A stretch of DNA of 64,000 bases from Octopus sinensis (GCF_006345805.1 NC_042998.1:122450001-122514000); one strand, 5' to 3'. Shown: positions 1-64,000, counted from the stretch's first letter. Notes: generated by a model not told the origin, from the sequence alone. Numbers and translations are program-made.

Positions 1-200
1 TGGTAATGATGGTAATGTAGTTAGCAGGGGGTGAGGATGGACTAATGAAAGAAAAGATCAGCATGTAGAGATGTTGATATTGGTGATGTTGATAGTAATC
101 ATGATGAAGAAAATGGCTATGGAACTGATGATGGTATTAGCTGACAGAGGAGAAATTGAAGAAGGGTTGAATTGGTAGATGTTGGTGATGCTGGTGTTTG
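1..200. repeat. GAT/GGT-rich low-complexity tract
   Basis: Degenerate (GAT/GGT)n runs throughout the first 200 bp. Confidence 0.6.
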
Positions 201-558
201 TACCAAAGACCAAGCAATAAAATACACACATAAAAATCTCAACAATTGAGTTGGTGCTGGATACGTTGATGATGGCACAATTACCTGTCTTCTTGTTTGT
301 TAAAGCTCACTGACGAAGCAAGTCATGAATTTGCTTAACAAAGACAGGACCTCTCCCGGCACTAAATTGGTATTTTCACATGTGTATTTTTATGTGATTA
401 TTCTGAGTTGCCTGATTTTCTGCTTCATATTTATCATGCAGATTAAATATTTTAATTTATTGTGGTTTAATATTTAAATACATAATAGTATTATGATATG
501 TGTGTGTGTGTGCGTGCATGCACACGTGTATACATATGTATGTATTCTTGTGTGTATG

Positions 559-590
<32 letters not shown>

Positions 591-1118
591 GTTAATCCAA
601 ACATGAAAGCACAAAGAGAAAACACAACAACGCGGGGATGTGGAACAAGTATAGTGCTATTGGACGCTCAGGAAAGGAAAGAAAGAAGAAGGATTTAACG
701 TTTCGAGTGGAGCTCTTCGTCAAAGACATAGGAAAAGGAAAGATCCAAGGAAAGGAAGACGGAAGAAAAAAAAATCGCCAACGGTACACACGCGGTCACA
801 TTTTGAATATATTATATGTATATATACACACACACATATATATATATATATATAGTTAATCCAAACATGAAAGCACAAAGAGAAAACACAACAACGCGGG
901 GATGTGGAACAAGTATAGTGCTATTGGACGCTCAGGAAAGGAAAGAAAGAAGAAGGATTTAACGTTTCGAGTGGAGCTCTTCGTCAAAGACATAGGAAAA
1001 GGAAAGATCCAAGGAAAGGAAGACGGAAGAAAAAAAAATCGCCAACGGTACACACGCGGTCACATTTTGAATATATTATATGTATATATACACACACACA
1101 TATATATATATATATCAT
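591..1118 (-). mobile_element. Head-to-tail duplication (2 x 264 bp) of a Penelope-like/retrozyme-like repeat between (TA)n tracts
   Basis: Units start at 591 and 855 and appear identical. Each holds a degenerate hammerhead core on the minus strand and shares acgctcaggaa and acgtttcgag..gctcttcg motifs with the repeat at 49.7 kb. Confidence 0.65.
691..727 (-). ncRNA. Degenerate minimal type I hammerhead-ribozyme motif (second copy at 955-991)
   Basis: Minus strand reads gtct-TTGACGA-a-GAG-ctcca-CTC-GAAA-CG-TT-aaat. It has C3U and a weak stem I, so it is probably inactive. Confidence 0.45.
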
Positions 1119-1450
1119 CATCATTGTTTAATGTCCATTTTCTGTGCTAGCACGGGTTTGATGCTTCAACCAGGGTCTGGGAAGCCAGGAGGCTGCTCCA
1201 GGCTCCAGTCTGATCTGGCAGTGTTTCTACAGCTGGATGCCCTTCCTAACGCCAACCACTCCGTGAGTGTAGTGGGTGCTTTTTACATGCCACCAGCACT
1301 GGTGCCAGGGGAGGCTGGAAGCAGCCATGATCGGTTTGTGCTTTTTATGTGCCACCAGCACAGAAGCCAGTCAAGGCAGCGCTGGCATCAGCCACGTTCA
1401 GATGGTGCTTTTTATGTGCCACTGGCATAGGTATCACAGCCACTATTTCT
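1114..1450 (-). mobile_element. RTE-type LINE 3' tail fragment
   Basis: (CAT)n followed by the ccatgctagc.../ggatgcccttcctaacgccaaccac motif that also ends the RT-bearing element at 27438. Confidence 0.75.
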
Positions 1451-4400
1451 ATTTGCCATTTATTAATGCATGTGTGTCCCTCTGTGTATGTATATGTGTG
1501 TGCATGCGCATGTGCTGGCATGTCTGTACAGATATATCTTTGTTGTTGTTTCAAGTTGTTTACTGAAAATATTTTTCCCGCAAAATAATGAAAAACAGAC
1601 TCAGAAGTCTTGTGCAGGCTCCTACCTGGCCAGCTTCTGTCAAACTGTGCAACCTATGCCAGCATGGAAGGCAGACATTAAATGATGATGATGATTGTAG
1701 GAGATAGGGTAGAAGTAGCTACCCTAAATGAAACTTTAAAAATTTCAGGTCACTCCGATATTAAGAGGAGTGGGAAAGGTAGGCTGCTGCTGCTGATGAT
1801 GATGATGAGGATGATGATAAAATGTCCTTTATTCTTTTAATTGTTCAAAGTAAGTTGTAAGATTGTTGGATTGTTGCTGTTGAACTACTCTGAATCACTA
1901 TATAGACCCACACTCTTGTGTGGATTGACTTGCTAGAAATAGTAGCTAAATTCCCCTCAAAATGACACCCTGTCATGTTAAAAAAGAGAAGAGTTTATTG
2001 TATAAGACAGTGGCATATAATTTGAATCTGATATATTTTTAAAAATGGTCTTGGTATGAATACTTTTTATTATAGGTTTCCTTGACCAGGGCTGACATGG
2101 AACTGACAGCAACGATGATGATGATGATGATGATGATGACGACGACATTCTCGAATTTGTCATATTTCAGAGTAACATGAAACACACACTGACATCTATG
2201 CACAGATACAAAGACATTAGTTTATGGTAGTTCTTTCATAATGGTCATTTTATTTTTTTTATACTGGTTTGGCTTGGTGAGCAACCTCCTTAGTTATTGA
2301 TTCTAAGTTGTTATTGAAAATATTCTTACAGCAAAATGGTGAAATGTGTTTATTTTCCACTCCTTGCATCTCTTTCATATGTGTTGTGTTATTATTGCTC
2401 TCAACGAGAGATCTCATGAAAGAAGCAGCACCAAATATTCACCACATAGAGCTCAGCTAATCAAAGCATTTGTTATATTTTCTAACACAATGAAATTAGT
2501 CAACTTATTAGAGAGCTTTCAACGAAGGATGATTTTAAATGGTTTATTATTTGCCTTTATTCTGTCTGAAAAGAACCATGTATTTCTTCTATTAAGTCAT
2601 TATTTTGTTTTCTTTCTGTCATACTGCACTTTTCAGAAAGATTCAATTTACTATGCCAATCAATATGTATCACATTTTTCCAACCTGTAAAGAAGACTTA
2701 AATTTGTTTGATAAAAATAAAATTGGAGCATTAAATATGTGTTTACTGTCAAAGAATTTTTGAAAGAATAATATGGAAAAGAAAGAAAGAACGAACGACA
2801 GAATTATGAAATAAATAAAGGGAAATTGCTTGATATTCAATATTTTTCCATTCTTTTTTTTACCTCTATTCAAATGTTGATTGAGTGAATTTGTAGACCA
2901 ACAACCAGAGCAGTTTTCTTTTACCCTCTCCTTTGTTATTTTATGAACAAAAATTAACACATTCACCAGACAATTTTATATTGTATTTTATTTCATTTTA
3001 TTTCAGTTCTGGAACAATACGTTCTTATTGTCTCATCTGTATTAGTTTTCTTTGAAATGTCACAAATTCTTGGGTGTCATTACAAGCCTTGCCGTTTCAA
3101 CTGTTATCTCTCTAACGAGATGCTATTTATTGTTGTTGCTTTATTAATTTGTTATATAAATGGAACTAGCTTCAATTCATCTGATGCTACACCACCTTGT
3201 TTCTCAGACCAAAAATATTCCACTCCTTGAATATTTTCATCAACTTGACTTCTTGATCTTTCTTTTAAAAATGTTTTCCTAAGTTTCTTTTTTCGAGAAA
3301 ATATATAACAGAAATTCTTCATATATTAGTATATTCTGAATACAGGTGAGATGGCCAATTAGATACAATGTTTACTTTGTTGGTAAACTTCTCTACTATC
3401 AACACCACCAATGTGTTAATGAGACCAGTGGTAGTCAACAACACTTCTGGCTTTATTTACTAAGTGAACTGAACTCAGCATTGTAAGTCAATAAAATAGT
3501 TGATAGTTTCAGAGTGTTGTCACTGTCTTACAGTGATGAATTATATACCACCATGAAGAAGTAGCTACCTGCAGCTAAGTAGACTGAACAGTTGAGAACC
3601 AAGTTTTCTGGGTACATAGTGGAACTGGTGATAAGATATGCATCATGGACTGCTACGCTGAGTTACCAGACTTGCTATCGAACTGATCATCTTAGCTGAG
3701 TTATCAGGCATGCTATTAAATTGACTACCTTTGATTCAAAACACATAAAGTGAAAGTGTTAATGCAAGGATTTTTGTAAAATAGACTAGAAACAAAATTC
3801 TTCCTGGATTTCTGGTAACCATACTGGATTATAGTAGGACAATGTAATGGTGCACAACATCAAATTCAATGGCAGACCAAAATTCCTTTTCATGACCTGA
3901 AAACATTTTAGGCATGAACAGTTGCTGTCCCTTCTAGAAATACTATACTATTCTGCTCACACACCTGAGATCTAAAATTCCCTTCCATAAATTATAGATT
4001 GCACTTTATGATTTCTGACTATATATTTATGTGAACTGAATGTAAATATTGAGCTGGATAAACAGGAAATTCAGATAAAGATAAAATGTTTATCGCAATG
4101 TTTATATCTAATAGATTCAAATATATTCTTTGAATAATCCTAGACTATTAAGAAATTAAATTTAACCACCTTATCATTTTCAAATCAAAAACAGGAACAT
4201 AAGTGATATAAAAAGATTGCAATACTTATTGCTGTTTTACAATAATTTTTCTTTACTTGTATTGGTGGGATAGTTTTATATTGAAGCAAATATTAGCCCT
4301 TCTTGCAAATAACCACTCAACCATAAAGAATGAATTGGGTGTTTTGTCCTCACCAATCAGATAGACTGGAGTAAGTAGAGTCACTTGCTTTGTTTAATGA

Positions 4401-5229
4401 CACACCACAATGGTTGTAGTAGAACTTGAACTCTTGAGTTCATATCCTCCAATAGTCCTGACATTATTCCTCTGACCAAGACATAATTCTGCTGATAAAT
4501 GCTAAATGTAGTATCCATTTTTTAAATAGAATAATTATACTCTTTCCTTTGTCATACAATACCTGCTTATCTTTGACGGCCATCAAAGTTGGTTGTTGCT
4601 GTTGTTATTTAACACCAAGGTCTTTTAGTTAAGTTTGAGCAGACTATGGCAAAAGCATTCAAGTCATCACCATCTATATCCCAGATATATATGTCTAGTT
4701 CCTTTCTATATCCCAAACAAAATTAGCCTTCAATTTTTAAGGGGTTGGGTAGGATTCAAGTAAGATTTGATCACAAACTTCTCAGGTAAATCTGGTAATT
4801 ATTCTTGATACTCAGGTGGATTGAGGAAATGTTGCAATGAATTTAAATTCTTGATACAGGAACAGTCAATTTAATTTCTTATCTCTTTAGATATATCACT
4901 TCTAACATATTTACATATATTAAAATATAAACAACAGTAAGTATCACTTGGCCCATATGTATCTCACTTTTTAAACTTCTATTCTTTGCCCACATACACA
5001 GCTACAATTGATATCACAAATAAAAATTAAAGTCTGTGAAAATTAGTTGTAATCTGCATCAGCAAAACAATAGAGTAGAATTTGCTTGAATGTGGGTCTG
5101 TTCAATGAATTACACCTCTCTGCTTCAAATTTTTGGTTTTGTACTCAATTCTGAAACAGTATAAAGTTTCTCTAACAATGTTTAGTCTTGTTTCTTCATT
5201 AACCATCCTCCTCCTCTTCTGCTGTTGCT

Positions 5230-5430
5230 GTTTAACGTCAGCTCCCCATGCTGACTTAGGTTGTATTGTTCAACATGATCTGACAAGTTAGAGAATTGTA
5301 TCTTACTCCAATGTGTTTTGGTACGGTTTTTATGGGTGGATGCCTTTCCTAATGTTAATCCTTTTACAGAGTGTACTGGGCACTTTTTCCTTTGCACCAG
5401 CACTAGTTAGGTCATTTTGAAACTTGCAAA
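5230..5430 (-). mobile_element. Old RTE-type 3' tail fragment
   Basis: Diverged ccatgctg...ggatgcctttcctaatg...gtgtactgg motif, as at 27438. Confidence 0.5.
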
Positions 5431-5468
5431 ACTAAAGAACCCAAAGTGGCCATTGTAAGAGAAGTAGT

Positions 5469-5517
<49 letters not shown>

Positions 5518-6184
5518 GGAGGGGAGAAAAGGGGACAGAATCTAGGCAAGATGATGAGAGAGTGAAATATGATGAAAGGAACAAATTTATAGTTGTAGGA
5601 AGGTGATAGTGGAGAGTGTAAAAGAGCAATCACTATTAGGGAAGAGTGTGCTAGAGGGACAGGGGAAAGGAAGGGATTAGTGTCAGTGGTTAGTGAGAAA
5701 GGGAGGAACAAGGTTGTAACTTGTGATGAGGTGGGGTATGAACAGAAACTTCAGGGTTATCTCACTTTATAAAGGTGAGTATGAATGGAAGGTGTGGAGG
5801 AATGACAAAATGAAAGAGAGAAAATAGAAGAGGATTGCAAGTGTCTAGAGAAAATCATTGAAAGCGAGTTGATGAGGATAGAGAAGTGCAGTCTCTTATA
5901 CATTTATACATGGGTGTAATGAAGGGTGGGTGAGATAGAGTGGTGGGTCAGTATGTAGGGCAAACAGTCATAGTTTGTGAGCTTCATAGATGGTTGGGAG
6001 ACGAGAGGTAGAGAGAAATGATTGATACGAGGATGAGATGATTGAAGTGAATGGGGTATGAGTGAAAGAGGGAAGGTGATCACCAGATAGATAAAAGGTA
6101 GGAGTTAGGTATGCAAGAAGTGGAAGCAGACTAAAAATCCTGTCAGGGTTAACTGTCACTTTCCTTTGTGCAGACTCAGTAAAA

Positions 6185-6420
6185 TCATCATCATCATTAT
6201 CTTCAACATATGCCTGTTTCCCATGCTGGCATGGGTTGGATGGCTTGACAGAAGCTGGCAAAGCCAGGGGCTGCACCGGGTTCCATAGTCTGTTTTGGCT
6301 TGCTTTCTACAGCTGGGTACCCTTCCTAACACCAACTATTTTACAGGGTGTACTAGATGCTATTTATGTGGTACCATCACCAGTGCTTATTATGTGGTAT
6401 CAGCACTCACACTATATGGC
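6185..6420 (-). mobile_element. Old RTE-type 3' tail fragment
   Basis: (CAT)n + ccatgctggcatgggttggatgg...cccttcctaacaccaac. Confidence 0.6.
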
Positions 6421-7297
6421 ACTTTGGTTTTAGGATCTCAATTCTGTTGTGGTGGGTAGGTCTTCTCAACTACAACAATGTGTCACATATCTCAGTCCTC
6501 TGTCATCTCCTCCATATATTTCAGTGTTTTGAGAATAAATGCCAGTAGTATGCAGGTTTATTCATCTGACAGTATAAATTTGTCTACAAAGTAATAGCTT
6601 TGAATTTAACCTAAAGAAATCAACAGAAAGAAAAAATATTCTTTGAAAGAGTACCATAACTTGTTATCGAGTGCATTTAGCAGGAGTGGTGGAGCAATGA
6701 AGAAAAAGCTTAGTTTTATCTCTGTAAATTCTGAGTTCAAACCTTGTCAGGTTTGATTTCGCTGTTTGTCTTTGGAGTGTCTATTTCTAGTCAAGGTAGC
6801 AGATTGGCAGAGTTGTTAGAGAATTGATTAGAATATTTTGTGGTATTTGTTCTGGCCCTCTGTAATCTGAGGTCAGCCTTGCTGTTCATTCTTTTGAGCT
6901 CATTAAAACACCAGTTCAAACCCATGAAAATGTGTGCCTGGATCATCATGTATAACTACATAATTTTGTTTAATCAGTCATCCATCATCTAAAACCTTAG
7001 AAATGAATGATATAAATATTCTTGTAAGTGATATTCTTTTTATTGTGTATAATTTGACAGCTTGTTATATAATTCAATATATTTCCTTTGTTCTGACACA
7101 ATTTTATCACTAACATGGATCCATATAGTTAGAACATTGGAGAAGATATCCACCTAGAAATTCCCCTCTGAAGGTCAGGTTTATGAAAGTTACAAGGGTG
7201 GAGGAAAAATGTGGCTTTCCTTAGCTGTAGTTGAATGATGATAAAGATGATGATGATGATGATGATGATGAGGGTCAATTTAATCACTTTACATTTT

Positions 7298-7606
7298 TGT
7301 TGTTGTTTGTTCCTTCTCGAACCATGCCTGGCTCATAAGGGCCGGTTTCTTGGTTTCAGTGGCATATAAGTTCCCCACCTGGACAAGATGCTGGTCTGTT
7401 TCAGGTGAGCTGCTAGATGTAGGAGGAAAGAGTGAGAGAAAGCTGTGGTGAAAGAGTCAGCAGAAGTTCACCATTACCTTCTGCCAGAGCTGCGTGGAGC
7501 TTAGGTGTTTCGCTCATAAACACACACATCTCCCGGTCTGAGATTTGAACCCATGATCCCTTGACAGCGAGTCCACTGCTCTAACCACTAGGCCATGTGC
7601 CTCCAC
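7298..7606 (-). mobile_element. tRNA-derived SINE
   Basis: Minus-strand head gtggaggcacatggcctagtggttagagcag...gggttcaaatctc with A and B boxes, followed by a non-tRNA body and a (CAA)n tail. Confidence 0.8.
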
Positions 7607-10230
7607 AGTCATTTTAAATAAAAAATAAAAAAACAGTAAGGTTGGCCCTTTGTCATTTGATGATGAGGAATCAGTTGTTTAATCAACAGAATTACCTGAT
7701 CCTGAGTTAAACTGTAAGTGGCTAAGTATTCCATGGACACAGATACCCTTAATGCAATTCTCAGACAGAATCAGCAGCATGATACAGTATGTAACAAGGT
7801 ATGGGCCAAGATTGTACCATTTGGCTATACTGTGCCAACAGCATAGGCAGTAAAATGAAATATTTCTAAATTGGGAATCCAAAATTTTATTACAGATTTG
7901 GTGTAGTAGCAGATTAACTTTTAGTCAACAGCAAAAACATGCCTAATTTTATTTGAAATAAAATTAATCTTGTCATTTTTATCAAAATTAAATCATAAAA
8001 CTAAAATCAATCGAGCTAGCTCCCTTTTCAAAACAATAACTCCCATGGAAAAAAAAAAGAAAAAGATAAACTAACAAAAATAAGCATGTATACAAATATG
8101 CTGCTGCAGTATTGGAACAGTAATAACAGATAGATGGAATCATGGAATAGAAGACAGATGACATAAAGATAAACATATTTTGTCTTCCAGAAGCTAATTC
8201 TTTTTACTCAGTGTCATAAGATGTAATAAAGTAAACAAATATTGTATTATTCACGTTGTATTATGGCACTTACATCAAATCGAGTTACTTCTGTTGATGA
8301 CAGAGATTAGCAGAGATGTCATAAAACACTACTGATTGACATTCTATCATTTAGGAAGCTGCTATGATGGAATTATCAGTTGGGAAACAGAAGGAATTCT
8401 TTCTTCTATTTGTGATGATTAATAATTTCTCTCACAACGATATAAAACAATCTCAATCTGCAACTGGCAGAAACTGTAGTCTCCATTAGCATATGAGTGT
8501 GAATAAAACTAGTAACATTTATATAATACTACAAAGGTATTTAAGTGAGTGCCTGAACCAACTATGGGAATGGAACAAGTCACTAAAATTGATGAATATA
8601 TGAATGCATGTTAGTGATAAAATTGTGTAAGAACAAAGGAAATATATTGAATTATATAGCAAGCTGTCAAATTATATATGATAAAAAGAATATCACTTGC
8701 AGGGCAATAATTGCAAGAATATTTATAATATCTTTCATTTCTAAGGTTTTAGATGATGGATGACTAATAAAACGAAATTATGTAGTTATACACGATGATC
8801 CACACATAGACATACACATTAGCATAAACAGTTAACATGTGAATATAATGAATAGTAAAACACTATATCTTTATAAATACAAACAGGAGATTGCAAAAGA
8901 AAACAAAGTGAGAAACATGATCTGAGTTACATCAACGAATTCCTGAATGATTGAGTTACCAATTACATCTCTGAGAGTATTTCTTCGAGATTAGATACAC
9001 TTTTATAAATGTATCTGCAAGTAAGTGCATATGTGTGTGCATGGAAAAAGCTTTCCTTTTAAACATGTAGTAATAAAAATAAAGATTTCATACCAATACA
9101 AGACCACATAAGATTATTATCTATTACATTGACTCCAGCTCTTCACTGGTACTTAGGGTTACCAACATCCAGAAGGATTACAAATAAAGTTGGCCTTGGC
9201 AGGATAGGAACCCAAAATGTTAGGGCATTTAACCAAACATTGCAAATTTTTTCCAAGTGTGTATTATTAAAATACTGTTTGTGCTCAAATTTTAGTTTAT
9301 TTTTATATAAAAAATTCATATTTCCTTATTAGATGTTATTGTTGGGTTGTTCAGGGTAACTAGGTTGAAGGAAAGTGACTGTGTTCTTTACATGAATGAC
9401 CAAAGTGTACAAGTGAATTATATCAGGAAGCTTATTTGCTGGCTTGTATGTGGCATTTAAAGCTTTATAATGTTCCAGTTAACACTGTTACATGATATAT
9501 GTAAATAGTTATTACAAAATGGAATAAGGTGGTAATTATATAAAAAGATGTTCACATGTGTATAGATATGCATGCATTTTGACATTACAGAACAAAGTTC
9601 ATCACTCTTTGCCAAACATGGTATACAAAGTTACACAAAAACAAGAAGAAAGTGTGAACACATTTCTTAGAATTAAACAACAGAATTCTGTGTAGTGTCT
9701 ATGGTGGCTGTATTTGAGATTGCAATATTCCAGTTTTTTATAACCTTGAACAAAACTTCTAGAACCTTTGGAAATACAACAGGCATGAATTTACTCAACT
9801 TTTCATTTGTCTACTGCTCTTAATTGCTAAACAGTCAGATGGCCTTCATTTCCTTTTTTTCAAAAAGTGCTATTGTTCAGTGTTATTATGTGTCTTGCAT
9901 AGCCTAGATTAAAGATTGGTTGAATGCTTCAATAGGTTCAAGATTGTTTAGTAAAGACAAAGTTTGAAGATAAGAAAGAAATGCAGAGTATTTGGCATGT
10001 CAGCAAGGGGAATATTTTAGAAAGTTGTTAAGGAGGAAATGGCAGCATCTATAAGCCTTCATTTTACAAGGCCTTTGAGACTGGTTAGAACAAATGATTG
10101 AAGTAATCCTCAAACTGGAGACTTGTCTTCAATGCTTGCAACAGAGTGAATTCTACTAAAGGCACCAACTGACTTGGTGGATTGATGGATTAGTCTACCA
10201 TCTTAGAATTCAGAATGCAAAGAGACAGAT

Positions 10231-10557
10231 ACTATTCTATATTTTTGAGATGAGGAATTATGTACATTATTTACAATGGATGGATAGGTGTCCTCACCTT
10301 GTTTGTTGTTTCCACAATTTTCAGCTGATGTACTATCCAGCCTTCATCAGGTGTTCTGGTGGAATTTTGAACCCAACCCTTTATTTGACTAAGAGGGGTA
10401 CTCTGCTTTCATTCCTAAGGTATTCTTCTTCTTACTGATTTCTTTTCTTTTGGTTTAAAATTCCAGGAGAACACCTGATGAAGGCTGGAGAGTACATTAG
10501 CTGAAACGATATGGAAGCAACAAACAAGGTGAGGACACCTATCTATCCATTGTAAAT
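10231..10557. mobile_element. Penelope-like remnant: inverted pair of ~105-bp hammerhead-bearing arms
   Basis: 10268-10373 is the reverse complement of 10452-10558. Each arm carries ACAC-CTGATGA-A-GGCTG...(C/T)AGCT-GAAA. A 12-bp direct repeat aaagagacagat flanks it (10219-10230, 10558-10569). Confidence 0.7.
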
Positions 10558-11485
10558 AAAGAGACAGATGCTAGAATTTATTGATCCTGAAAGGCTGAAG
10601 GATAAAATCTATTTCAGTGGGAATTAAGTATTTTGTTCTACCCTCTCACAAATGTCAATTTGCTGCTAGGACACAACTAAGGTGAGGATACTAATCTTTA
10701 CAGATAACTCAAGATAGCAAAAGGCTTGGTTTTTTACTCTATCAACATCTACGTGAGAAGAGCATAAAGATCAAGAAGAACAGTGAACATAGAAATTAGA
10801 AAAGACAATGACTTCAGAGAAGAATGAAATAAATGTTCATGATGCAGGACATGTAATAGCCAAATAGATTCTGGCATTTGATGGAATATGGAGAGTGGCA
10901 GAATCAACAGTGGGAATCAAAGAAATGAGAAAGGGAGATTTTGATTTTAGTTTGTTGCTAGGATACCCTATATGTGATTTAATTTTTACATTTTGCCATT
11001 AATATAGCTTTTGTGACCATTTTACTCATAAATTTTCTATATTTGGAGCTCTACATATAAGATAGTTATATAATCAATTTTTTTGTATATCTAGTTTTGC
11101 TTTAAGGTGTATTGAGTAATGTAATATATTGCAATGGCTACATGTTTGGTTAACTGACAAGAAAATGAAAGTGCGGGCATGTCCACTATAACAGTTAAAG
11201 TCATGAAGTTCACGACTTTGATACTTGCATACAAATTTCTAAATTATATTAATCATCTACATTTGTTTGGTGGCTTGAAGGTGTTATTTTCTAAAGGAAA
11301 TTTTAGCATTGGTGTTTTACTGATATATTATTCATGCTAGTTTATGATTGGATATAACACACATGCTGTGTTTTCTCTATATTTTCAACACTTCTGTAGT
11401 CAAAGAACTTTTGCTTTATGTAATATACTTTATATGTTTTTGTTGTTACCTTGTGTTTTTGTCTGTTTTATTTATTGTGTAGAAT

Positions 11486-11715
11486 TTGTTGCTCAACAGC
11501 TGCTGCTACTACTACTACTACTACTACTACAACTACTACTGCTGCTGCTATTACTACTACTTCTATTGTTACTGCTGCTGCAAATATTCCTACCACTACC
11601 GCTGCCACGGCCATCATGACCTCCACCACCTCTGCTGCTGCTGCCACTGCCACTGCTGCCACTGCTGCCACTATTACTAATACAATAGCAACAGCTACCA
11701 CCACTGATGCTGCCC

Positions 11716-11752
<37 letters not shown>
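11486..11752. repeat. Compound trinucleotide microsatellite (CTA/CTG/CCA)n
   Basis: Direct reading; it explains the poly-T/V/S/Y ORFs. Confidence 0.95.
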
Positions 11753-12080
11753 ACACACATATAGTTCAGGCAGATCTCCAAGTGGTTAGGGCTTTGGACT
11801 AACAATAATAAGGTCAGGGTTTCATGTATCCTTGAGTAAACCTCTTTAATTCACATTGCTGTTGTCATCACAGATGAAAATGAGGAGCAGTGAGTGCACG
11901 TGCATCTCTCTCTCTCTTATCCACCATTTGTCACATCCTTGGTGTCCTATTGAGTTAAATGTGAGAGGGTTGAATGTGGGTCTATGTCTATTTGCAAATA
12001 CTTAGGCATATAAAACAAATGGCTAAAACATGGCAACTGCTACTGTGTCATACTCACTAACAAGTGAACGCTACAGTCTA

Positions 12081-12083
<3 letters not shown>

Positions 12084-12135
<52 letters not shown>

Positions 12136-12231
12136 TATATATACATACATACATATATATATGTATATGTGTGTGTGTATGTATATATATATGTGTATAA
12201 ATATATATGTATATGTATATATATATATCTT

Positions 12232-12276
<45 letters not shown>

Positions 12277-12345
12277 GTATGTATGTATTATATTTATGTA
12301 TATTATATTTATGTATGTATGCATGGATATGTGTGTATGTGTATA
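12084..12345. repeat. (TA)n/(CA)n/(TATG)n microsatellite
   Basis: Direct reading. Confidence 0.95.
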
Positions 12346-13013
12346 CCTGTATGGTGAAATGAAATTGTGTTGATGGAAAATTCATAGCACTATCCTTGCT
12401 GCAATGAAAATATTTTATTTACGAGAGCTTCATAGGTGAATAGTTGCTTTCAAAGTTATAATACAGTTTCCTCTAGTTTACCTAAGCTTATATAATAACA
12501 CATCAAGATCAAAAGTAAGTGATGAATGATAGGACACACAGTTAATACTTTAGAGCTACTTGAAGATGTTAGAAAATGCACTTCTATAAAGCCCCAACCC
12601 AGCGTGTCAAATTATACTCTTAATACAAACGTATATACACAAAAACACATACATACATACATAAATGCATACATACATACATACATGCATACATACATGC
12701 ATTGATATGTGCATACATACATAAAAATGATTTTGGGACGATTGAAAGAATTTCCAGTGGACTTGTGAAATGAACCAGTTCTATAAGAAAGTTAGTGATG
12801 ATCTAGTGATGATTTATTATGCGATGAGGATGAAAGACGGTTTAGATGCAACATATTTCTGCTGCATGTATTTCTCAACTACAGCAGCATGATATGTTAT
12901 TGGGAAACAGGATAACCATACAGTAAAAATGAGTATGTAATAACACAAAGAATATCTCAGAAAGAAATATGTAGAAATCAACAATGAAAAAGACTCTTAC
13001 AGCATGGTGATAC

Positions 13014-13090
13014 CTCTTCAACCAGGGTGTCCAAGAGAAATTCGGCAAGGTGGAGCCAAACTGTTTTCAGGCTCCAGGATATGTGGGCTT
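13014..13090 (-). CDS. Candidate internal exon of an unidentified host gene (AHISWSLKTVWLHLAEFLLDTLVEE)
   Basis: GC-elevated unique island with acceptor ttttaag|AAG and donor GAG|gtatca. The open frame is phase 1 to 0, compatible with the 25545-25677 candidate. A plus-strand alternative exists (13026-13114, GVQEKFGKVEPNCFQAPGYVGFLKFKEAMR). Confidence 0.3.
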
Positions 13091-15826
13091 CTTAAAATTT
13101 AAGGAGGCCATGAGGTTATGTATTATTCTTATTCTTTTTTTTTTTTGTTTGGGGGCCCGGTAGATAGACACAAGCCCTTCCTTGTCTCTCTGAACCCTAG
13201 ATCAATGTACTGGCTGAATCCCACTCTCAAGAGCCCTGGACATATTTGCAACTTATTATCCAACTCCACAAGCCACAAAATTTAATAACTTTTTCTTATT
13301 CATCTTGGTATTGGTGGAAAGCCTGATTAAAAATTGGTGAGTGTTTCTATTCATAATGTAGTTTCCATGTATATCTCAAACATTTAAATCAGAAACTGTC
13401 TTTAATGAATTAACTATAGCTTATTTCAAGTATTAAGTATTTCCTGTCATTTCCACATGAGCAAACAAGCTTATAAGGAAGCAATAACTATCAAACAAAA
13501 CTTCTAATCAGTTTCTAGCTGTGGACATCCAATCTTTCCTTTGGAATATGCTGTTCAAATATGTAAGTCTTAAAACATGTGTACCTTACTTCAGCGACAA
13601 AATTTACAAGGGGAATTTGGCTGTTATATTGAGTGATTAAATAGAAACTCCCTCATTTACATAGACCAGCAGACAATGCAGAGACAGTATAGTTCAAGGC
13701 TCAATGTATTTTCAGCTATCTTAGTTCTGAGTTGAATTTACACAGAAGTGATCTTGGCTTGCAATTGTTAAATGATCAATAAAATAGGCACTAGTTATAT
13801 ATATATATTGTCAGTATTTCATATATCCAAAAAACAAAAAAACAAAAAAAAAAGAAGCATTAGTAAAGTAATATATTTTTAAAGAAGTTAAATGTTATGG
13901 CTAATGGCTATCATAGAGTGACCATTGGTTTTGCAGTAATCTTTATTATAAATGGCAATATCTGTCTGTCCGTTTGTCTGTTACCATCTCGATGCCCAAA
14001 CCAGCAAACCAATCTTCAACAAACTTTGTGTAAATGTTGAACTAACATCCTGTTCAATTACAGGTTAATTGGATTTAAAAAAAAAATCGATAATGGATCA
14101 TCTACAGGGGTTGGGCTATTACATGATAAAATGAGTGGGGTGCAATAGTGTTAGGTTTAGGAAAATGTGGCATAATGAGGGTGCCTGACATCAGGGAGGG
14201 GAAGAGACAGGAAGAGATAGACAGATAGAGAGAATGACAGACAGGGAAAGAGTGGGAGAGACAGAATTTTAATACTTTGTTCTTTCATTTCTTCCTATCA
14301 CTTAATGCATACACTTCAGTGAATTAACTGTCATATACTCAGTCAATACTTTTACAATATGTCCAGCAACAGATGTTAAACAAGTGAAAGGTAAAGTGAT
14401 TTTATACTTGTTTAAGATTTTATGATTAAGATTTATTAAAATTTACCAACGTACTCAAACAATACACTACATATAACGTCTTTCCTTTTCTTCCATAGAT
14501 AAATAGCCCCTCGTTTTCCATATATATAAAAGAGAGTTTGTATGTGTGTTTGTGTGTGCATATCTTCCTTATGCATTTGAAAAGTGAGGTGCTGATTTGA
14601 CATACTGGTTTGAGAAAAATAAGTTATATTTTAGTCTTTTACTCCACACAATTGGAATTATGTTTAATTAAAATAACTCTATATCAGATCTTAATTTTGG
14701 TGACAAGTTGGTAGATAGAGTCTACTAATAATAGTTTTGTAGCACTAGTGTTATTTTTTAAAATTTTAATTTATTTGGTGATTAATAAAATAATTACTAT
14801 CAATACTAGCACCTGTAACTTTCTAGACTCAACTCTATAACAAAAATTATCGTATCTGTAAAAAGAAACAATATTAGATAGAGCTTAATTAAAATCATTA
14901 AAAGTTTTAAAAGTTCATTATAGGATTTTTAAATATTTTTCTCTGTCAATTATGGTTATCGCCATAAAATAATTAATTCTTCTCATATATTTTGTGAAGA
15001 TATTGTAGTAATTAATAAGAAAAAAAACAGTTATTTTGTATTTTCAAGAATCTAGGATTGGTAAAAAAATTCAACTTTTAGTCAATAAAATTTGAATAAA
15101 CATTTTAAAATCTTGAAATGAAAAAGAAAGAATAGTACAGACTCTAAAGAAAAACCAGAATTTTAATACACATACCTATATTAGTATTTAGAATGTTAGT
15201 ATTAATACAGCATTGCAGTCAGAATTGCAGCTAGCTGAATTAATGGTTTTATGGGCCCACACTAAACATGAGATATGACTCATGCTGTATTCATCTCCTT
15301 AGTTGTGAATATGTATCAGATTTATCATGCGACTCACCATAAAAATATGGTTTACTTTATAATTGACAAATGGTTTGTTTTGCTGTTTAAATCCTTCCTT
15401 GAATATAGTTTGGAAAATAATAGGAGCTATTGATTTTCATTAGATAAACTACAAAAACTAATCCCCTGGGTAATGTTGTATCCTTTTGACTGAATCTGTT
15501 TTGAAACTTCCACTGTGTATGTTTATATTGGATTTATACAAGGGAAATGTGTTAAATACAACCATTTTGATTTATAATATGAGCTGTATTAGTCTTCTTA
15601 TGACTGCTTTTGGCTTAAGGGACATGTCATGTGCAAGTATGGTAAAATCAGGAATTTGAGGAAATTGATGAACTGTGTTGGTAAGAGTTAGTCCATGGTG
15701 TGAATACTAAAGTTTTGGGCCTTGCTATTTGTTGTGTGAAAGTAGAACACCCCAATTTGGTTGGCTCCTAATGGACTGTGCCACAATATAAATGGACATG
15801 CGCAGAGAGAGAGAGAGAGTTGGCGA

Positions 15827-17501
15827 CCTTGAACTGTGTTGTTCAGTGTTGAATCAGTTATTGTTGCGGATAGGTTATCCTTTGTTGAAGGTCCTCCCTA
15901 GTGGGGTTACCTATTGTTGGAACTGTTAAACCATTGTTGATTGATTGTTGTATTCCTTGCTTTTGCTATCAATTTCTCCAGTGGGGGCGAAAATAGCAGT
16001 AAGCTATGGAAGTGACGCTTCAGTAGCAGGTTGTGAGAATATAGCTGTTAACCAGCTGGAAGTGAAGGAAGTACCTGTGGATTTAGAAATATTAAAAAGC
16101 AGCAAGGAATTAATTCAAAGAGAGAGGTCAAGGCTAAAATTGACCACCTCGGAAGATGTAACAAGAAAGAAAAATAAAAAGATAATGATGTATATAACCC
16201 TATCACGTACAAGCAAGAAAATAGAGATAGCTAGTGAAGAAGCAATAGAAGAGTGCTTGGAAGAAATAAAGAGCGACATTAAATTTTTCTGCTGAGGGAG
16301 AAAATTCGGCACAGTGGAGGTGCACTTTCCTACCATAGAGGAGGCAGTAAAACACTCCCCTACAGCATCGAGAACGGAAGAATGGGCACTTACTTCTTCC
16401 AACCTATCTCGGTAAACGAATGGCAAGAGTGAGGATTGACAGGGTGCCCCCCGAGATTGCCGAGATGTGGCTACTTGCAGTAACCTTAACAGGGACAAAA
16501 GAGGATCCAGGAGTGCTGCAGGTAAGTCGGACAAAGCAAATGAACTGGTGGGATATGACATGGAAGTTATAATCCAGGCCACCTCACTGGACTTACAAGA
16601 AATTGTAGAAGAAATAGAGCTACCAGAAGTGAAGCTGCGAGTGGTGGTGGAGGGAAAACCTATCTGCTTCGACTGCAGAAAGAGGGGGCACATAAAGGCG
16701 AGCTGCCCCTTTTTAACAACCAGATACCAGCGGAGGAAAAGCAAGAAGAGAACAACAACAAAGAAGATAGAGGAAACTATGGAAGAATCAAATGTAGAAA
16801 GCAGAGACGAGGGATTCCAGGAGATACAAAATAGAAAGAGGAAGGACCTAAAAAATTCCACCCCCGCCGAAGAATCCGAACAAAAAGAAAAAGAAAGAAG
16901 TAGCATACAAGCACCCACACAGTCTACCACACCGCCGCAAACACCCAAGAAAACCACAGACATCCCAGAATCTCCAGATAAGCATACACTAGTAGAAGCA
17001 CATATAGATACACAAGCAGGCACACAAACATCACAGGCCAGTCATAGAAGTAGGGCACATCTGACGAACTATATGACAGGCATAGCCAATGAAAAAAATT
17101 GCAAAGATCAAATCGATAAGAGTTGAACTGCCTGAAGAATGGTGCGTACCGGGCATGAAATGCATATTAATAGACATGAACAATCATAATAAATTAAAAG
17201 GAATTTTTGGGAATGACTTAGACCCACCAGGACGGGAGTTGAGATATGATTACCTCCCGCGGTGGAATCTGAACATTTGAGACAGTATATGATCTAATAC
17301 GGTAATTACAATTTGATAAACATTAGTGTAAAAAATAGTTAAATGGTACTACTCGAGAGTGGGGCTCAAGTAGCCATTACACCCTCATTCATTATATAAA
17401 TTCATTTCATTCATTCGTTTATGTTTTCTGACCCCACTTTGTGTTGTTTGTCTTTGTTCGTCCCCTCTGTGTTGGACCCACAGTGGCCAATAAAATGAAA
17501 A
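15827..17501 (+). mobile_element. ORF1-only retroelement, copy A (full length, decayed), inserted in the 5' LTR
   Basis: GRKFGTVEVHF (RRM-like), RVRIDRVPPEI..W and VVEGKPICFDCRKRGHIKASCP, then a charged linker, a short C-terminal ORF, a 3' hairpin and AATAAA. Flanked by agagagttgg(c/t)ga at 15814-15826 and 17502-17514. Confidence 0.75.
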
Positions 17502-17642
17502 AGAGAGTTGGTGAGCTGTGTAAGACCGAGGGTTGCGTATTGGCGAGTGTAATTACAAGTATTGTGTATCTTGATTTGAACGATTTGCGAGGATGCTATT
17601 TATTATCCTATTATATTGTACATCGAATGTGCAATACAATAG

Positions 17643-17655
17643 TGGCGACGAGGAT
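17643..17655 (+). promoter_or_regulatory. Primer-binding site, complementary to the tRNA-Ser(GCU) 3' end
   Basis: TGGCGACGAGGAT lies 1 nt after the 5' LTR end (ACAATA, 17636-17641). Confidence 0.85.
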
Positions 17656-17729
17656 TCGGACAGTATTGCCATTGATACAACAGTGGCATCGAGGTTTCGA
17701 GCAATATTGAAACTGAAAATAGTACCAAA

Positions 17730-18560
17730 ATGGAAGAGTTACTGAAAGCAGTCGTAAAACAACAAGAGCAGCAGCAGCAACTACAGAAGTTAACAGAGTT
17801 GTTACTGCAGTCGAGAAATACGATAGAATTATTTTCAGCAGACGGTGTTGCAAACTCCATCGAAGAATTTCAGTACAAACCGGATGAAGGAACTACCCTT
17901 ACCGCGTATTACAGACGATACGGAAACATATTCAGAGAGGAATGCAAAGGATGGTCTAGTGAAAGGAAGTAAGGTTCCTTTTTCGAAAACTCACACCTCC
18001 GGAACACAAAAGTTTTTGTAACTTTATTTTGCCGAGAAAGCCCGCGGAATTGTATTTTGATGAAACGATAAATATTCTGACTAATATTTTTAGAGAAAAA
18101 CGTTCGCTATTTAACATTCATTGGGAATGTTTAAATTTAAAGATGAGTCAGACGACTTTGTAACATATGCCAGTATTGTTAATAAAGCTTGGAGAATTAA
18201 CGCCAGATCTGTTCAAGTGCCCAATGTTCGTTAAAGGGCTTGTGGCAACAGAAGACGCGGAAATTAGAAAATGAACATTATCAAAGTTGAAGCAAGATGT
18301 TGAACTAACTTTGCAGAAAGTGGCTGAGGAATGCCAAGAAATAATAAATATTCAAGAAGATGCAAGAAAAATAGAAGATAATAATAATAATAATAGCGTA
18401 CAAACGTGTAAAGAAAGTATCGAAAGAAAAAAAGACAGATAAATCCAAAACGTGCTATGGTTGCGCAGACCTGCTTTTTAAGAAAGATTGCCCCTTTAAA
18501 GATCAAAAATGTTTTAAGTGCGGTAAAACTGGGCGCTTGTTGAAGAAAGATGTAAAAACT
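17730..18560 (+). pseudogene. gag: Mag/K02A2.6-like gag with two CCHC knuckles, disrupted
   Basis: MEELLKAVVKQQ...FSADGVANSIEEFQYKPDEG..., then CYGCAD..FKKDCP and CFKCGKTG, with several stops and frameshifts. Confidence 0.85.
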
Positions 18561-18599
18561 GAGAAACCGAAGAAAGTCAACTCAACAAAAATAAATTAT

Positions 18600-19845
18600 A
18601 CCATAGAAAACCGAAAATTTGTGTCGGTAAAAATAAATGGTTTGCAGAAGAAAATGCAATTAGATACCGGTTCAGATGTATCGATAATTAATACGGCAAC
18701 ATGGATTAAGATAGGAAGGCCGGCATAAAAAAAAACAACAAACTACTAAGATAGATCACGGTGTGACGGAAGAAGTGGTTTAATTCTTGGGCGAAATTTC
18801 GCCAGAAATAAAACTTAAAGAAATGACGTGGAAAAGTAAAATAATGGTATCTAAAAATACAATGAATCTGTTCGGGACAGATTTAATGAAAGAATTCCAC
18901 CTGTGGGATCTACCATTGAATACATTATGTAATAAGGTGAATGTGTCACATACCGTGTCAGATAATGCGTCGGAAAAATTAAAATTAAAGATGTACTCTG
19001 ATGTGTTCCCGAAGGAGCTCGGAACATGTAAAAAAAAAATCAAAGTAAAGTTCGAGTTGAAAGAAAATGCGATGCCGGTGTTCAAATCGAAAAGGAATGG
19101 GAGTTAAATCAAGTTGAGAAGGAACTAAAAAGGTTGGAAGACCTGGAGGTAATTGGAAAAGTAGACTACTCAGAGTGGGTGGCTCATACTGCATATATAA
19201 AAAAGAAAAACAACAAAATGAGAGGTCTAAATGATTGTTTAAAAAATTACAACTATCCGCTTCCAAGGCCAGAAGAAATATTTGCTAAGTGCAATGGTGG
19301 GAAAACTTTTTCCAAGCTGGATTTGTCAGAGGCCTACCTCCAATTACTGGTAGATGAGGAATGTGTTAAGGTATCAACAATTAATACCCATAAAGGTTTC
19401 TACCGTTTAAAAAAACTGCCATTTGGAGTTAAGGTCACACCGACAATATTTCAACAAATGATGGACACTATGTTAGCAGACTGCGAGTTTGCGGTCCCAT
19501 ACTTGGATGACATATTGATCAAAAGTGAATCGAGGGACCAGCATATTGAACCTATAAAAATGTTTTTAAAAGAATAAGCTACTATGGATTTTAGTGAAAA
19601 GAAACGCGAATTTTTTAAAACAAAAATGAAGTATTTGAGACAGATGATCGATGAAAACGGACCCTTCTAGGGTTGACGTGATAAAAAATATGTCTGCTCC
19701 CACTAACAAAAATATTACAAGCATTTTTAGGTCTGGTAAGTTATTACCAGCTGTACATACCTGAAATGTATGAGCTAAGAGCTCTGTTGAATAATTTGTT
19801 AAAGAAATACACTAAATGGGACTGTACAAACGAACAGCATTCTCT
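18600..19845 (+). pseudogene. pol: Gypsy pol (protease, RT, start of RNase H); the 3' part including integrase is deleted
   Basis: KMQLDTGSDVSIIN (protease); FSKLDLSEAYLQ, LPFGVK and YLDDILI (RT); LQAFLGL..YY (connection/RNase H start). Confidence 0.9.
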
Positions 19846-22446
19846 CTGGTACCGCCAAAGGAATTTTCGGAAAGTTTACAAAAAAGGACGGTCCTGTTAC
19901 AAAACGTTAAAATTATCCACAGGAAAAATTGAAACCGCGACAACTGAGAGTATAGAAAAAATACTAAAAAATATTAAACACCTGGCGACGTTTGTAACGA
20001 GAGGTCAGAAATTCGGAGTGGTAGAAGTCAGGTTCGCATCTGAGGAAGTAGCAGCAGAGCATGCAGTAGACGTGATTTATTACCCACAAGGGGCGAACAT
20101 AGAGGGGACAGTACAATCGGGGAAAAAAATAAAATAATGAAATATGTATAAATGTGGTGTAATGCCCCACCCGATCCCCGAAATCAGGTGGTTACATTTC
20201 GTCGTTTTTAATTACATTTTATAATGTTTTCAAAAGTAACAAATTCATTTTTCAGCATTTCGCAATACATTTCAAAATAGAATTTCAAAATACATTATCA
20301 ATTACAGAAAAAATTGTTTTCACAAATTCACATATAAAGCTTTCGCAATACATCTTTAAGATTTCAAAATACATTTGAAATAAACAAAAGTCTTTCCAAA
20401 TTCTCTCTTTTTTTTTTCTTATAATTTTAAATTAGCTCCATTACCTTTTTCAGGTCATTGTAGTTTTCCATTTCTCGTGGGTACCTTAGCAGTCGGCACT
20501 TCGTGTGTCTTGTTACGTTCATACCAGCGGCCTCGATAAACGCATCGGCGTTGTCTTCATGGACCAGTGCACCCGTTTCCTTCCACTCCGTGCCCATCCT
20601 GACCCATGAATATCCCTCCGTTTCACTTATTAGTTCCTCCATCTCCCCACAGTGTCTGTATTGAACCAATGTTCCGTAAAATTTGTATCTTCTATTTGAC
20701 CCTATGTTTTCTTTAGTTTTCTTCTTCGGACTTACTTCTTCTTTACCTTCCTCTCCCAGCTTTTCTCTTTCTCTCTTTTTGCTTTCCTTTTCTTTTTCCT
20801 TCTCTTGTCTGTCGTATGTTCTTTTCCTTTTTGTGTAGCAGCCTTTCCCTTCTCTTGATTCTGTTCCTTCCCTTGTTTTTTTCCTGTTTTTTCACTTTCC
20901 TTTATTTTACTTTCTTTTTCTTTCTCTATTACCTGTGACTTTTGTTCTTCTTCTATTAATTCCTTCTCTTTGCTTTCATTTTCCTTCTGTGTATTGTTAT
21001 TTCCTTTTACCGTTGTTTCCTTTTCCTTGCTTTCTTTCTCCTTTAGAGTATTGTTCCCTTCTTCGGGTTCTTTTTCTTTCTCTTTTTTGTTTTCCTCTGC
21101 TCTTTCACACTCCGCCACGTATTCGTAAAGCGGACATTCTTTTTTAATGTGACCTCTTGTCCCACATAAATAACAATTGGGTTTTCTCCCCTGTGATTAG
21201 GAATGACGAATGGGCTTTCCTGCTGAGGTACTGCGGGAAAAGAATGGTGAGAGTAAGGGTGGTTAAAATCCCACCCGAATACGACGAGACGTGGATTATG
21301 GCGGCAGTCTTATTCCACATAAAACAGAATCCGAAAATATTTAAGGCAACAAGAACTCAAAAGGTGAACTTTTGGGAATACGGGCTAGAAATGAAAATTC
21401 AAGCTACCCTGGAAGACCTGAATTCCATAACTGAAGAAATATTATTGCCCGAAGGAAACAAGTTGAATGTGGTGGTAGAGGGCAGGCCTTTGAAATGTTT
21501 TTTGTGTAGCGAAAGAGGACACATAAATGCGGACTGCCCCCGAAGCAAGGAAAAAGAGAGGGAGGAGAGTTCGACACAGAGAGAGGCAACAGTGGAAGAG
21601 TACGGAGAAGAAGCTGAAACAGTGGATACAGAGGGAGAAATTCGTGGAGGTGAAACCGCGGAAAAGAAAAAGTAGAAGGGGTTCTCCATCGGAGAAGCTG
21701 AAAAAGAAAAAAGAGGCGATGGGAAGTAATGGAGAAAAATTGGTGACAAGATAGACAGAAGAGGAAAGTTTGAAAGTGTCTCCTCTAAAAGTGAAGTTGA
21801 AGAGAGGTGAAGGAAAAAGGAATGAAGGAGGGAGTGAAAACCAGACGAAGAAGAGATGGTATTATGTAGAATACCAAAGGAATATACATATAGAAGCAGA
21901 GCTCCTGAAAATGAAGCCAGTGACATGGGTAAAATTACCTAAAGGTGAGGGTAACGATGGAACTAAAGCAATAATAATAGAACCGAATTGCTATGAGGAG
22001 TTTTAAAAAAAGGTGCGATTTGGGAAAGGTACGGTTTAAAGTCGAGTTTGAAAAGTTGGAACCAGTAATTGACTGGGATGACGTGATACCGTTAATAAAG
22101 GACTGTCTTTTAGATAGTCCTCAATCAATGGATAGCGAGTAATAAGACTTTTTATTGGAAAGACAATGCGTCAAGAATCCGATGTGGACCGTTGGAGGAT
22201 ATACAGATTGGCGACTTGCAATGGTATGTTACATGTTAATTAGTTATGTAAATACCCGATAATAATGGACTGTAAACAAGCTTAATGGTACTGCATGTGA
22301 TGAGGAGCGCATGCAGCCATTCATAATCTCGTTGTTATATAATCATCTCATTCATATTCGTTTTATGTATTGTCCCCTCTGTGGTGTCCTGTCTGTTCTT
22401 GTCGCCCTCCCTCTACTTTGAGCCCTTGTGGCCATAATAAAGAAAG
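19845..22446 (+). mobile_element. ORF1-only retroelement, copy B/C, interrupted by inverted copy E
   Basis: Removing 20078-21198 restores ...AAEHAVDVIRNDEWAFLLRYCGKRMVRVRV...EGRPLKCFLCSERGHINADCP. It ends in a hairpin and aataaagaaag just before the LTR remnant. Confidence 0.75.
20078..21192 (-). mobile_element. ORF1-only retroelement, copy E (5'-truncated, inverted)
   Basis: Begins at GRKPNCYLCGTRGHIKKECP, followed by a K/E-rich linker, a short ORF (20427-20669) and a hairpin, and ends at tgtgggtaata(aa). 6-bp TSD GTGATT at 20072-20077 and 21193-21198. Confidence 0.75.
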
Positions 22447-22459
22447 AGAGCTGTGTAAA

Positions 22460-24076
22460 TCCGCGTCGTTGTATTTGAGTGAGTTGAAGTGTGAGCACTG
22501 TAGTTGTTGGCCTGTTGTTCCCTGAATTGTTGCATTGTTGTTGAATTTGTTGGAATTTTTATTTGTCTTCCCGATTTGTGGGTGAAGTAGTGAGTGGTGG
22601 ACCGGTGCAGGTGGGCAGTTGTGCCGCAGTGACGGGCGTGGGCTGTCAGTGGAGCTACTGCGGGTTCGTAAAGTGGAAGTTGGGGACAGGAATTTCGAGA
22701 GGTGTAGCGACTTGTTGAAGAAGTTATTGAAAGTGCCGAGAAGGGAACTATTATCTGCGCAGCGTTGAACATGGCAGTGAGGAAGTTGGAGGTGACAGCG
22801 GTGCAGGTGGTCGGGGTGGGGGTGTTTGAGAGAGATGAAGAACTTTACCACGTTCTACACCGGAGGACGGAAGTTCGGCACGGTGGGAGTGTGCTTTGTA
22901 AGCGGCGGGGAAGTGCTCCATTGTGGCCTTGAGATCGGCTGAGCGAACACTGCTATCTGCTTACTGTGGCAAACGTGCGGCCAGAGTAAGGATAGGTAGA
23001 GTGACCCCTGAAATTGACGAGGCATGGCTGGTGGCAGCCATCCTCTACCATACAGAGGAAGATGCAGAAATTTTGAAAATGTCCAAAACTACGGAGGTGA
23101 ACTGGTGGGGATATGGGCTACAGGTAACAGTCCATATAAGCCTACCAGACCTCCATAAGATTGTGGAAGAGCTGATTTTGCCGGATGAGACTAGATTGAA
23201 GATAGTTGTGGAGGGTAGACTTCCAATATATTTTTTGTGTGGAGTAAGGGGACACATGAAGGCCAAGTCTCCCCAGAAACACGGAGAGGAAATAACAGAA
23301 AAAGAAATTCAAGAAGAGAGTACAGTCGTAGAGGAGGAGAAAATGGAGGAGCAATTTACGATGGTGAAAAGAAAAAAGAACTTAGAATCACCACCAAAAA
23401 GCCCCAAGGAGAAAAAAAGGAAAGACAAACGAAGAGGAGAACAAGAATGAAAAGAGAAAAAATGGAAAATCAAATGAAAAATCAAGTGATGTGCGAATGC
23501 ACGAACCGTCGCCTTCAGCAAGCAAGGAAGAAAGAGTACGAAAGAAGGAAGGAAACGAAAGAGATAGCGAAGTAGAGACAGAGCTATTTATGACGGACGA
23601 AGAGATACCTACAGAGAGAAACTGAAGAAGCCTCATAGTATATGAAAAAAGCGTCGAAATTGTTAAAATGAAAAATGTTATCAGAGTGAAAATGGCAAAC
23701 CATGAAGGAAAGAAGGGTGTGCTGTTGGATAGAGAAAGAGGGGAGAGGTTAGTAAAACTATTTAAAAAAAAATAAAGAGTTGAAATAACACTGTTTCAGT
23801 ATAGCTAAGACAAGCTGCCGCCTGTTGTAATTTTTGACGATATAGTACAGTATTTGTCGTAATTTTGTGTTAAAAAATGCAAGACTGTAAAGTAAGTCTG
23901 TAATTTAAAAAACAGTAAAATGAAACTACTTGCTTTAGGGGGCAAGTAAGCCATTTCATCCTCATTTTCATATTTATAATTCATACGATATATATTTATA
24001 TGTACCCAGTGTCTTGTTTTGTCTGTCCTTGTGTAGTCCTCTCTTTATAAAGGCCATGTGTCTAAATAAAAGAAAT
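22460..24076 (+). mobile_element. ORF1-only retroelement, copy D (full length, decayed), inserted in the 3' LTR
   Basis: GRKFGTVGV, GKRAARVRIGRVTPEI and VVEGRLPIYFLCGVRGHMKAKSP, with hairpin and AATAAA. Flanked by agag(c/t)tgtgtaaa at 22447-22459 and 24077-24089. Confidence 0.75.
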
Positions 24077-24231
24077 AGAGTTGTGTAAAGCTGAGGGTTG
24101 CATATTGTCGAGTGTAATTACAAGTATTGTGTATCTTGAGTAGGACTATTTGCGAGGACGTTATTTATCATCGTTATATCGTACATCGAAAGTGTGATAC
24201 AACACTATTCTTTTGAAAATATGAAATAAAA

Positions 24232-24445
24232 CAAATAAGGTGACGAGATGGCAGAATCGTTACCATGTTGGGTAAAATTTTGCAGCATTTTATCTGAGTT
24301 CAAATTTTACCAAGGTTGACTTTGCCTTTCATCCTCCTGGGGGTCAATAAAATAAGTACCAATTAAGCACTAAGGTCAATGTAAATGACATTCTCTTTCC
24401 CATTCCCTCTAGTTGCTGGCCTTGTGCCAAAATTTGAAACCAATA
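24232..24445 (+). mobile_element. SINE (family of 59280 and 61255)
   Basis: gatggcagaatcgtta...ctgagttcaaatt...gactttgcctttcatcct...aataagtacc...gctggccttgtgccaaaatttgaaaccaata. Confidence 0.7.
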
Positions 24446-25544
24446 TGGATTAGAGCAAAGTAGCATTGTTGCTGCTTTGGTTATAGTCTACAACAATTGA
24501 CATCCCAACTCTCTTATGAACCCCCTAGGTATAAACAGATTGATAAATGACCTGGATTATCAAAAAATATCAATAAGCATATAGAAGGGAAATATCTGAC
24601 CTTGTACTGACATGTGATATAAAAGGTTTATGTAGCTATCTTAATTTTGAGAGATGGTAGTAGAAAATATATGAGATATGGAAGTACTTGTTACTCATTG
24701 CCTCACCTCAAAATAACAGAATAGGCTACAGTAATACCAAATAAACACAAAAGAGGAAATCAAATTGACTTTTAAAACACAGCTGAGCCAACTAGATGAA
24801 ATGTTGCACGTTTTAGAATACAGAGAAAGAATCTTTATTCCAGACAACTATTGGCCATGTTAGTACAAAATTGATAAGGAAAATGTTGCTGGTGGTCAAA
24901 GTGAAAGTCAGGATAATGACAAGAAAGAGGAAGGAGTGGTTGATCATGATAATGATGATGATAATAAATATTCACACACTCACGTGCACACATGCACATG
25001 TACACATACATTCAGGCGCGCGTGCACACACAAAACCAACATTGGCCACTCATGTTTCCTCCTCAATACAAAGTGCATACATGTACACTCATTTGTTAAT
25101 ATGTTGGTTTCAAATTTTGGAACAAAGCCAGTAATTCTGGAGAAGTGTGATAAGGCAATTACATTGACCTCAGTGCTCAACTGGTATTTGTTGTATTGTC
25201 TCCAAAAGGATGAAAGGAAATGTTGATCCCAGCAGAATTTTAATTCTGAATGTAAAGATGAATGAAATGCCACTAAGCATTTTGCCTAGCCTGCAGACAA
25301 TTCTGCCAGCTTGCTACCTTATCATAAGCTAATATATTAACAAACTAATGTACTCCCAAACACTTAGTGCACGCTTTAAGATGCACAGTGTTAAAAAACA
25401 CAGTATACTTCAAAGCCAGGCAAAACAAATCCTCCCAACATGGCAGTACATGGGGATATGGTGGGTGTCCAGACTTATAATCATATGTGAACATGTTTGT
25501 GTAAATGCATGCATGTTTGCATGTGATAAGTTGGTGAGGCAAAC

Positions 25545-25677
25545 CTTGTGCTGAGTCTCCAGTCTGTGGTGGTGGGAAGCACTGATAGCAGAAACTTTTA
25601 TAATTATGGTCCGCCAGTAGTCCATCAGTATCCAAGCACATATTTTCTTTCATGTTGGTATGATCAGAAAATCTCTC
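25545..25677 (-). CDS. Candidate exon (ERFSDHTNMKENMCLDTDGLLADHNYKSFCYQCFPPPQTGDSAQ)
   Basis: Open frame within ORF 25345-25653, donor CAAG|gtttgc, weak acceptor. Contains an HCF-1-binding-like DHNY motif. Confidence 0.25.
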
Positions 25678-25785
25678 CTTTACATTTTAAGTAAGGTTCT
25701 GGTTGAAGAGAGGTTTTAAAACAAATTTCTGTGTATGTGTGTGTATATATGTTTCTTTTACTCAAACTTTAACAACACCACTTAC

Positions 25786-25893
25786 CTCTTGGTTGTTTAC
25801 TCTGTTACAAGCATACATGTCAGTTTCCCAGTCTGCAGACAACTGTTTCTTTTTCTTAACCAAATCACAGAGCATCATGAGTGCTGCTCTCAT
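25786..25893 (-). CDS. Candidate exon (MRAALMMLCDLVKKKKQLSADWETDMYACNRVNNQE)
   Basis: Acceptor gacttttttag|ATG and strong donor GAG|gtaagt; 108 nt open in phase 0. Confidence 0.35.
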
Positions 25894-26278
25894 CTAAAAA
25901 AGTCATGGAAAAATTTTTTATATTCTCTTAATTAAATGGGTACTGGTAGAGCTATGTAGTTAAAAAACTCATTTCACAGTCAAGAATTACTGGATTCAAC
26001 TGAGAAACATTCTGTTGTGCCTTAGGCAAGTGGTCTTTATTTTAGACTCCAGTTGATCAATATACTGTGTGTGGAATTTGGTTTAGATAATGGAAGCTGA
26101 GTGGAATCTCACTTTACTCTCTCTTTCTCTCTCACACACACACATGCGCATGCACATACATACACGTGCACATACAGATACACACACTGAACATGTACAG
26201 CTTACACCTACATGAAAATCCTTGCTCTTTGAATGAAATTCTATGATATTTATTTTAGAGTGACTTATGTGTACTCAC

Positions 26279-26335
26279 CCATTACTGTTTATCTGCAACT
26301 GTATTGTTGGAAGCCTGTAACCGACGATGCTATTG
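26279..26335 (-). CDS. Candidate exon (NSIVGYRLPTIQLQINSN)
   Basis: Long pyrimidine tract, strong donor TGG|gtgagt. Its phase fits the 29491 exon but conflicts with the 25786 exon. Confidence 0.25.
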
Positions 26336-27437
26336 CTAACCAATTATGATATAGAATGTATAAATAATAGGAAACAAAGCAATGATAAAAAAGAAAACTC
26401 CACAAACTCTATTCAGTCCAAGCAAATCCATTTCATTGATGTTACGGTGCTCAAGTCAATGTGTCACTTCATTTGTCATTGGGCACAGACTTGGACACTG
26501 CAGTTGATTATGAGAGAAAGGAAGAAAAAGTGAAGGATCTATCTCAGTGCCTTTGCTCAGGATTGATGTATTATATATTGACCTTATGGTGATGAAAAGC
26601 AACGATGACATTTGCTAGATTTTAAACCAAAGTGCAGAGAACTGGAACAAATACTACAAGTCATTTATCCGATGCTCTAATGACTCCACCAATTTGCTGC
26701 CTGGTAGCAAAGATTACAGAATAAAAAAAAAAAAAAGTATTGGTTATTGAATAGCCAAAGAAGCCACTTTATAAGGTTCTTGGAGAATTTGGAATTGTAT
26801 TAGCTATTGTGTGTAATTAAATTTTTGATATTTTCTTTAAAGCTAAATGGAATGAATTTAAATTGAATAAATTTATTCAAAAGTGTTCCTTAATTTTACT
26901 CAATTAGTTCAAAGATGAACTCGAAGAGTAATGAAACTAGGCGAGACAATATTCTTTTAACACACTAAATAAGTTTACAATTTTTTTCGGCTATTTTTCT
27001 CTTTTTTTATTCATTCATTATTTATTTATTCATTTATCATTTGTTCACCCTTAGAGAATTGCAGAAGTCAGGTTTCAAAATTGCATACGCTATTCCTCCC
27101 CACTTACACACACACACAAATTGTTTGTATTTCATTATTTTACATGCTGTTAAATGCAGTGGATTGTCAGAACTAGTAAAGCACTGGATAAAATGCCTTG
27201 TGGTATATTACTCTCTCCATTCACACACTGAGTTCAAACCTGCCAAGATACGCTGTCATTTGTCCTTCTGTGGTTGATAGGTCGATAAAATATGTAATGC
27301 TTAAATCCTTTAACATCCACAAAAAGCAGCTAAGAGAACAATAATTTATGAGAACAATCATTATTTAACTTGATACGTGGTATAGCGGTTTTCATTGGCT
27401 GTTCAAGTGCGTACTATTAAATAGAAAAACAGTATGA

Positions 27438-29460
27438 ATCATCATCATCATCATCATCATCATTTAGCGTCCGTTTTCCATGCTAGCATGGGTTGGACGG
27501 TTCTACTGGGGTCTGTGAAGCCAGAAGGCTTCATCAGGCCCAGTCAAATCTGGCAGTGTTTCTACGGCTGGATGCCCTTCCTAACACCAACCACTCCGTG
27601 AGTGTAGTGGGTGCTTTTTACGTGCCACCCGCACTGGTGCCAGACAGAGCTGGCAAACGGCCACGAACGGATGGTGCTTTTTATGTGCCACCGGCACGAG
27701 GGCCAGGCGAGGCTGGCAACGGACACGAAACGGGGCGGTGCTGGCAACGGTCGCGAAACGGAAAGTTCTCTTACATGCCACCGGCACTGGTAACACAATC
27801 TGCAATTTCCATTGATCGATTTCGATTCTGATCCTCACTTGCCTCAATGGGTCTTCACAAGCAGAGTTTCGACATGCCACCGGCACTGGTAGCACATCCG
27901 CAATTTCCATTGATCGATTTCGATTCTGATCCTCACTTGCCTCAACACGTCTTCACAAGTAGAGTTTTGTGTCCCAAGAAGGGAAGGTATGCATACGTAG
28001 GCTGGCTCCATCCCATGTAGAAGGCCACGGGTTTGTGGACTCACTTGTCCTGCCGGGTCTTCTCGCGCACAGCACACTTCCAGAGGTCTCGGTCTCTAGT
28101 CATTTCCTCAGTGAGACCTAAAGTTCGAAGGTCGTGCTTCACCACCTCGTCCCAGGTTTTCCTGGGTCTGCCTCTTCCACAGGTTCCCTCAACCGCTAGG
28201 GTGTGGCACTTTTTCACACAACTATCTTCATCCATTCTCGCCACATGACCATACCAGCGCAAACGTCTCTCTTGCACACCACAACTGATGCTTCTTAGGT
28301 CCAGCTTTTCTCTCAAGGTACTTACACTCTGCCGAGTGTGAGTACCGGCATTACACATCCATCGGAGCATACTGGCTTCATTTCTAGCGAGCTTACGCAT
28401 ATCCTCAGCAGTCACGGCCCATGTTTCACTGCCATGTAGCATGGCTGTTCGTCACACGCATCATACAGTCTGCCTTTCACTCTGTGCGAGAGGCCTTTTG
28501 TCACCAGCAGAGGTAAGAGCTCTCTGAACTTTGCCCAAGCTATTCTTACTCTAGCAGTTACACTTTCAGCACACACACCCACCCCCGCTGCTGACTTGGT
28601 CACCTAGGTAACGGAAACTATCAACTATTTCTAGTTTTTTCTCCCTGGAAAGTGACGGAAGTTGGTCTCAGAGCATTTTCAGTGTTTATTGTTCCTGAGC
28701 ATCTGCCACATACAAAAACCATCTTCCTAGTTAGCCTTCCTTTGACATTGCTGCATCTCTTATGTGTCCATAGCTTACACTTGGTGCATCTTATAGAGTT
28801 TCTACCTACACCTTTTCTACAGATCGAGCAGGGCCATCTACCTGAAGGTGTTGTGATTTGTCTACCTTCCTACTGATTACGACTTTTTTAGCTAGATTGA
28901 CTCTGAGGCCCTTCGATTCTAATCCTTGTTTCCACACCTGAAACTTCTCCTCCAGTTCTGATAGCGACTCAGCAATTAGAGCAAGGTCATCAGCATAGAG
29001 GAGCTCCCAAGGGCATCCTGTCTTGAATTCCTCCGTTATTGCCTGGAGGACTATGATAATAGGAGGGGGCTGAGTACTGAGCCTTGGTGGACCCCTACCT
29101 CTACCCGGAATTCTTCACTGTACTCATTTCCAACCCTCACCCTACTAGCGGCGTCCCTATACATGGCCCGCACAGCTCTCACTAACCATTCATCTATCCC
29201 TATTTTCTCATTGCCCACCAGATAAGGATCGGGGGACCCTGTCGAAGGCTTTCTCCATGTCAACAAAAGCCAGGTACAGGGGCTTATCTTTGGCTAGGTA
29301 TTTCTCCTGCAGCTGCCTTACCAGGAATATAGCATCAGTAGTACTTTTCCCTGGCACAAACCCAAACTGCATCTCATCTAAACTAACTCTCTCTCTAATT
29401 AGTTGGGCTATGACCCTCTCCGTAACCTTCATCACCTGGTCCAACAGCTTGATACCTCTA
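27438..29460 (-). mobile_element. 5'-truncated RTE-clade LINE (RT domain + 3' UTR + (GAT)n tail)
   Basis: QFGFVPGKSTTDAIF, FVDMEKAFDRVPR, LLYADDL, LHGSETW, RRLRWYGHV and GRGRPRKTW, split by frameshifts. Confidence 0.95.
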
Positions 29461-29490
29461 AGACATTTTTGTGTGTGCAGGTCGACTCAC

Positions 29491-29555
29491 ATATTATGTA
29501 GCTCTGCTACAGTGAATAGGGGTGGAGTAGCAAAGAGGTCCCAGACAGTAATTAC
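29491..29555 (-). CDS. Candidate exon (VITVWDLFATPPLFTVAELHN), WD40-like wording
   Basis: Acceptor ggtttactccaacag|GTA and strong donor AAT AT|gtgagt; only phase 0 is open. Confidence 0.4.
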
Positions 29556-29690
29556 CTGTTGGAGTAAACCAGAGTTTTAATCCTGTTCAGGTTAACTTTT
29601 TACTTTCTCCTCTGGGAAATTGATAAAATTATTCCAATTACAACTTTAATGTAATCCACTCAACTAAAAACATTCTCCAATAAAGCTTAC

Positions 29691-29712
29691 CTTGTTTAGC
29701 CCCAGAACAACC
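29691..29712 (-). CDS. Candidate 22-nt exon (VVLGLNK)
   Basis: cttctcaactag|G...AAG|gtaagc; splices in frame to the 29491-29555 exon. Confidence 0.3.
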
Positions 29713-29751
29713 CTAGTTGAGAAGATTTACGATTCAAAACTTTCTAACTAT

Positions 29752-29889
29752 GGTGTCGCTGTGTGGTAAGAAGCTTGCTTCTCACCCACATCGTTCTGGG
29801 TTCAGTCCCACTGCATGGCACCTTGGGCAGGTGTTTTCTTCTCTAGCCTTGTGAGTGGATTTGGTAGATAGAAACTGAAAGATGCCCAT

Positions 29890-29935
<46 letters not shown>

Positions 29936-30128
29936 TATAATCACTTGACAATTGAGGCTGGTGTGTTTATGTCCCTGTAACTTAGTGGTTTGGCCTAAAA
30001 GGTTGATAGAATAAGTACTGGGCTTAGAAAAGAATAAGTCCTGGGGTTGATTTGTTTGATTAAACCCCCTGAAGTGTGTTCCAGTATGGCCCCAGTTAAG
30101 TGACTAAATCAAATAAAAGAATAAAAGA
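29752..30128 (+). mobile_element. tRNA-derived SINE with central (TA)n
   Basis: Head gctgtgtggtaagaagcttgctt...gggttcagtcccactg; tail agaataagtcctggggt...aataaaagaataaaag. Confidence 0.85.
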
Positions 30129-31685
30129 AAAATTCATATAATTTTTGGGGGATATAATGTATATAGGATAAAATTATCTAATGTGTTCTTAACTTTTGAG
30201 ATGGTAGGGTAAGACACTGGGGAGTTTAGACAGCTATTTCTACCAAGTAAGACAATCATTTAGAGGTTCCCTTAATAGTTATTCACTCCTCTGTTGGTTA
30301 CCAGCCCTAATCAAACAGGTCTATGATGAAAGTTGCTTAAATAGCAACCATCCTATTCTCCTTTTCATCTATAGTTCATTTCAAATTACCATATTTTAAC
30401 GTGTATAAGGAATCCCGTAAGTTTTGGGGCTTAAAATTTTGAAAAAGGGTTTTGTAAGGGATTATAATACTATCCATGTATAAGAAACTCCTATATATTT
30501 TGAATCTAATTTTTGACAAAAAAGGGTTCCTTATACACGTTAAAATACGGTACATTGTTCAGTGTTTCCCTTCTTTAAGATACTACAGTTTGTTATGCCC
30601 GATGATTGTCTTGTTTGTATCTCTTGAAAACCTTTGTTGGCTCATTTTTGTTCTATATTTTGAAGAACAGGGAGGTCAGCCAAACTTGTAGAATACTAGA
30701 TAATTAAATATGTCTACAGTTCAGTGTTTTACAAGGCAGTGAAGACTACCAAGCCTGGAGACTTATGGATAGCTAAATAGTCTCACTGTCTCACAGTTCT
30801 GTTTTGAAGACCAGTGAGATGACAAAACTGGTAGAATACTGTCTCTACAGTTTTTAATCTATCTTCTCACATTCAGAACAGCATTATGCTTCATCTGTCA
30901 AGAATTGATAAAGTGGTAACATACTTTTTTTACTTATGTATGTAATACCAGATTTATGTGTAGTGAGGCCTTATGCAGTAAAGCTTGCCAGTCCCTTGTT
31001 AAAAAAATTCCACCAGAAGGTTTCAAAAAGGAAAATTGAAAACATATATGCTATTCAATTATTTTGAGGCCACTGCATATTGTGAGACCTTAAGCTGCAG
31101 CTTGTTTATTTGTGCCTAAATCCATCACTGCATGAATGCTTATATTTTCTTTAGTTTAGTACTTTCATATTATTTCTCAAGAACTCTCAAGAAATCTGAT
31201 ATGGAATATAACAGTTGGCAGAATGGAAGAAGATAGAAGTAGTGGAGATTGTTAGGCAAATTACATGCAGGAAATAATAAATCATTTCCTTATAACAATA
31301 CTGGAATCATTTCAGTCAAGTCTACATTAGCTTATCATGAAGACTGACTGTCTGCCTGCACAGTCAATCAAAATCCTTATTTACATACAGCAGAGGATTG
31401 TGGATTGTGGAGATAACAGAAATAGTAAAACATTGAACCAGAAGTATTTCAGTATTTAGATACATCGGTTGGGTGTGAAGTTCAAATCTCATTAGAATCT
31501 AATGTGTTAGTCAGTTGCTAAAATAATTATCCTTTATATACTTGTACTTCAAAAAAAGACTAATATCATTATAATAATAGAGTGGTGTCTTGGCCTAGTC
31601 ATTACAGTGTCTGGTAAAATGCCTTGCAGTATTTCTTCTGACATTTTATGCTCAAATCCCATTGCATTTTATCTTTTTGGGGTTA

Positions 31686-32311
31686 CTCTTTTACTTTTTA
31701 CTTGTTTCAGTCATTTGACTGTGGCCATGCTGGAGCACTGCCTTTTAGTCGATCAAATCGACCCCAGGACTTATTCTTTGTAAGCCTAGTACTTATTCTA
31801 TCGGTCTTTTTTTGCTGAACCGCTAAGTTACGGGGATGTAAACACACCAGCATCGGTTGTCAAGCGATGTTGGGGGAACAAACACTGACACACAAACATA
31901 CACATACATATATATACATCATCATCATCATCGTTTAGCGTCCGTTTTCCATGCTAGCATGGGTTGGACGGTTCTACTGGGGTCTGTGAAGCCAGAAGGC
32001 TTCATCAGGCCCAGTCAAATCTGGCAGTGTTTCTACGGCTGGATACCCTTCCTAACGCCAACCACTTCGAGAGTGTAGTGGGTGCTTTTTACGTGCCACC
32101 CGCACAGGTGCCAGACAGAGCTGGCAAACGGCCACGAACGGATGGTGCTTTTTATGTGCCACCGGCACGAGGGCCAGGCGAGGCTGGCAATGGACACGAA
32201 ACGGGGCGGTGCTGGCAATGGTCGCGAAACGGAAGGTTCTCTTACATGCCACCGGCACTGGTAACACATCTGCAATTTCCATTGATCGATTTCCATTGAT
32301 CGATTTCGATT

Positions 32312-32350
<39 letters not shown>

Positions 32351-32528
32351 CACACATACATACATATATACGACAGGCTTCTTTCAGTTTCCGTCTACCA
32401 AATCCACTCACAAGGCTTTGGTTGGCCCGAGGCTATAGTAGAAGACACTTGCCTAAGGTGCCACGCAGTGGGACTGAACCCAGAACCATGTGGTTCGTAA
32501 GCAAGCTACTTACCACACAGCCACTCCT
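31686..32528 (-). mobile_element. Same SINE family, interrupted by an RTE 3' fragment
   Basis: SINE tail at 31686-31905 and head at 32345-32528, with the insert lying in the central microsatellite. Confidence 0.85.
31918..32310 (-). mobile_element. Young RTE 3' fragment
   Basis: Nearly identical to 27455-27830. Confidence 0.9.
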
Positions 32529-33195
32529 ATACCTATAACGAAAGTATCATTGAGTACAGGGATTAATTTAATTGAAAAATCCTTCCCCAGCATTGATAAA
32601 ATATTGTTGAAGATGAAATAATCCAATTAAGAACCTTGAAAGAAAGTAAAGGAAGGTCTATTCCAAAATAAACTCTAAATTCCAGGTTTTTTTCACCAAA
32701 ATGTCAAGTTTGTAAATGAATAATTCATTTGGTTAGCTAATATGTAATATGCAGTCTCCAACACTATATACCATATGTAATCACTAACGTCATAAAAGTA
32801 TGTACGTAAAGAAGAAGGAATCAAGTGCTCAGTGCATATTTTTATCTTTTAAGTGAAAATATCAACTAAATGCAGAATATTTAACCAAGTATTTAAATTT
32901 TTCTCTTAATAATGAAAACTTTGATCCCAAGAAATTTTAAAAATAAATTTTAAACAGTTTTAGAACTTTCATGTATTTCAGTGTATGGATTCTGACAGTA
33001 TGAATTCAAACTAGAAAAAAGATTGCAATCAGTAACCATCAGAACAGTGTACCCATGCAAATAAACTCTCCAAAAAGCTTACTAAGGTATGAGCACACAT
33101 GCATACAAATATAAATATATATCCCAAAACTACATATATACATGTTTATCAAAATATACAAAACAGTAACTACTGCAAAAATGTTATACAATAAC

Positions 33196-33400
33196 ATTTT
33201 ACTTGTTTCAGTCATTTGACTGTGGCCATGCTGGAGCACCACCTTTAGTCGAGCAAATCAACCCCAGGACTTATTCTTTGTAAGCCTGGTACTTATTCTA
33301 TCGGTCTCTTTTGCTGAACTGCTAAGTTATGGGGGACATAAACACTCCAGCATCGGTTGTCAAGCAATGTTGGGGGGACAGACACAAACACACACACATA

Positions 33401-33442
<42 letters not shown>

Positions 33443-33610
33443 TATATACAATGGGCTTCTTTCAGTTTCCGTCTACCATATTGACTCACAAGGCTTTGAT
33501 TGGCCTGAGGTTATAGCAGAAGACACTTGCCCAAGGTGCCATGCAGTGGGACTGAACCCAGAAGCATGTGGTTGGTAAGCAAGCTACTTACCACACAGCC
33601 ACTCCTATGC
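33196..33610 (-). mobile_element. tRNA-derived SINE (family of 29752)
   Basis: Full tail, central (TA)n and head; shows CpG-to-TpG/CpA decay. Confidence 0.9.
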
Positions 33611-34016
33611 CTATAAGTACTTGAAATGAAAAGCTTAGACTTAATAAACAGCAGCTAATGACTGGTATGGAGTGCCAACAACTTTATAACATCTCACTGA
33701 GAATGTTTCTTGCCACTGGTGTAAGACAAAGATCCCCAAATACCACACCATTTACTAAAAGACAAAAGCATCAGCTATCAATCAAATGTAGATTGTGTAA
33801 AAGTCAAATGCGAAGATATTAGCCACATCATTGCCAATTAAAAGAATGCTCTTAAGAATCATGTGGCATGGTGTGGTAATCAGAGCAGTCTGGAATAGAT
33901 TGAGAAAGGTAAAAATGACAACAAATGATGACAGGGAAAAAGAGCATTGGTGGAATTCTAAGAATTAAAACAACCAAACTGATATTATTGTCTGCAACTG
34001 CAAAATAAAGATATAC

Positions 34017-34075
34017 CCATCATGTAGAGAGAAAAATACAGGTAAAGGAGACCTTTTTGACCATTGTAGAGAAGG
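34017..34075 (-). CDS. Candidate exon (PSLQWSKRSPLPVFFSLHD)
   Basis: Strong acceptor atttttatgcctttgatttgcag| and donor GG|gtatat; phase 0 to 2 fits the 29691 exon. Confidence 0.25.
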
Positions 34076-35589
34076 CTGCAAATCAAAGGCATAAAAATAT
34101 ACTTTCACTTTTACACCCATTACACTGTGTAACAAAATAAAAATTTTCTTTTGTCTTTGGTCAGTAAGTGTTATTTATTTGCTTCTATCTAGAAATCAAA
34201 GGAAATGACTATTATCCCCTTCAAACTTTGCTTTTGTGACCTGTACATATATGTTTTAAAACTGACCTATGTTCCGTTACATTTCAGACTGACTCAGCAC
34301 TGAGTTGCTATAGTAGAAATATGGTTATAGCAAATACTCTGCTCAATACCACAAATTTGCTTGTCAGTTGCTTGACCGTAACCACTTGAGCATATCCCTT
34401 AGTGGCTGACAATATGTGTATCTCTGATCATGAGCAAGAGTTGTGGGGGAGTATCATAGCCATGAGTTGAGAGGGATTCTTTGTGGTTTGGATAAATGTA
34501 ACAAAAGCAAAGTTTGAAGGAAATATTAGCCATTTTCATACTTTCTAGGGGTAAGCAAATAGGAAATAACAGCTGCTACCCAAAGAAAAAAGTCATCTTA
34601 CACAGTGTTAATATTGGAGTGGTAAGATAGGTATCAACTGGGTGGATCAAAGCATAGCTGAACTTGAATTCTTGGATACAGAAAGTAGCTCTATAAAAAT
34701 CTACAAGACCTTAAGTTTTAAAGAGTAAATGCTTGCACATAAGTTGCTCATTTCTCATAGAAAAATGGTTTCTAGTACAACATTACAACTGAGCATAGGT
34801 TGGTTAAATAAACTTTAAAACTCTGATCAAGAAGCGAAAAAACACAGATAGACAGATAATACATATGTACTTACATACATACATACAGACAGACTGAGCG
34901 ACATATACACAAATACAGAAACGCACACACAGACATGACTTCTATAGCAACAGCAGCTTTACAGTGTGCCAAAGACTTGAGTGAAGAATATAGGTTTCAT
35001 ATAGAAAATTACAGCAGACTTGATGACGTCATAACCAGACATAACAAGACAGTCATGTGCTTATCATCTCTATCATCATTTAAACTCTGACATTGGCTGC
35101 TTAGGAAGCTTGCACTTGGTTGTTTCACCTCTAGAAGTAGCAGCAAAATGTCTCTCAAATCACTCATTACCAACATGAAAGAAGAAGAAGGAATATATTG
35201 GATAATGTATTCCAAGATAGAATATAAATAAAAGAAAAAAACAACAGCAATAGATAAGACTGAATGATCACAGCTGGAATGCTTTTTATTCATGGGTTGG
35301 CTTGATCAGAGCTGACCTTGGGCTAAATAACAATAACAACTGATTGCTTTCTACTTTTCTTTCATACTTTTATCCACCCACATACATACACATAGAACAA
35401 CACACACACACACACATACATGCACGTGCACACGCACACACACACACACAAGCACACACAAACACACACACACTTATACATAGACCAAGATATATACAAA
35501 TATTGATATTTGTAAACTTACTGAACATTCATACATCATTCTTAATGTAACAGACCATCAATAAAGTTGGCCTGTCTGTCTGTCTGAAT

Positions 35590-35644
35590 GCTCGTATGTA
35601 TTATTATATCATATATATATATATATATATACATACACACACAC

Positions 35645-35685
<41 letters not shown>

Positions 35686-36187
35686 CACACACATATATAT
35701 ATACATACATATGTATGTACAAACATACACACGCACGTATATACATACAAACACACTTGCACATATATATACACACACATATATAGATCGTGTGTGTGTG
35801 TGTGTATATACGCATACATGTTGGGATATATAAACAAGAAAAAAGTACTAAATATATGTAGATTGATGGTAGAAAGATACATAGAAGAAGAAACAGAATA
35901 TATGTAGATAGAAAGATGATTATATAGATAAATATACACACAGACAGGATGATGATTAGATAGATAGATACCAGTCTATTTATAGAATGACAAATACATA
36001 CACATATACATACATACATACATACATAAATACATACATACATATATTTGTATATATATACATGTATATATATATATATATATGTTACATATGACATATA
36101 TATAATACATCCATCTACATATAATATATATATATATATAATATATATATATATATACATATATATTTAATGATATGATATACATTC

Positions 36188-36231
<44 letters not shown>

Positions 36232-36275
36232 TATTTAATGATATGATATACATTCATATATAATATATATATATA

Positions 36276-36368
<93 letters not shown>

Positions 36369-36430
36369 AAGAGAGTCAGAAGGAGGGAGAGAGAGTGTGT
36401 ATGAGAGAGAGAGAGAGAGAAAGAGAGAAG
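35590..36430. repeat. Large compound (TA/CA/TAGA/GA) microsatellite with an internal ~60-bp tandem duplication
   Basis: Direct reading; atatatttaatgatatgatatacattca occurs twice (~36160 and ~36230). Confidence 0.95.
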
Positions 36431-36854
36431 GTGTCGAGACTAGACTTTCCTATTTAAAAAGAAAATGTTATATTTATATTGAATAAGCAAAATGAAAACT
36501 GAAAGCAATGAATATTTTATTAGAAATATATATTATTTTATGTGAAAGCGGTATGGCTATGTGTTAGCTATAAACACTGATTAGACTCCACGTCTTTTAA
36601 TTTGGCTGCAAAATTAGTAACAGAAACACTCTCCCCACATCCTCAGGAAAGCAGCAATAGCAACAGCAGTAAATTCGTTTCTCCGTTTACTAGTTTGGGT
36701 AGAAGGGGTAGTATCCTAGTACCCAGTATCCTTTTCAAACTCTTTCTAGTCGGGGGTCATAATGATATATACGCATAGGTGAAATTACTGTATTTTACCT
36801 TCAGAGCGAATCATTACAGGTGAAATTTAATGCTTGGAAGTTGGTATGTACTCT

Positions 36855-37260
36855 TTTACTCTTTTACTTGTTTCAGTTATTTGACTATGGCCATGCTGGA
36901 ACACTGCCTTTAGTCGAGCAAATCGACCCCAGGACTTATTCTTTGTAAGCTTAGTACTTATTCTATCGGTCTTCTTTTGCCGAACCGATAAGTTACGGGG
37001 ACATAAACACACCTGCATCGATTGTCAAGCAATGTTGGGGGGACAATCACAGACACAAACATATACATACACATACATACATATATACATATATACGACC
37101 GGATTCTTTCAGTTTCCGTCTACCAAATCCACTCACAAGGCCTTGGTCGGCCCGAGGCGATAGTTGAAGGCACTTGCCCAAGGTGCCACGCAGTGGGACT
37201 GAACCCCGAACCATGTGGTTTGGTAAGCAAGCTACTTACCACACAGCCACTCTTACGCCT
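36855..37260 (-). mobile_element. tRNA-derived SINE (family of 29752), followed by a partial tail at 37283-37440
   Basis: Same head and tail motifs as the other copies. Confidence 0.9.
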
Positions 37261-40200
37261 ATATGTATGTGTTTATCTTTTATATTTTACTTGTTTCAGT
37301 TATTAGACTGCGGCCATGCTGTGGCACTACCTTGAAGAATTTATAGTCGAACTTACCAACCCCAGTACTTATTTTAAATTTGTAAAGCCTGGTACTTATT
37401 CTGTCAGCCTTTTTTTCCCCGAACCACTAGGTTGCGGGGAAAAACCTAAGCTCTGTCGCTCTCCAAGTCTGTGGAACATGTTGTACCATCTTGGCGTTAA
37501 CGACTTGACCAAAAAAGTATAGATCGTTGTGCACAACTTTTCATCATTACAATAGAATTATTGCATGAGTGGTTCAATTGTTCATTTTATATTAATTACT
37601 ATTGCGTCTCATTGTAGACACAAGTGTTGAGTAAATTGACTGAACAGACGGAACCTCATATGTCAAAATCGACAAGTGAGAGAAGGAGAGGTAGAGAGAG
37701 TGAGTGGGAGAAAGAAAGTCATACATACATACATACGTACATACATACATACACGCATACATACATACATGCATACACACACACACACACACACATACAT
37801 ACATACATACACACACATTTTTTGAGAAACTAGACTTCTCAAAATCAGAAAGGAGAAAGCTGATTCGAAAATTACAGATCCAATCCATTACTGGAACTAA
37901 AAATCTGTAAAACTTTCCAGAAGTTTACTTTTTAACTATATACGAGCATGTGTAGATATGCAAGTACATGCATGAGAATACATACATACATACATACATA
38001 CATACATACAAAAGTACCCTGTTGTTGAAGTTGAAATTTCGAATGAAGGAGCCTTGGTCTAGGTTAGAAACCGGCACTTTCTCTATTGGTAAGAAATCTT
38101 GAAATAAAACGGAATAATCTCATACATTAATGCATACATACAGGCATACATATATTCTTGTTTCCATACATAACAATAATTACTGGTGTACTTGGTTTGC
38201 TTAGTAAATTCCTAAGTGACGGCCTGGAAAATCTGGAAAACTGCAAATATGAAACATTACTCAAGTGTAAGATGTTAATTTGTTTTTGTTATCTATATTC
38301 CAACGTGTGTTTGTTAGAAACCAACTCCTTCCTTATAGAAATACTTCAAATAACTAAAAATTGAAGAGAACATACATACATACAAACATGTTGGTTTCTA
38401 ATTTAAACACACATGCTAAAAATGAATGTTATTTGGTTTGTTATAGGTATCACGATCAAGGTACTGCTGGAGTTTTGCTAGGTGAACATGATGCAGATTT
38501 TACCTGTTTGGTATGTAGCCATACTGATGAAGTATATCTATATAAAACATATATGAATATATCACATTTGTGTGTATGAAAGATAGGATAGATTAAGAAG
38601 AGTAACAGCTGGGGCGAACTTTGGCTTTCATGCTTCTGGAGTTAATAAATTAAATCGTAGTAATATACTCTGAGTAGATTTAATCGTTGATATGATACTC
38701 TTCATTATGAAATTCTAGTTTTGTACTGATATATGAAATCATTGAATGTTCGTGTGTGTATTTACACACACACATACATGTGCGCGCGCACGCACACACA
38801 GAGTTGCTATTATTTGTATGTATGAATAGACTCTTGTATGTGTATATGCTTAACTCAAAGTGAATTGTGTGGATAGCCTTCAGATTAAATTTCTGTTAAT
38901 TTGGCCACTATTAAAGATAACGTCAACAATTCCCATTCACTCTCTGCACATTTCAGTGTATGAGGTCAATAGTAATTGGCCCTTTAGTAAATGAAAGGTT
39001 AAATGATTGACTAGTTGTTGCTGTTTATTAGACTCCTGTAACCTCTCTTTGAACAGACTTACGATCAAAGGAATTTCAACTGCAACAACTACGTTAGTTT
39101 GCTCAGCCACAGTATATCATAGACTACACTTTTAAGTACGTCGTTTTTTTTTTAAAGATGGTACGAGGGTAATTTTGGTTACTATTTCTTGTAATTCAAG
39201 CAATCAAGCCGAGGCTCCAACGTTATTGTTTAACCCAAGATTAACACTGGTTAAGTAGAGTCATGAGTAAAGGCATTCGAGTCATCCAGTATTTTGTTCA
39301 GAAATGATGTATCTAGGGCTATATCATCTAATGTATCTGTTGCTTAGTATGTATGCATGTGAAGCAGCGTGTGAATGATATAACAACACCAAGCAAACAT
39401 TTAATAGTAACTTTTATTTGACCGCATAAGTAATATCGAGATTGGTCATGAATTAGAAAGTTCCAAGACAGGTCGACACAATTGAAGGAATAAATCAGTA
39501 GTGTTCATAAATAGTTGATTACAAAAGCTCTATACTGAGATTTGTCAAGACAGGAAATATATTCTACAGTAGATTCATTTCGGTCAACTAAACCGACGTA
39601 TCCAAGCTGAGCAGATAGTCGTAGAAATGACTATTATAAACGGTAAGAGAGTATGTGTAGCAAGTCGGCAGATTATAACGCACTCTGAAAGTCGGCGCTA
39701 TCTATCACGCGAAGTCTGGCTGTTGATTGGCAAATAACTCGACCTCTCACTTGAACAAGGTTGTGCTATGTCATGACTTAAACTTCGTAATTTGCCGACT
39801 CGGTTTCGAGTCTTGTTACATGTCCTTCCACCGAATTACTGCTTGACTGGAAGGGAACTGATCACCCGCATGCAAAATCAGGCTGTAAATGAAGGAAATG
39901 TGACTAGAATTCCATCAAATCGAACGCCCACATAATGGATTCGCAAATGACTATTGCTATCAGAGTATGTAAGAGAATTAAGCATTTAAATTATTTGAAA
40001 TGTTATACAGTAGTATTATAACCTCAAAGGTTTCAGTATGTGTTGGTTTCTTTGATGTTTAAGACAAATATAATTAATCTTGTTTTAGTGTGGAGCAGGG
40101 AACTGATTGCCCGAAGGAAAATTTTCGCATGCGTTCAAATTTGAATCCGCCCACCAAGAAAGTTCTTTGACACCTACCTAAAAAAAAGTTTTAAGTTTAA

Positions 40201-40629
40201 GACTAAAAGAATAATTCAATTTAAGTTATTTTAAATACTCCATACAGCATAAAGAAATTGCTTTTAATAGTAATATTTGTCCTGTGATATTATTAATGAG
40301 TCGGAATACATATGGAGTAATGACGTAATAATCACTATTGCAACCAATTACTATTCAGCATTTGTTCTTCCTCTTTAATACCTCAAATTCTTATCGCTTG
40401 TGGGAATTTATTCTGTCTGATTAGGTATTGATGTCTGTGATAAGCAGTCAGTGTGAATTTAAATTTTGTCCAGGTTAGTTGTCGTCTATGTAATTGCAAA
40501 TTAAGTGCAATGATTTCGAATGCTGGCAACATTTATGGTTCAGTTGCCTATTTTAATTAAAGGTTTTAAATCAATATTGTAAAGGGCATAAAAGTAACCT
40601 CTTTTGTAATGGTTTTGATTTAAGAAAAG

Positions 40630-41950
40630 ACAAAATGGTAGCGGAGAAAATTCTTTGCTCAATAGAAAATGAGTGGATAATTGTTTTTTTTTTCCACAGA
40701 AATAAATGGAAAGTATATGTTTCAAATTTATAAAGATTCTGTTGTAGTTAAAAAAGCATGCAATATTGGACATGATTATTTGGCCAACCATAAAGAATAA
40801 AAAAACTGAAACGAGCTTTGCATTTAAACAAACTGACATTTCTAAAAGAAATTTTATGCAAACAGCAATCTACTTTTTTAAAAAGGAACCTATTAAGGAA
40901 AATTCTTCTGCAATGTGAGCACATCTAAAGCGAATTTCTTAAAGAGCGTATGATGCTATTGCACAAATTTTAACTCTAGAAAAGTTAAATTGAGTAGATT
41001 AGCTGTCAGGAGGATAATTTCTGAACGTATAAAAGACATGGCTAATGTTATTCAAGTTTTCTTGAAATTGAGTTTTATTCGATAGTTGCAAAGTGAGACA
41101 ACAGATATAATAAATCCGAGACAAGAGAAACAATTGGTTGGCAAATCAATGAATAGAAATTTACTTGCCTTAAATTCGATATATGAAACTACCAGAGAAG
41201 GTCTTTTTTTTCTGAAGTTAAATTGACAATAAATTATTTTGATTTAATCGTGGTGCAGTTATGGTCGGTGCTAAATCTAGAGTCGGATTTCAAAAAGGAC
41301 ATGCTTTAATCGAGAGAGAATTGGTGAATTGTCAGCCAGATTCTAATATCTTCAATAGTGTCATTTCTTTAGTCACCAATATAATTTTCGGTTTATTCTC
41401 CCTTAGAATAACAATGTAATGAAAATGATCACAAAATGCATTAAATCAATAAAAGACAGGAAATGAACATAGAATTTAAAGACATTTTGAAGGATCGCGA
41501 AATATGAATGTAAATTGCCAAAACAGAGAAAATATGTTCAAGCAATTCTAAGAACTGTCAGATGAAATTGCTCTGTATGATGTTAAAGGCGTTCACATTG
41601 TGGAATCAAAGACAACACATGTTTATATGAATTTGGCAGTTTTACTAATATCACTAACCAGATAAATGATTCATGTTTGAAATTATAAGGGTCAAATCTG
41701 TGTCTCAGGACCACTGATTCAATCCTTGTATCAACACCAAAAACTTTGAGTCAATGCTGTGATAGTTTGTAACTCACCTGAAAACATTCGAACATTGAGA
41801 CGTTACATTTTCCAGCACTCGTTGAAAGAACAGAAAACAGAATCGATGTTGGAATATTTTTTCACTAGTTTCAATCATAAGATTATGACTGACCATAACT
41901 GAGCCTGTTCCTTTCTGCCTGGAACTTATTTTATCGGTGTATATTTATTG
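40630..41950 (+). pseudogene. Decayed hAT transposase, GTF2IRD2/Charlie-like
   Basis: Fragments ENEW..FFSTEINGKYMFQIYKDSVVVKKACNIGHDYLANHK, ISERIKDMANVIQ, SETTDI and GAVMVGAKS, with many stops and shifts. Confidence 0.65.
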
Positions 41951-43528
41951 GATCACTAATTTATGCAGTTTGATGCCACATCGGCAAACATAAACGCTCG
42001 CACATCTAACTATCCGTCCGCCCACTCATTCCATGTGATAGATCCCTCAACCTACCGAAGTGAGAAGACATGCCTTAGCAATCGATATAACGCTTGTATC
42101 ATTTTAACAGTATTTCTTTAACGTTTTTCAATACGGTCAACGTGTTTCCGTGTTCAAAAAGAATAACAAAACCTGTTATAATGTTCGATGAATAAATCTG
42201 GCATTGGAAACAAAACTTTGTACCCCATTTCTTCTTATTGCTCTAAGCAAGTTTAAGGGTTAATCCGAACCTATAAATGAAATATATATACTTTTAAGAA
42301 ATCATGCATTAGAAATTGCAACACTGCTTTCTACTGTGTTAACGAAATGAATTGATTTTCTCGTCATAAAAAGTAGTCAAGAGCCACCTGCGTTGCTTGG
42401 ATTAAAGAGATAGCAACAACAGCCGTGACAGCAATGAACACAACGACGAAAATAATAACAGCGTCATTAACATCGTCGTTATAATATTCTCGATGTCATC
42501 TCATCGAGAATATTATAAAGTCGCTCTATCTCTTAGAAATAGCAGCAGAATAACTTTCAAAGAACACCTTCCATGAAGACTTAGTAAAACACGCGTTGGA
42601 TAACGTGGATGGGATTCCTATCTAGTTGTTTGACTTGTAATAAACAACAGATAAATCTCTCTCGTATAACATTATAGCGTCTTAAATATGGAAATTTTCT
42701 TCCCATATTTATGTAATGTAGATCTTTCAAGTCACTCTTACGAAAGCGGGCTGATCAAGGTCAGAATAAGTTTGAACATAGGTTTCCTCGATTAGGGTTG
42801 TGTTGGGGTTTAGAATCATCATCATCATCATCATTAACAAATAATAACATTAACAAGGTGCCAGCAATGGGGTCTCTACGTGGTTGTTTGACGTGCTAGA
42901 AATAGCCACCAAATTTCCCTCATATCATACCTTATCTCTTTGGAAAATATGTCTGTGTATAAAGTGATTCTGCGCTCACTGTACTTTGGAAAAAGGCGGG
43001 AACAGTCAGATCTAGAACACCGTTGATCACAGTTCTGTTTTATCAGAGCTAGCCTATAATTACGCGACAGTATCAACACAGCGGCAGCAAAATGGAAGCT
43101 GCAGTTACAAAAATAACAACGATGGGAACGAGTTGAAGAGTAATAAAAGACAATTGAAATTGTCACTGAAACCTATTCCACGCAAAGTCGTGGTTGTACA
43201 GATTTTGCTGATCACGAGGTGATATTTTTTCCCGTGAAGTTGTGATTAGTCAAATTTGATCGTGTGGAAAATATTCTAGCGAATCATGACATCAGGTGAT
43301 TGCTGATTATTCCAGCTGCAACAGTTAGCTGTTCAAGAATTTGGACCTGGAGATCACCATTTCCAGCGACTTCGAGGGCCACCTCCCAGCGGTGTCGGGC
43401 GTCAACGAAGAACCCTCGACTACAACAAGACGACCAAAGATTTCTTTTTCCAAGGTCTGGGGTCTCCCGCCCCTAAGCCCTAGACCATCACCTAATCACC
43501 CTTACCTGTCTTGTTGCTTAACAACAAC

Positions 43529-44347
43529 GGATCTTTTCCTTTTGAACGGCACTTTTCAACACAATTTCTAGTTAACTAAGCACTTTTAAACTTCGTATAC
43601 TGGTAGAATGTGTCTATAAAACATCATTTTTTCTTGGCTTTATTGAGAAAATTCTATAAGTTGTAAGATATTTCGTCTGAAATTTCGAGCATTTCGGCAA
43701 TTTTAACCAATCGCTGGAGTCCATTTAGGTAAACAACATTCCGTGCTGTATGAATATGTCTCTCCTTTACGAAACAGATTGGGTTTATTTACATTTGTGA
43801 AGAAAAAGATACTCTTCTCCGCCCCTAACCCTAACTCTAACCCTAACCTTAACTCTCACCCTAAATCTAAAATAGATTGAAATGCAATAGATCGATACTA
43901 GGGTTATAATTATGGGTGACAATTTCATACAACACCGCTACGGAAAATGGGATTCTTTTCTAGGTGCCAAATGAAAATGTCACCCATAATTATGGCCCTA
44001 GTATCGATCTATTGCATTTCAATCTATTTTAGATTCAGGGTTAGGGTTAGGGGTAGAGGAAGGGTATCTTTTTTTCTTCACAAATGTAAATAAACCCAAT
44101 CTGTTTCGTAAAGGAGAGACATATTCATACTGCACGGAATGTTGTTTACCTAAATGGACTCCAGCGATTGGTTAAGATTGCCGAAATGCTCGAAATTTCA
44201 GACGAAATATCTTACAGCTTATAGAATTTTCTCAATAAAGCCAAGAAAAAATTGTTTTATAAACACATTCTACCAGTATACGAAGTTTAAAAGTGTTTAG
44301 TTAACTAGAAATTATGTTTCAAAGTGCCGTTCAAAAGGAAAAGATCC
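43529..44347. mobile_element. Foldback/MITE-like palindromic DNA element with internal telomeric repeats
   Basis: ~400-bp arms (43529-43928 and 43971-44347) around a 42-bp spacer, with GGATC...GATCC termini. acaacaac flanks both sides (43521-43528, 44348-44355). Confidence 0.85.
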
Positions 44348-45138
44348 ACAACAACAGCAGCAGCAACAACAACAGCTGCAACAGTATTGCGGCAGAAGCA
44401 ATAACTACAATAGCAACACTAATGTCAACTAAAATTACGGAGAACAGAAAGGCCACAACGAGCTTGCTAGACGCACAAGAAATAGGAGCAATACCGAAAA
44501 AAAAAGGAAGGGTACATTTAGTGCATATGCATGTGAATAGAAATACGACGTAGAAGTGCAAGGAAGGAGCGATGCATTTGATCGTAGGTCACATTTGACC
44601 TTCCGAACAAACACAAAAACAGTTAAAGTTCATCACAGTCATCAACGATATAAACAGCACCTCTAACAGTTAGATTAGCAAAAACTACAACTATAAAAGT
44701 GATATTAGCCAAAATTCAAGAAATATGGCTACTAGAAACAATAACAGGTGTTGCGTCGACGAACAGAAGAAATAAGAATAACAACAGTAGTGAAAAATGA
44801 AAAAAAAAGAACAATACAACCGACATCAAAACTAACAACAACTATAATACAAGTCACAAATAGTTGAATCACTGAGAGAAAGTACAATGGCAATATGTCC
44901 GTTACTCTCTAAATGTTTTATTTACGTGTTTGTTATAATGTACTGTTTATAACTTACTGTGGTTTTGGTTTACATCTGTTGAAGACACAGGATTATGAGA
45001 GGAAGAAAAGATGGAAAGATGGAAGATAACCATCTATATTCACGTATATACACTCTCATTTACATACACTTGTCTGCACATTAGTATACTCGTACACAAA
45101 CTCCTGTGTTCACATTGCCTATACATACATTTAATATA

Positions 45139-45181
<43 letters not shown>

Positions 45182-45302
45182 TCGCAAGATAATGGTTGGT
45201 GATGGAGGACTCATGTTAACTGAGAAAACATACACGTTGTAGATGTCCTATTGTATTCAAGTTTGAGTGTGACTGTTGTTTAATCAAAAGAAATATATAT
45301 AT

Positions 45303-46395
45303 ATATTGTTATATTTCGGAATGGTCATATTGCCAGTTTAGCCAATAAAAACACACGCACTATATATTTGGTGTTATTTTGCTTCAGTGATATTTATTTT
45401 TTACATTAATCTTAATCTTATTTCGGCCAGAGTTCTTTCGTCACACTCCTGTGACCGCATCAGTGGTCCTTTGTTTTCTTCTTTCGTATTTGTGTCTCTC
45501 CTTACTAACCGTCAGCCATTTTGTATTTCTATTGTATGTCTTCATTTGCGCATGCTTATATCTCTATGTGCATCTGTTTATTTAGTGTGTGTGTGTGGGG
45601 GATGCCTGTAATATTTGTATCTTCTGTTTATATACATTCATGTAATTTGTATTTTGTTTTTGTTGTTGTTGCTTTTGTTCTAATTTTGTTCATGTGTTTA
45701 CATCCACCCAATATTATCATTACATATGCTTGTATGTATGTATGTATAACAACAATATTAGTAATAATAAAAATAAATCTAATCGAAAAAAAAAGAAAAT
45801 TTAATCGAAAAAAAAAATATATATACACATATATATACACATATATATATGTGTATATATATATATGTGTATATATATATATATTTTTTTTTTTCGATTA
45901 GATTTTCTTTTTTTTTCGATTAGATTTATTTTTATTATTACTAATATTGTTGTTATACATACATACAAGCATATGTAATGATAATATTGGGTGGATGTAA
46001 ACACATGAACAAAATTAGAACAAAAGCAACAACAACAAAAACAAAATACAAATTACATGAATGTATATAAACAGAAGATACAAATATTACAGGCATCCCC
46101 CCCACACACACTAAATAAACATAGACGCACATAGAGATATAAGCATGCTCAAATGAAGACATACAATAGAAATACAAAATGGCTGACGGTTAGTAAGGAG
46201 AGACACAAATACGAAAGAAGAAAACAAAGGACCACTGATGCGGTCACAGGAGTGTGACGAAAGAACTCTGGCCGAAATAAGATTAAGATTAATGTAAAAA
46301 ATAAATATCACTGAAGCAAAATAACACCAAATATATAGTGCGTGTGTTTTTATTGGCTAAACTGGCAATATGACCATTCCGAAATATAACAATAT
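45303..46395. mobile_element. Long inverted duplication (~515-bp arms) of a Penelope-like repeat around a (TA)n spacer
   Basis: 45303-~45820 is nearly the reverse complement of ~45882-46395; each arm holds a hammerhead-like motif. Confidence 0.8.
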
Positions 46396-46449
46396 CTGTT
46401 TCAACACACGACTTCACGTAAAAAATCTTGCACAACAAGTATTTAAACG

Positions 46450-46517
<68 letters not shown>

Positions 46518-46793
46518 GTACTTACTAAATTATAATGTAAGCAGCTAGGGACTCATGAGACATTTATATCGTTAGCATAAACCTCGGGCATCAACATCAC
46601 ATTGTGCTTCCGTTTACTCAGTTTCTCTCATAAGACTTGAAGTTGACCGGAGGCCATAGAATTAAAGGGATTTCAGAGATATGACAAATGACTAAGTGAC
46701 TAAGGTGAAACGGATTTGAAAAAGCAGTTTAATAGGTACAAACTATGTTTTTTAAAAATTCAAGACGTGGGCTTTACAACCAGTAAAACTGCA

Positions 46794-46889
<96 letters not shown>

Positions 46890-47524
46890 CCGTTCTATCT
46901 ATAGCTAGAAGTACTTCACAGATGGCGATTTTATATTTTTGTTAATACATTGCTACACATGTTTCGGCATGACGTGTGTTTTTATGAGACCACCTCACCA
47001 TATCCATAGGATATCATTAAATATTATTTATAATATCCATAGACTCTATGGATCCCATTAATTCAACATGCATATTTCCTCAGGTAATTTTTGCATTAGT
47101 TTACGTTTGTATACTTATATGCATGTATGCGCATGTATTATGCATCAATGTGTGTATATATTCACATATACTTGCTTCTGAACGTATATATGTATATACA
47201 TCTGGATGTATGTGTGTAGTCATCTACATGTGCGGTTGCAAACGCACACTCACACTTTCTCATACACACATACTCTTTTTTCTTAATATTTAACAGAAAC
47301 AACAGAATGACTCAAAGGTTGAGAGCTTCGTGTGCTGGCACTTATCAAGCTAGTTACAACTCGAAGGGCTGTAAAATTTATATACTGGTGATAATAGTAT
47401 TTATATATGTATATTCACTCAAATATGAGTACGCGAAGGTGTATGTATATATGCGTATTTAAGAGCACTTATGCACCTATGTTTATATACTCTTGTTTCG
47501 CTTTACGTAGATATATTTATGCAT

Positions 47525-48378
47525 GTGCATATATAGATTATAAACAATGAAAGGCCGGTTTTGGTGATTCATTTGACAGAGGTAGTAGAGAACCAATTCG
47601 ATGATAAACCTGACCTTGGATCTTGAAAGTTTTCATGAAACCTGGCTCAGTTAAATCTCTTGTGGCTCCAAATGATGTCAACTGTAGTGCAGCGTTGTAT
47701 TGTCTAATTTTGTTTTGGAAATGCTTGGTCAGTTGATGACAACAGTTTTGTTCAATTGCAGGGAGTTTAACCTTTCCACCACTGTAGCACAGTGCAGGTG
47801 ACTTTCCAGTCCACTTCCTTGCGTTATAATGTATGCACTCAGCTGTCATTGCACCAATGGAAACTCTAGTGTCATCTGCATAATGAACTACAGGAGCAAA
47901 ATTGAAAGCTGCTTCATAGAAGTTACTTCTCTGAGCTGTTGCAACTTCTCTTCGTACTGCAGTGGAGATCCTATTCCTTGTCAGCCGTGCATACCTCTGT
48001 TCATTAGTTTGTGATGTTCTGGCTTTTGTAGTGCACAGTTTGTTCGTCTCTTGGTATGCGTCCCTTTTTGCAGCTGTCTCTCTTTCCCTGGACAGAGACA
48101 TTCTTTTGGCTGACCTTGACATTGTAGACAAATTTGACACTTTCCTTCCAGGCATGGTTATATAGGTATACAAAAATACACGGGTGCTGTAGACAGTAAC
48201 AATGAAAATAACTGGGTAAACGAAATTATATTTCTTAATACGACGGCAGAAAGTAAATAAGAAATTTTTACGGAAAATAAGTGAAATTTGTGATTGAACC
48301 AAAGACCCAGTATCGAAGGAACCAGATAGAGAGATATAGATAGACAGCGATAGAGAGGTATAGATAGAGAGATATAGA
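47525..48378 (-). mobile_element. Helitron 5' fragment (Rep/Hel N-terminus)
   Basis: ORF 47538-48302 reads IGAMTAEC..YNARKW...LCYSGGKVKLP...IRQYNAALQLTSFGA...TFKIQGQVYHRIGSLLP. A putative A|TC 5' end lies at 48378. Confidence 0.9.
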
Positions 48379-48479
48379 TGTCACTGACACTAGAAAACCG
48401 AAAGTAAATATGTTTAAAAACCTTCAAGGACGTGAATCTAATATTAAAAGTAATATTAAATTTTTCTTATGACCAATGG

Positions 48480-49432
48480 ATGTAAGGGAGGCAATCAATT
48501 TCTGAACGTTACTTCGTAAACAGTTACCTCTGTACTCCACGTAAGCCAGGAACGGGTGTTTTCTGCCCCTAGGGAGCCCGTTACTCATTATGTGAAATCT
48601 TTTAAGAGTCTAAAACCACCCCTGGAACCCTGGAACACAAATAATGTATGCTCCCAGTTTGGAGGAATTACAACCGTGTTTCGTGGTCAGCTAGCACAAC
48701 AGCTCCTTTATAGGATCCAGTTAGCTCAAGATATCATCAGGAGGAACCACGTCCGGTTTCGGCCCCTACTCCTCTACCGTTTTGACGTAACGCGCCCCCC
48801 CCTTTCGGGGGTGTCTTCAGCTCTGGTGTTGGGTGCATGTCTTCTTTCTTCTTTATTCTGTTCCCTGGCCATTCGGTGTAGCGTCAACAAGTGTCAGCCG
48901 GCGACTGCCTGACTTGTCAAATTTTCCTTTTAAATACCTGCTAGTCTCCAGCAGGTAGCCCCAGCAAGTTGTCACGTGACACTGTCTCAACTTTAACTGA
49001 TCAATGAAGGCGCGTAGTCTTAGCCCACGCATTCTCTAAACGACCGTCACCTGTCAGTCAGCGAAGCTAATTCAGTGTCAGCTTGTCTCACCTAGTGATG
49101 CTATTTCCCGCCGGCATGTTATGACTTTCAAGCCATTTTTGGTCTTCCCGCTTCAGCCATATATAGAAGCTGGCTTTTTCAACCGCCTCCTGTACTCTCC
49201 TTATTAGTTTTCGCAGCTCGGAGCTAGAAAAAACAAATCTTCTTTTGAATAGCGTTGTCATTTTCCTTTCAATGAAGACTCTAGCCCCCACTGCCAGGTG
49301 GTAATACTCGACATTCCATCCCTGTTCTCTGCACTCTTCGATTAGTTTTTCGTACCTCTTCTCCTCTCGTTCCTCTGCATTGCCGATGTTCTCTTTCCAG
49401 TCAGTTGAAAATACACCGTTATAATCTTTTAT
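48480..49432 (-). mobile_element. 3' end of an R2-superfamily (HERO/NeSL-like) LINE: restriction-like endonuclease C-terminus + 3' UTR
   Basis: WKENIGNAEEREEKRYEKLIEECREQGW...AVGARVF...VEKASFYIWLKRE. Confidence 0.8.
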
Positions 49433-49451
49433 ACACACACAGAGACAGAAC

Positions 49452-49502
<51 letters not shown>

Positions 49503-49544
49503 ACTGTTTTGTCTGGGGAGAGTCATTTCTTTTAGTGCCTTATA

Positions 49545-49622
49545 AATCCAGCGTTATACTAATATATCTATTCGTTTTGTATACCACCTGTCTTCGTCTT
49601 TTGTTTTTTTCGTAAACTCTCC

Positions 49623-49666
<44 letters not shown>

Positions 49667-49870
49667 CGGGAAAGTTTACAAAATAAACAAAAGACGAAGG
49701 CAGGTGGAGTACAAACAAACAAATGTATTAGTATACGCTCAGGAATAGAAATAGAAAAAGTCTTTTACGTTTCGAGCCTACGCTCTTCGACAGAAAGATA
49801 CACAGAAAAAAACAAAGAGAGAAAAAAAATGCGTGTAGGGGCTAACGATCTATCATGGCGTCCTGACTTC
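49545..49870. mobile_element. Penelope-like repeat with a partial inverted copy across (TA)n
   Basis: 49548-49625 is a diverged reverse complement of 49664-49745; hammerhead motif at 49761-49798. Confidence 0.65.
49761..49798 (-). ncRNA. Minimal type I hammerhead-ribozyme motif with one core deviation
   Basis: TCTTT-CTGTCGA-A-GAGC-gtag-GCTC-GAAA-CG-TA-AAAGA: 5-bp stem I, 4-bp stem II, palindromic stem III, GUA triplet, A6U. Confidence 0.55.
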
Positions 49871-49872
49871 TG

Positions 49873-49936
<64 letters not shown>

Positions 49937-51232
49937 ATATGTATATATATATGCATACATATATATGTATATATATATATGCATACATATATATGTATAT
50001 ATATATATACATACATATATATGCATACATATTTACTGTATATATATTCACTGGCACTCTAATACATGTGTGTGTAAGTATGTACAATTTTCCCTATTTA
50101 TTTATGTATTTATTTATTGTACAGCGACATGGGCAAAATATTTGAAAAATATGAATTATCCACGTGATATTGTAATTGTTTTTATAATTTGTTCCAGAAC
50201 TATCCTGGGAAATACTATTATCACCTCTATATAAATTTACTAAATGAATTTGCTGTACTATATAATAATATAGAAATTCTATTATCGCCTGTATATATGT
50301 TTATCACCCCTCGAGTTCTAACTAGTTTGATAAGTGCTAACGCATAAAAAAAAATCAGCCCTTGAGTCACTCTGTTGATTCTGCAGAATATGAATAAAAA
50401 ATATGTATACATTCTTTTACTTGTTTAAGTCATTTGACTGTTATTGTTATAATTTTCGGGTGAGGGGTTTACAGGTTGATTGGAGATAAGAGAGAGTAGG
50501 TGAATAAAATTAAAACAATAAAGGAATAAATTAAATGGAGATGATAGAGGTAATTTAAATATAAATAAAGTTTATGGCTAATAAAAGAATGAAATATTCG
50601 TTTATAAAGTATGAACAAAGTTATGAAAATTTGTACTTCTGCAAGGACGCACGTATACATACATACATACACACATGCATACATACATACATACATACAT
50701 ACATACATACATACATACATACATACATACATACATGCTTGCATGCATACAAGTATATACGTATATATACACATATGTGCAAATACAAGAACACGTAGGC
50801 ACATTCACACATGCATATATGTATATATAGATGTGTGTACTCTTCATACCCATCACCCATACGAAGAGTAAGCACACACACACATACATATATGTGTGTA
50901 TTTATGAGTGTGCATACGTATTCATGTATCTGCGCGTGTATGTGTATAAATACGTATATACGTGTTTGCGCAGATATGTGCCTACTTGCGGATGTATATA
51001 TATATGGGTATATGCGTGTGTCTCTGTGTATATATGTATATATGGACGTACGGATACATATGTGTAGGTGTGTATATGTATATGTGCATACTTGCATAAG
51101 TACAAATTCAAGTGTATAAAAGAATTTAAATCAAACTATCTTGATCCCTGCAGGTAACTCCCAATGAATTGGTTGAGTGCCCATCTTTCGTTTGTCCACT
51201 CTCTCGTACGAACACACACACACACACACACA

Positions 51233-51273
<41 letters not shown>

Positions 51274-51301
51274 ACACACACACACTCACACACACGCATA
51301 C

Positions 51302-51358
51302 ATAATATTTTACTTGTTTCAGTCATTAGACTGCAGCCATGGTAGAATACACACACAC

Positions 51359-51404
<46 letters not shown>

Positions 51405-51640
51405 ACACACTCACACATAATCTTTTACTTGTTTCTGTTATTAGACTGCAGCCATAGTGGTGCACACACACACTCACACACAGACACACACGCACACACA
51501 CATACACACACATAATATTTTACTTGTTTCTGTTATTAGACTGCAGCCATGGTGGAGCTCACACACACATACGCACACACACACACACACACACATAATC
51601 TTTTACTTGTTTCTGTTATTAGACTATAGCCCTGAAGGAG
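51302..51640 (-). repeat. Four SINE-tail units separated by (CA)n
   Basis: ataat(a/c)ttttacttgtttc.gt.attagactgcagccat at ~51302, ~51417, ~51512 and ~51594. Confidence 0.85.
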
Positions 51641-52564
51641 CACTTCCTTGAAGAATCTTAGTCGGATGACAAACACCCGCCCCACACACACGTGTGCGAA
51701 AGGCTTCTTTCAGTTTCCATCCACGAATCGAATATGACCGTCATAACAGCTTGCACACTATCTTTAAAACTCTTGCCTACAAAGCCAAGTAGTTCAGAAA
51801 TAAGCAAAAACAAGATCTCGGCTTCCTAATGCGGTGAGTGTTGTTTCGGAATTACCTTCTTTTAGCGAGAAGTCCAAACAAAGGCTAGGATTCCCTCATT
51901 CTCACCTACATGATGGCAGTTAACTCTACTGTGTTCACCTGTCCTTTGATATGTTTTGTTTTTCGTCTTGTAGGATGTTCAATGAAGACCACTTTCCTTA
52001 CCAAGCGGTCTCGGTAAGGTTGCCGGTTTAGTCATCGACCTTTCGACCATACTAAAGACTCCATTGACATTTGTATCACGCGCCCGAACCCCCGACCCCA
52101 CATGACGGGCTCTGAACAGTTTTCATCTACCAAATGTCATTCATAAGATATTGGTGACTCCGAAGGTATAGCAGAAAATCCATGTTCAAAACGTCGTACA
52201 GTAGACTCGAACACGCAGCTACCTGTTTATATATATTGTGCAAATAGGATAAATGATGCATTTGACTCATGCATATTTCGTTAAACAAACAGCAATTAAA
52301 CTCGTTTAATACTTCTGTATCGGCATGTTTAATTAGTATGATAGTGAGGTACACGTAAAGAATGGAGAAACCAAACTAAGCTTCTAGCCTCGTATGTAGC
52401 CATCTTTTGAATGAAGATGTTAAAATAGGATTGTGGTTACTGTGTCTACATCTCAATAATGATTGAAAATAAAGCATTGTCGTGGTAACTCGAAGACGAA
52501 TCCCTGTATACGCGGTCAGGTATCACGAAGAAACCACCATTGTTTCATGCGGTCGGTTTATTAA

Positions 52565-52675
52565 CCAACCAATCAGCGTGAAGCGGTGGTGTGGACAGGT
52601 TTCCTCGAATATTCTAGAATTTGACTTCTGGTTCCCTATAAAACCCATTCGACACGCATTTTTACCAGTCAGCCG
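52565..52675 (+). promoter_or_regulatory. Candidate Pol II core promoter (CCAAT-TATA-Inr)
   Basis: aCCAATcag at 52569, TATAAAA at 52637 and Inr-like ccAgtc with A at 52667, exactly 30 nt from the TATA T. Unique CpG-rich context. Confidence 0.5.
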
Positions 52676-54082
52676 ACCCAGGAAAGTGGCAGAGACAGAT
52701 GGCACAGATAGATGAGGATAGAAACCTCCGTCGCCACGAATATAGCACAATTGTTTCTAGTTACGATGGGCAAGCCGTATTTTAACATATCAATAACTTG
52801 CCGTAAACGTCAAGCAGTATCTTTCTCCAAGTTTGTAATCATTGCTGCCGTCAACTGTGAAAGGCCAACGCAGTTTGTCTTTATTTGCGGTAATTAAATC
52901 TGTTAAATGTCCGCGGGTGTTGTTCAGTTACTTCTACTTGCAGCCCGAGAAACGTATTTTCATTCATCAACTGAACCAGCTACCACAGTAGCCAACAACA
53001 GCAATACACATGCGACAACATAAACACAAAACCACCGTTGACTAGAGTGTGAACCGATAGCGAGTTGGATAATGAAGTGGCAATACTGTAACGATTTGTG
53101 CGTATCAAGAAGCAATCAATGGTGACGATTATTATATAAAAAGTGTGTTTGCATTGGAAGGAAGAGATGGAAGTAATTTTATTCATTTATGTATATATTT
53201 TCGTATTTTCATTTTTAATATAGTTGTTTCTGCAGTCTGTAAAAATAGATATTTTTTTTTAACTGAATTGTTTTTGTGCATATATGTTTACAATAACTTA
53301 TCGAATGAATATTGATAGTGTTTTAACGGTGTTAATTAAAAATTGGTTTCTTTATATACTTTGTTAAAATTTCGATTTCTTATTAATTAGTTGGAAGTTT
53401 TATATATGATTTTGTGTGTTTATGTATGTCTAAACAAATTTATTGAATAATGCTAATGTATTATCAGTGCCAAGTCTTTGTTTATAGAGAATAGGTTTTC
53501 GTACTATAAGTCAGGGATTCAGTTATTGTCTATTTTTATGGGCAGCAACAACGAAATTGATTTCAAAAACACACATCTTTAGTTTACCTGGTTTGTCTCT
53601 TTGCTGTCCTCGGCTTGTTAAAAACAGCAGTTAAGTTTCTCTCAAATAAAACCTTACATCCTTAAGAAAGGAAGAGACGAAAATTATCACGACTAATATG
53701 ACTTTCATATTCTGCTCGATCAGGGTTAACTCAGTGCTAAATAACAATAACCAGGTAAAATGACATAAAAATTTATAGTTTTTTACGCACACACACGCAC
53801 ACATAGAGATGGAGTATGATTATCAAGTTTTCTTGTTGTTGTTGTTGTTGCTGCGCTGTATTTATGTTGATCACGTCATACCACATGCTGACCAGATATT
53901 GATTCGCAATTTCAGTTGTTTGAAACAAAAGCTTTTTATATTCTTCTGTTTGTTTTAGTTTTCTTACTGTAGAGACCGTATATCTATTGGCAATAATAAT
54001 TAATTTTTCATACTTTTGTCTTTCCAATCTTTGTAGCAAATCTGAGAACAAATCTACACACACACACACACGCACACACACA

Positions 54083-54130
<48 letters not shown>

Positions 54131-54869
54131 AGACACACACACTTAGACAAACACACACACACATACACACGTATATGAAGGTATCTGTCATTTTTTGTTT
54201 TGTATGGAGAATCTTGTGTTTTAACATTCATTTTATTTCTATCACGTAGACATTTGTCATAGCTATGAAATCTACTTAATTCACTGATGAGTACTTATAT
54301 AGTGTTGCTAGTATGTTTGAGTGGATTAGAATGTATTTTGTAAAAATTGTATCGGAAACTGTACAAGGGGGTAATTGTCCTCTACGTCTAACTTCTGTGG
54401 ACCCACATGTGATGATCTAGTACAGTGGTTCTTGCATGAATATGATGAATCCTTATAATATTTTGAAGAGTAGCAAAATCACAAAAGTCGAAGCAAGAAA
54501 ATCTTTCCGTGAAAGTAATAATAAATATTATTCATTCTTTTCACAACAGAATTTGTTGAAGTACATTTAATAGAAGTAATTCAACACTTAATTAAACAGA
54601 CAAGCTGATTCGGTATGGTATTTAACAGCTTCACTTCTTGTTATACAATTACGTATACCAAAGCAAAAAGATACGACAGAACTTTAGAGTATTATATAAA
54701 GATTATTTTGTAAGAGGATTTAGTGATACAAGCGGCCAGGTTCATAGCTTAGTAAGCATTAGTTTCTATTTAAGCTGTGTGCATACCAGCATTTTCTCTA
54801 TTTCACTGTTATGCATTAAAACCTAAATCCTAGGTGAAACGATAAACACATTTACGAAATGTAATGAAA

Positions 54870-56480
54870 GTTTTAACCATGGACAAGTTTAGAAGATGCC
54901 TCCTCTTTGGGTTTCATTTTCAGTAAGCTGCATCTTGAGTTACACTCCTGTTGCAACATGTTTCTTAAATTGGTTTTGTGTTTGTAAATGTTAAAAATCA
55001 GGATTCATATGTGTTGTAACAAAGAGAAACTCTTTCATCGCTGCATTTCTAGTAATTGGTTTTCCCTCCATAGCTATAAGCTATAATGCACGGACATATT
55101 CAACAAGCTTATTGAAATTATCACTGTCGTGTAAGTTTGAAATTTAAATAAACTGCTTTTGAAATTTATTAATGTTGACCAAACCCTCATACATAGCATA
55201 ACTATCAATACTAAATGAAATTCGTACCCAATTACACCTTTCAGCATCTTCTGTTGGAATGCACCGATTGAATTCTGTCGTCAATTTTCTTTAATGTTTT
55301 CAGATATTCTACACAACATTAAAATCATTACCATTATCTTCTTTTAATAAATTGACTGCTGGGAAATATGCAGATTTTCAGTGCTTCACTTTCCTTTTCC
55401 ACAATTTGAGCTTTTCTTTAACTGCATGTATTTTCTTCATTAAAGTAATAACCGTCTGATCGCAGTTATGTATAGAGATAATTAAGTTATTAAATTCTGA
55501 AAAAATCTTAGGAAGACAATTTAACTGAAGCGGCCACTTGTAATTGTCTTGAAATTAAAGAATGATTAAAAAAAATCTGTTTCACTTCATTGTGAAGTAG
55601 TGTTAGAACTTTGCTGCGGAACATTTCCGCGAGATAAACATTTGATCTTTGCTAAATAATCGCCCGCGTTCATATTCAGAACTGATTGAAAAGTAAAAAT
55701 CACTGAAGAGACTGTTATGGTAAGATACTAATCTTATAAAGTTTACAAGTTGAACAATGTCCTTTGACATTAAACTAATTCTAACGATATAGTTGAAACA
55801 AGCCTTTTCTCTAAAAAAACAGTAGAATAGGGAACGACGATTAATATACCCTACTTTTCCTCAAAACCCTTGCGAACACGTATCATTGCTGCTGCAGTGT
55901 TGGTGCATACGCCGAAACTAGTCATTCTAGCCCAGAAACTGTTTACTAAAATAGAATTCTATCGTTTCAAAATATCATTTTCTGCAGTCGAAACACAAAA
56001 TGGTTTCCAGAATGAAATCCTTTTCTATGCCATATTCACTGGGCTGTCGTATATAAGCCATAAATTGGACGACTTGCTTTTATTACGGAAAGGAATTGCT
56101 TTCTTAAGCTCTCTCGAAAAATCACTAATACTTTTACATAGCGTATAGTTTGAAAATGGAACCTACTTTAACATCTTAGCAATATCATCTTCACATGTAA
56201 TATGGCTATGTCAATGGTTGCTAGGTTTACAAGATCCTCTCAAATTGTTAGAGTTTCTTTGATTTTGCAACCCTCAAGAAACAGTGTAATATTCATGTAG
56301 TTTATTTCTAAAGAAAATATCGCACTGTTGTTTGAATCTCTGAACCGTCGTCATTTAACAACTTTCTTTTCTTTCAAATGTCAACTTTTCTTTTATTACA
56401 AAATCGTTGCCTTTCTCCTCCAAATGCCTTTGAATTTTGTGTATCAGTGACTTCTTACTTAATATTTCACAACACATCAA
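54870..56480 (-). pseudogene. Decayed hAT transposase, Buster/ZBED5-like
   Basis: Fragments CCEILSKKSLIHKIQRHL, TLTI*EDLV, GVCTNTAAAM, LSRGNV, FLFVTTHM and KTNLRNMLQQE, in the expected order. Confidence 0.75.
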
Positions 56481-58269
56481 ACATTATGGTTAAATCATTA
56501 TATTCGTTGTAATAAATGTAAAGCCTAGTTAGATAAAAAAAATGTCTTTGCAGTGCCGTTTTAACAATATGGATATATCAGTTAACAGCTTCATATGATA
56601 ATATAATTATTATTAAGTAGCATGATTAGAATAATTAATTTAAATAAAGCAAATATAAAGTAATAATGCATTTCCCAAAATAGATGACAAAACTACATAG
56701 TTCCTTTCATCACAAATTTCGACTTCAAGTTTACTAAGAAGGTTTCACTAATATTGCATGAATAAGGCGAATCCTTACAAAAATATTCTAGAGAAAAGCA
56801 GCCATATATATTTACTCGGAGCCGCGGAATCAATGACTTCATCAGCAAAACTTTTGTACTTTCTTCCTTTTTTTCCCAATAAAAGCAATTTTTCATAATT
56901 TCGTAAATACATGAATTTAAAGAAAGCAAACTCTTATTCATGAAAAAACAAACCGAAAGAAAACAACAAAAACTCTCCATTATAATGCATATATTTTATC
57001 GTTTGAACATAAAAGAAAGGTCAGCTTAACCCCTTTTTGTAACTATTCTAAACGTTCAAAAAGTTTATAGTTTGATGAATCTTTAACAGTAAATTCATCT
57101 TCCATTTTTGGGGATAAACAAAAACAATAAAACATTTTTGGTGATTAATTCTAGAATGAAAGTAGTGATGTATAACAGCAACGAAAAAACTTAAACATTC
57201 AAAAATTGCTCAGTGACCCATTGAAAAATCTTTGCTATCCAAGTTTGAGTCACGAACCTGATGTAGTCCAATATAGAATTCGAAAGTCTGGTTGCAGACC
57301 ACATATACAAAGTCTCATAGGGGAGGAGATATTGTATTGGTCACTTCGCGCTAATTTATATGCTCAAGTTTATCAGTGAAACATTGCTTCCTCTTGTAAC
57401 AACACAAGGTTTTATCAAAGATGATCTCTGTCAATTTGTATCCATTATTCACCAGAGATCGGCTCTTATACATCGATGCCTTACTTCGCTTTTTAATTGC
57501 ATTGATGTCCTATTAAAATCTGTTTAGTTAACTTTACATCGATATCCCACTTTGTTTTTTTAAATACATCGTTGAACTGTTTCTTCTCTTCGTGTACCCT
57601 TCCCTTCATTTAGTTAGAAGACAGCTATTAGGTAGTTGTTAGTGCATCATTTACTACATGAACATCCGTCAAAGCTGATATGACAACAAATATGAGTGAT
57701 ATTGGTTTGCCCGAGCTTGTTGACATTTTGCCTTATATCTGAATCTGGATCTGCGTCAGTGGCGTAGCATAGTTTTTGAACGCCCAGTGCGGTAGCCAAA
57801 TTGGCTGTTCTTCTTAAATATGACAACAAACATATGCCTAAAAAGGGGACACTCTGTGCAATTCGCACACCCTGCACACTCCACGTTTCGCCTGATTTTC
57901 CCCTGCATATATTTGGTAATCAAATTCCGGTTTATCGAAATCCAGCAGACATCTTTTCAGGATAATAAAAACTACGAATACCACGTTTAAATTGACATTA
58001 GTCGAAGAACTACAATTACCAATGCTTCCAGTTATGCATATAACAGCACAAGTTTATTCTTCCTTTTAAAGACGTTGATTTGAGAGAGATTTGGCTGTTG
58101 TTTCTAGCAGGTCGTGCGACCACTAGAGGCTTCTATGCTGGCTCGAATGAACACTCGCCAAATTACTTCTGTTGATGGTTACTCAAGGTTGAAAGCCATG
58201 TGAAAGAAAATATTTTTTTCTTTGGTCTTCCAAAACGCACCGAATTCATTGATAACCCTCATCGCGAGG

Positions 58270-59050
58270 CATTGTAGCGTTGTTTGTAGCGCTTGTTCTT
58301 CATGAATCTGAAATGGATTCCATTTATTTCTATATTTGTGAAAAGCTCCATGACATTTTCATGTATGAACTTTATTGAAGTGTTTTGTGTAGTCCATAAA
58401 TTGTAAATGTTCTTCCTTTCTTCTAATCCTCGTTCACTCACTGTTGTTGATGAGCTAAGAGTTTTGTTTGTGCTTTACATTTCCATTACAATCTCATTGT
58501 TCTCCAATATTTCTTTCTTTGTATAAAATCTGTTGTTTTCCCTCGTGATGACTTTAAGGTAGAAGTTTGATTATACGGTTCATAAAGCAATTTCTTTTGC
58601 GAAACCCACACTCAAAATAACATCTAACTTCTAAAGGTATTGATATGAAAATAAAATCCAAGAATTCTTCAGGTGTTTTATCTCTGTCACATATCTTATT
58701 AAACAATTTAGGTATTAATTCAATACTTGATCTGCCATGGGCATTTAGAAATTTTAAGGAGCCTATTACAGTGCTGTTAGAGCTTTTATCTATCTTAATG
58801 CATTTCAATGCATTCCCAATCACTTCTTCTAAGATGAGAAGTCCTTTCAAATTCTTTGTGATTTGGAATTTGACATTTCTTTCATCCTGAATTATGCTTT
58901 TAATATACCCAATCCATCTTTTGAAATTTTATTACTTTTTCAAGTTGATATTAGTCTTTTCTTTATTGATACTTGTATTCGTTTCGTTCATCTTAAATTT
59001 CTTTGTTGTGAAGAAGTATTTCCAGAAATTTCGCCTTTAGTCAGGACGGC
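58270..59050 (-). pseudogene. Old decayed LINE (RTE-like) RT-upstream fragment
   Basis: ILEEVIGNALKCIK...LIPKLFNKIC..KTPEEFLDFIFISIP resembles the region preceding LINE RT motif 1. Confidence 0.55.
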
Positions 59051-59279
59051 TTTGTCAGAGTGCTTTTTGCAATTAGTTTTTAACATAGCAACATTCACAC
59101 ACATTCACCCATCTGCACATATACCCCTCCCATACATACATATACACAAATACATCTTACGAATACGATTCTCAACTGAAAGTATGAAAGGCCTTGTACA
59201 AATGAATTGAATTATCAGGTCTTAGGTGGAATAGTAATAATAATGCTGGTTTCTAATTTAGGCACAAGGGCGTAAATTT

Positions 59280-59540
59280 TTGAGGAGAGGGAGAGTAGTC
59301 AATATCATTTACCTATTTCTTTATTACCCACAAGGGGCTAAACACACAGAGGACAAACAAGGACAGACAAACGGATTAAGTCGATTATATCGACCCCAGT
59401 GTGTAACTGGTACTTATTTAATCGACTCCGAAAGGATGAAAGGCAAAGTCGACCTCGGCGGAATTTGAACTCAGAACGTAGCGGCAGACGAAATACCACT
59501 GAGCATTTCGCCCGGCGTGCTAACGTTTCTGCCAGCTCGC
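59280..59540 (-). mobile_element. SINE whose 3' tail matches the ORF1-only element
   Basis: Head ggcggcgagctggcagaaacgttagcacg; tail ...gccccttgtgggtaataaagaaatag. Confidence 0.9.
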
Positions 59541-59789
59541 CGCCTTCTTATCATTTACCTCAATACTTTACTAACACTTTATTCTAACGACTCAAAGGGA
59601 TGAAAGGCAAAGCGGACAGGGGATATTTTAATACTGAGTGTAAACTGACGGAGCAAATGCATTTTCTGACGTCTTAATGACGTTTTAATAACATATTTTC
59701 TCTCTCGCTTCTCTGTTGCTCTAGTTGACTCAGCAGGCAAAAATGTGTTGTACCTGTTGTTGAATGGGTCAACTTTCTCACATTCGGTG

Positions 59790-59910
59790 TGCCACGCTGA
59801 TTCTCTGTGAAGAGCTCAGCCACTTGCACGGTAATTTCACGAACAGGCTGTTCCGTTGATCGATTCACACAGGAACACTCGTCGTCGTAACCGACAGAGT
59901 GGCCAGTTAT
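59790..59910 (+). mobile_element. 3' half of the SINE seen at 60581
   Basis: gctcagccacttgcacg.taatttcacga...tcgtcgtcgtaaccga. Confidence 0.75.
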
Positions 59911-60580
59911 GTGAACGTGCATGCACACGCAAGCACGCGCGCACATACGCACACGCGCACACACAAATATATAGACAGCAAATTACGCTCTCCTGCTGAT
60001 ACTTCTGACTTATCACCAACCGTTGTTGTCGGCTTGCATGTTCGTTACTTGAGACACTGTACATCACTCGAAAACTTGTTCGTAATCCTATTCGTTCGTG
60101 ATGAGAGGCGTTCGTAAACCGAGGTTCTACCGTATATAATATTGTATAATTATGTTATTGTTGGCTGCAGGAAATATCGCTTGAGAGTTTACACTGAAAT
60201 ATAATATAATATAATATCTATATCAATAAAGGCAAAACGCTGTCTGTCTGTCTGGGACCGCTGTATCGCAGTCTACATAGACATATACCTTTTTGGAATC
60301 ATTTGCTTCTTGAACATCCAGCATTGGGATTGATTTAAAAGCATTTGGGTTGCTATTCCTAGTAGGTAAATCTTGGTTGATTTACGATATCTAAGTTGGC
60401 GTTTATCAGATGTCGTCAGAGACCAAAGGGGAGACATTTACTTCGTTAATTTTACGTCGAGATAAGAACTTTGGGACAAATCGTCCAACAGTTGGAATTC
60501 AACTTGGGACTCGAACAGTAGAATGATCGCATTACAGAGTTAATTCTTATCCAGCCGTAACCTCTGATTAAACACCATCG

Positions 60581-60788
60581 GGGCATATAGCGTAGTGGTT
60601 AAGAGCGCGAGCTACTAACCCCAAGATTCCGAGTTCGATTCCAAGATTCACACTGAATCTCCCTGAGAACTACCTTAAGGGTACACGTGTCTGTGGAGTG
60701 CTCAGCCGCTTGCACGTTAATTTCACGATCAAGCTGCTCCGTTGATCGTATCAGCTGGAACCTTCGTCGTCGTAACCGATGGCGTCCT
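60581..60788 (+). mobile_element. tRNA-derived SINE
   Basis: A box tagcgtagtggtt and B box gagttcgattcc, with no acceptor-stem closure, followed by a repeated non-tRNA body. Confidence 0.8.
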
Positions 60789-61254
60789 CCTTTTCCTTAT
60801 TTTTTATGTACATGTGAATTCATTTTATTTTGTAGTTTCCTTCAAACGATAATAAATTTCGTTATTTCGTGCTGCTTTATGTTTATGTGAACCTGTTTTA
60901 TTTGCACTCAAATTCAAATGAAAATGCAATAATGTATACAAATCTTCTATAATACAATTGTTATTTATTCCAGTTGAATATTGGCTAATAACTCATTTTG
61001 TATGGCAAAACTAAATCTAAATTTAAAATAATATCTCATTTCGCCGAACTTACTTGTAATAATAGTAATTTTGAGAGAAATTCCATCAGCTTTATGTAAG
61101 AACATTTCCCTGAATTATGTCCCGAACACATTAAATACAGTTCAAGACAAAATAAGAAATGGTCACAGCTTCAAAGGCGTGAAAGAATTGTGATTGCCTC
61201 TCCTTTAACGCCAAGTGAAATAACCCGAACTTATCTCAGTATTTAACAACAATT

Positions 61255-61822
61255 AAGGCAGCGTGATGGCAGAAACGTTAGCACGCCGGACAAAATACAT
61301 AGCGGTATTTCGTCTGCTGCTGCGTTCTGAGTTCAAATTCCGCCGAGGTCGACTTTGCTTTTCATCCTTTCGGAGTCGATAAATAAGTACCAGTTACTGG
61401 GGTCGATATAATCGACTTAATCCGTTTGTCTGTCCATGTTCGTCCTCTCTGTGTGTAGCCCCTTGTGGGTAGTAAAGAAATAGGTAGTTCGTCTGCCGTT
61501 ACGTTCTGATTTCAAATTCCACCGAGGTCGACTTTGCCTTTCATCCTTTCGGGGTCGATTAAATAAGTACCAGTTACGCACTGAGGTCGATATAATCTAA
61601 TTAATCCATTTGTCTGTCCTTGTTCGTCCCCTCTGTGTGTAGCCCCTTGTGAGTAGTAAAGAAATAGGTATTTCGTCCATCTTTACCTTCTGAGTTCAAA
61701 TTTCGCCGGGCTTGGCTTTACTTTTCATCCTTCTGGGGTCGATAAAATAAGTACCAGTCAAATACTGGAGTCGATTATATGGTCTTACCAGCTTTCCTCG
61801 AAATTGCTGGCCTTGTGCCAAA
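61255..61822 (+). mobile_element. Head-to-tail SINE multimer (about three bodies)
   Basis: Repeated ctgagttcaaattcc.ccgaggtcgactttgc...ccccttgtg.gtagtaaagaaataggta units. Confidence 0.9.
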
Positions 61823-61939
61823 ATTTGAAACCAATATTTGAAGTCATTTCAGGACAAGAATTATTAGCAAACTTTGTTTTCTTCTTTAATTCTTGATATA
61901 AACGAAACATCAACTTAGCATTAAAAGAACCAATAATAC

Positions 61940-62110
61940 TTTATCCTCTGGCTATGAAGTCTATAGAAATACTTTTTTCATGATAACTAAACACTGTCAT
62001 TATGATTGTTTGCGAAAATTCTTTGTCTCTGATCATTCCTTTCCCTTCGGCTTCAAGAACATCTCCGCTTTTTAGACTCATTAGTTTTCTCGGCATTATA
62101 ACAATGAATC
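61940..62110 (-). pseudogene. Possible pogo/Tigger transposase N-terminal remnant
   Basis: MPRKLMSLKSGDVLEAEGKG loosely resembles the HTH_psq start; short and degenerate. Confidence 0.3.
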
Positions 62111-64000
62111 TATGGTATATGTAAAGATTCTTTTCTATATTAACAAGTCCCAAAACTTATTGGACAGAAGCTATTCGAACATTCGTATGTTTTCAGGTTA
62201 AACTTTCCGCCATCCAACTGCTATTAATGTTTTGCATACCAGGTGACAATGAAAGTTGCTCTATACAGATTATAACGTAGAAAAAAAAAATAATCCAACC
62301 GTGCGTTTATTAAACATTCTTTCATATTCGAGCACGAGATTTTTTTTTAGAATTTTAATTCCACCATTGATAGTTGTTAAAAGACATTCAATACTACGTT
62401 CATCTTCCAAAAATTATGTACTTCATTTCTCGTCAGATTTACAATTTTTAACTGTGGCTGCTGATAATTTAATGTCTCACTAAAATGCACGCAGCCACTG
62501 GTGAATATAAATAACATTAGTTTGTTTTGTAGTCAAACGTTCCATAATTACTAGATAGTTTAATTTATCAATTTTAAAGCAGCTGCAATTTATTTTAAAA
62601 AAGTTAATTAATTTAAACAAAACATTTATATTCATAGCAAGTTTCGTAAATATACAAGGGAATTGTATTTTGTACAATATATAAACAAAAATGAAAGACT
62701 GAAATATTTTAAAACACAGATGGCTTACAATTTTTGTACATCTAAGGATTTGAACAACGAAACAGTACATGAAATTAGCGTAAAAGTATTTAGTATGTTG
62801 TTCAGATATATGTGACATACCCCTTCCCCACTGCAAAACTGAAATATGTACACACGTGTACATAAATATTTATACATATAGATACTTATATCTATACCTA
62901 TGCACATATATACTGGACTAACGCGCGCACATGTGCACACATCACTTCCATATTCAGATAGCACACACACACATACACATCACACATAATTGTAATGATA
63001 AAAGCATAACAAATGTGGGATGTTCAAAATTGTAAGATACTAGATGATGTGCTTGTAGATCATTAGTTCAAATCTGCTGTAGTTAATCCTATGTGCTTTA
63101 GAGAAGAACACTTCATTTTATATTACCTTACCAAAAATTACTATCGGTTTCGGGAATAGAAATTGGATTTATTGGAGTTTATTACCCAGTAGATTGCATT
63201 TATTGCTCAAATGACTGAATAACTAGTATGGGACTTGTATTTACAACTGTTTCAGTTAGTTTGATGTATAGACATGCTTCGTGGTTGCTTGAATATGATA
63301 TGATGGGAAAACGTTTTGTAATTCGTACGATAGCATTGTAGCCTTCACATTCAATGTTACTACTACTTCTACATGTAATTTCAGGTATTAGTTGTAATTT
63401 ACATTGAATAAACGTTCATGTCTCTCGAACGGCTCAAAGATATAACCTAGTTTCGCTTATAAAACACGCTTTTCTTAAATACTATTTGTTTAAGTCTCGA
63501 ATCTTATGTCAACATACACAATGACTTCTTACACAAAATGTATGATTTATAAGAGTGACTATGTTATTCTCATAGATCGTCGCTGAATAACAGAAGTTAT
63601 TTGGCTTCATGGAATAATTAGGATTCCATAACAAACTCTGGAATCTTATGCTGAGAGCTAACCTCATTTTTCATACGTTCGTCAGGAAAACATATGCTCA
63701 TATACACTCGCATACGCAAAAAAACTATTACTGTAATGCTAATCAGACGATGAGAAGAAATAGTATCGAAGTGAAGTCATTCCATAATATAAGATATATC
63801 ACAGGCATATATCTTAAGGCAGTCAATAAAAACATACTATACTGTCTTTCTGTGAGTGTTAAAACTTTAACCATTAAGTTTCGGCGAAAATTTACAAGAT
63901 GTAAAAGTTCATTTGATTTAATCGGTTTATTTATGTATGGATTTTACCACAGACATCATGTCATTTACATATTGAAGGCTCCTTATCTTGTTGAAAAATA

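What the first reader, a model, noticed from the sequence alone, without database searches (positions are those of the whole stretch)
15730..24204. A Gypsy element whose two LTRs are parasitised at the same site by an RT-less, ORF1-only retroelement family
Seen: one TSD-bounded Gypsy insertion contains four divergent copies (roughly 40-50% amino-acid identity by eye) of a ~1.6-1.7 kb element with no RT, endonuclease or integrase. Copy A (5' LTR) and copy D (3' LTR) each have their own 13-bp, one-mismatch direct repeats. Copies A, B/C and D all end within ~15 bp of the same gagctgtgtaa LTR motif. Removing A leaves a normal ~224-bp LTR. Known: Tx1-clade LINEs can be target-specific, including for other transposons; HAL1 elements encode only ORF1; HeT-A forms gag-only head-to-tail arrays. 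Inference: this is a site-specific, non-autonomous hyperparasite of LTR retrotransposons that I cannot match to a described cephalopod family.
Basis: partly seen in the sequence, partly recalled or inferred. Interest (0 to 1): 0.88.

Follow-up and report, generated by a model that had tools for sequence, protein, structure and literature searches.

The report
ORF1-only LINE copies nested in Gypsy
An old, broken octopus Gypsy retrotransposon has been hit four times by a "half-LINE" that keeps only the first LINE gene and must borrow its copying enzyme; this is a cephalopod counterpart of mammalian HAL1, interesting to transposon specialists but built from known parts.

Summary
A Ty3/Gypsy copy bounded by a 5-bp duplication (CTATT, 15730-24204) carries four divergent copies (44-56% aa) of a ~1.65-kb element that encodes one CCHC-knuckle protein and no RT, endonuclease or integrase.

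External octopus loci identify this protein. It is ORF1 of an L1/Tx1-type LINE. In O. vulgaris the same ORF1 family is followed by a 1132-aa APE+RT+zinc-knuckle ORF2, and the same ~70-nt 3' tail is shared by the full LINE, the ORF1-only copies and an octopus SINE. ORF1-only copies also occur alone or in head-to-tail arrays in O. vulgaris, O. sinensis and O. bimaculoides. The lineage is therefore a HAL1-like non-autonomous LINE.

A related Gypsy copy has short (143-155 bp) LINE-free LTRs, and A and D differ more than the LTR remnants do. The units are therefore insertions, not a native long LTR.

A, D and C end within 8 bp of each other at the predicted U3/R boundary. D and C use the same position, with a duplication sandwiched between them. 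However, the 3' LTR is only a 124-bp remnant, and ORF1-only copies elsewhere sit at non-LTR sites. LTR-specific "hyperparasitism" is not shown. Tx1 families that prefer LTR elements are already described.

The parts
15725..15729 (.). Left copy of the 5-bp target-site duplication (CTATT) of the Gypsy element
   Evidence: The same pentamer is at 24205-24209. The related element L007 also has a 5-bp duplication (ATAAG).
15730..15829 (+). 5' LTR, U3 part. It begins TGTTGTGT, has TATAAAT at 15787-15793 and (GA)n at 15804-15819. It ends with the upstream copy of LINE A's duplication (TTGGCGACCT, 15820-15829).
   Evidence: The LTR start motif and the TATA position match the L007 LTR.
15830..17507 (+). 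Unit A: full-length ORF1-only LINE derivative (1678 bp). It has a TTGTTG-rich 5' UTR, a degraded ORF1 (~15996-17280), a 3' UTR with a G-rich-loop hairpin (~17350-17375), and a conserved 3' tail ending AATAAAATGAAAAAGAGAG.
   Evidence: No ORF2.
17508..17641 (+). Downstream duplication copy (TTGGTGAGCT, 17508-17517) followed by the R-U5 part of the 5' LTR (17518-17641)
   Evidence: 84.8% identical to 24081-24204
17643..17660 (+). Primer-binding site, complementary to a tRNA 3' end with a T-loop-like GGATTCG motif. A degenerate second copy is at ~17685-17702.
   Evidence: The same motif follows the L007 5' LTR.
17730..19865 (+). Gypsy internal region: gag (DUF7083, two CCHC knuckles), protease (LDTGSD), and RT up to the thumb. 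There are many stops and frameshifts. RNase H, integrase and polypurine tract are absent.
   Evidence: 78-80% nt identity to L007.
19866..20071 (+). Unit C, 5' piece. ORF1 from about residue 70, so the unit is 5'-truncated. It is joined directly to Gypsy RT sequence.
20072..21197 (-). Unit B: 5'-truncated ORF1-only copy in reverse orientation, running from the CCHC knuckle to the 3' tail (..GGGTAATAAATCAC). It is inserted into C's ORF1.
   Evidence: (40-nt tail match, 92.5%)
21198..22450 (+). Unit C, remainder: ORF1 core, CCHC knuckle, C-terminal domain, 3' UTR hairpin, and tail ending AATAAAGAAAGAGAG
22451..22459 (+). CTGTGTAAA: upstream duplication copy of D, sandwiched between C and D
   Evidence: For the pattern of tandem insertions sandwiching a duplication, see PMC4494074.
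22460..24080 (+). Unit D: ORF1-only copy (1621 bp) with a long 5' UTR, a shortened N-terminus, a degraded ORF1, a hairpin, and a tail ending AAAAGAAATAGAG
   Evidence: (71% nt to the O. sinensis copy in L005)
24081..24204 (+). 3' LTR remnant, R-U5 only. It begins with the duplication copy TTGTGTAAA and ends ACAACA.
24205..24209 (.). Right copy of the Gypsy duplication (CTATT)

Best explanation
The locus is an old Ty3/Gypsy insertion. Its LTR remnants are 85% identical (JC distance 0.17). It was later hit four times by different members of an ORF1-only, non-autonomous lineage derived from octopod L1/Tx1-type LINEs.

Each unit consists of a 5' UTR, ORF1 and a 3' UTR. ORF1 has an N-terminal region, a ferredoxin-like/RRM-like core, a CCHC knuckle, a K/E-rich linker and a small C-terminal domain. 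The 3' UTR has a G-loop hairpin and a conserved ~70-nt tail. The units lack ORF2. They must therefore be copied in trans by the APE endonuclease and RT of full-length relatives that carry the same tail. The octopus SINE that shares this tail would be copied the same way (inferred).

Proposed order of events, all by target-primed reverse transcription (inferred):
1. A entered the 5' LTR between the (GA)n run and TTGGCGACCT, about 30 nt after the TATA box, and made a 10-bp duplication.
2. D entered the 3' LTR 8 bp further on (GAG|CTGTGTAAA) and made a 9-bp duplication.
3. C then used the regenerated copy of that same target upstream of D. It was 5'-truncated, and a ~2-3 kb deletion accompanied or followed it. 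The deletion removed the LTR's U3 and the 3' half of pol.
4. B inserted backwards into C.

All three LTR junctions place the LINE tail (...GAGAG) against a target GAG. This suggests annealing of the RNA 3' end plus a Tx1-like endonuclease preference. The result would be a local hot spot and tandem growth, not exclusive LTR targeting.
For: ORF1 identity of the units:
- A profile of A, C and D finds 437 protein clusters. The named ones are from Octopus bimaculoides, O. vulgaris, O. sinensis and Argonauta hians.
- In O. vulgaris locus L002 the family's ORF1 is followed directly by a 1132-aa ORF2 with Exo_endo_phos, RVT_1 and zf-RVT domains. The best PDB match is human L1 ORF2p, E=2e-71.

Shared 3' tail:
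- The full LINE, units A-D, the copies in L003, L005 and L006, and SINE copies in the window all share the tail.

ORF1-only architecture elsewhere:
- It recurs without assembly gaps in L003, L005 and L006 copies 1 and 2. ORF2 searches find no related ORF2 there or in the window.
- A, C and D cluster with these copies, apart from the ORF1 of full-length elements (crude NJ tree).

Insertion rather than native LTR:
- Flanking repeats of A and D.
- A versus D are 50% aa identical. Their 3' 170 nt are 68.5% identical, against 84.8% for the adjacent LTR remnant (Fisher p=0.0015).
- The related Gypsy L007 (78-80% nt) has 143-155-bp LTRs, a polypurine tract, the same primer-binding site, a 5-bp duplication and no LINE.

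Tandem behaviour of the family:
- L006 is a heterogeneous head-to-tail array.
- L002 holds three 5.28-kb copies sandwiching a ~9-nt target-like sequence.

Precedent:
- The Tx1 clade is often target-specific, including for LTR elements. Tandem copies sandwiching a duplication are read as sequential insertion (PMC4494074).
Against: - A ~2-3 kb deletion that removes exactly the 3' LTR's U3 and the downstream pol has to be postulated for C.
- Three of four insertions within 8 bp of one motif in one element is stronger clustering than a weak preference would predict. I could not survey a genome to measure the preference.
- The first ~45 nt of D's 5' UTR and of the LTR R-U5 resemble each other weakly beyond the 9-bp duplication (z=2.1-2.5). 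This is unexplained.
- LTR homology between the window and L007 rests on short shared motifs and is not significant by shuffling (z=0.9-1.6).
- Trans-mobilisation and the role of the hairpin are inferred, not shown. Hairpin stability z-scores are modest.
Confidence: 0.58

Rival explanations
1. The ORF1-only family is a strictly site-specific 'hyperparasite' that homes to the U3/R boundary of this Gypsy family's LTRs. It may use the LTR promoter for its own transcription and read-through or target homology for precise integration.
For: - A, C and D all end within 8 bp of each other at the predicted transcription start of the LTR. C and D end at the identical position.
- All three have the same orientation as the Gypsy.
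- The autonomous relatives are L1/Tx1-type. Tx1 families targeting LTR retrotransposons exist, and transcription from the target has been proposed for such elements (PMC4494074).
Against: - The closest sampled relative of D (L005, O. sinensis) is in non-LTR DNA with its own imperfect duplications. So are L003, the L006 array and unit B.
- The related Gypsy L007 has empty LTRs.
- All LTR-associated junctions come from a single locus, so they are not independent evidence.
Confidence: 0.2
2. The mosaic was made before integration, as one chimeric cDNA inside a Gypsy particle.

The proposed path is as follows. The tRNA-primed strong-stop DNA (U5-R) jumped end-to-end onto the 3' end of a co-packaged ORF1-only LINE RNA (D). 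It then jumped to a second LINE RNA (C). It then switched into the Gypsy RNA within RT and ran to the RNA's 5' end. It jumped to a third LINE RNA (A), and finally to the 3' R/U3. Plus-strand priming at the polypurine tract fixed the left end at U3, and integrase made the 5-bp duplication.
For: A single event explains several features:
- A differs from D.
- There is only one U3.
- RNase H, integrase and polypurine tract are missing.
- LINE tails abut the predicted first bases of R. The TATA box at 15787-15793 predicts a start near 15818-15823.
- The 5'-most unit of the C-D pair is the truncated one, as in L006.
- The whole is bounded by an integrase-type duplication.

End-to-end template jumping is known for retroelement RTs (own knowledge: R2 RT, Bibillo & Eickbush).
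Against: - It needs four or five rare switches and three different LINE RNAs in one particle.
- It does not explain the 9-bp repeat flanking D, which a target-site duplication explains simply.
- Completion of a double-stranded, integration-competent end without a normal second jump is speculative.
- There is no precedent I can cite.
Confidence: 0.12
3. Native long LTR. The Gypsy family captured the ORF1 unit in its LTR, and both LTRs carried it at integration.
For: The direct repeat between the two ends extends beyond the 124-bp LTR part into the unit's 3' end (17329-17639 vs 23906-24202, 71.7%).
Against: - Both LTRs are identical at integration, yet A and D are only ~50% aa identical, against 85% nt for the LTR remnant.
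- That extended similarity is the LINE tail, which is conserved family-wide.
- The related Gypsy has short LINE-free LTRs.
- The units occur without any Gypsy in L003, L005 and L006.
Confidence: 0.03
4. Post-insertion rearrangement. Ectopic recombination or gene conversion between this Gypsy and other LINE-bearing copies, plus deletions, assembled the present order.
For: The element is old and heavily degraded. One large deletion is needed in any case.
Against: The matching 5-bp duplication at both outer ends argues against inter-element recombination. No donor copies were seen.
Confidence: 0.05

Closest known systems
HAL1 ('half-L1') of mammals
   Same: A non-autonomous LINE derivative that keeps the 5' UTR, ORF1 and 3' end and has lost ORF2. 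It propagates as a lineage of its own using a partner's ORF2p (PMC5753468).
   Different: - It derives from an L1/Tx1-type LINE of octopods, not from mammalian L1.
- Its ORF1 is a CCHC-knuckle type with no coiled-coil/CTD architecture.
- Its tail is a specific ~70-nt sequence shared with a SINE, not a poly(A) tail.
- It forms head-to-tail arrays.
Target-preferring Tx1-clade LINEs and their dependants (Tx1L in Tx1D; Kibi in (TC)n; Tx1-8_Crp and Tx1-4_AMi in LTR retrotransposons; SINEU-3 tandem copies)
   Same: - L1-like APE+RT ORF2 in the autonomous relatives.
- Insertion into another transposon.
- Tandem copies sandwiching a duplication.
- A GA/TC-rich junction (PMC4494074).
   Different: - Tx1-clade membership of the octopus RT was not tested by phylogeny here.
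- The copies in the window are ORF1-only.
- Sampled copies elsewhere are not in LTRs, so specificity is unproven.
HeT-A of Drosophila telomeres (own knowledge)
   Same: A gag/ORF1-only non-LTR element that depends on an RT supplied in trans and forms head-to-tail arrays.
   Different: HeT-A is Jockey-clade and is added to chromosome ends. It has no endonuclease-type duplications. It is domesticated for telomere maintenance.
LINE/SINE pairs with a shared 3' tail (stringent-type recognition)
   Same: A ~70-nt tail and an upstream stem-loop are shared between the autonomous LINE, the ORF1-only elements and a SINE.
   Different: The dependent element here still encodes a protein. It is 1.6-1.9 kb long, not 200-300 bp.

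Membership tests
L1/Tx1-group non-LTR retrotransposon (for the family the units derive from) | Autonomous members encode ORF2 with an N-terminal APE endonuclease, an RT and a C-terminal zinc knuckle | tested here: met
   L002 ORF2 (1132 aa) has Exo_endo_phos E=2e-15, RVT_1 E=8e-31 and zf-RVT E=5e-9. Human L1 ORF2p matches at E=2e-71 over residues 3-868. L004 has the same arrangement.
L1/Tx1-group non-LTR retrotransposon (for the family the units derive from) | RT phylogeny places the element inside the Tx1 clade | not tested
   No reference RT set was available. There is only indirect support: L1-Tx1 families are annotated in O. vulgaris and coleoids (PMC13282606, PMC8967140).
L1/Tx1-group non-LTR retrotransposon (for the family the units derive from) | ORF1 with an RRM-type domain plus a CCHC knuckle (type I ORF1p) | tested here: inconclusive
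   The CCHC knuckle is present (Pfam zf-CCHC, E=5e-5 in P0009, weaker in window copies). The AF2 core (residues ~40-140) has pLDDT 80-91 and a beta-alpha-beta-beta-alpha-beta fold. Foldseek finds only generic ferredoxin-like domains, best E=3e-3.
HAL1-like ORF1-only non-autonomous LINE | Encodes ORF1 but no ORF2, with the LINE 5' and 3' ends retained | tested here: met
   Units A and D are complete from 5' UTR to tail with no ORF2 similarity. The same holds for L003, L005 and L006 copies 1 and 2.
HAL1-like ORF1-only non-autonomous LINE | Propagated as its own lineage: several copies share the deletion, and ORFs are intact in some | tested here: met
   At least 8 ORF1-only copies in 4 loci and 3 species, 25-59% aa apart. 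ORF1s of 379-453 aa are intact (P0080, P0009, P0032, P0003).
HAL1-like ORF1-only non-autonomous LINE | Insertion hallmarks of target-primed reverse transcription: duplications and 5' truncation | tested here: met
   Duplications of A (10 bp), D (9 bp), L003 (~17 bp, imperfect) and L005 (~12 bp, imperfect). 5' truncation of B, C and L006 copy 1.
HAL1-like ORF1-only non-autonomous LINE | Descent from mammalian L1 (HAL1 in the strict sense) | tested here: not met
   The host is an octopod, ORF1 is a CCHC type, and there is no poly(A) tail. It is an analogue of HAL1, not a member.
Ty3/Gypsy LTR retrotransposon (host element) | LTRs with TG..CA ends, a 4-6 bp duplication, a primer-binding site after the 5' LTR, and gag-PR-RT order | tested here: met
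   The relative L007 has complete short LTRs, a polypurine tract, the same primer-binding site and an rve integrase.
Ty3/Gypsy LTR retrotransposon (host element) | RNase H, integrase, polypurine tract and a complete 3' LTR | tested here: not met
   All are absent from the window copy. pol ends at ~19865 and the 3' LTR lacks U3. This is a deleted remnant.
Target-specific Tx1-type element (LTR-targeting) | The same target sequence flanks a large share of copies (>20% in PMC4494074) | not testable with these tools
   No cephalopod genome can be searched by DNA here. Of the 7 ORF1-only copies with a readable 3' flank, 3 abut this LTR motif, and all 3 are in this one locus. The other 4 abut unrelated sequence or another LINE.

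The most novel reading that the evidence does not exclude
The ORF1-only lineage really homes to the first bases of R in Gypsy LTRs and to the equivalent 5' end of its own copies. It would exploit three parties at once: the LTR promoter for transcription, a full-length L1/Tx1 LINE for endonuclease and RT, and its own ORF1p for packaging.

Alternatively, the mosaic was stitched together by template jumps inside a Gypsy particle. That would be direct evidence of LINE RNA co-packaging and recombination with an LTR element.
Probability: 0.25. Interest if true: 0.65.

Novelty: new member of a known kind. Interest (0 to 1): 0.4.

Why it matters
It shows that octopod genomes hold a diversified, partly intact lineage of protein-coding but RT-less LINE derivatives. 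This lineage, a SINE and full-length L1/Tx1 elements all share one 3' tail. This three-tier system (autonomous LINE, half-LINE, SINE) would allow study of what ORF1p contributes to trans-mobilisation outside mammals. It may also matter for repeat annotation in cephalopods: public protein sets name these ORFs only 'CCHC-type domain-containing' or uncharacterized proteins. The clustered hits at the U3/R boundary of one Gypsy give a concrete, cheaply testable hypothesis about target choice by Tx1-like machinery.

Tried and rejected
1. Rejected. The ~70 nt I took for U3 is the LINE tail, conserved in a full-length LINE and in SINEs. The motif I took for a primer-binding site (AGTGGGGG..) sits just before the ORF1 start codon in other copies.

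2. Homology of LTR parts with unit ends or leaders by shuffling tests. Only weak, z=1.2-3.2.

3. The first k-mer protein search with unit C found nothing. The alignment-based search was swamped by the K/E-rich linker and gave 5 hits.

4. Six look-ups of family proteins found no contig.

5. The idea that the L001 copy also sits in a Gypsy LTR. No significant similarity, z<1. An assembly gap hides its 3' side.

6. Significance of the window-L007 LTR alignment. Not significant, so only shared motifs are claimed.

7. RNAalifold on the 3' UTR hairpin predicted no pairs because of poor alignment. Single-sequence folds show the hairpin with modest z-scores.

8. Foldseek against PDB gave no specific match for ORF1p.

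9. Rfam search of the window found no family.

10. ARAGORN found no tRNA gene to match the primer-binding site.

11. A metagenome scan for the SINE/LINE tail found nothing.

12. Literature searches found no description of ORF1-only octopus elements.


Full report
WHAT IS THERE

Window 15730-24204 is one LTR-retrotransposon insertion. It starts TGTTGT and ends ACAACA. It is flanked by CTATT at 15725-15729 and at 24205-24209. A tRNA-type primer-binding site (TGGCGACGAGGATTCGG) lies two bases after position 17641. Behind it lie gag (Pfam DUF7083, E=4e-16, two CCHC knuckles), a protease motif and RVT_1 (E=1.5e-16). The reading frames are full of stops. pol ends inside RT at about 19865. RNase H, integrase and polypurine tract are missing.

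Four copies of a second element lie inside this frame:
- A, 15830-17507, plus strand.
- C, ~19866-20071 plus ~21198-22450, plus strand, 5'-truncated.
- B, 20072-~21197, minus strand, 5'-truncated, sitting inside C.
- D, 22460-24080, plus strand.

tblastn finds these copies nowhere else in the 64 kb. Their conserved core is 44-56% identical in protein.

A is flanked by AGAGAGTTGGCGACCT and AGAGAGTTGGTGAGCT. D is flanked by (AGAG)CTGTGTAAA and (AGAG)TTGTGTAAA. In both cases the AGAG part belongs to the element's own tail. The true duplications are therefore 10 bp (8 of 10 matches) and 9 bp (8 of 9 matches).

The only LTR-to-LTR similarity that is not LINE sequence is 17518-17641 versus 24081-24204 (84.8%). 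The 3' LTR therefore has no U3. In LTR coordinates the 3' junctions of A and D are 8 bp apart. C ends at exactly the D position.

WHAT THE UNITS ARE

Pfam sees only a weak zinc knuckle in the units. A profile built from A, C and D and run against 1.8 billion representative proteins finds 437 clusters, 118 of them at E<=1e-10. Nearly all are short or medium-sized proteins. None of the 150 listed hits looks like an ORF1-RT fusion. Only two exceed 1000 aa, and both match by repeated short knuckle stretches; I did not inspect them. The named ones are 'CCHC-type domain-containing' or uncharacterized proteins of Octopus bimaculoides, O. vulgaris, O. sinensis and Argonauta hians. Full-length members are 379-453 aa.

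The genomic context settles the identity. In O. vulgaris locus L002, a member of the family (P0040) is followed directly by an intact 1132-aa ORF2. That ORF2 has an APE endonuclease, an RT and a C-terminal zinc-binding domain. Its best solved relative is human L1 ORF2p (E=2e-71). L004 (O. sinensis) has the same ORF1+ORF2 arrangement. The protein is therefore ORF1 of an L1/Tx1-type LINE. L1-Tx1 families are annotated as recently active in O. vulgaris and are among the ancient coleoid repeats (PMC13282606, PMC8967140).

The last ~70 nt of the L002 LINE (..TTGTCCCCTCTTTGTTGGCCCCTTGTGGGTAAATAAA..) align with several other sequences. They align with the ends of A, B, C and D, with the ends of the copies in L003, L005 and L006, and with the ends of SINE copies in the window (59313-59393 minus strand, 61403-61483, 61587-61667). 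It also refutes my own early idea that those 70 nt were LTR U3 sequence.

Upstream of the tail, most copies can form a hairpin with a G-rich loop and differing stem sequences. The thermodynamic support is modest, and A, L003 and L006 copy 2 fold no better than shuffled sequence.

The AlphaFold model of P0009 gives a confident beta-alpha-beta-beta-alpha-beta core (pLDDT 80-91). Foldseek finds only generic ferredoxin-like domains, so an RRM is plausible but unproven.

THE UNITS ARE ORF1-ONLY, AND THAT IS A LINEAGE TRAIT

A full ORF2 query finds nothing in the window. In A, C and D the ORF1 stop is followed within 230-300 nt by the hairpin and tail.

The same architecture is seen without assembly gaps in three other places:
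- L003 (O. vulgaris), with an intact 379-aa ORF1.
- L005 (O. sinensis), in an intron of a Wtap-like gene model. It is 71% nt identical to D.
- L006 copies 1 and 2 (O. bimaculoides).

In a crude NJ tree of the core domain, A, C and D group with L001, L005, L006 and P0006, away from the ORF1 of the two full-length LINEs. L003 lies elsewhere. This is the HAL1 situation in a different LINE group and phylum. HAL1 is a non-autonomous L1 derivative that encodes only ORF1p and arose several times (PMC5753468).

Mobilisation in trans by tail-sharing full-length LINEs is inferred from the shared tail. It is not shown.

INSERTIONS OR NATIVE LONG LTR?

Three points argue for insertion.

1. Both LTRs of an element are identical at integration. 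Here the LTR remnants are 84.8% identical, while the adjacent unit 3' ends are 68.5% identical (Fisher p=0.0015) and the ORFs are ~50% identical in protein.

2. A related Gypsy copy in O. bimaculoides (L007) shows what an uninterrupted LTR looks like. It was found through an RT fragment 78% identical in protein, and it is 78-80% nt identical over gag and RT. Its LTRs are 155 and 143 bp and 87% identical to each other. They start with the same TGTTGTGT and have a TATA box at a similar position. The element has a polypurine tract, an almost identical primer-binding site and a 5-bp duplication (ATAAG), and it carries no LINE.

3. The units exist without any Gypsy nearby (L003, L005, L006).

One caveat applies. 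The window and L007 LTRs are too diverged for a significant alignment (z=0.9-1.6). The claim of colinearity therefore rests on motifs only.

IS THE FAMILY SPECIFIC FOR THIS LTR SITE?

Within this locus the clustering is striking. All four copies lie in 8.5 of 64 kb (rough chance 0.002). Three of them have 3' junctions within 8 bp, at the place where the TATA box (15787-15793) predicts the start of R.

The family also tends to build arrays. L006 holds three head-to-tail ORF1-only copies of different subfamilies, the 5'-most truncated, with a direct tail-to-5'-UTR junction. L002 holds three 99-100% identical full-length copies at a 5.28-kb period. These sandwich a ~9-nt sequence that resembles the left flank (AACCCGACA, ACACTGATAA, ACACCCGATA).

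This matches what Kojima describes for Tx1-mobilised elements. Tandem copies sandwiching a duplication are read as sequential insertion into the same target. The Tx1 clade is often target-specific, and two crocodilian families prefer LTR retrotransposons (PMC4494074).

On the other hand, the copies elsewhere with readable flanks are not in LTRs:
- L003 has GCTGGGTTCG[T/G]CTA.. duplications in unique DNA.
- L005 sits next to a foldback repeat.
- The L006 array lies in non-Gypsy DNA.
- B sits in a LINE ORF.

All LTR-associated junctions come from this one locus. LTR specificity as a family trait is therefore not demonstrated. With these tools it cannot be tested, because no cephalopod genome can be searched by DNA and the contig look-ups are exhausted.

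HOW IT MOST LIKELY HAPPENED

The best-supported account has the following steps.
1. A complete Gypsy with two ~224-bp LTRs integrated. Going by the LTR distance of 0.17 and the scaling in PMC13282606, this was roughly 20-30 My ago (a rough estimate).
2. A entered the 5' LTR by target-primed reverse transcription.
3. D entered the 3' LTR 8 bp further along.
4. C used the regenerated target upstream of D. It was 5'-truncated and was accompanied or followed by a ~2-3 kb deletion.
5. B entered C backwards.

At each LTR junction the tail's terminal GAGAG meets a GAG in the target ((GA)n|TTGG; TGAG|CTGTG). This fits annealing of the RNA 3' end to the nicked target. Five of the six readable plus-strand flanks begin CTG, CTA or TTG. 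This may hint at an endonuclease preference, but the sample is far too small.

The steps that are shown are the identity of the parts, the junction sequences and the existence of autonomous relatives. The steps that are inferred are the order of events, the deletion, trans-mobilisation and the annealing.

A RIVAL WORTH KEEPING

The structure U3-A-[R-U5]-PBS-gag-PR-RT'-C'-D-[R-U5] is also what one chimeric minus-strand cDNA would look like. The Gypsy RT, on reaching RNA 5' ends, would have jumped onto the 3' ends of co-packaged LINE RNAs. That would explain the single U3, the missing pol 3' half and the exact abutment on R in one event. It needs many rare switches, and it leaves D's 9-bp flanking repeat unexplained. 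I give it about 0.12.

COMPARISON AND NOVELTY

In function the units are HAL1-like half-LINEs. In behaviour they resemble Tx1-type elements and their dependants (tandem growth, insertion into another transposon). The array habit and the gag-only coding recall HeT-A (own knowledge). They are not HAL1 in the strict sense: the LINE group is different, ORF1 is a CCHC type, and the tail is a specific sequence shared with a SINE.

I found no paper in the held library describing an ORF1-only LINE lineage in cephalopods. Repbase and Dfam could not be checked.

I rate it a new member of a known kind, with moderate interest. The 'site-specific hyperparasite of LTRs' claim is an attractive but untested extrapolation from one locus, and its concept already has precedents.

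Noticed in passing
window 59313-59545 (-), 61260-61485, 61486-61667, 61668-61840 (+): Copies of an octopus SINE whose last ~65 nt are the same tail as the L1/Tx1-type LINE and the ORF1-only units. Three partial units at 61260-61840 lie head to tail. Each new unit starts at the same internal position (..AAATAGG|TA(G/T)TTCGTC..).
   Followed up: partly
window 24230-24446, 25101-25223, 61689-61837: A second SINE-like repeat with the same body but a different tail (..TTGCTGGCCTTGTGCCAAAATTTGAAACCAATA). One copy lies directly downstream of the Gypsy.
   Followed up: no
L002 4445-19184 (O. vulgaris OX597840.1): Three tandem, 99-100% identical full-length L1/Tx1-type LINE copies (period 5278-5286 bp). 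ORF2 is intact (1132 aa) in copy 1 and ORF1 is nearly intact, so the element is possibly active. The junctions sandwich a ~9-nt sequence resembling the left flank. There is an internal A-run in the 5' UTR.
   Followed up: partly
window 17643-17660 and ~17685-17702; L007 9077-9094 and ~9133-9150: The primer-binding-site motif is duplicated about 40-55 nt downstream in both related Gypsy copies, so the duplication is a family feature of the leader.
   Followed up: no
window 28041-28442 (-): A 133-aa ORF (..SETWAVTAEDMRKL..RLRWYGHVARMDE..) that looks like the C-terminal end of a LINE RT (RTE-like by eye). It is unrelated to the finding.
   Followed up: no
window 47538-48302 (-); L001 16203-16772 (+): ORFs with a cysteine-rich N-terminal motif (..CY/CANGKV..F..TSFGA..) that look like Helitron-type helicase-like N-terminal regions.
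   Followed up: no
L005 8763-9175 and 11117-11325: A foldback/MITE-like repeat flanks the O. sinensis ORF1-only copy on both sides: 213 bp at 92.5% in direct orientation, plus inverted arms. Either the LINE landed in a duplicated MITE, or a long target duplication or rearrangement accompanied it.
   Followed up: partly
L001 13735-13917: A short RT/RNase H-junction-like fragment of an LTR retrotransposon (..LVYPKPDVPLCLLINAFDSGIG) lies about 2.7 kb downstream of the O. bimaculoides ORF1-only copy, beyond an assembly gap. Whether that copy also sits in an LTR element could not be decided.
   Followed up: partly
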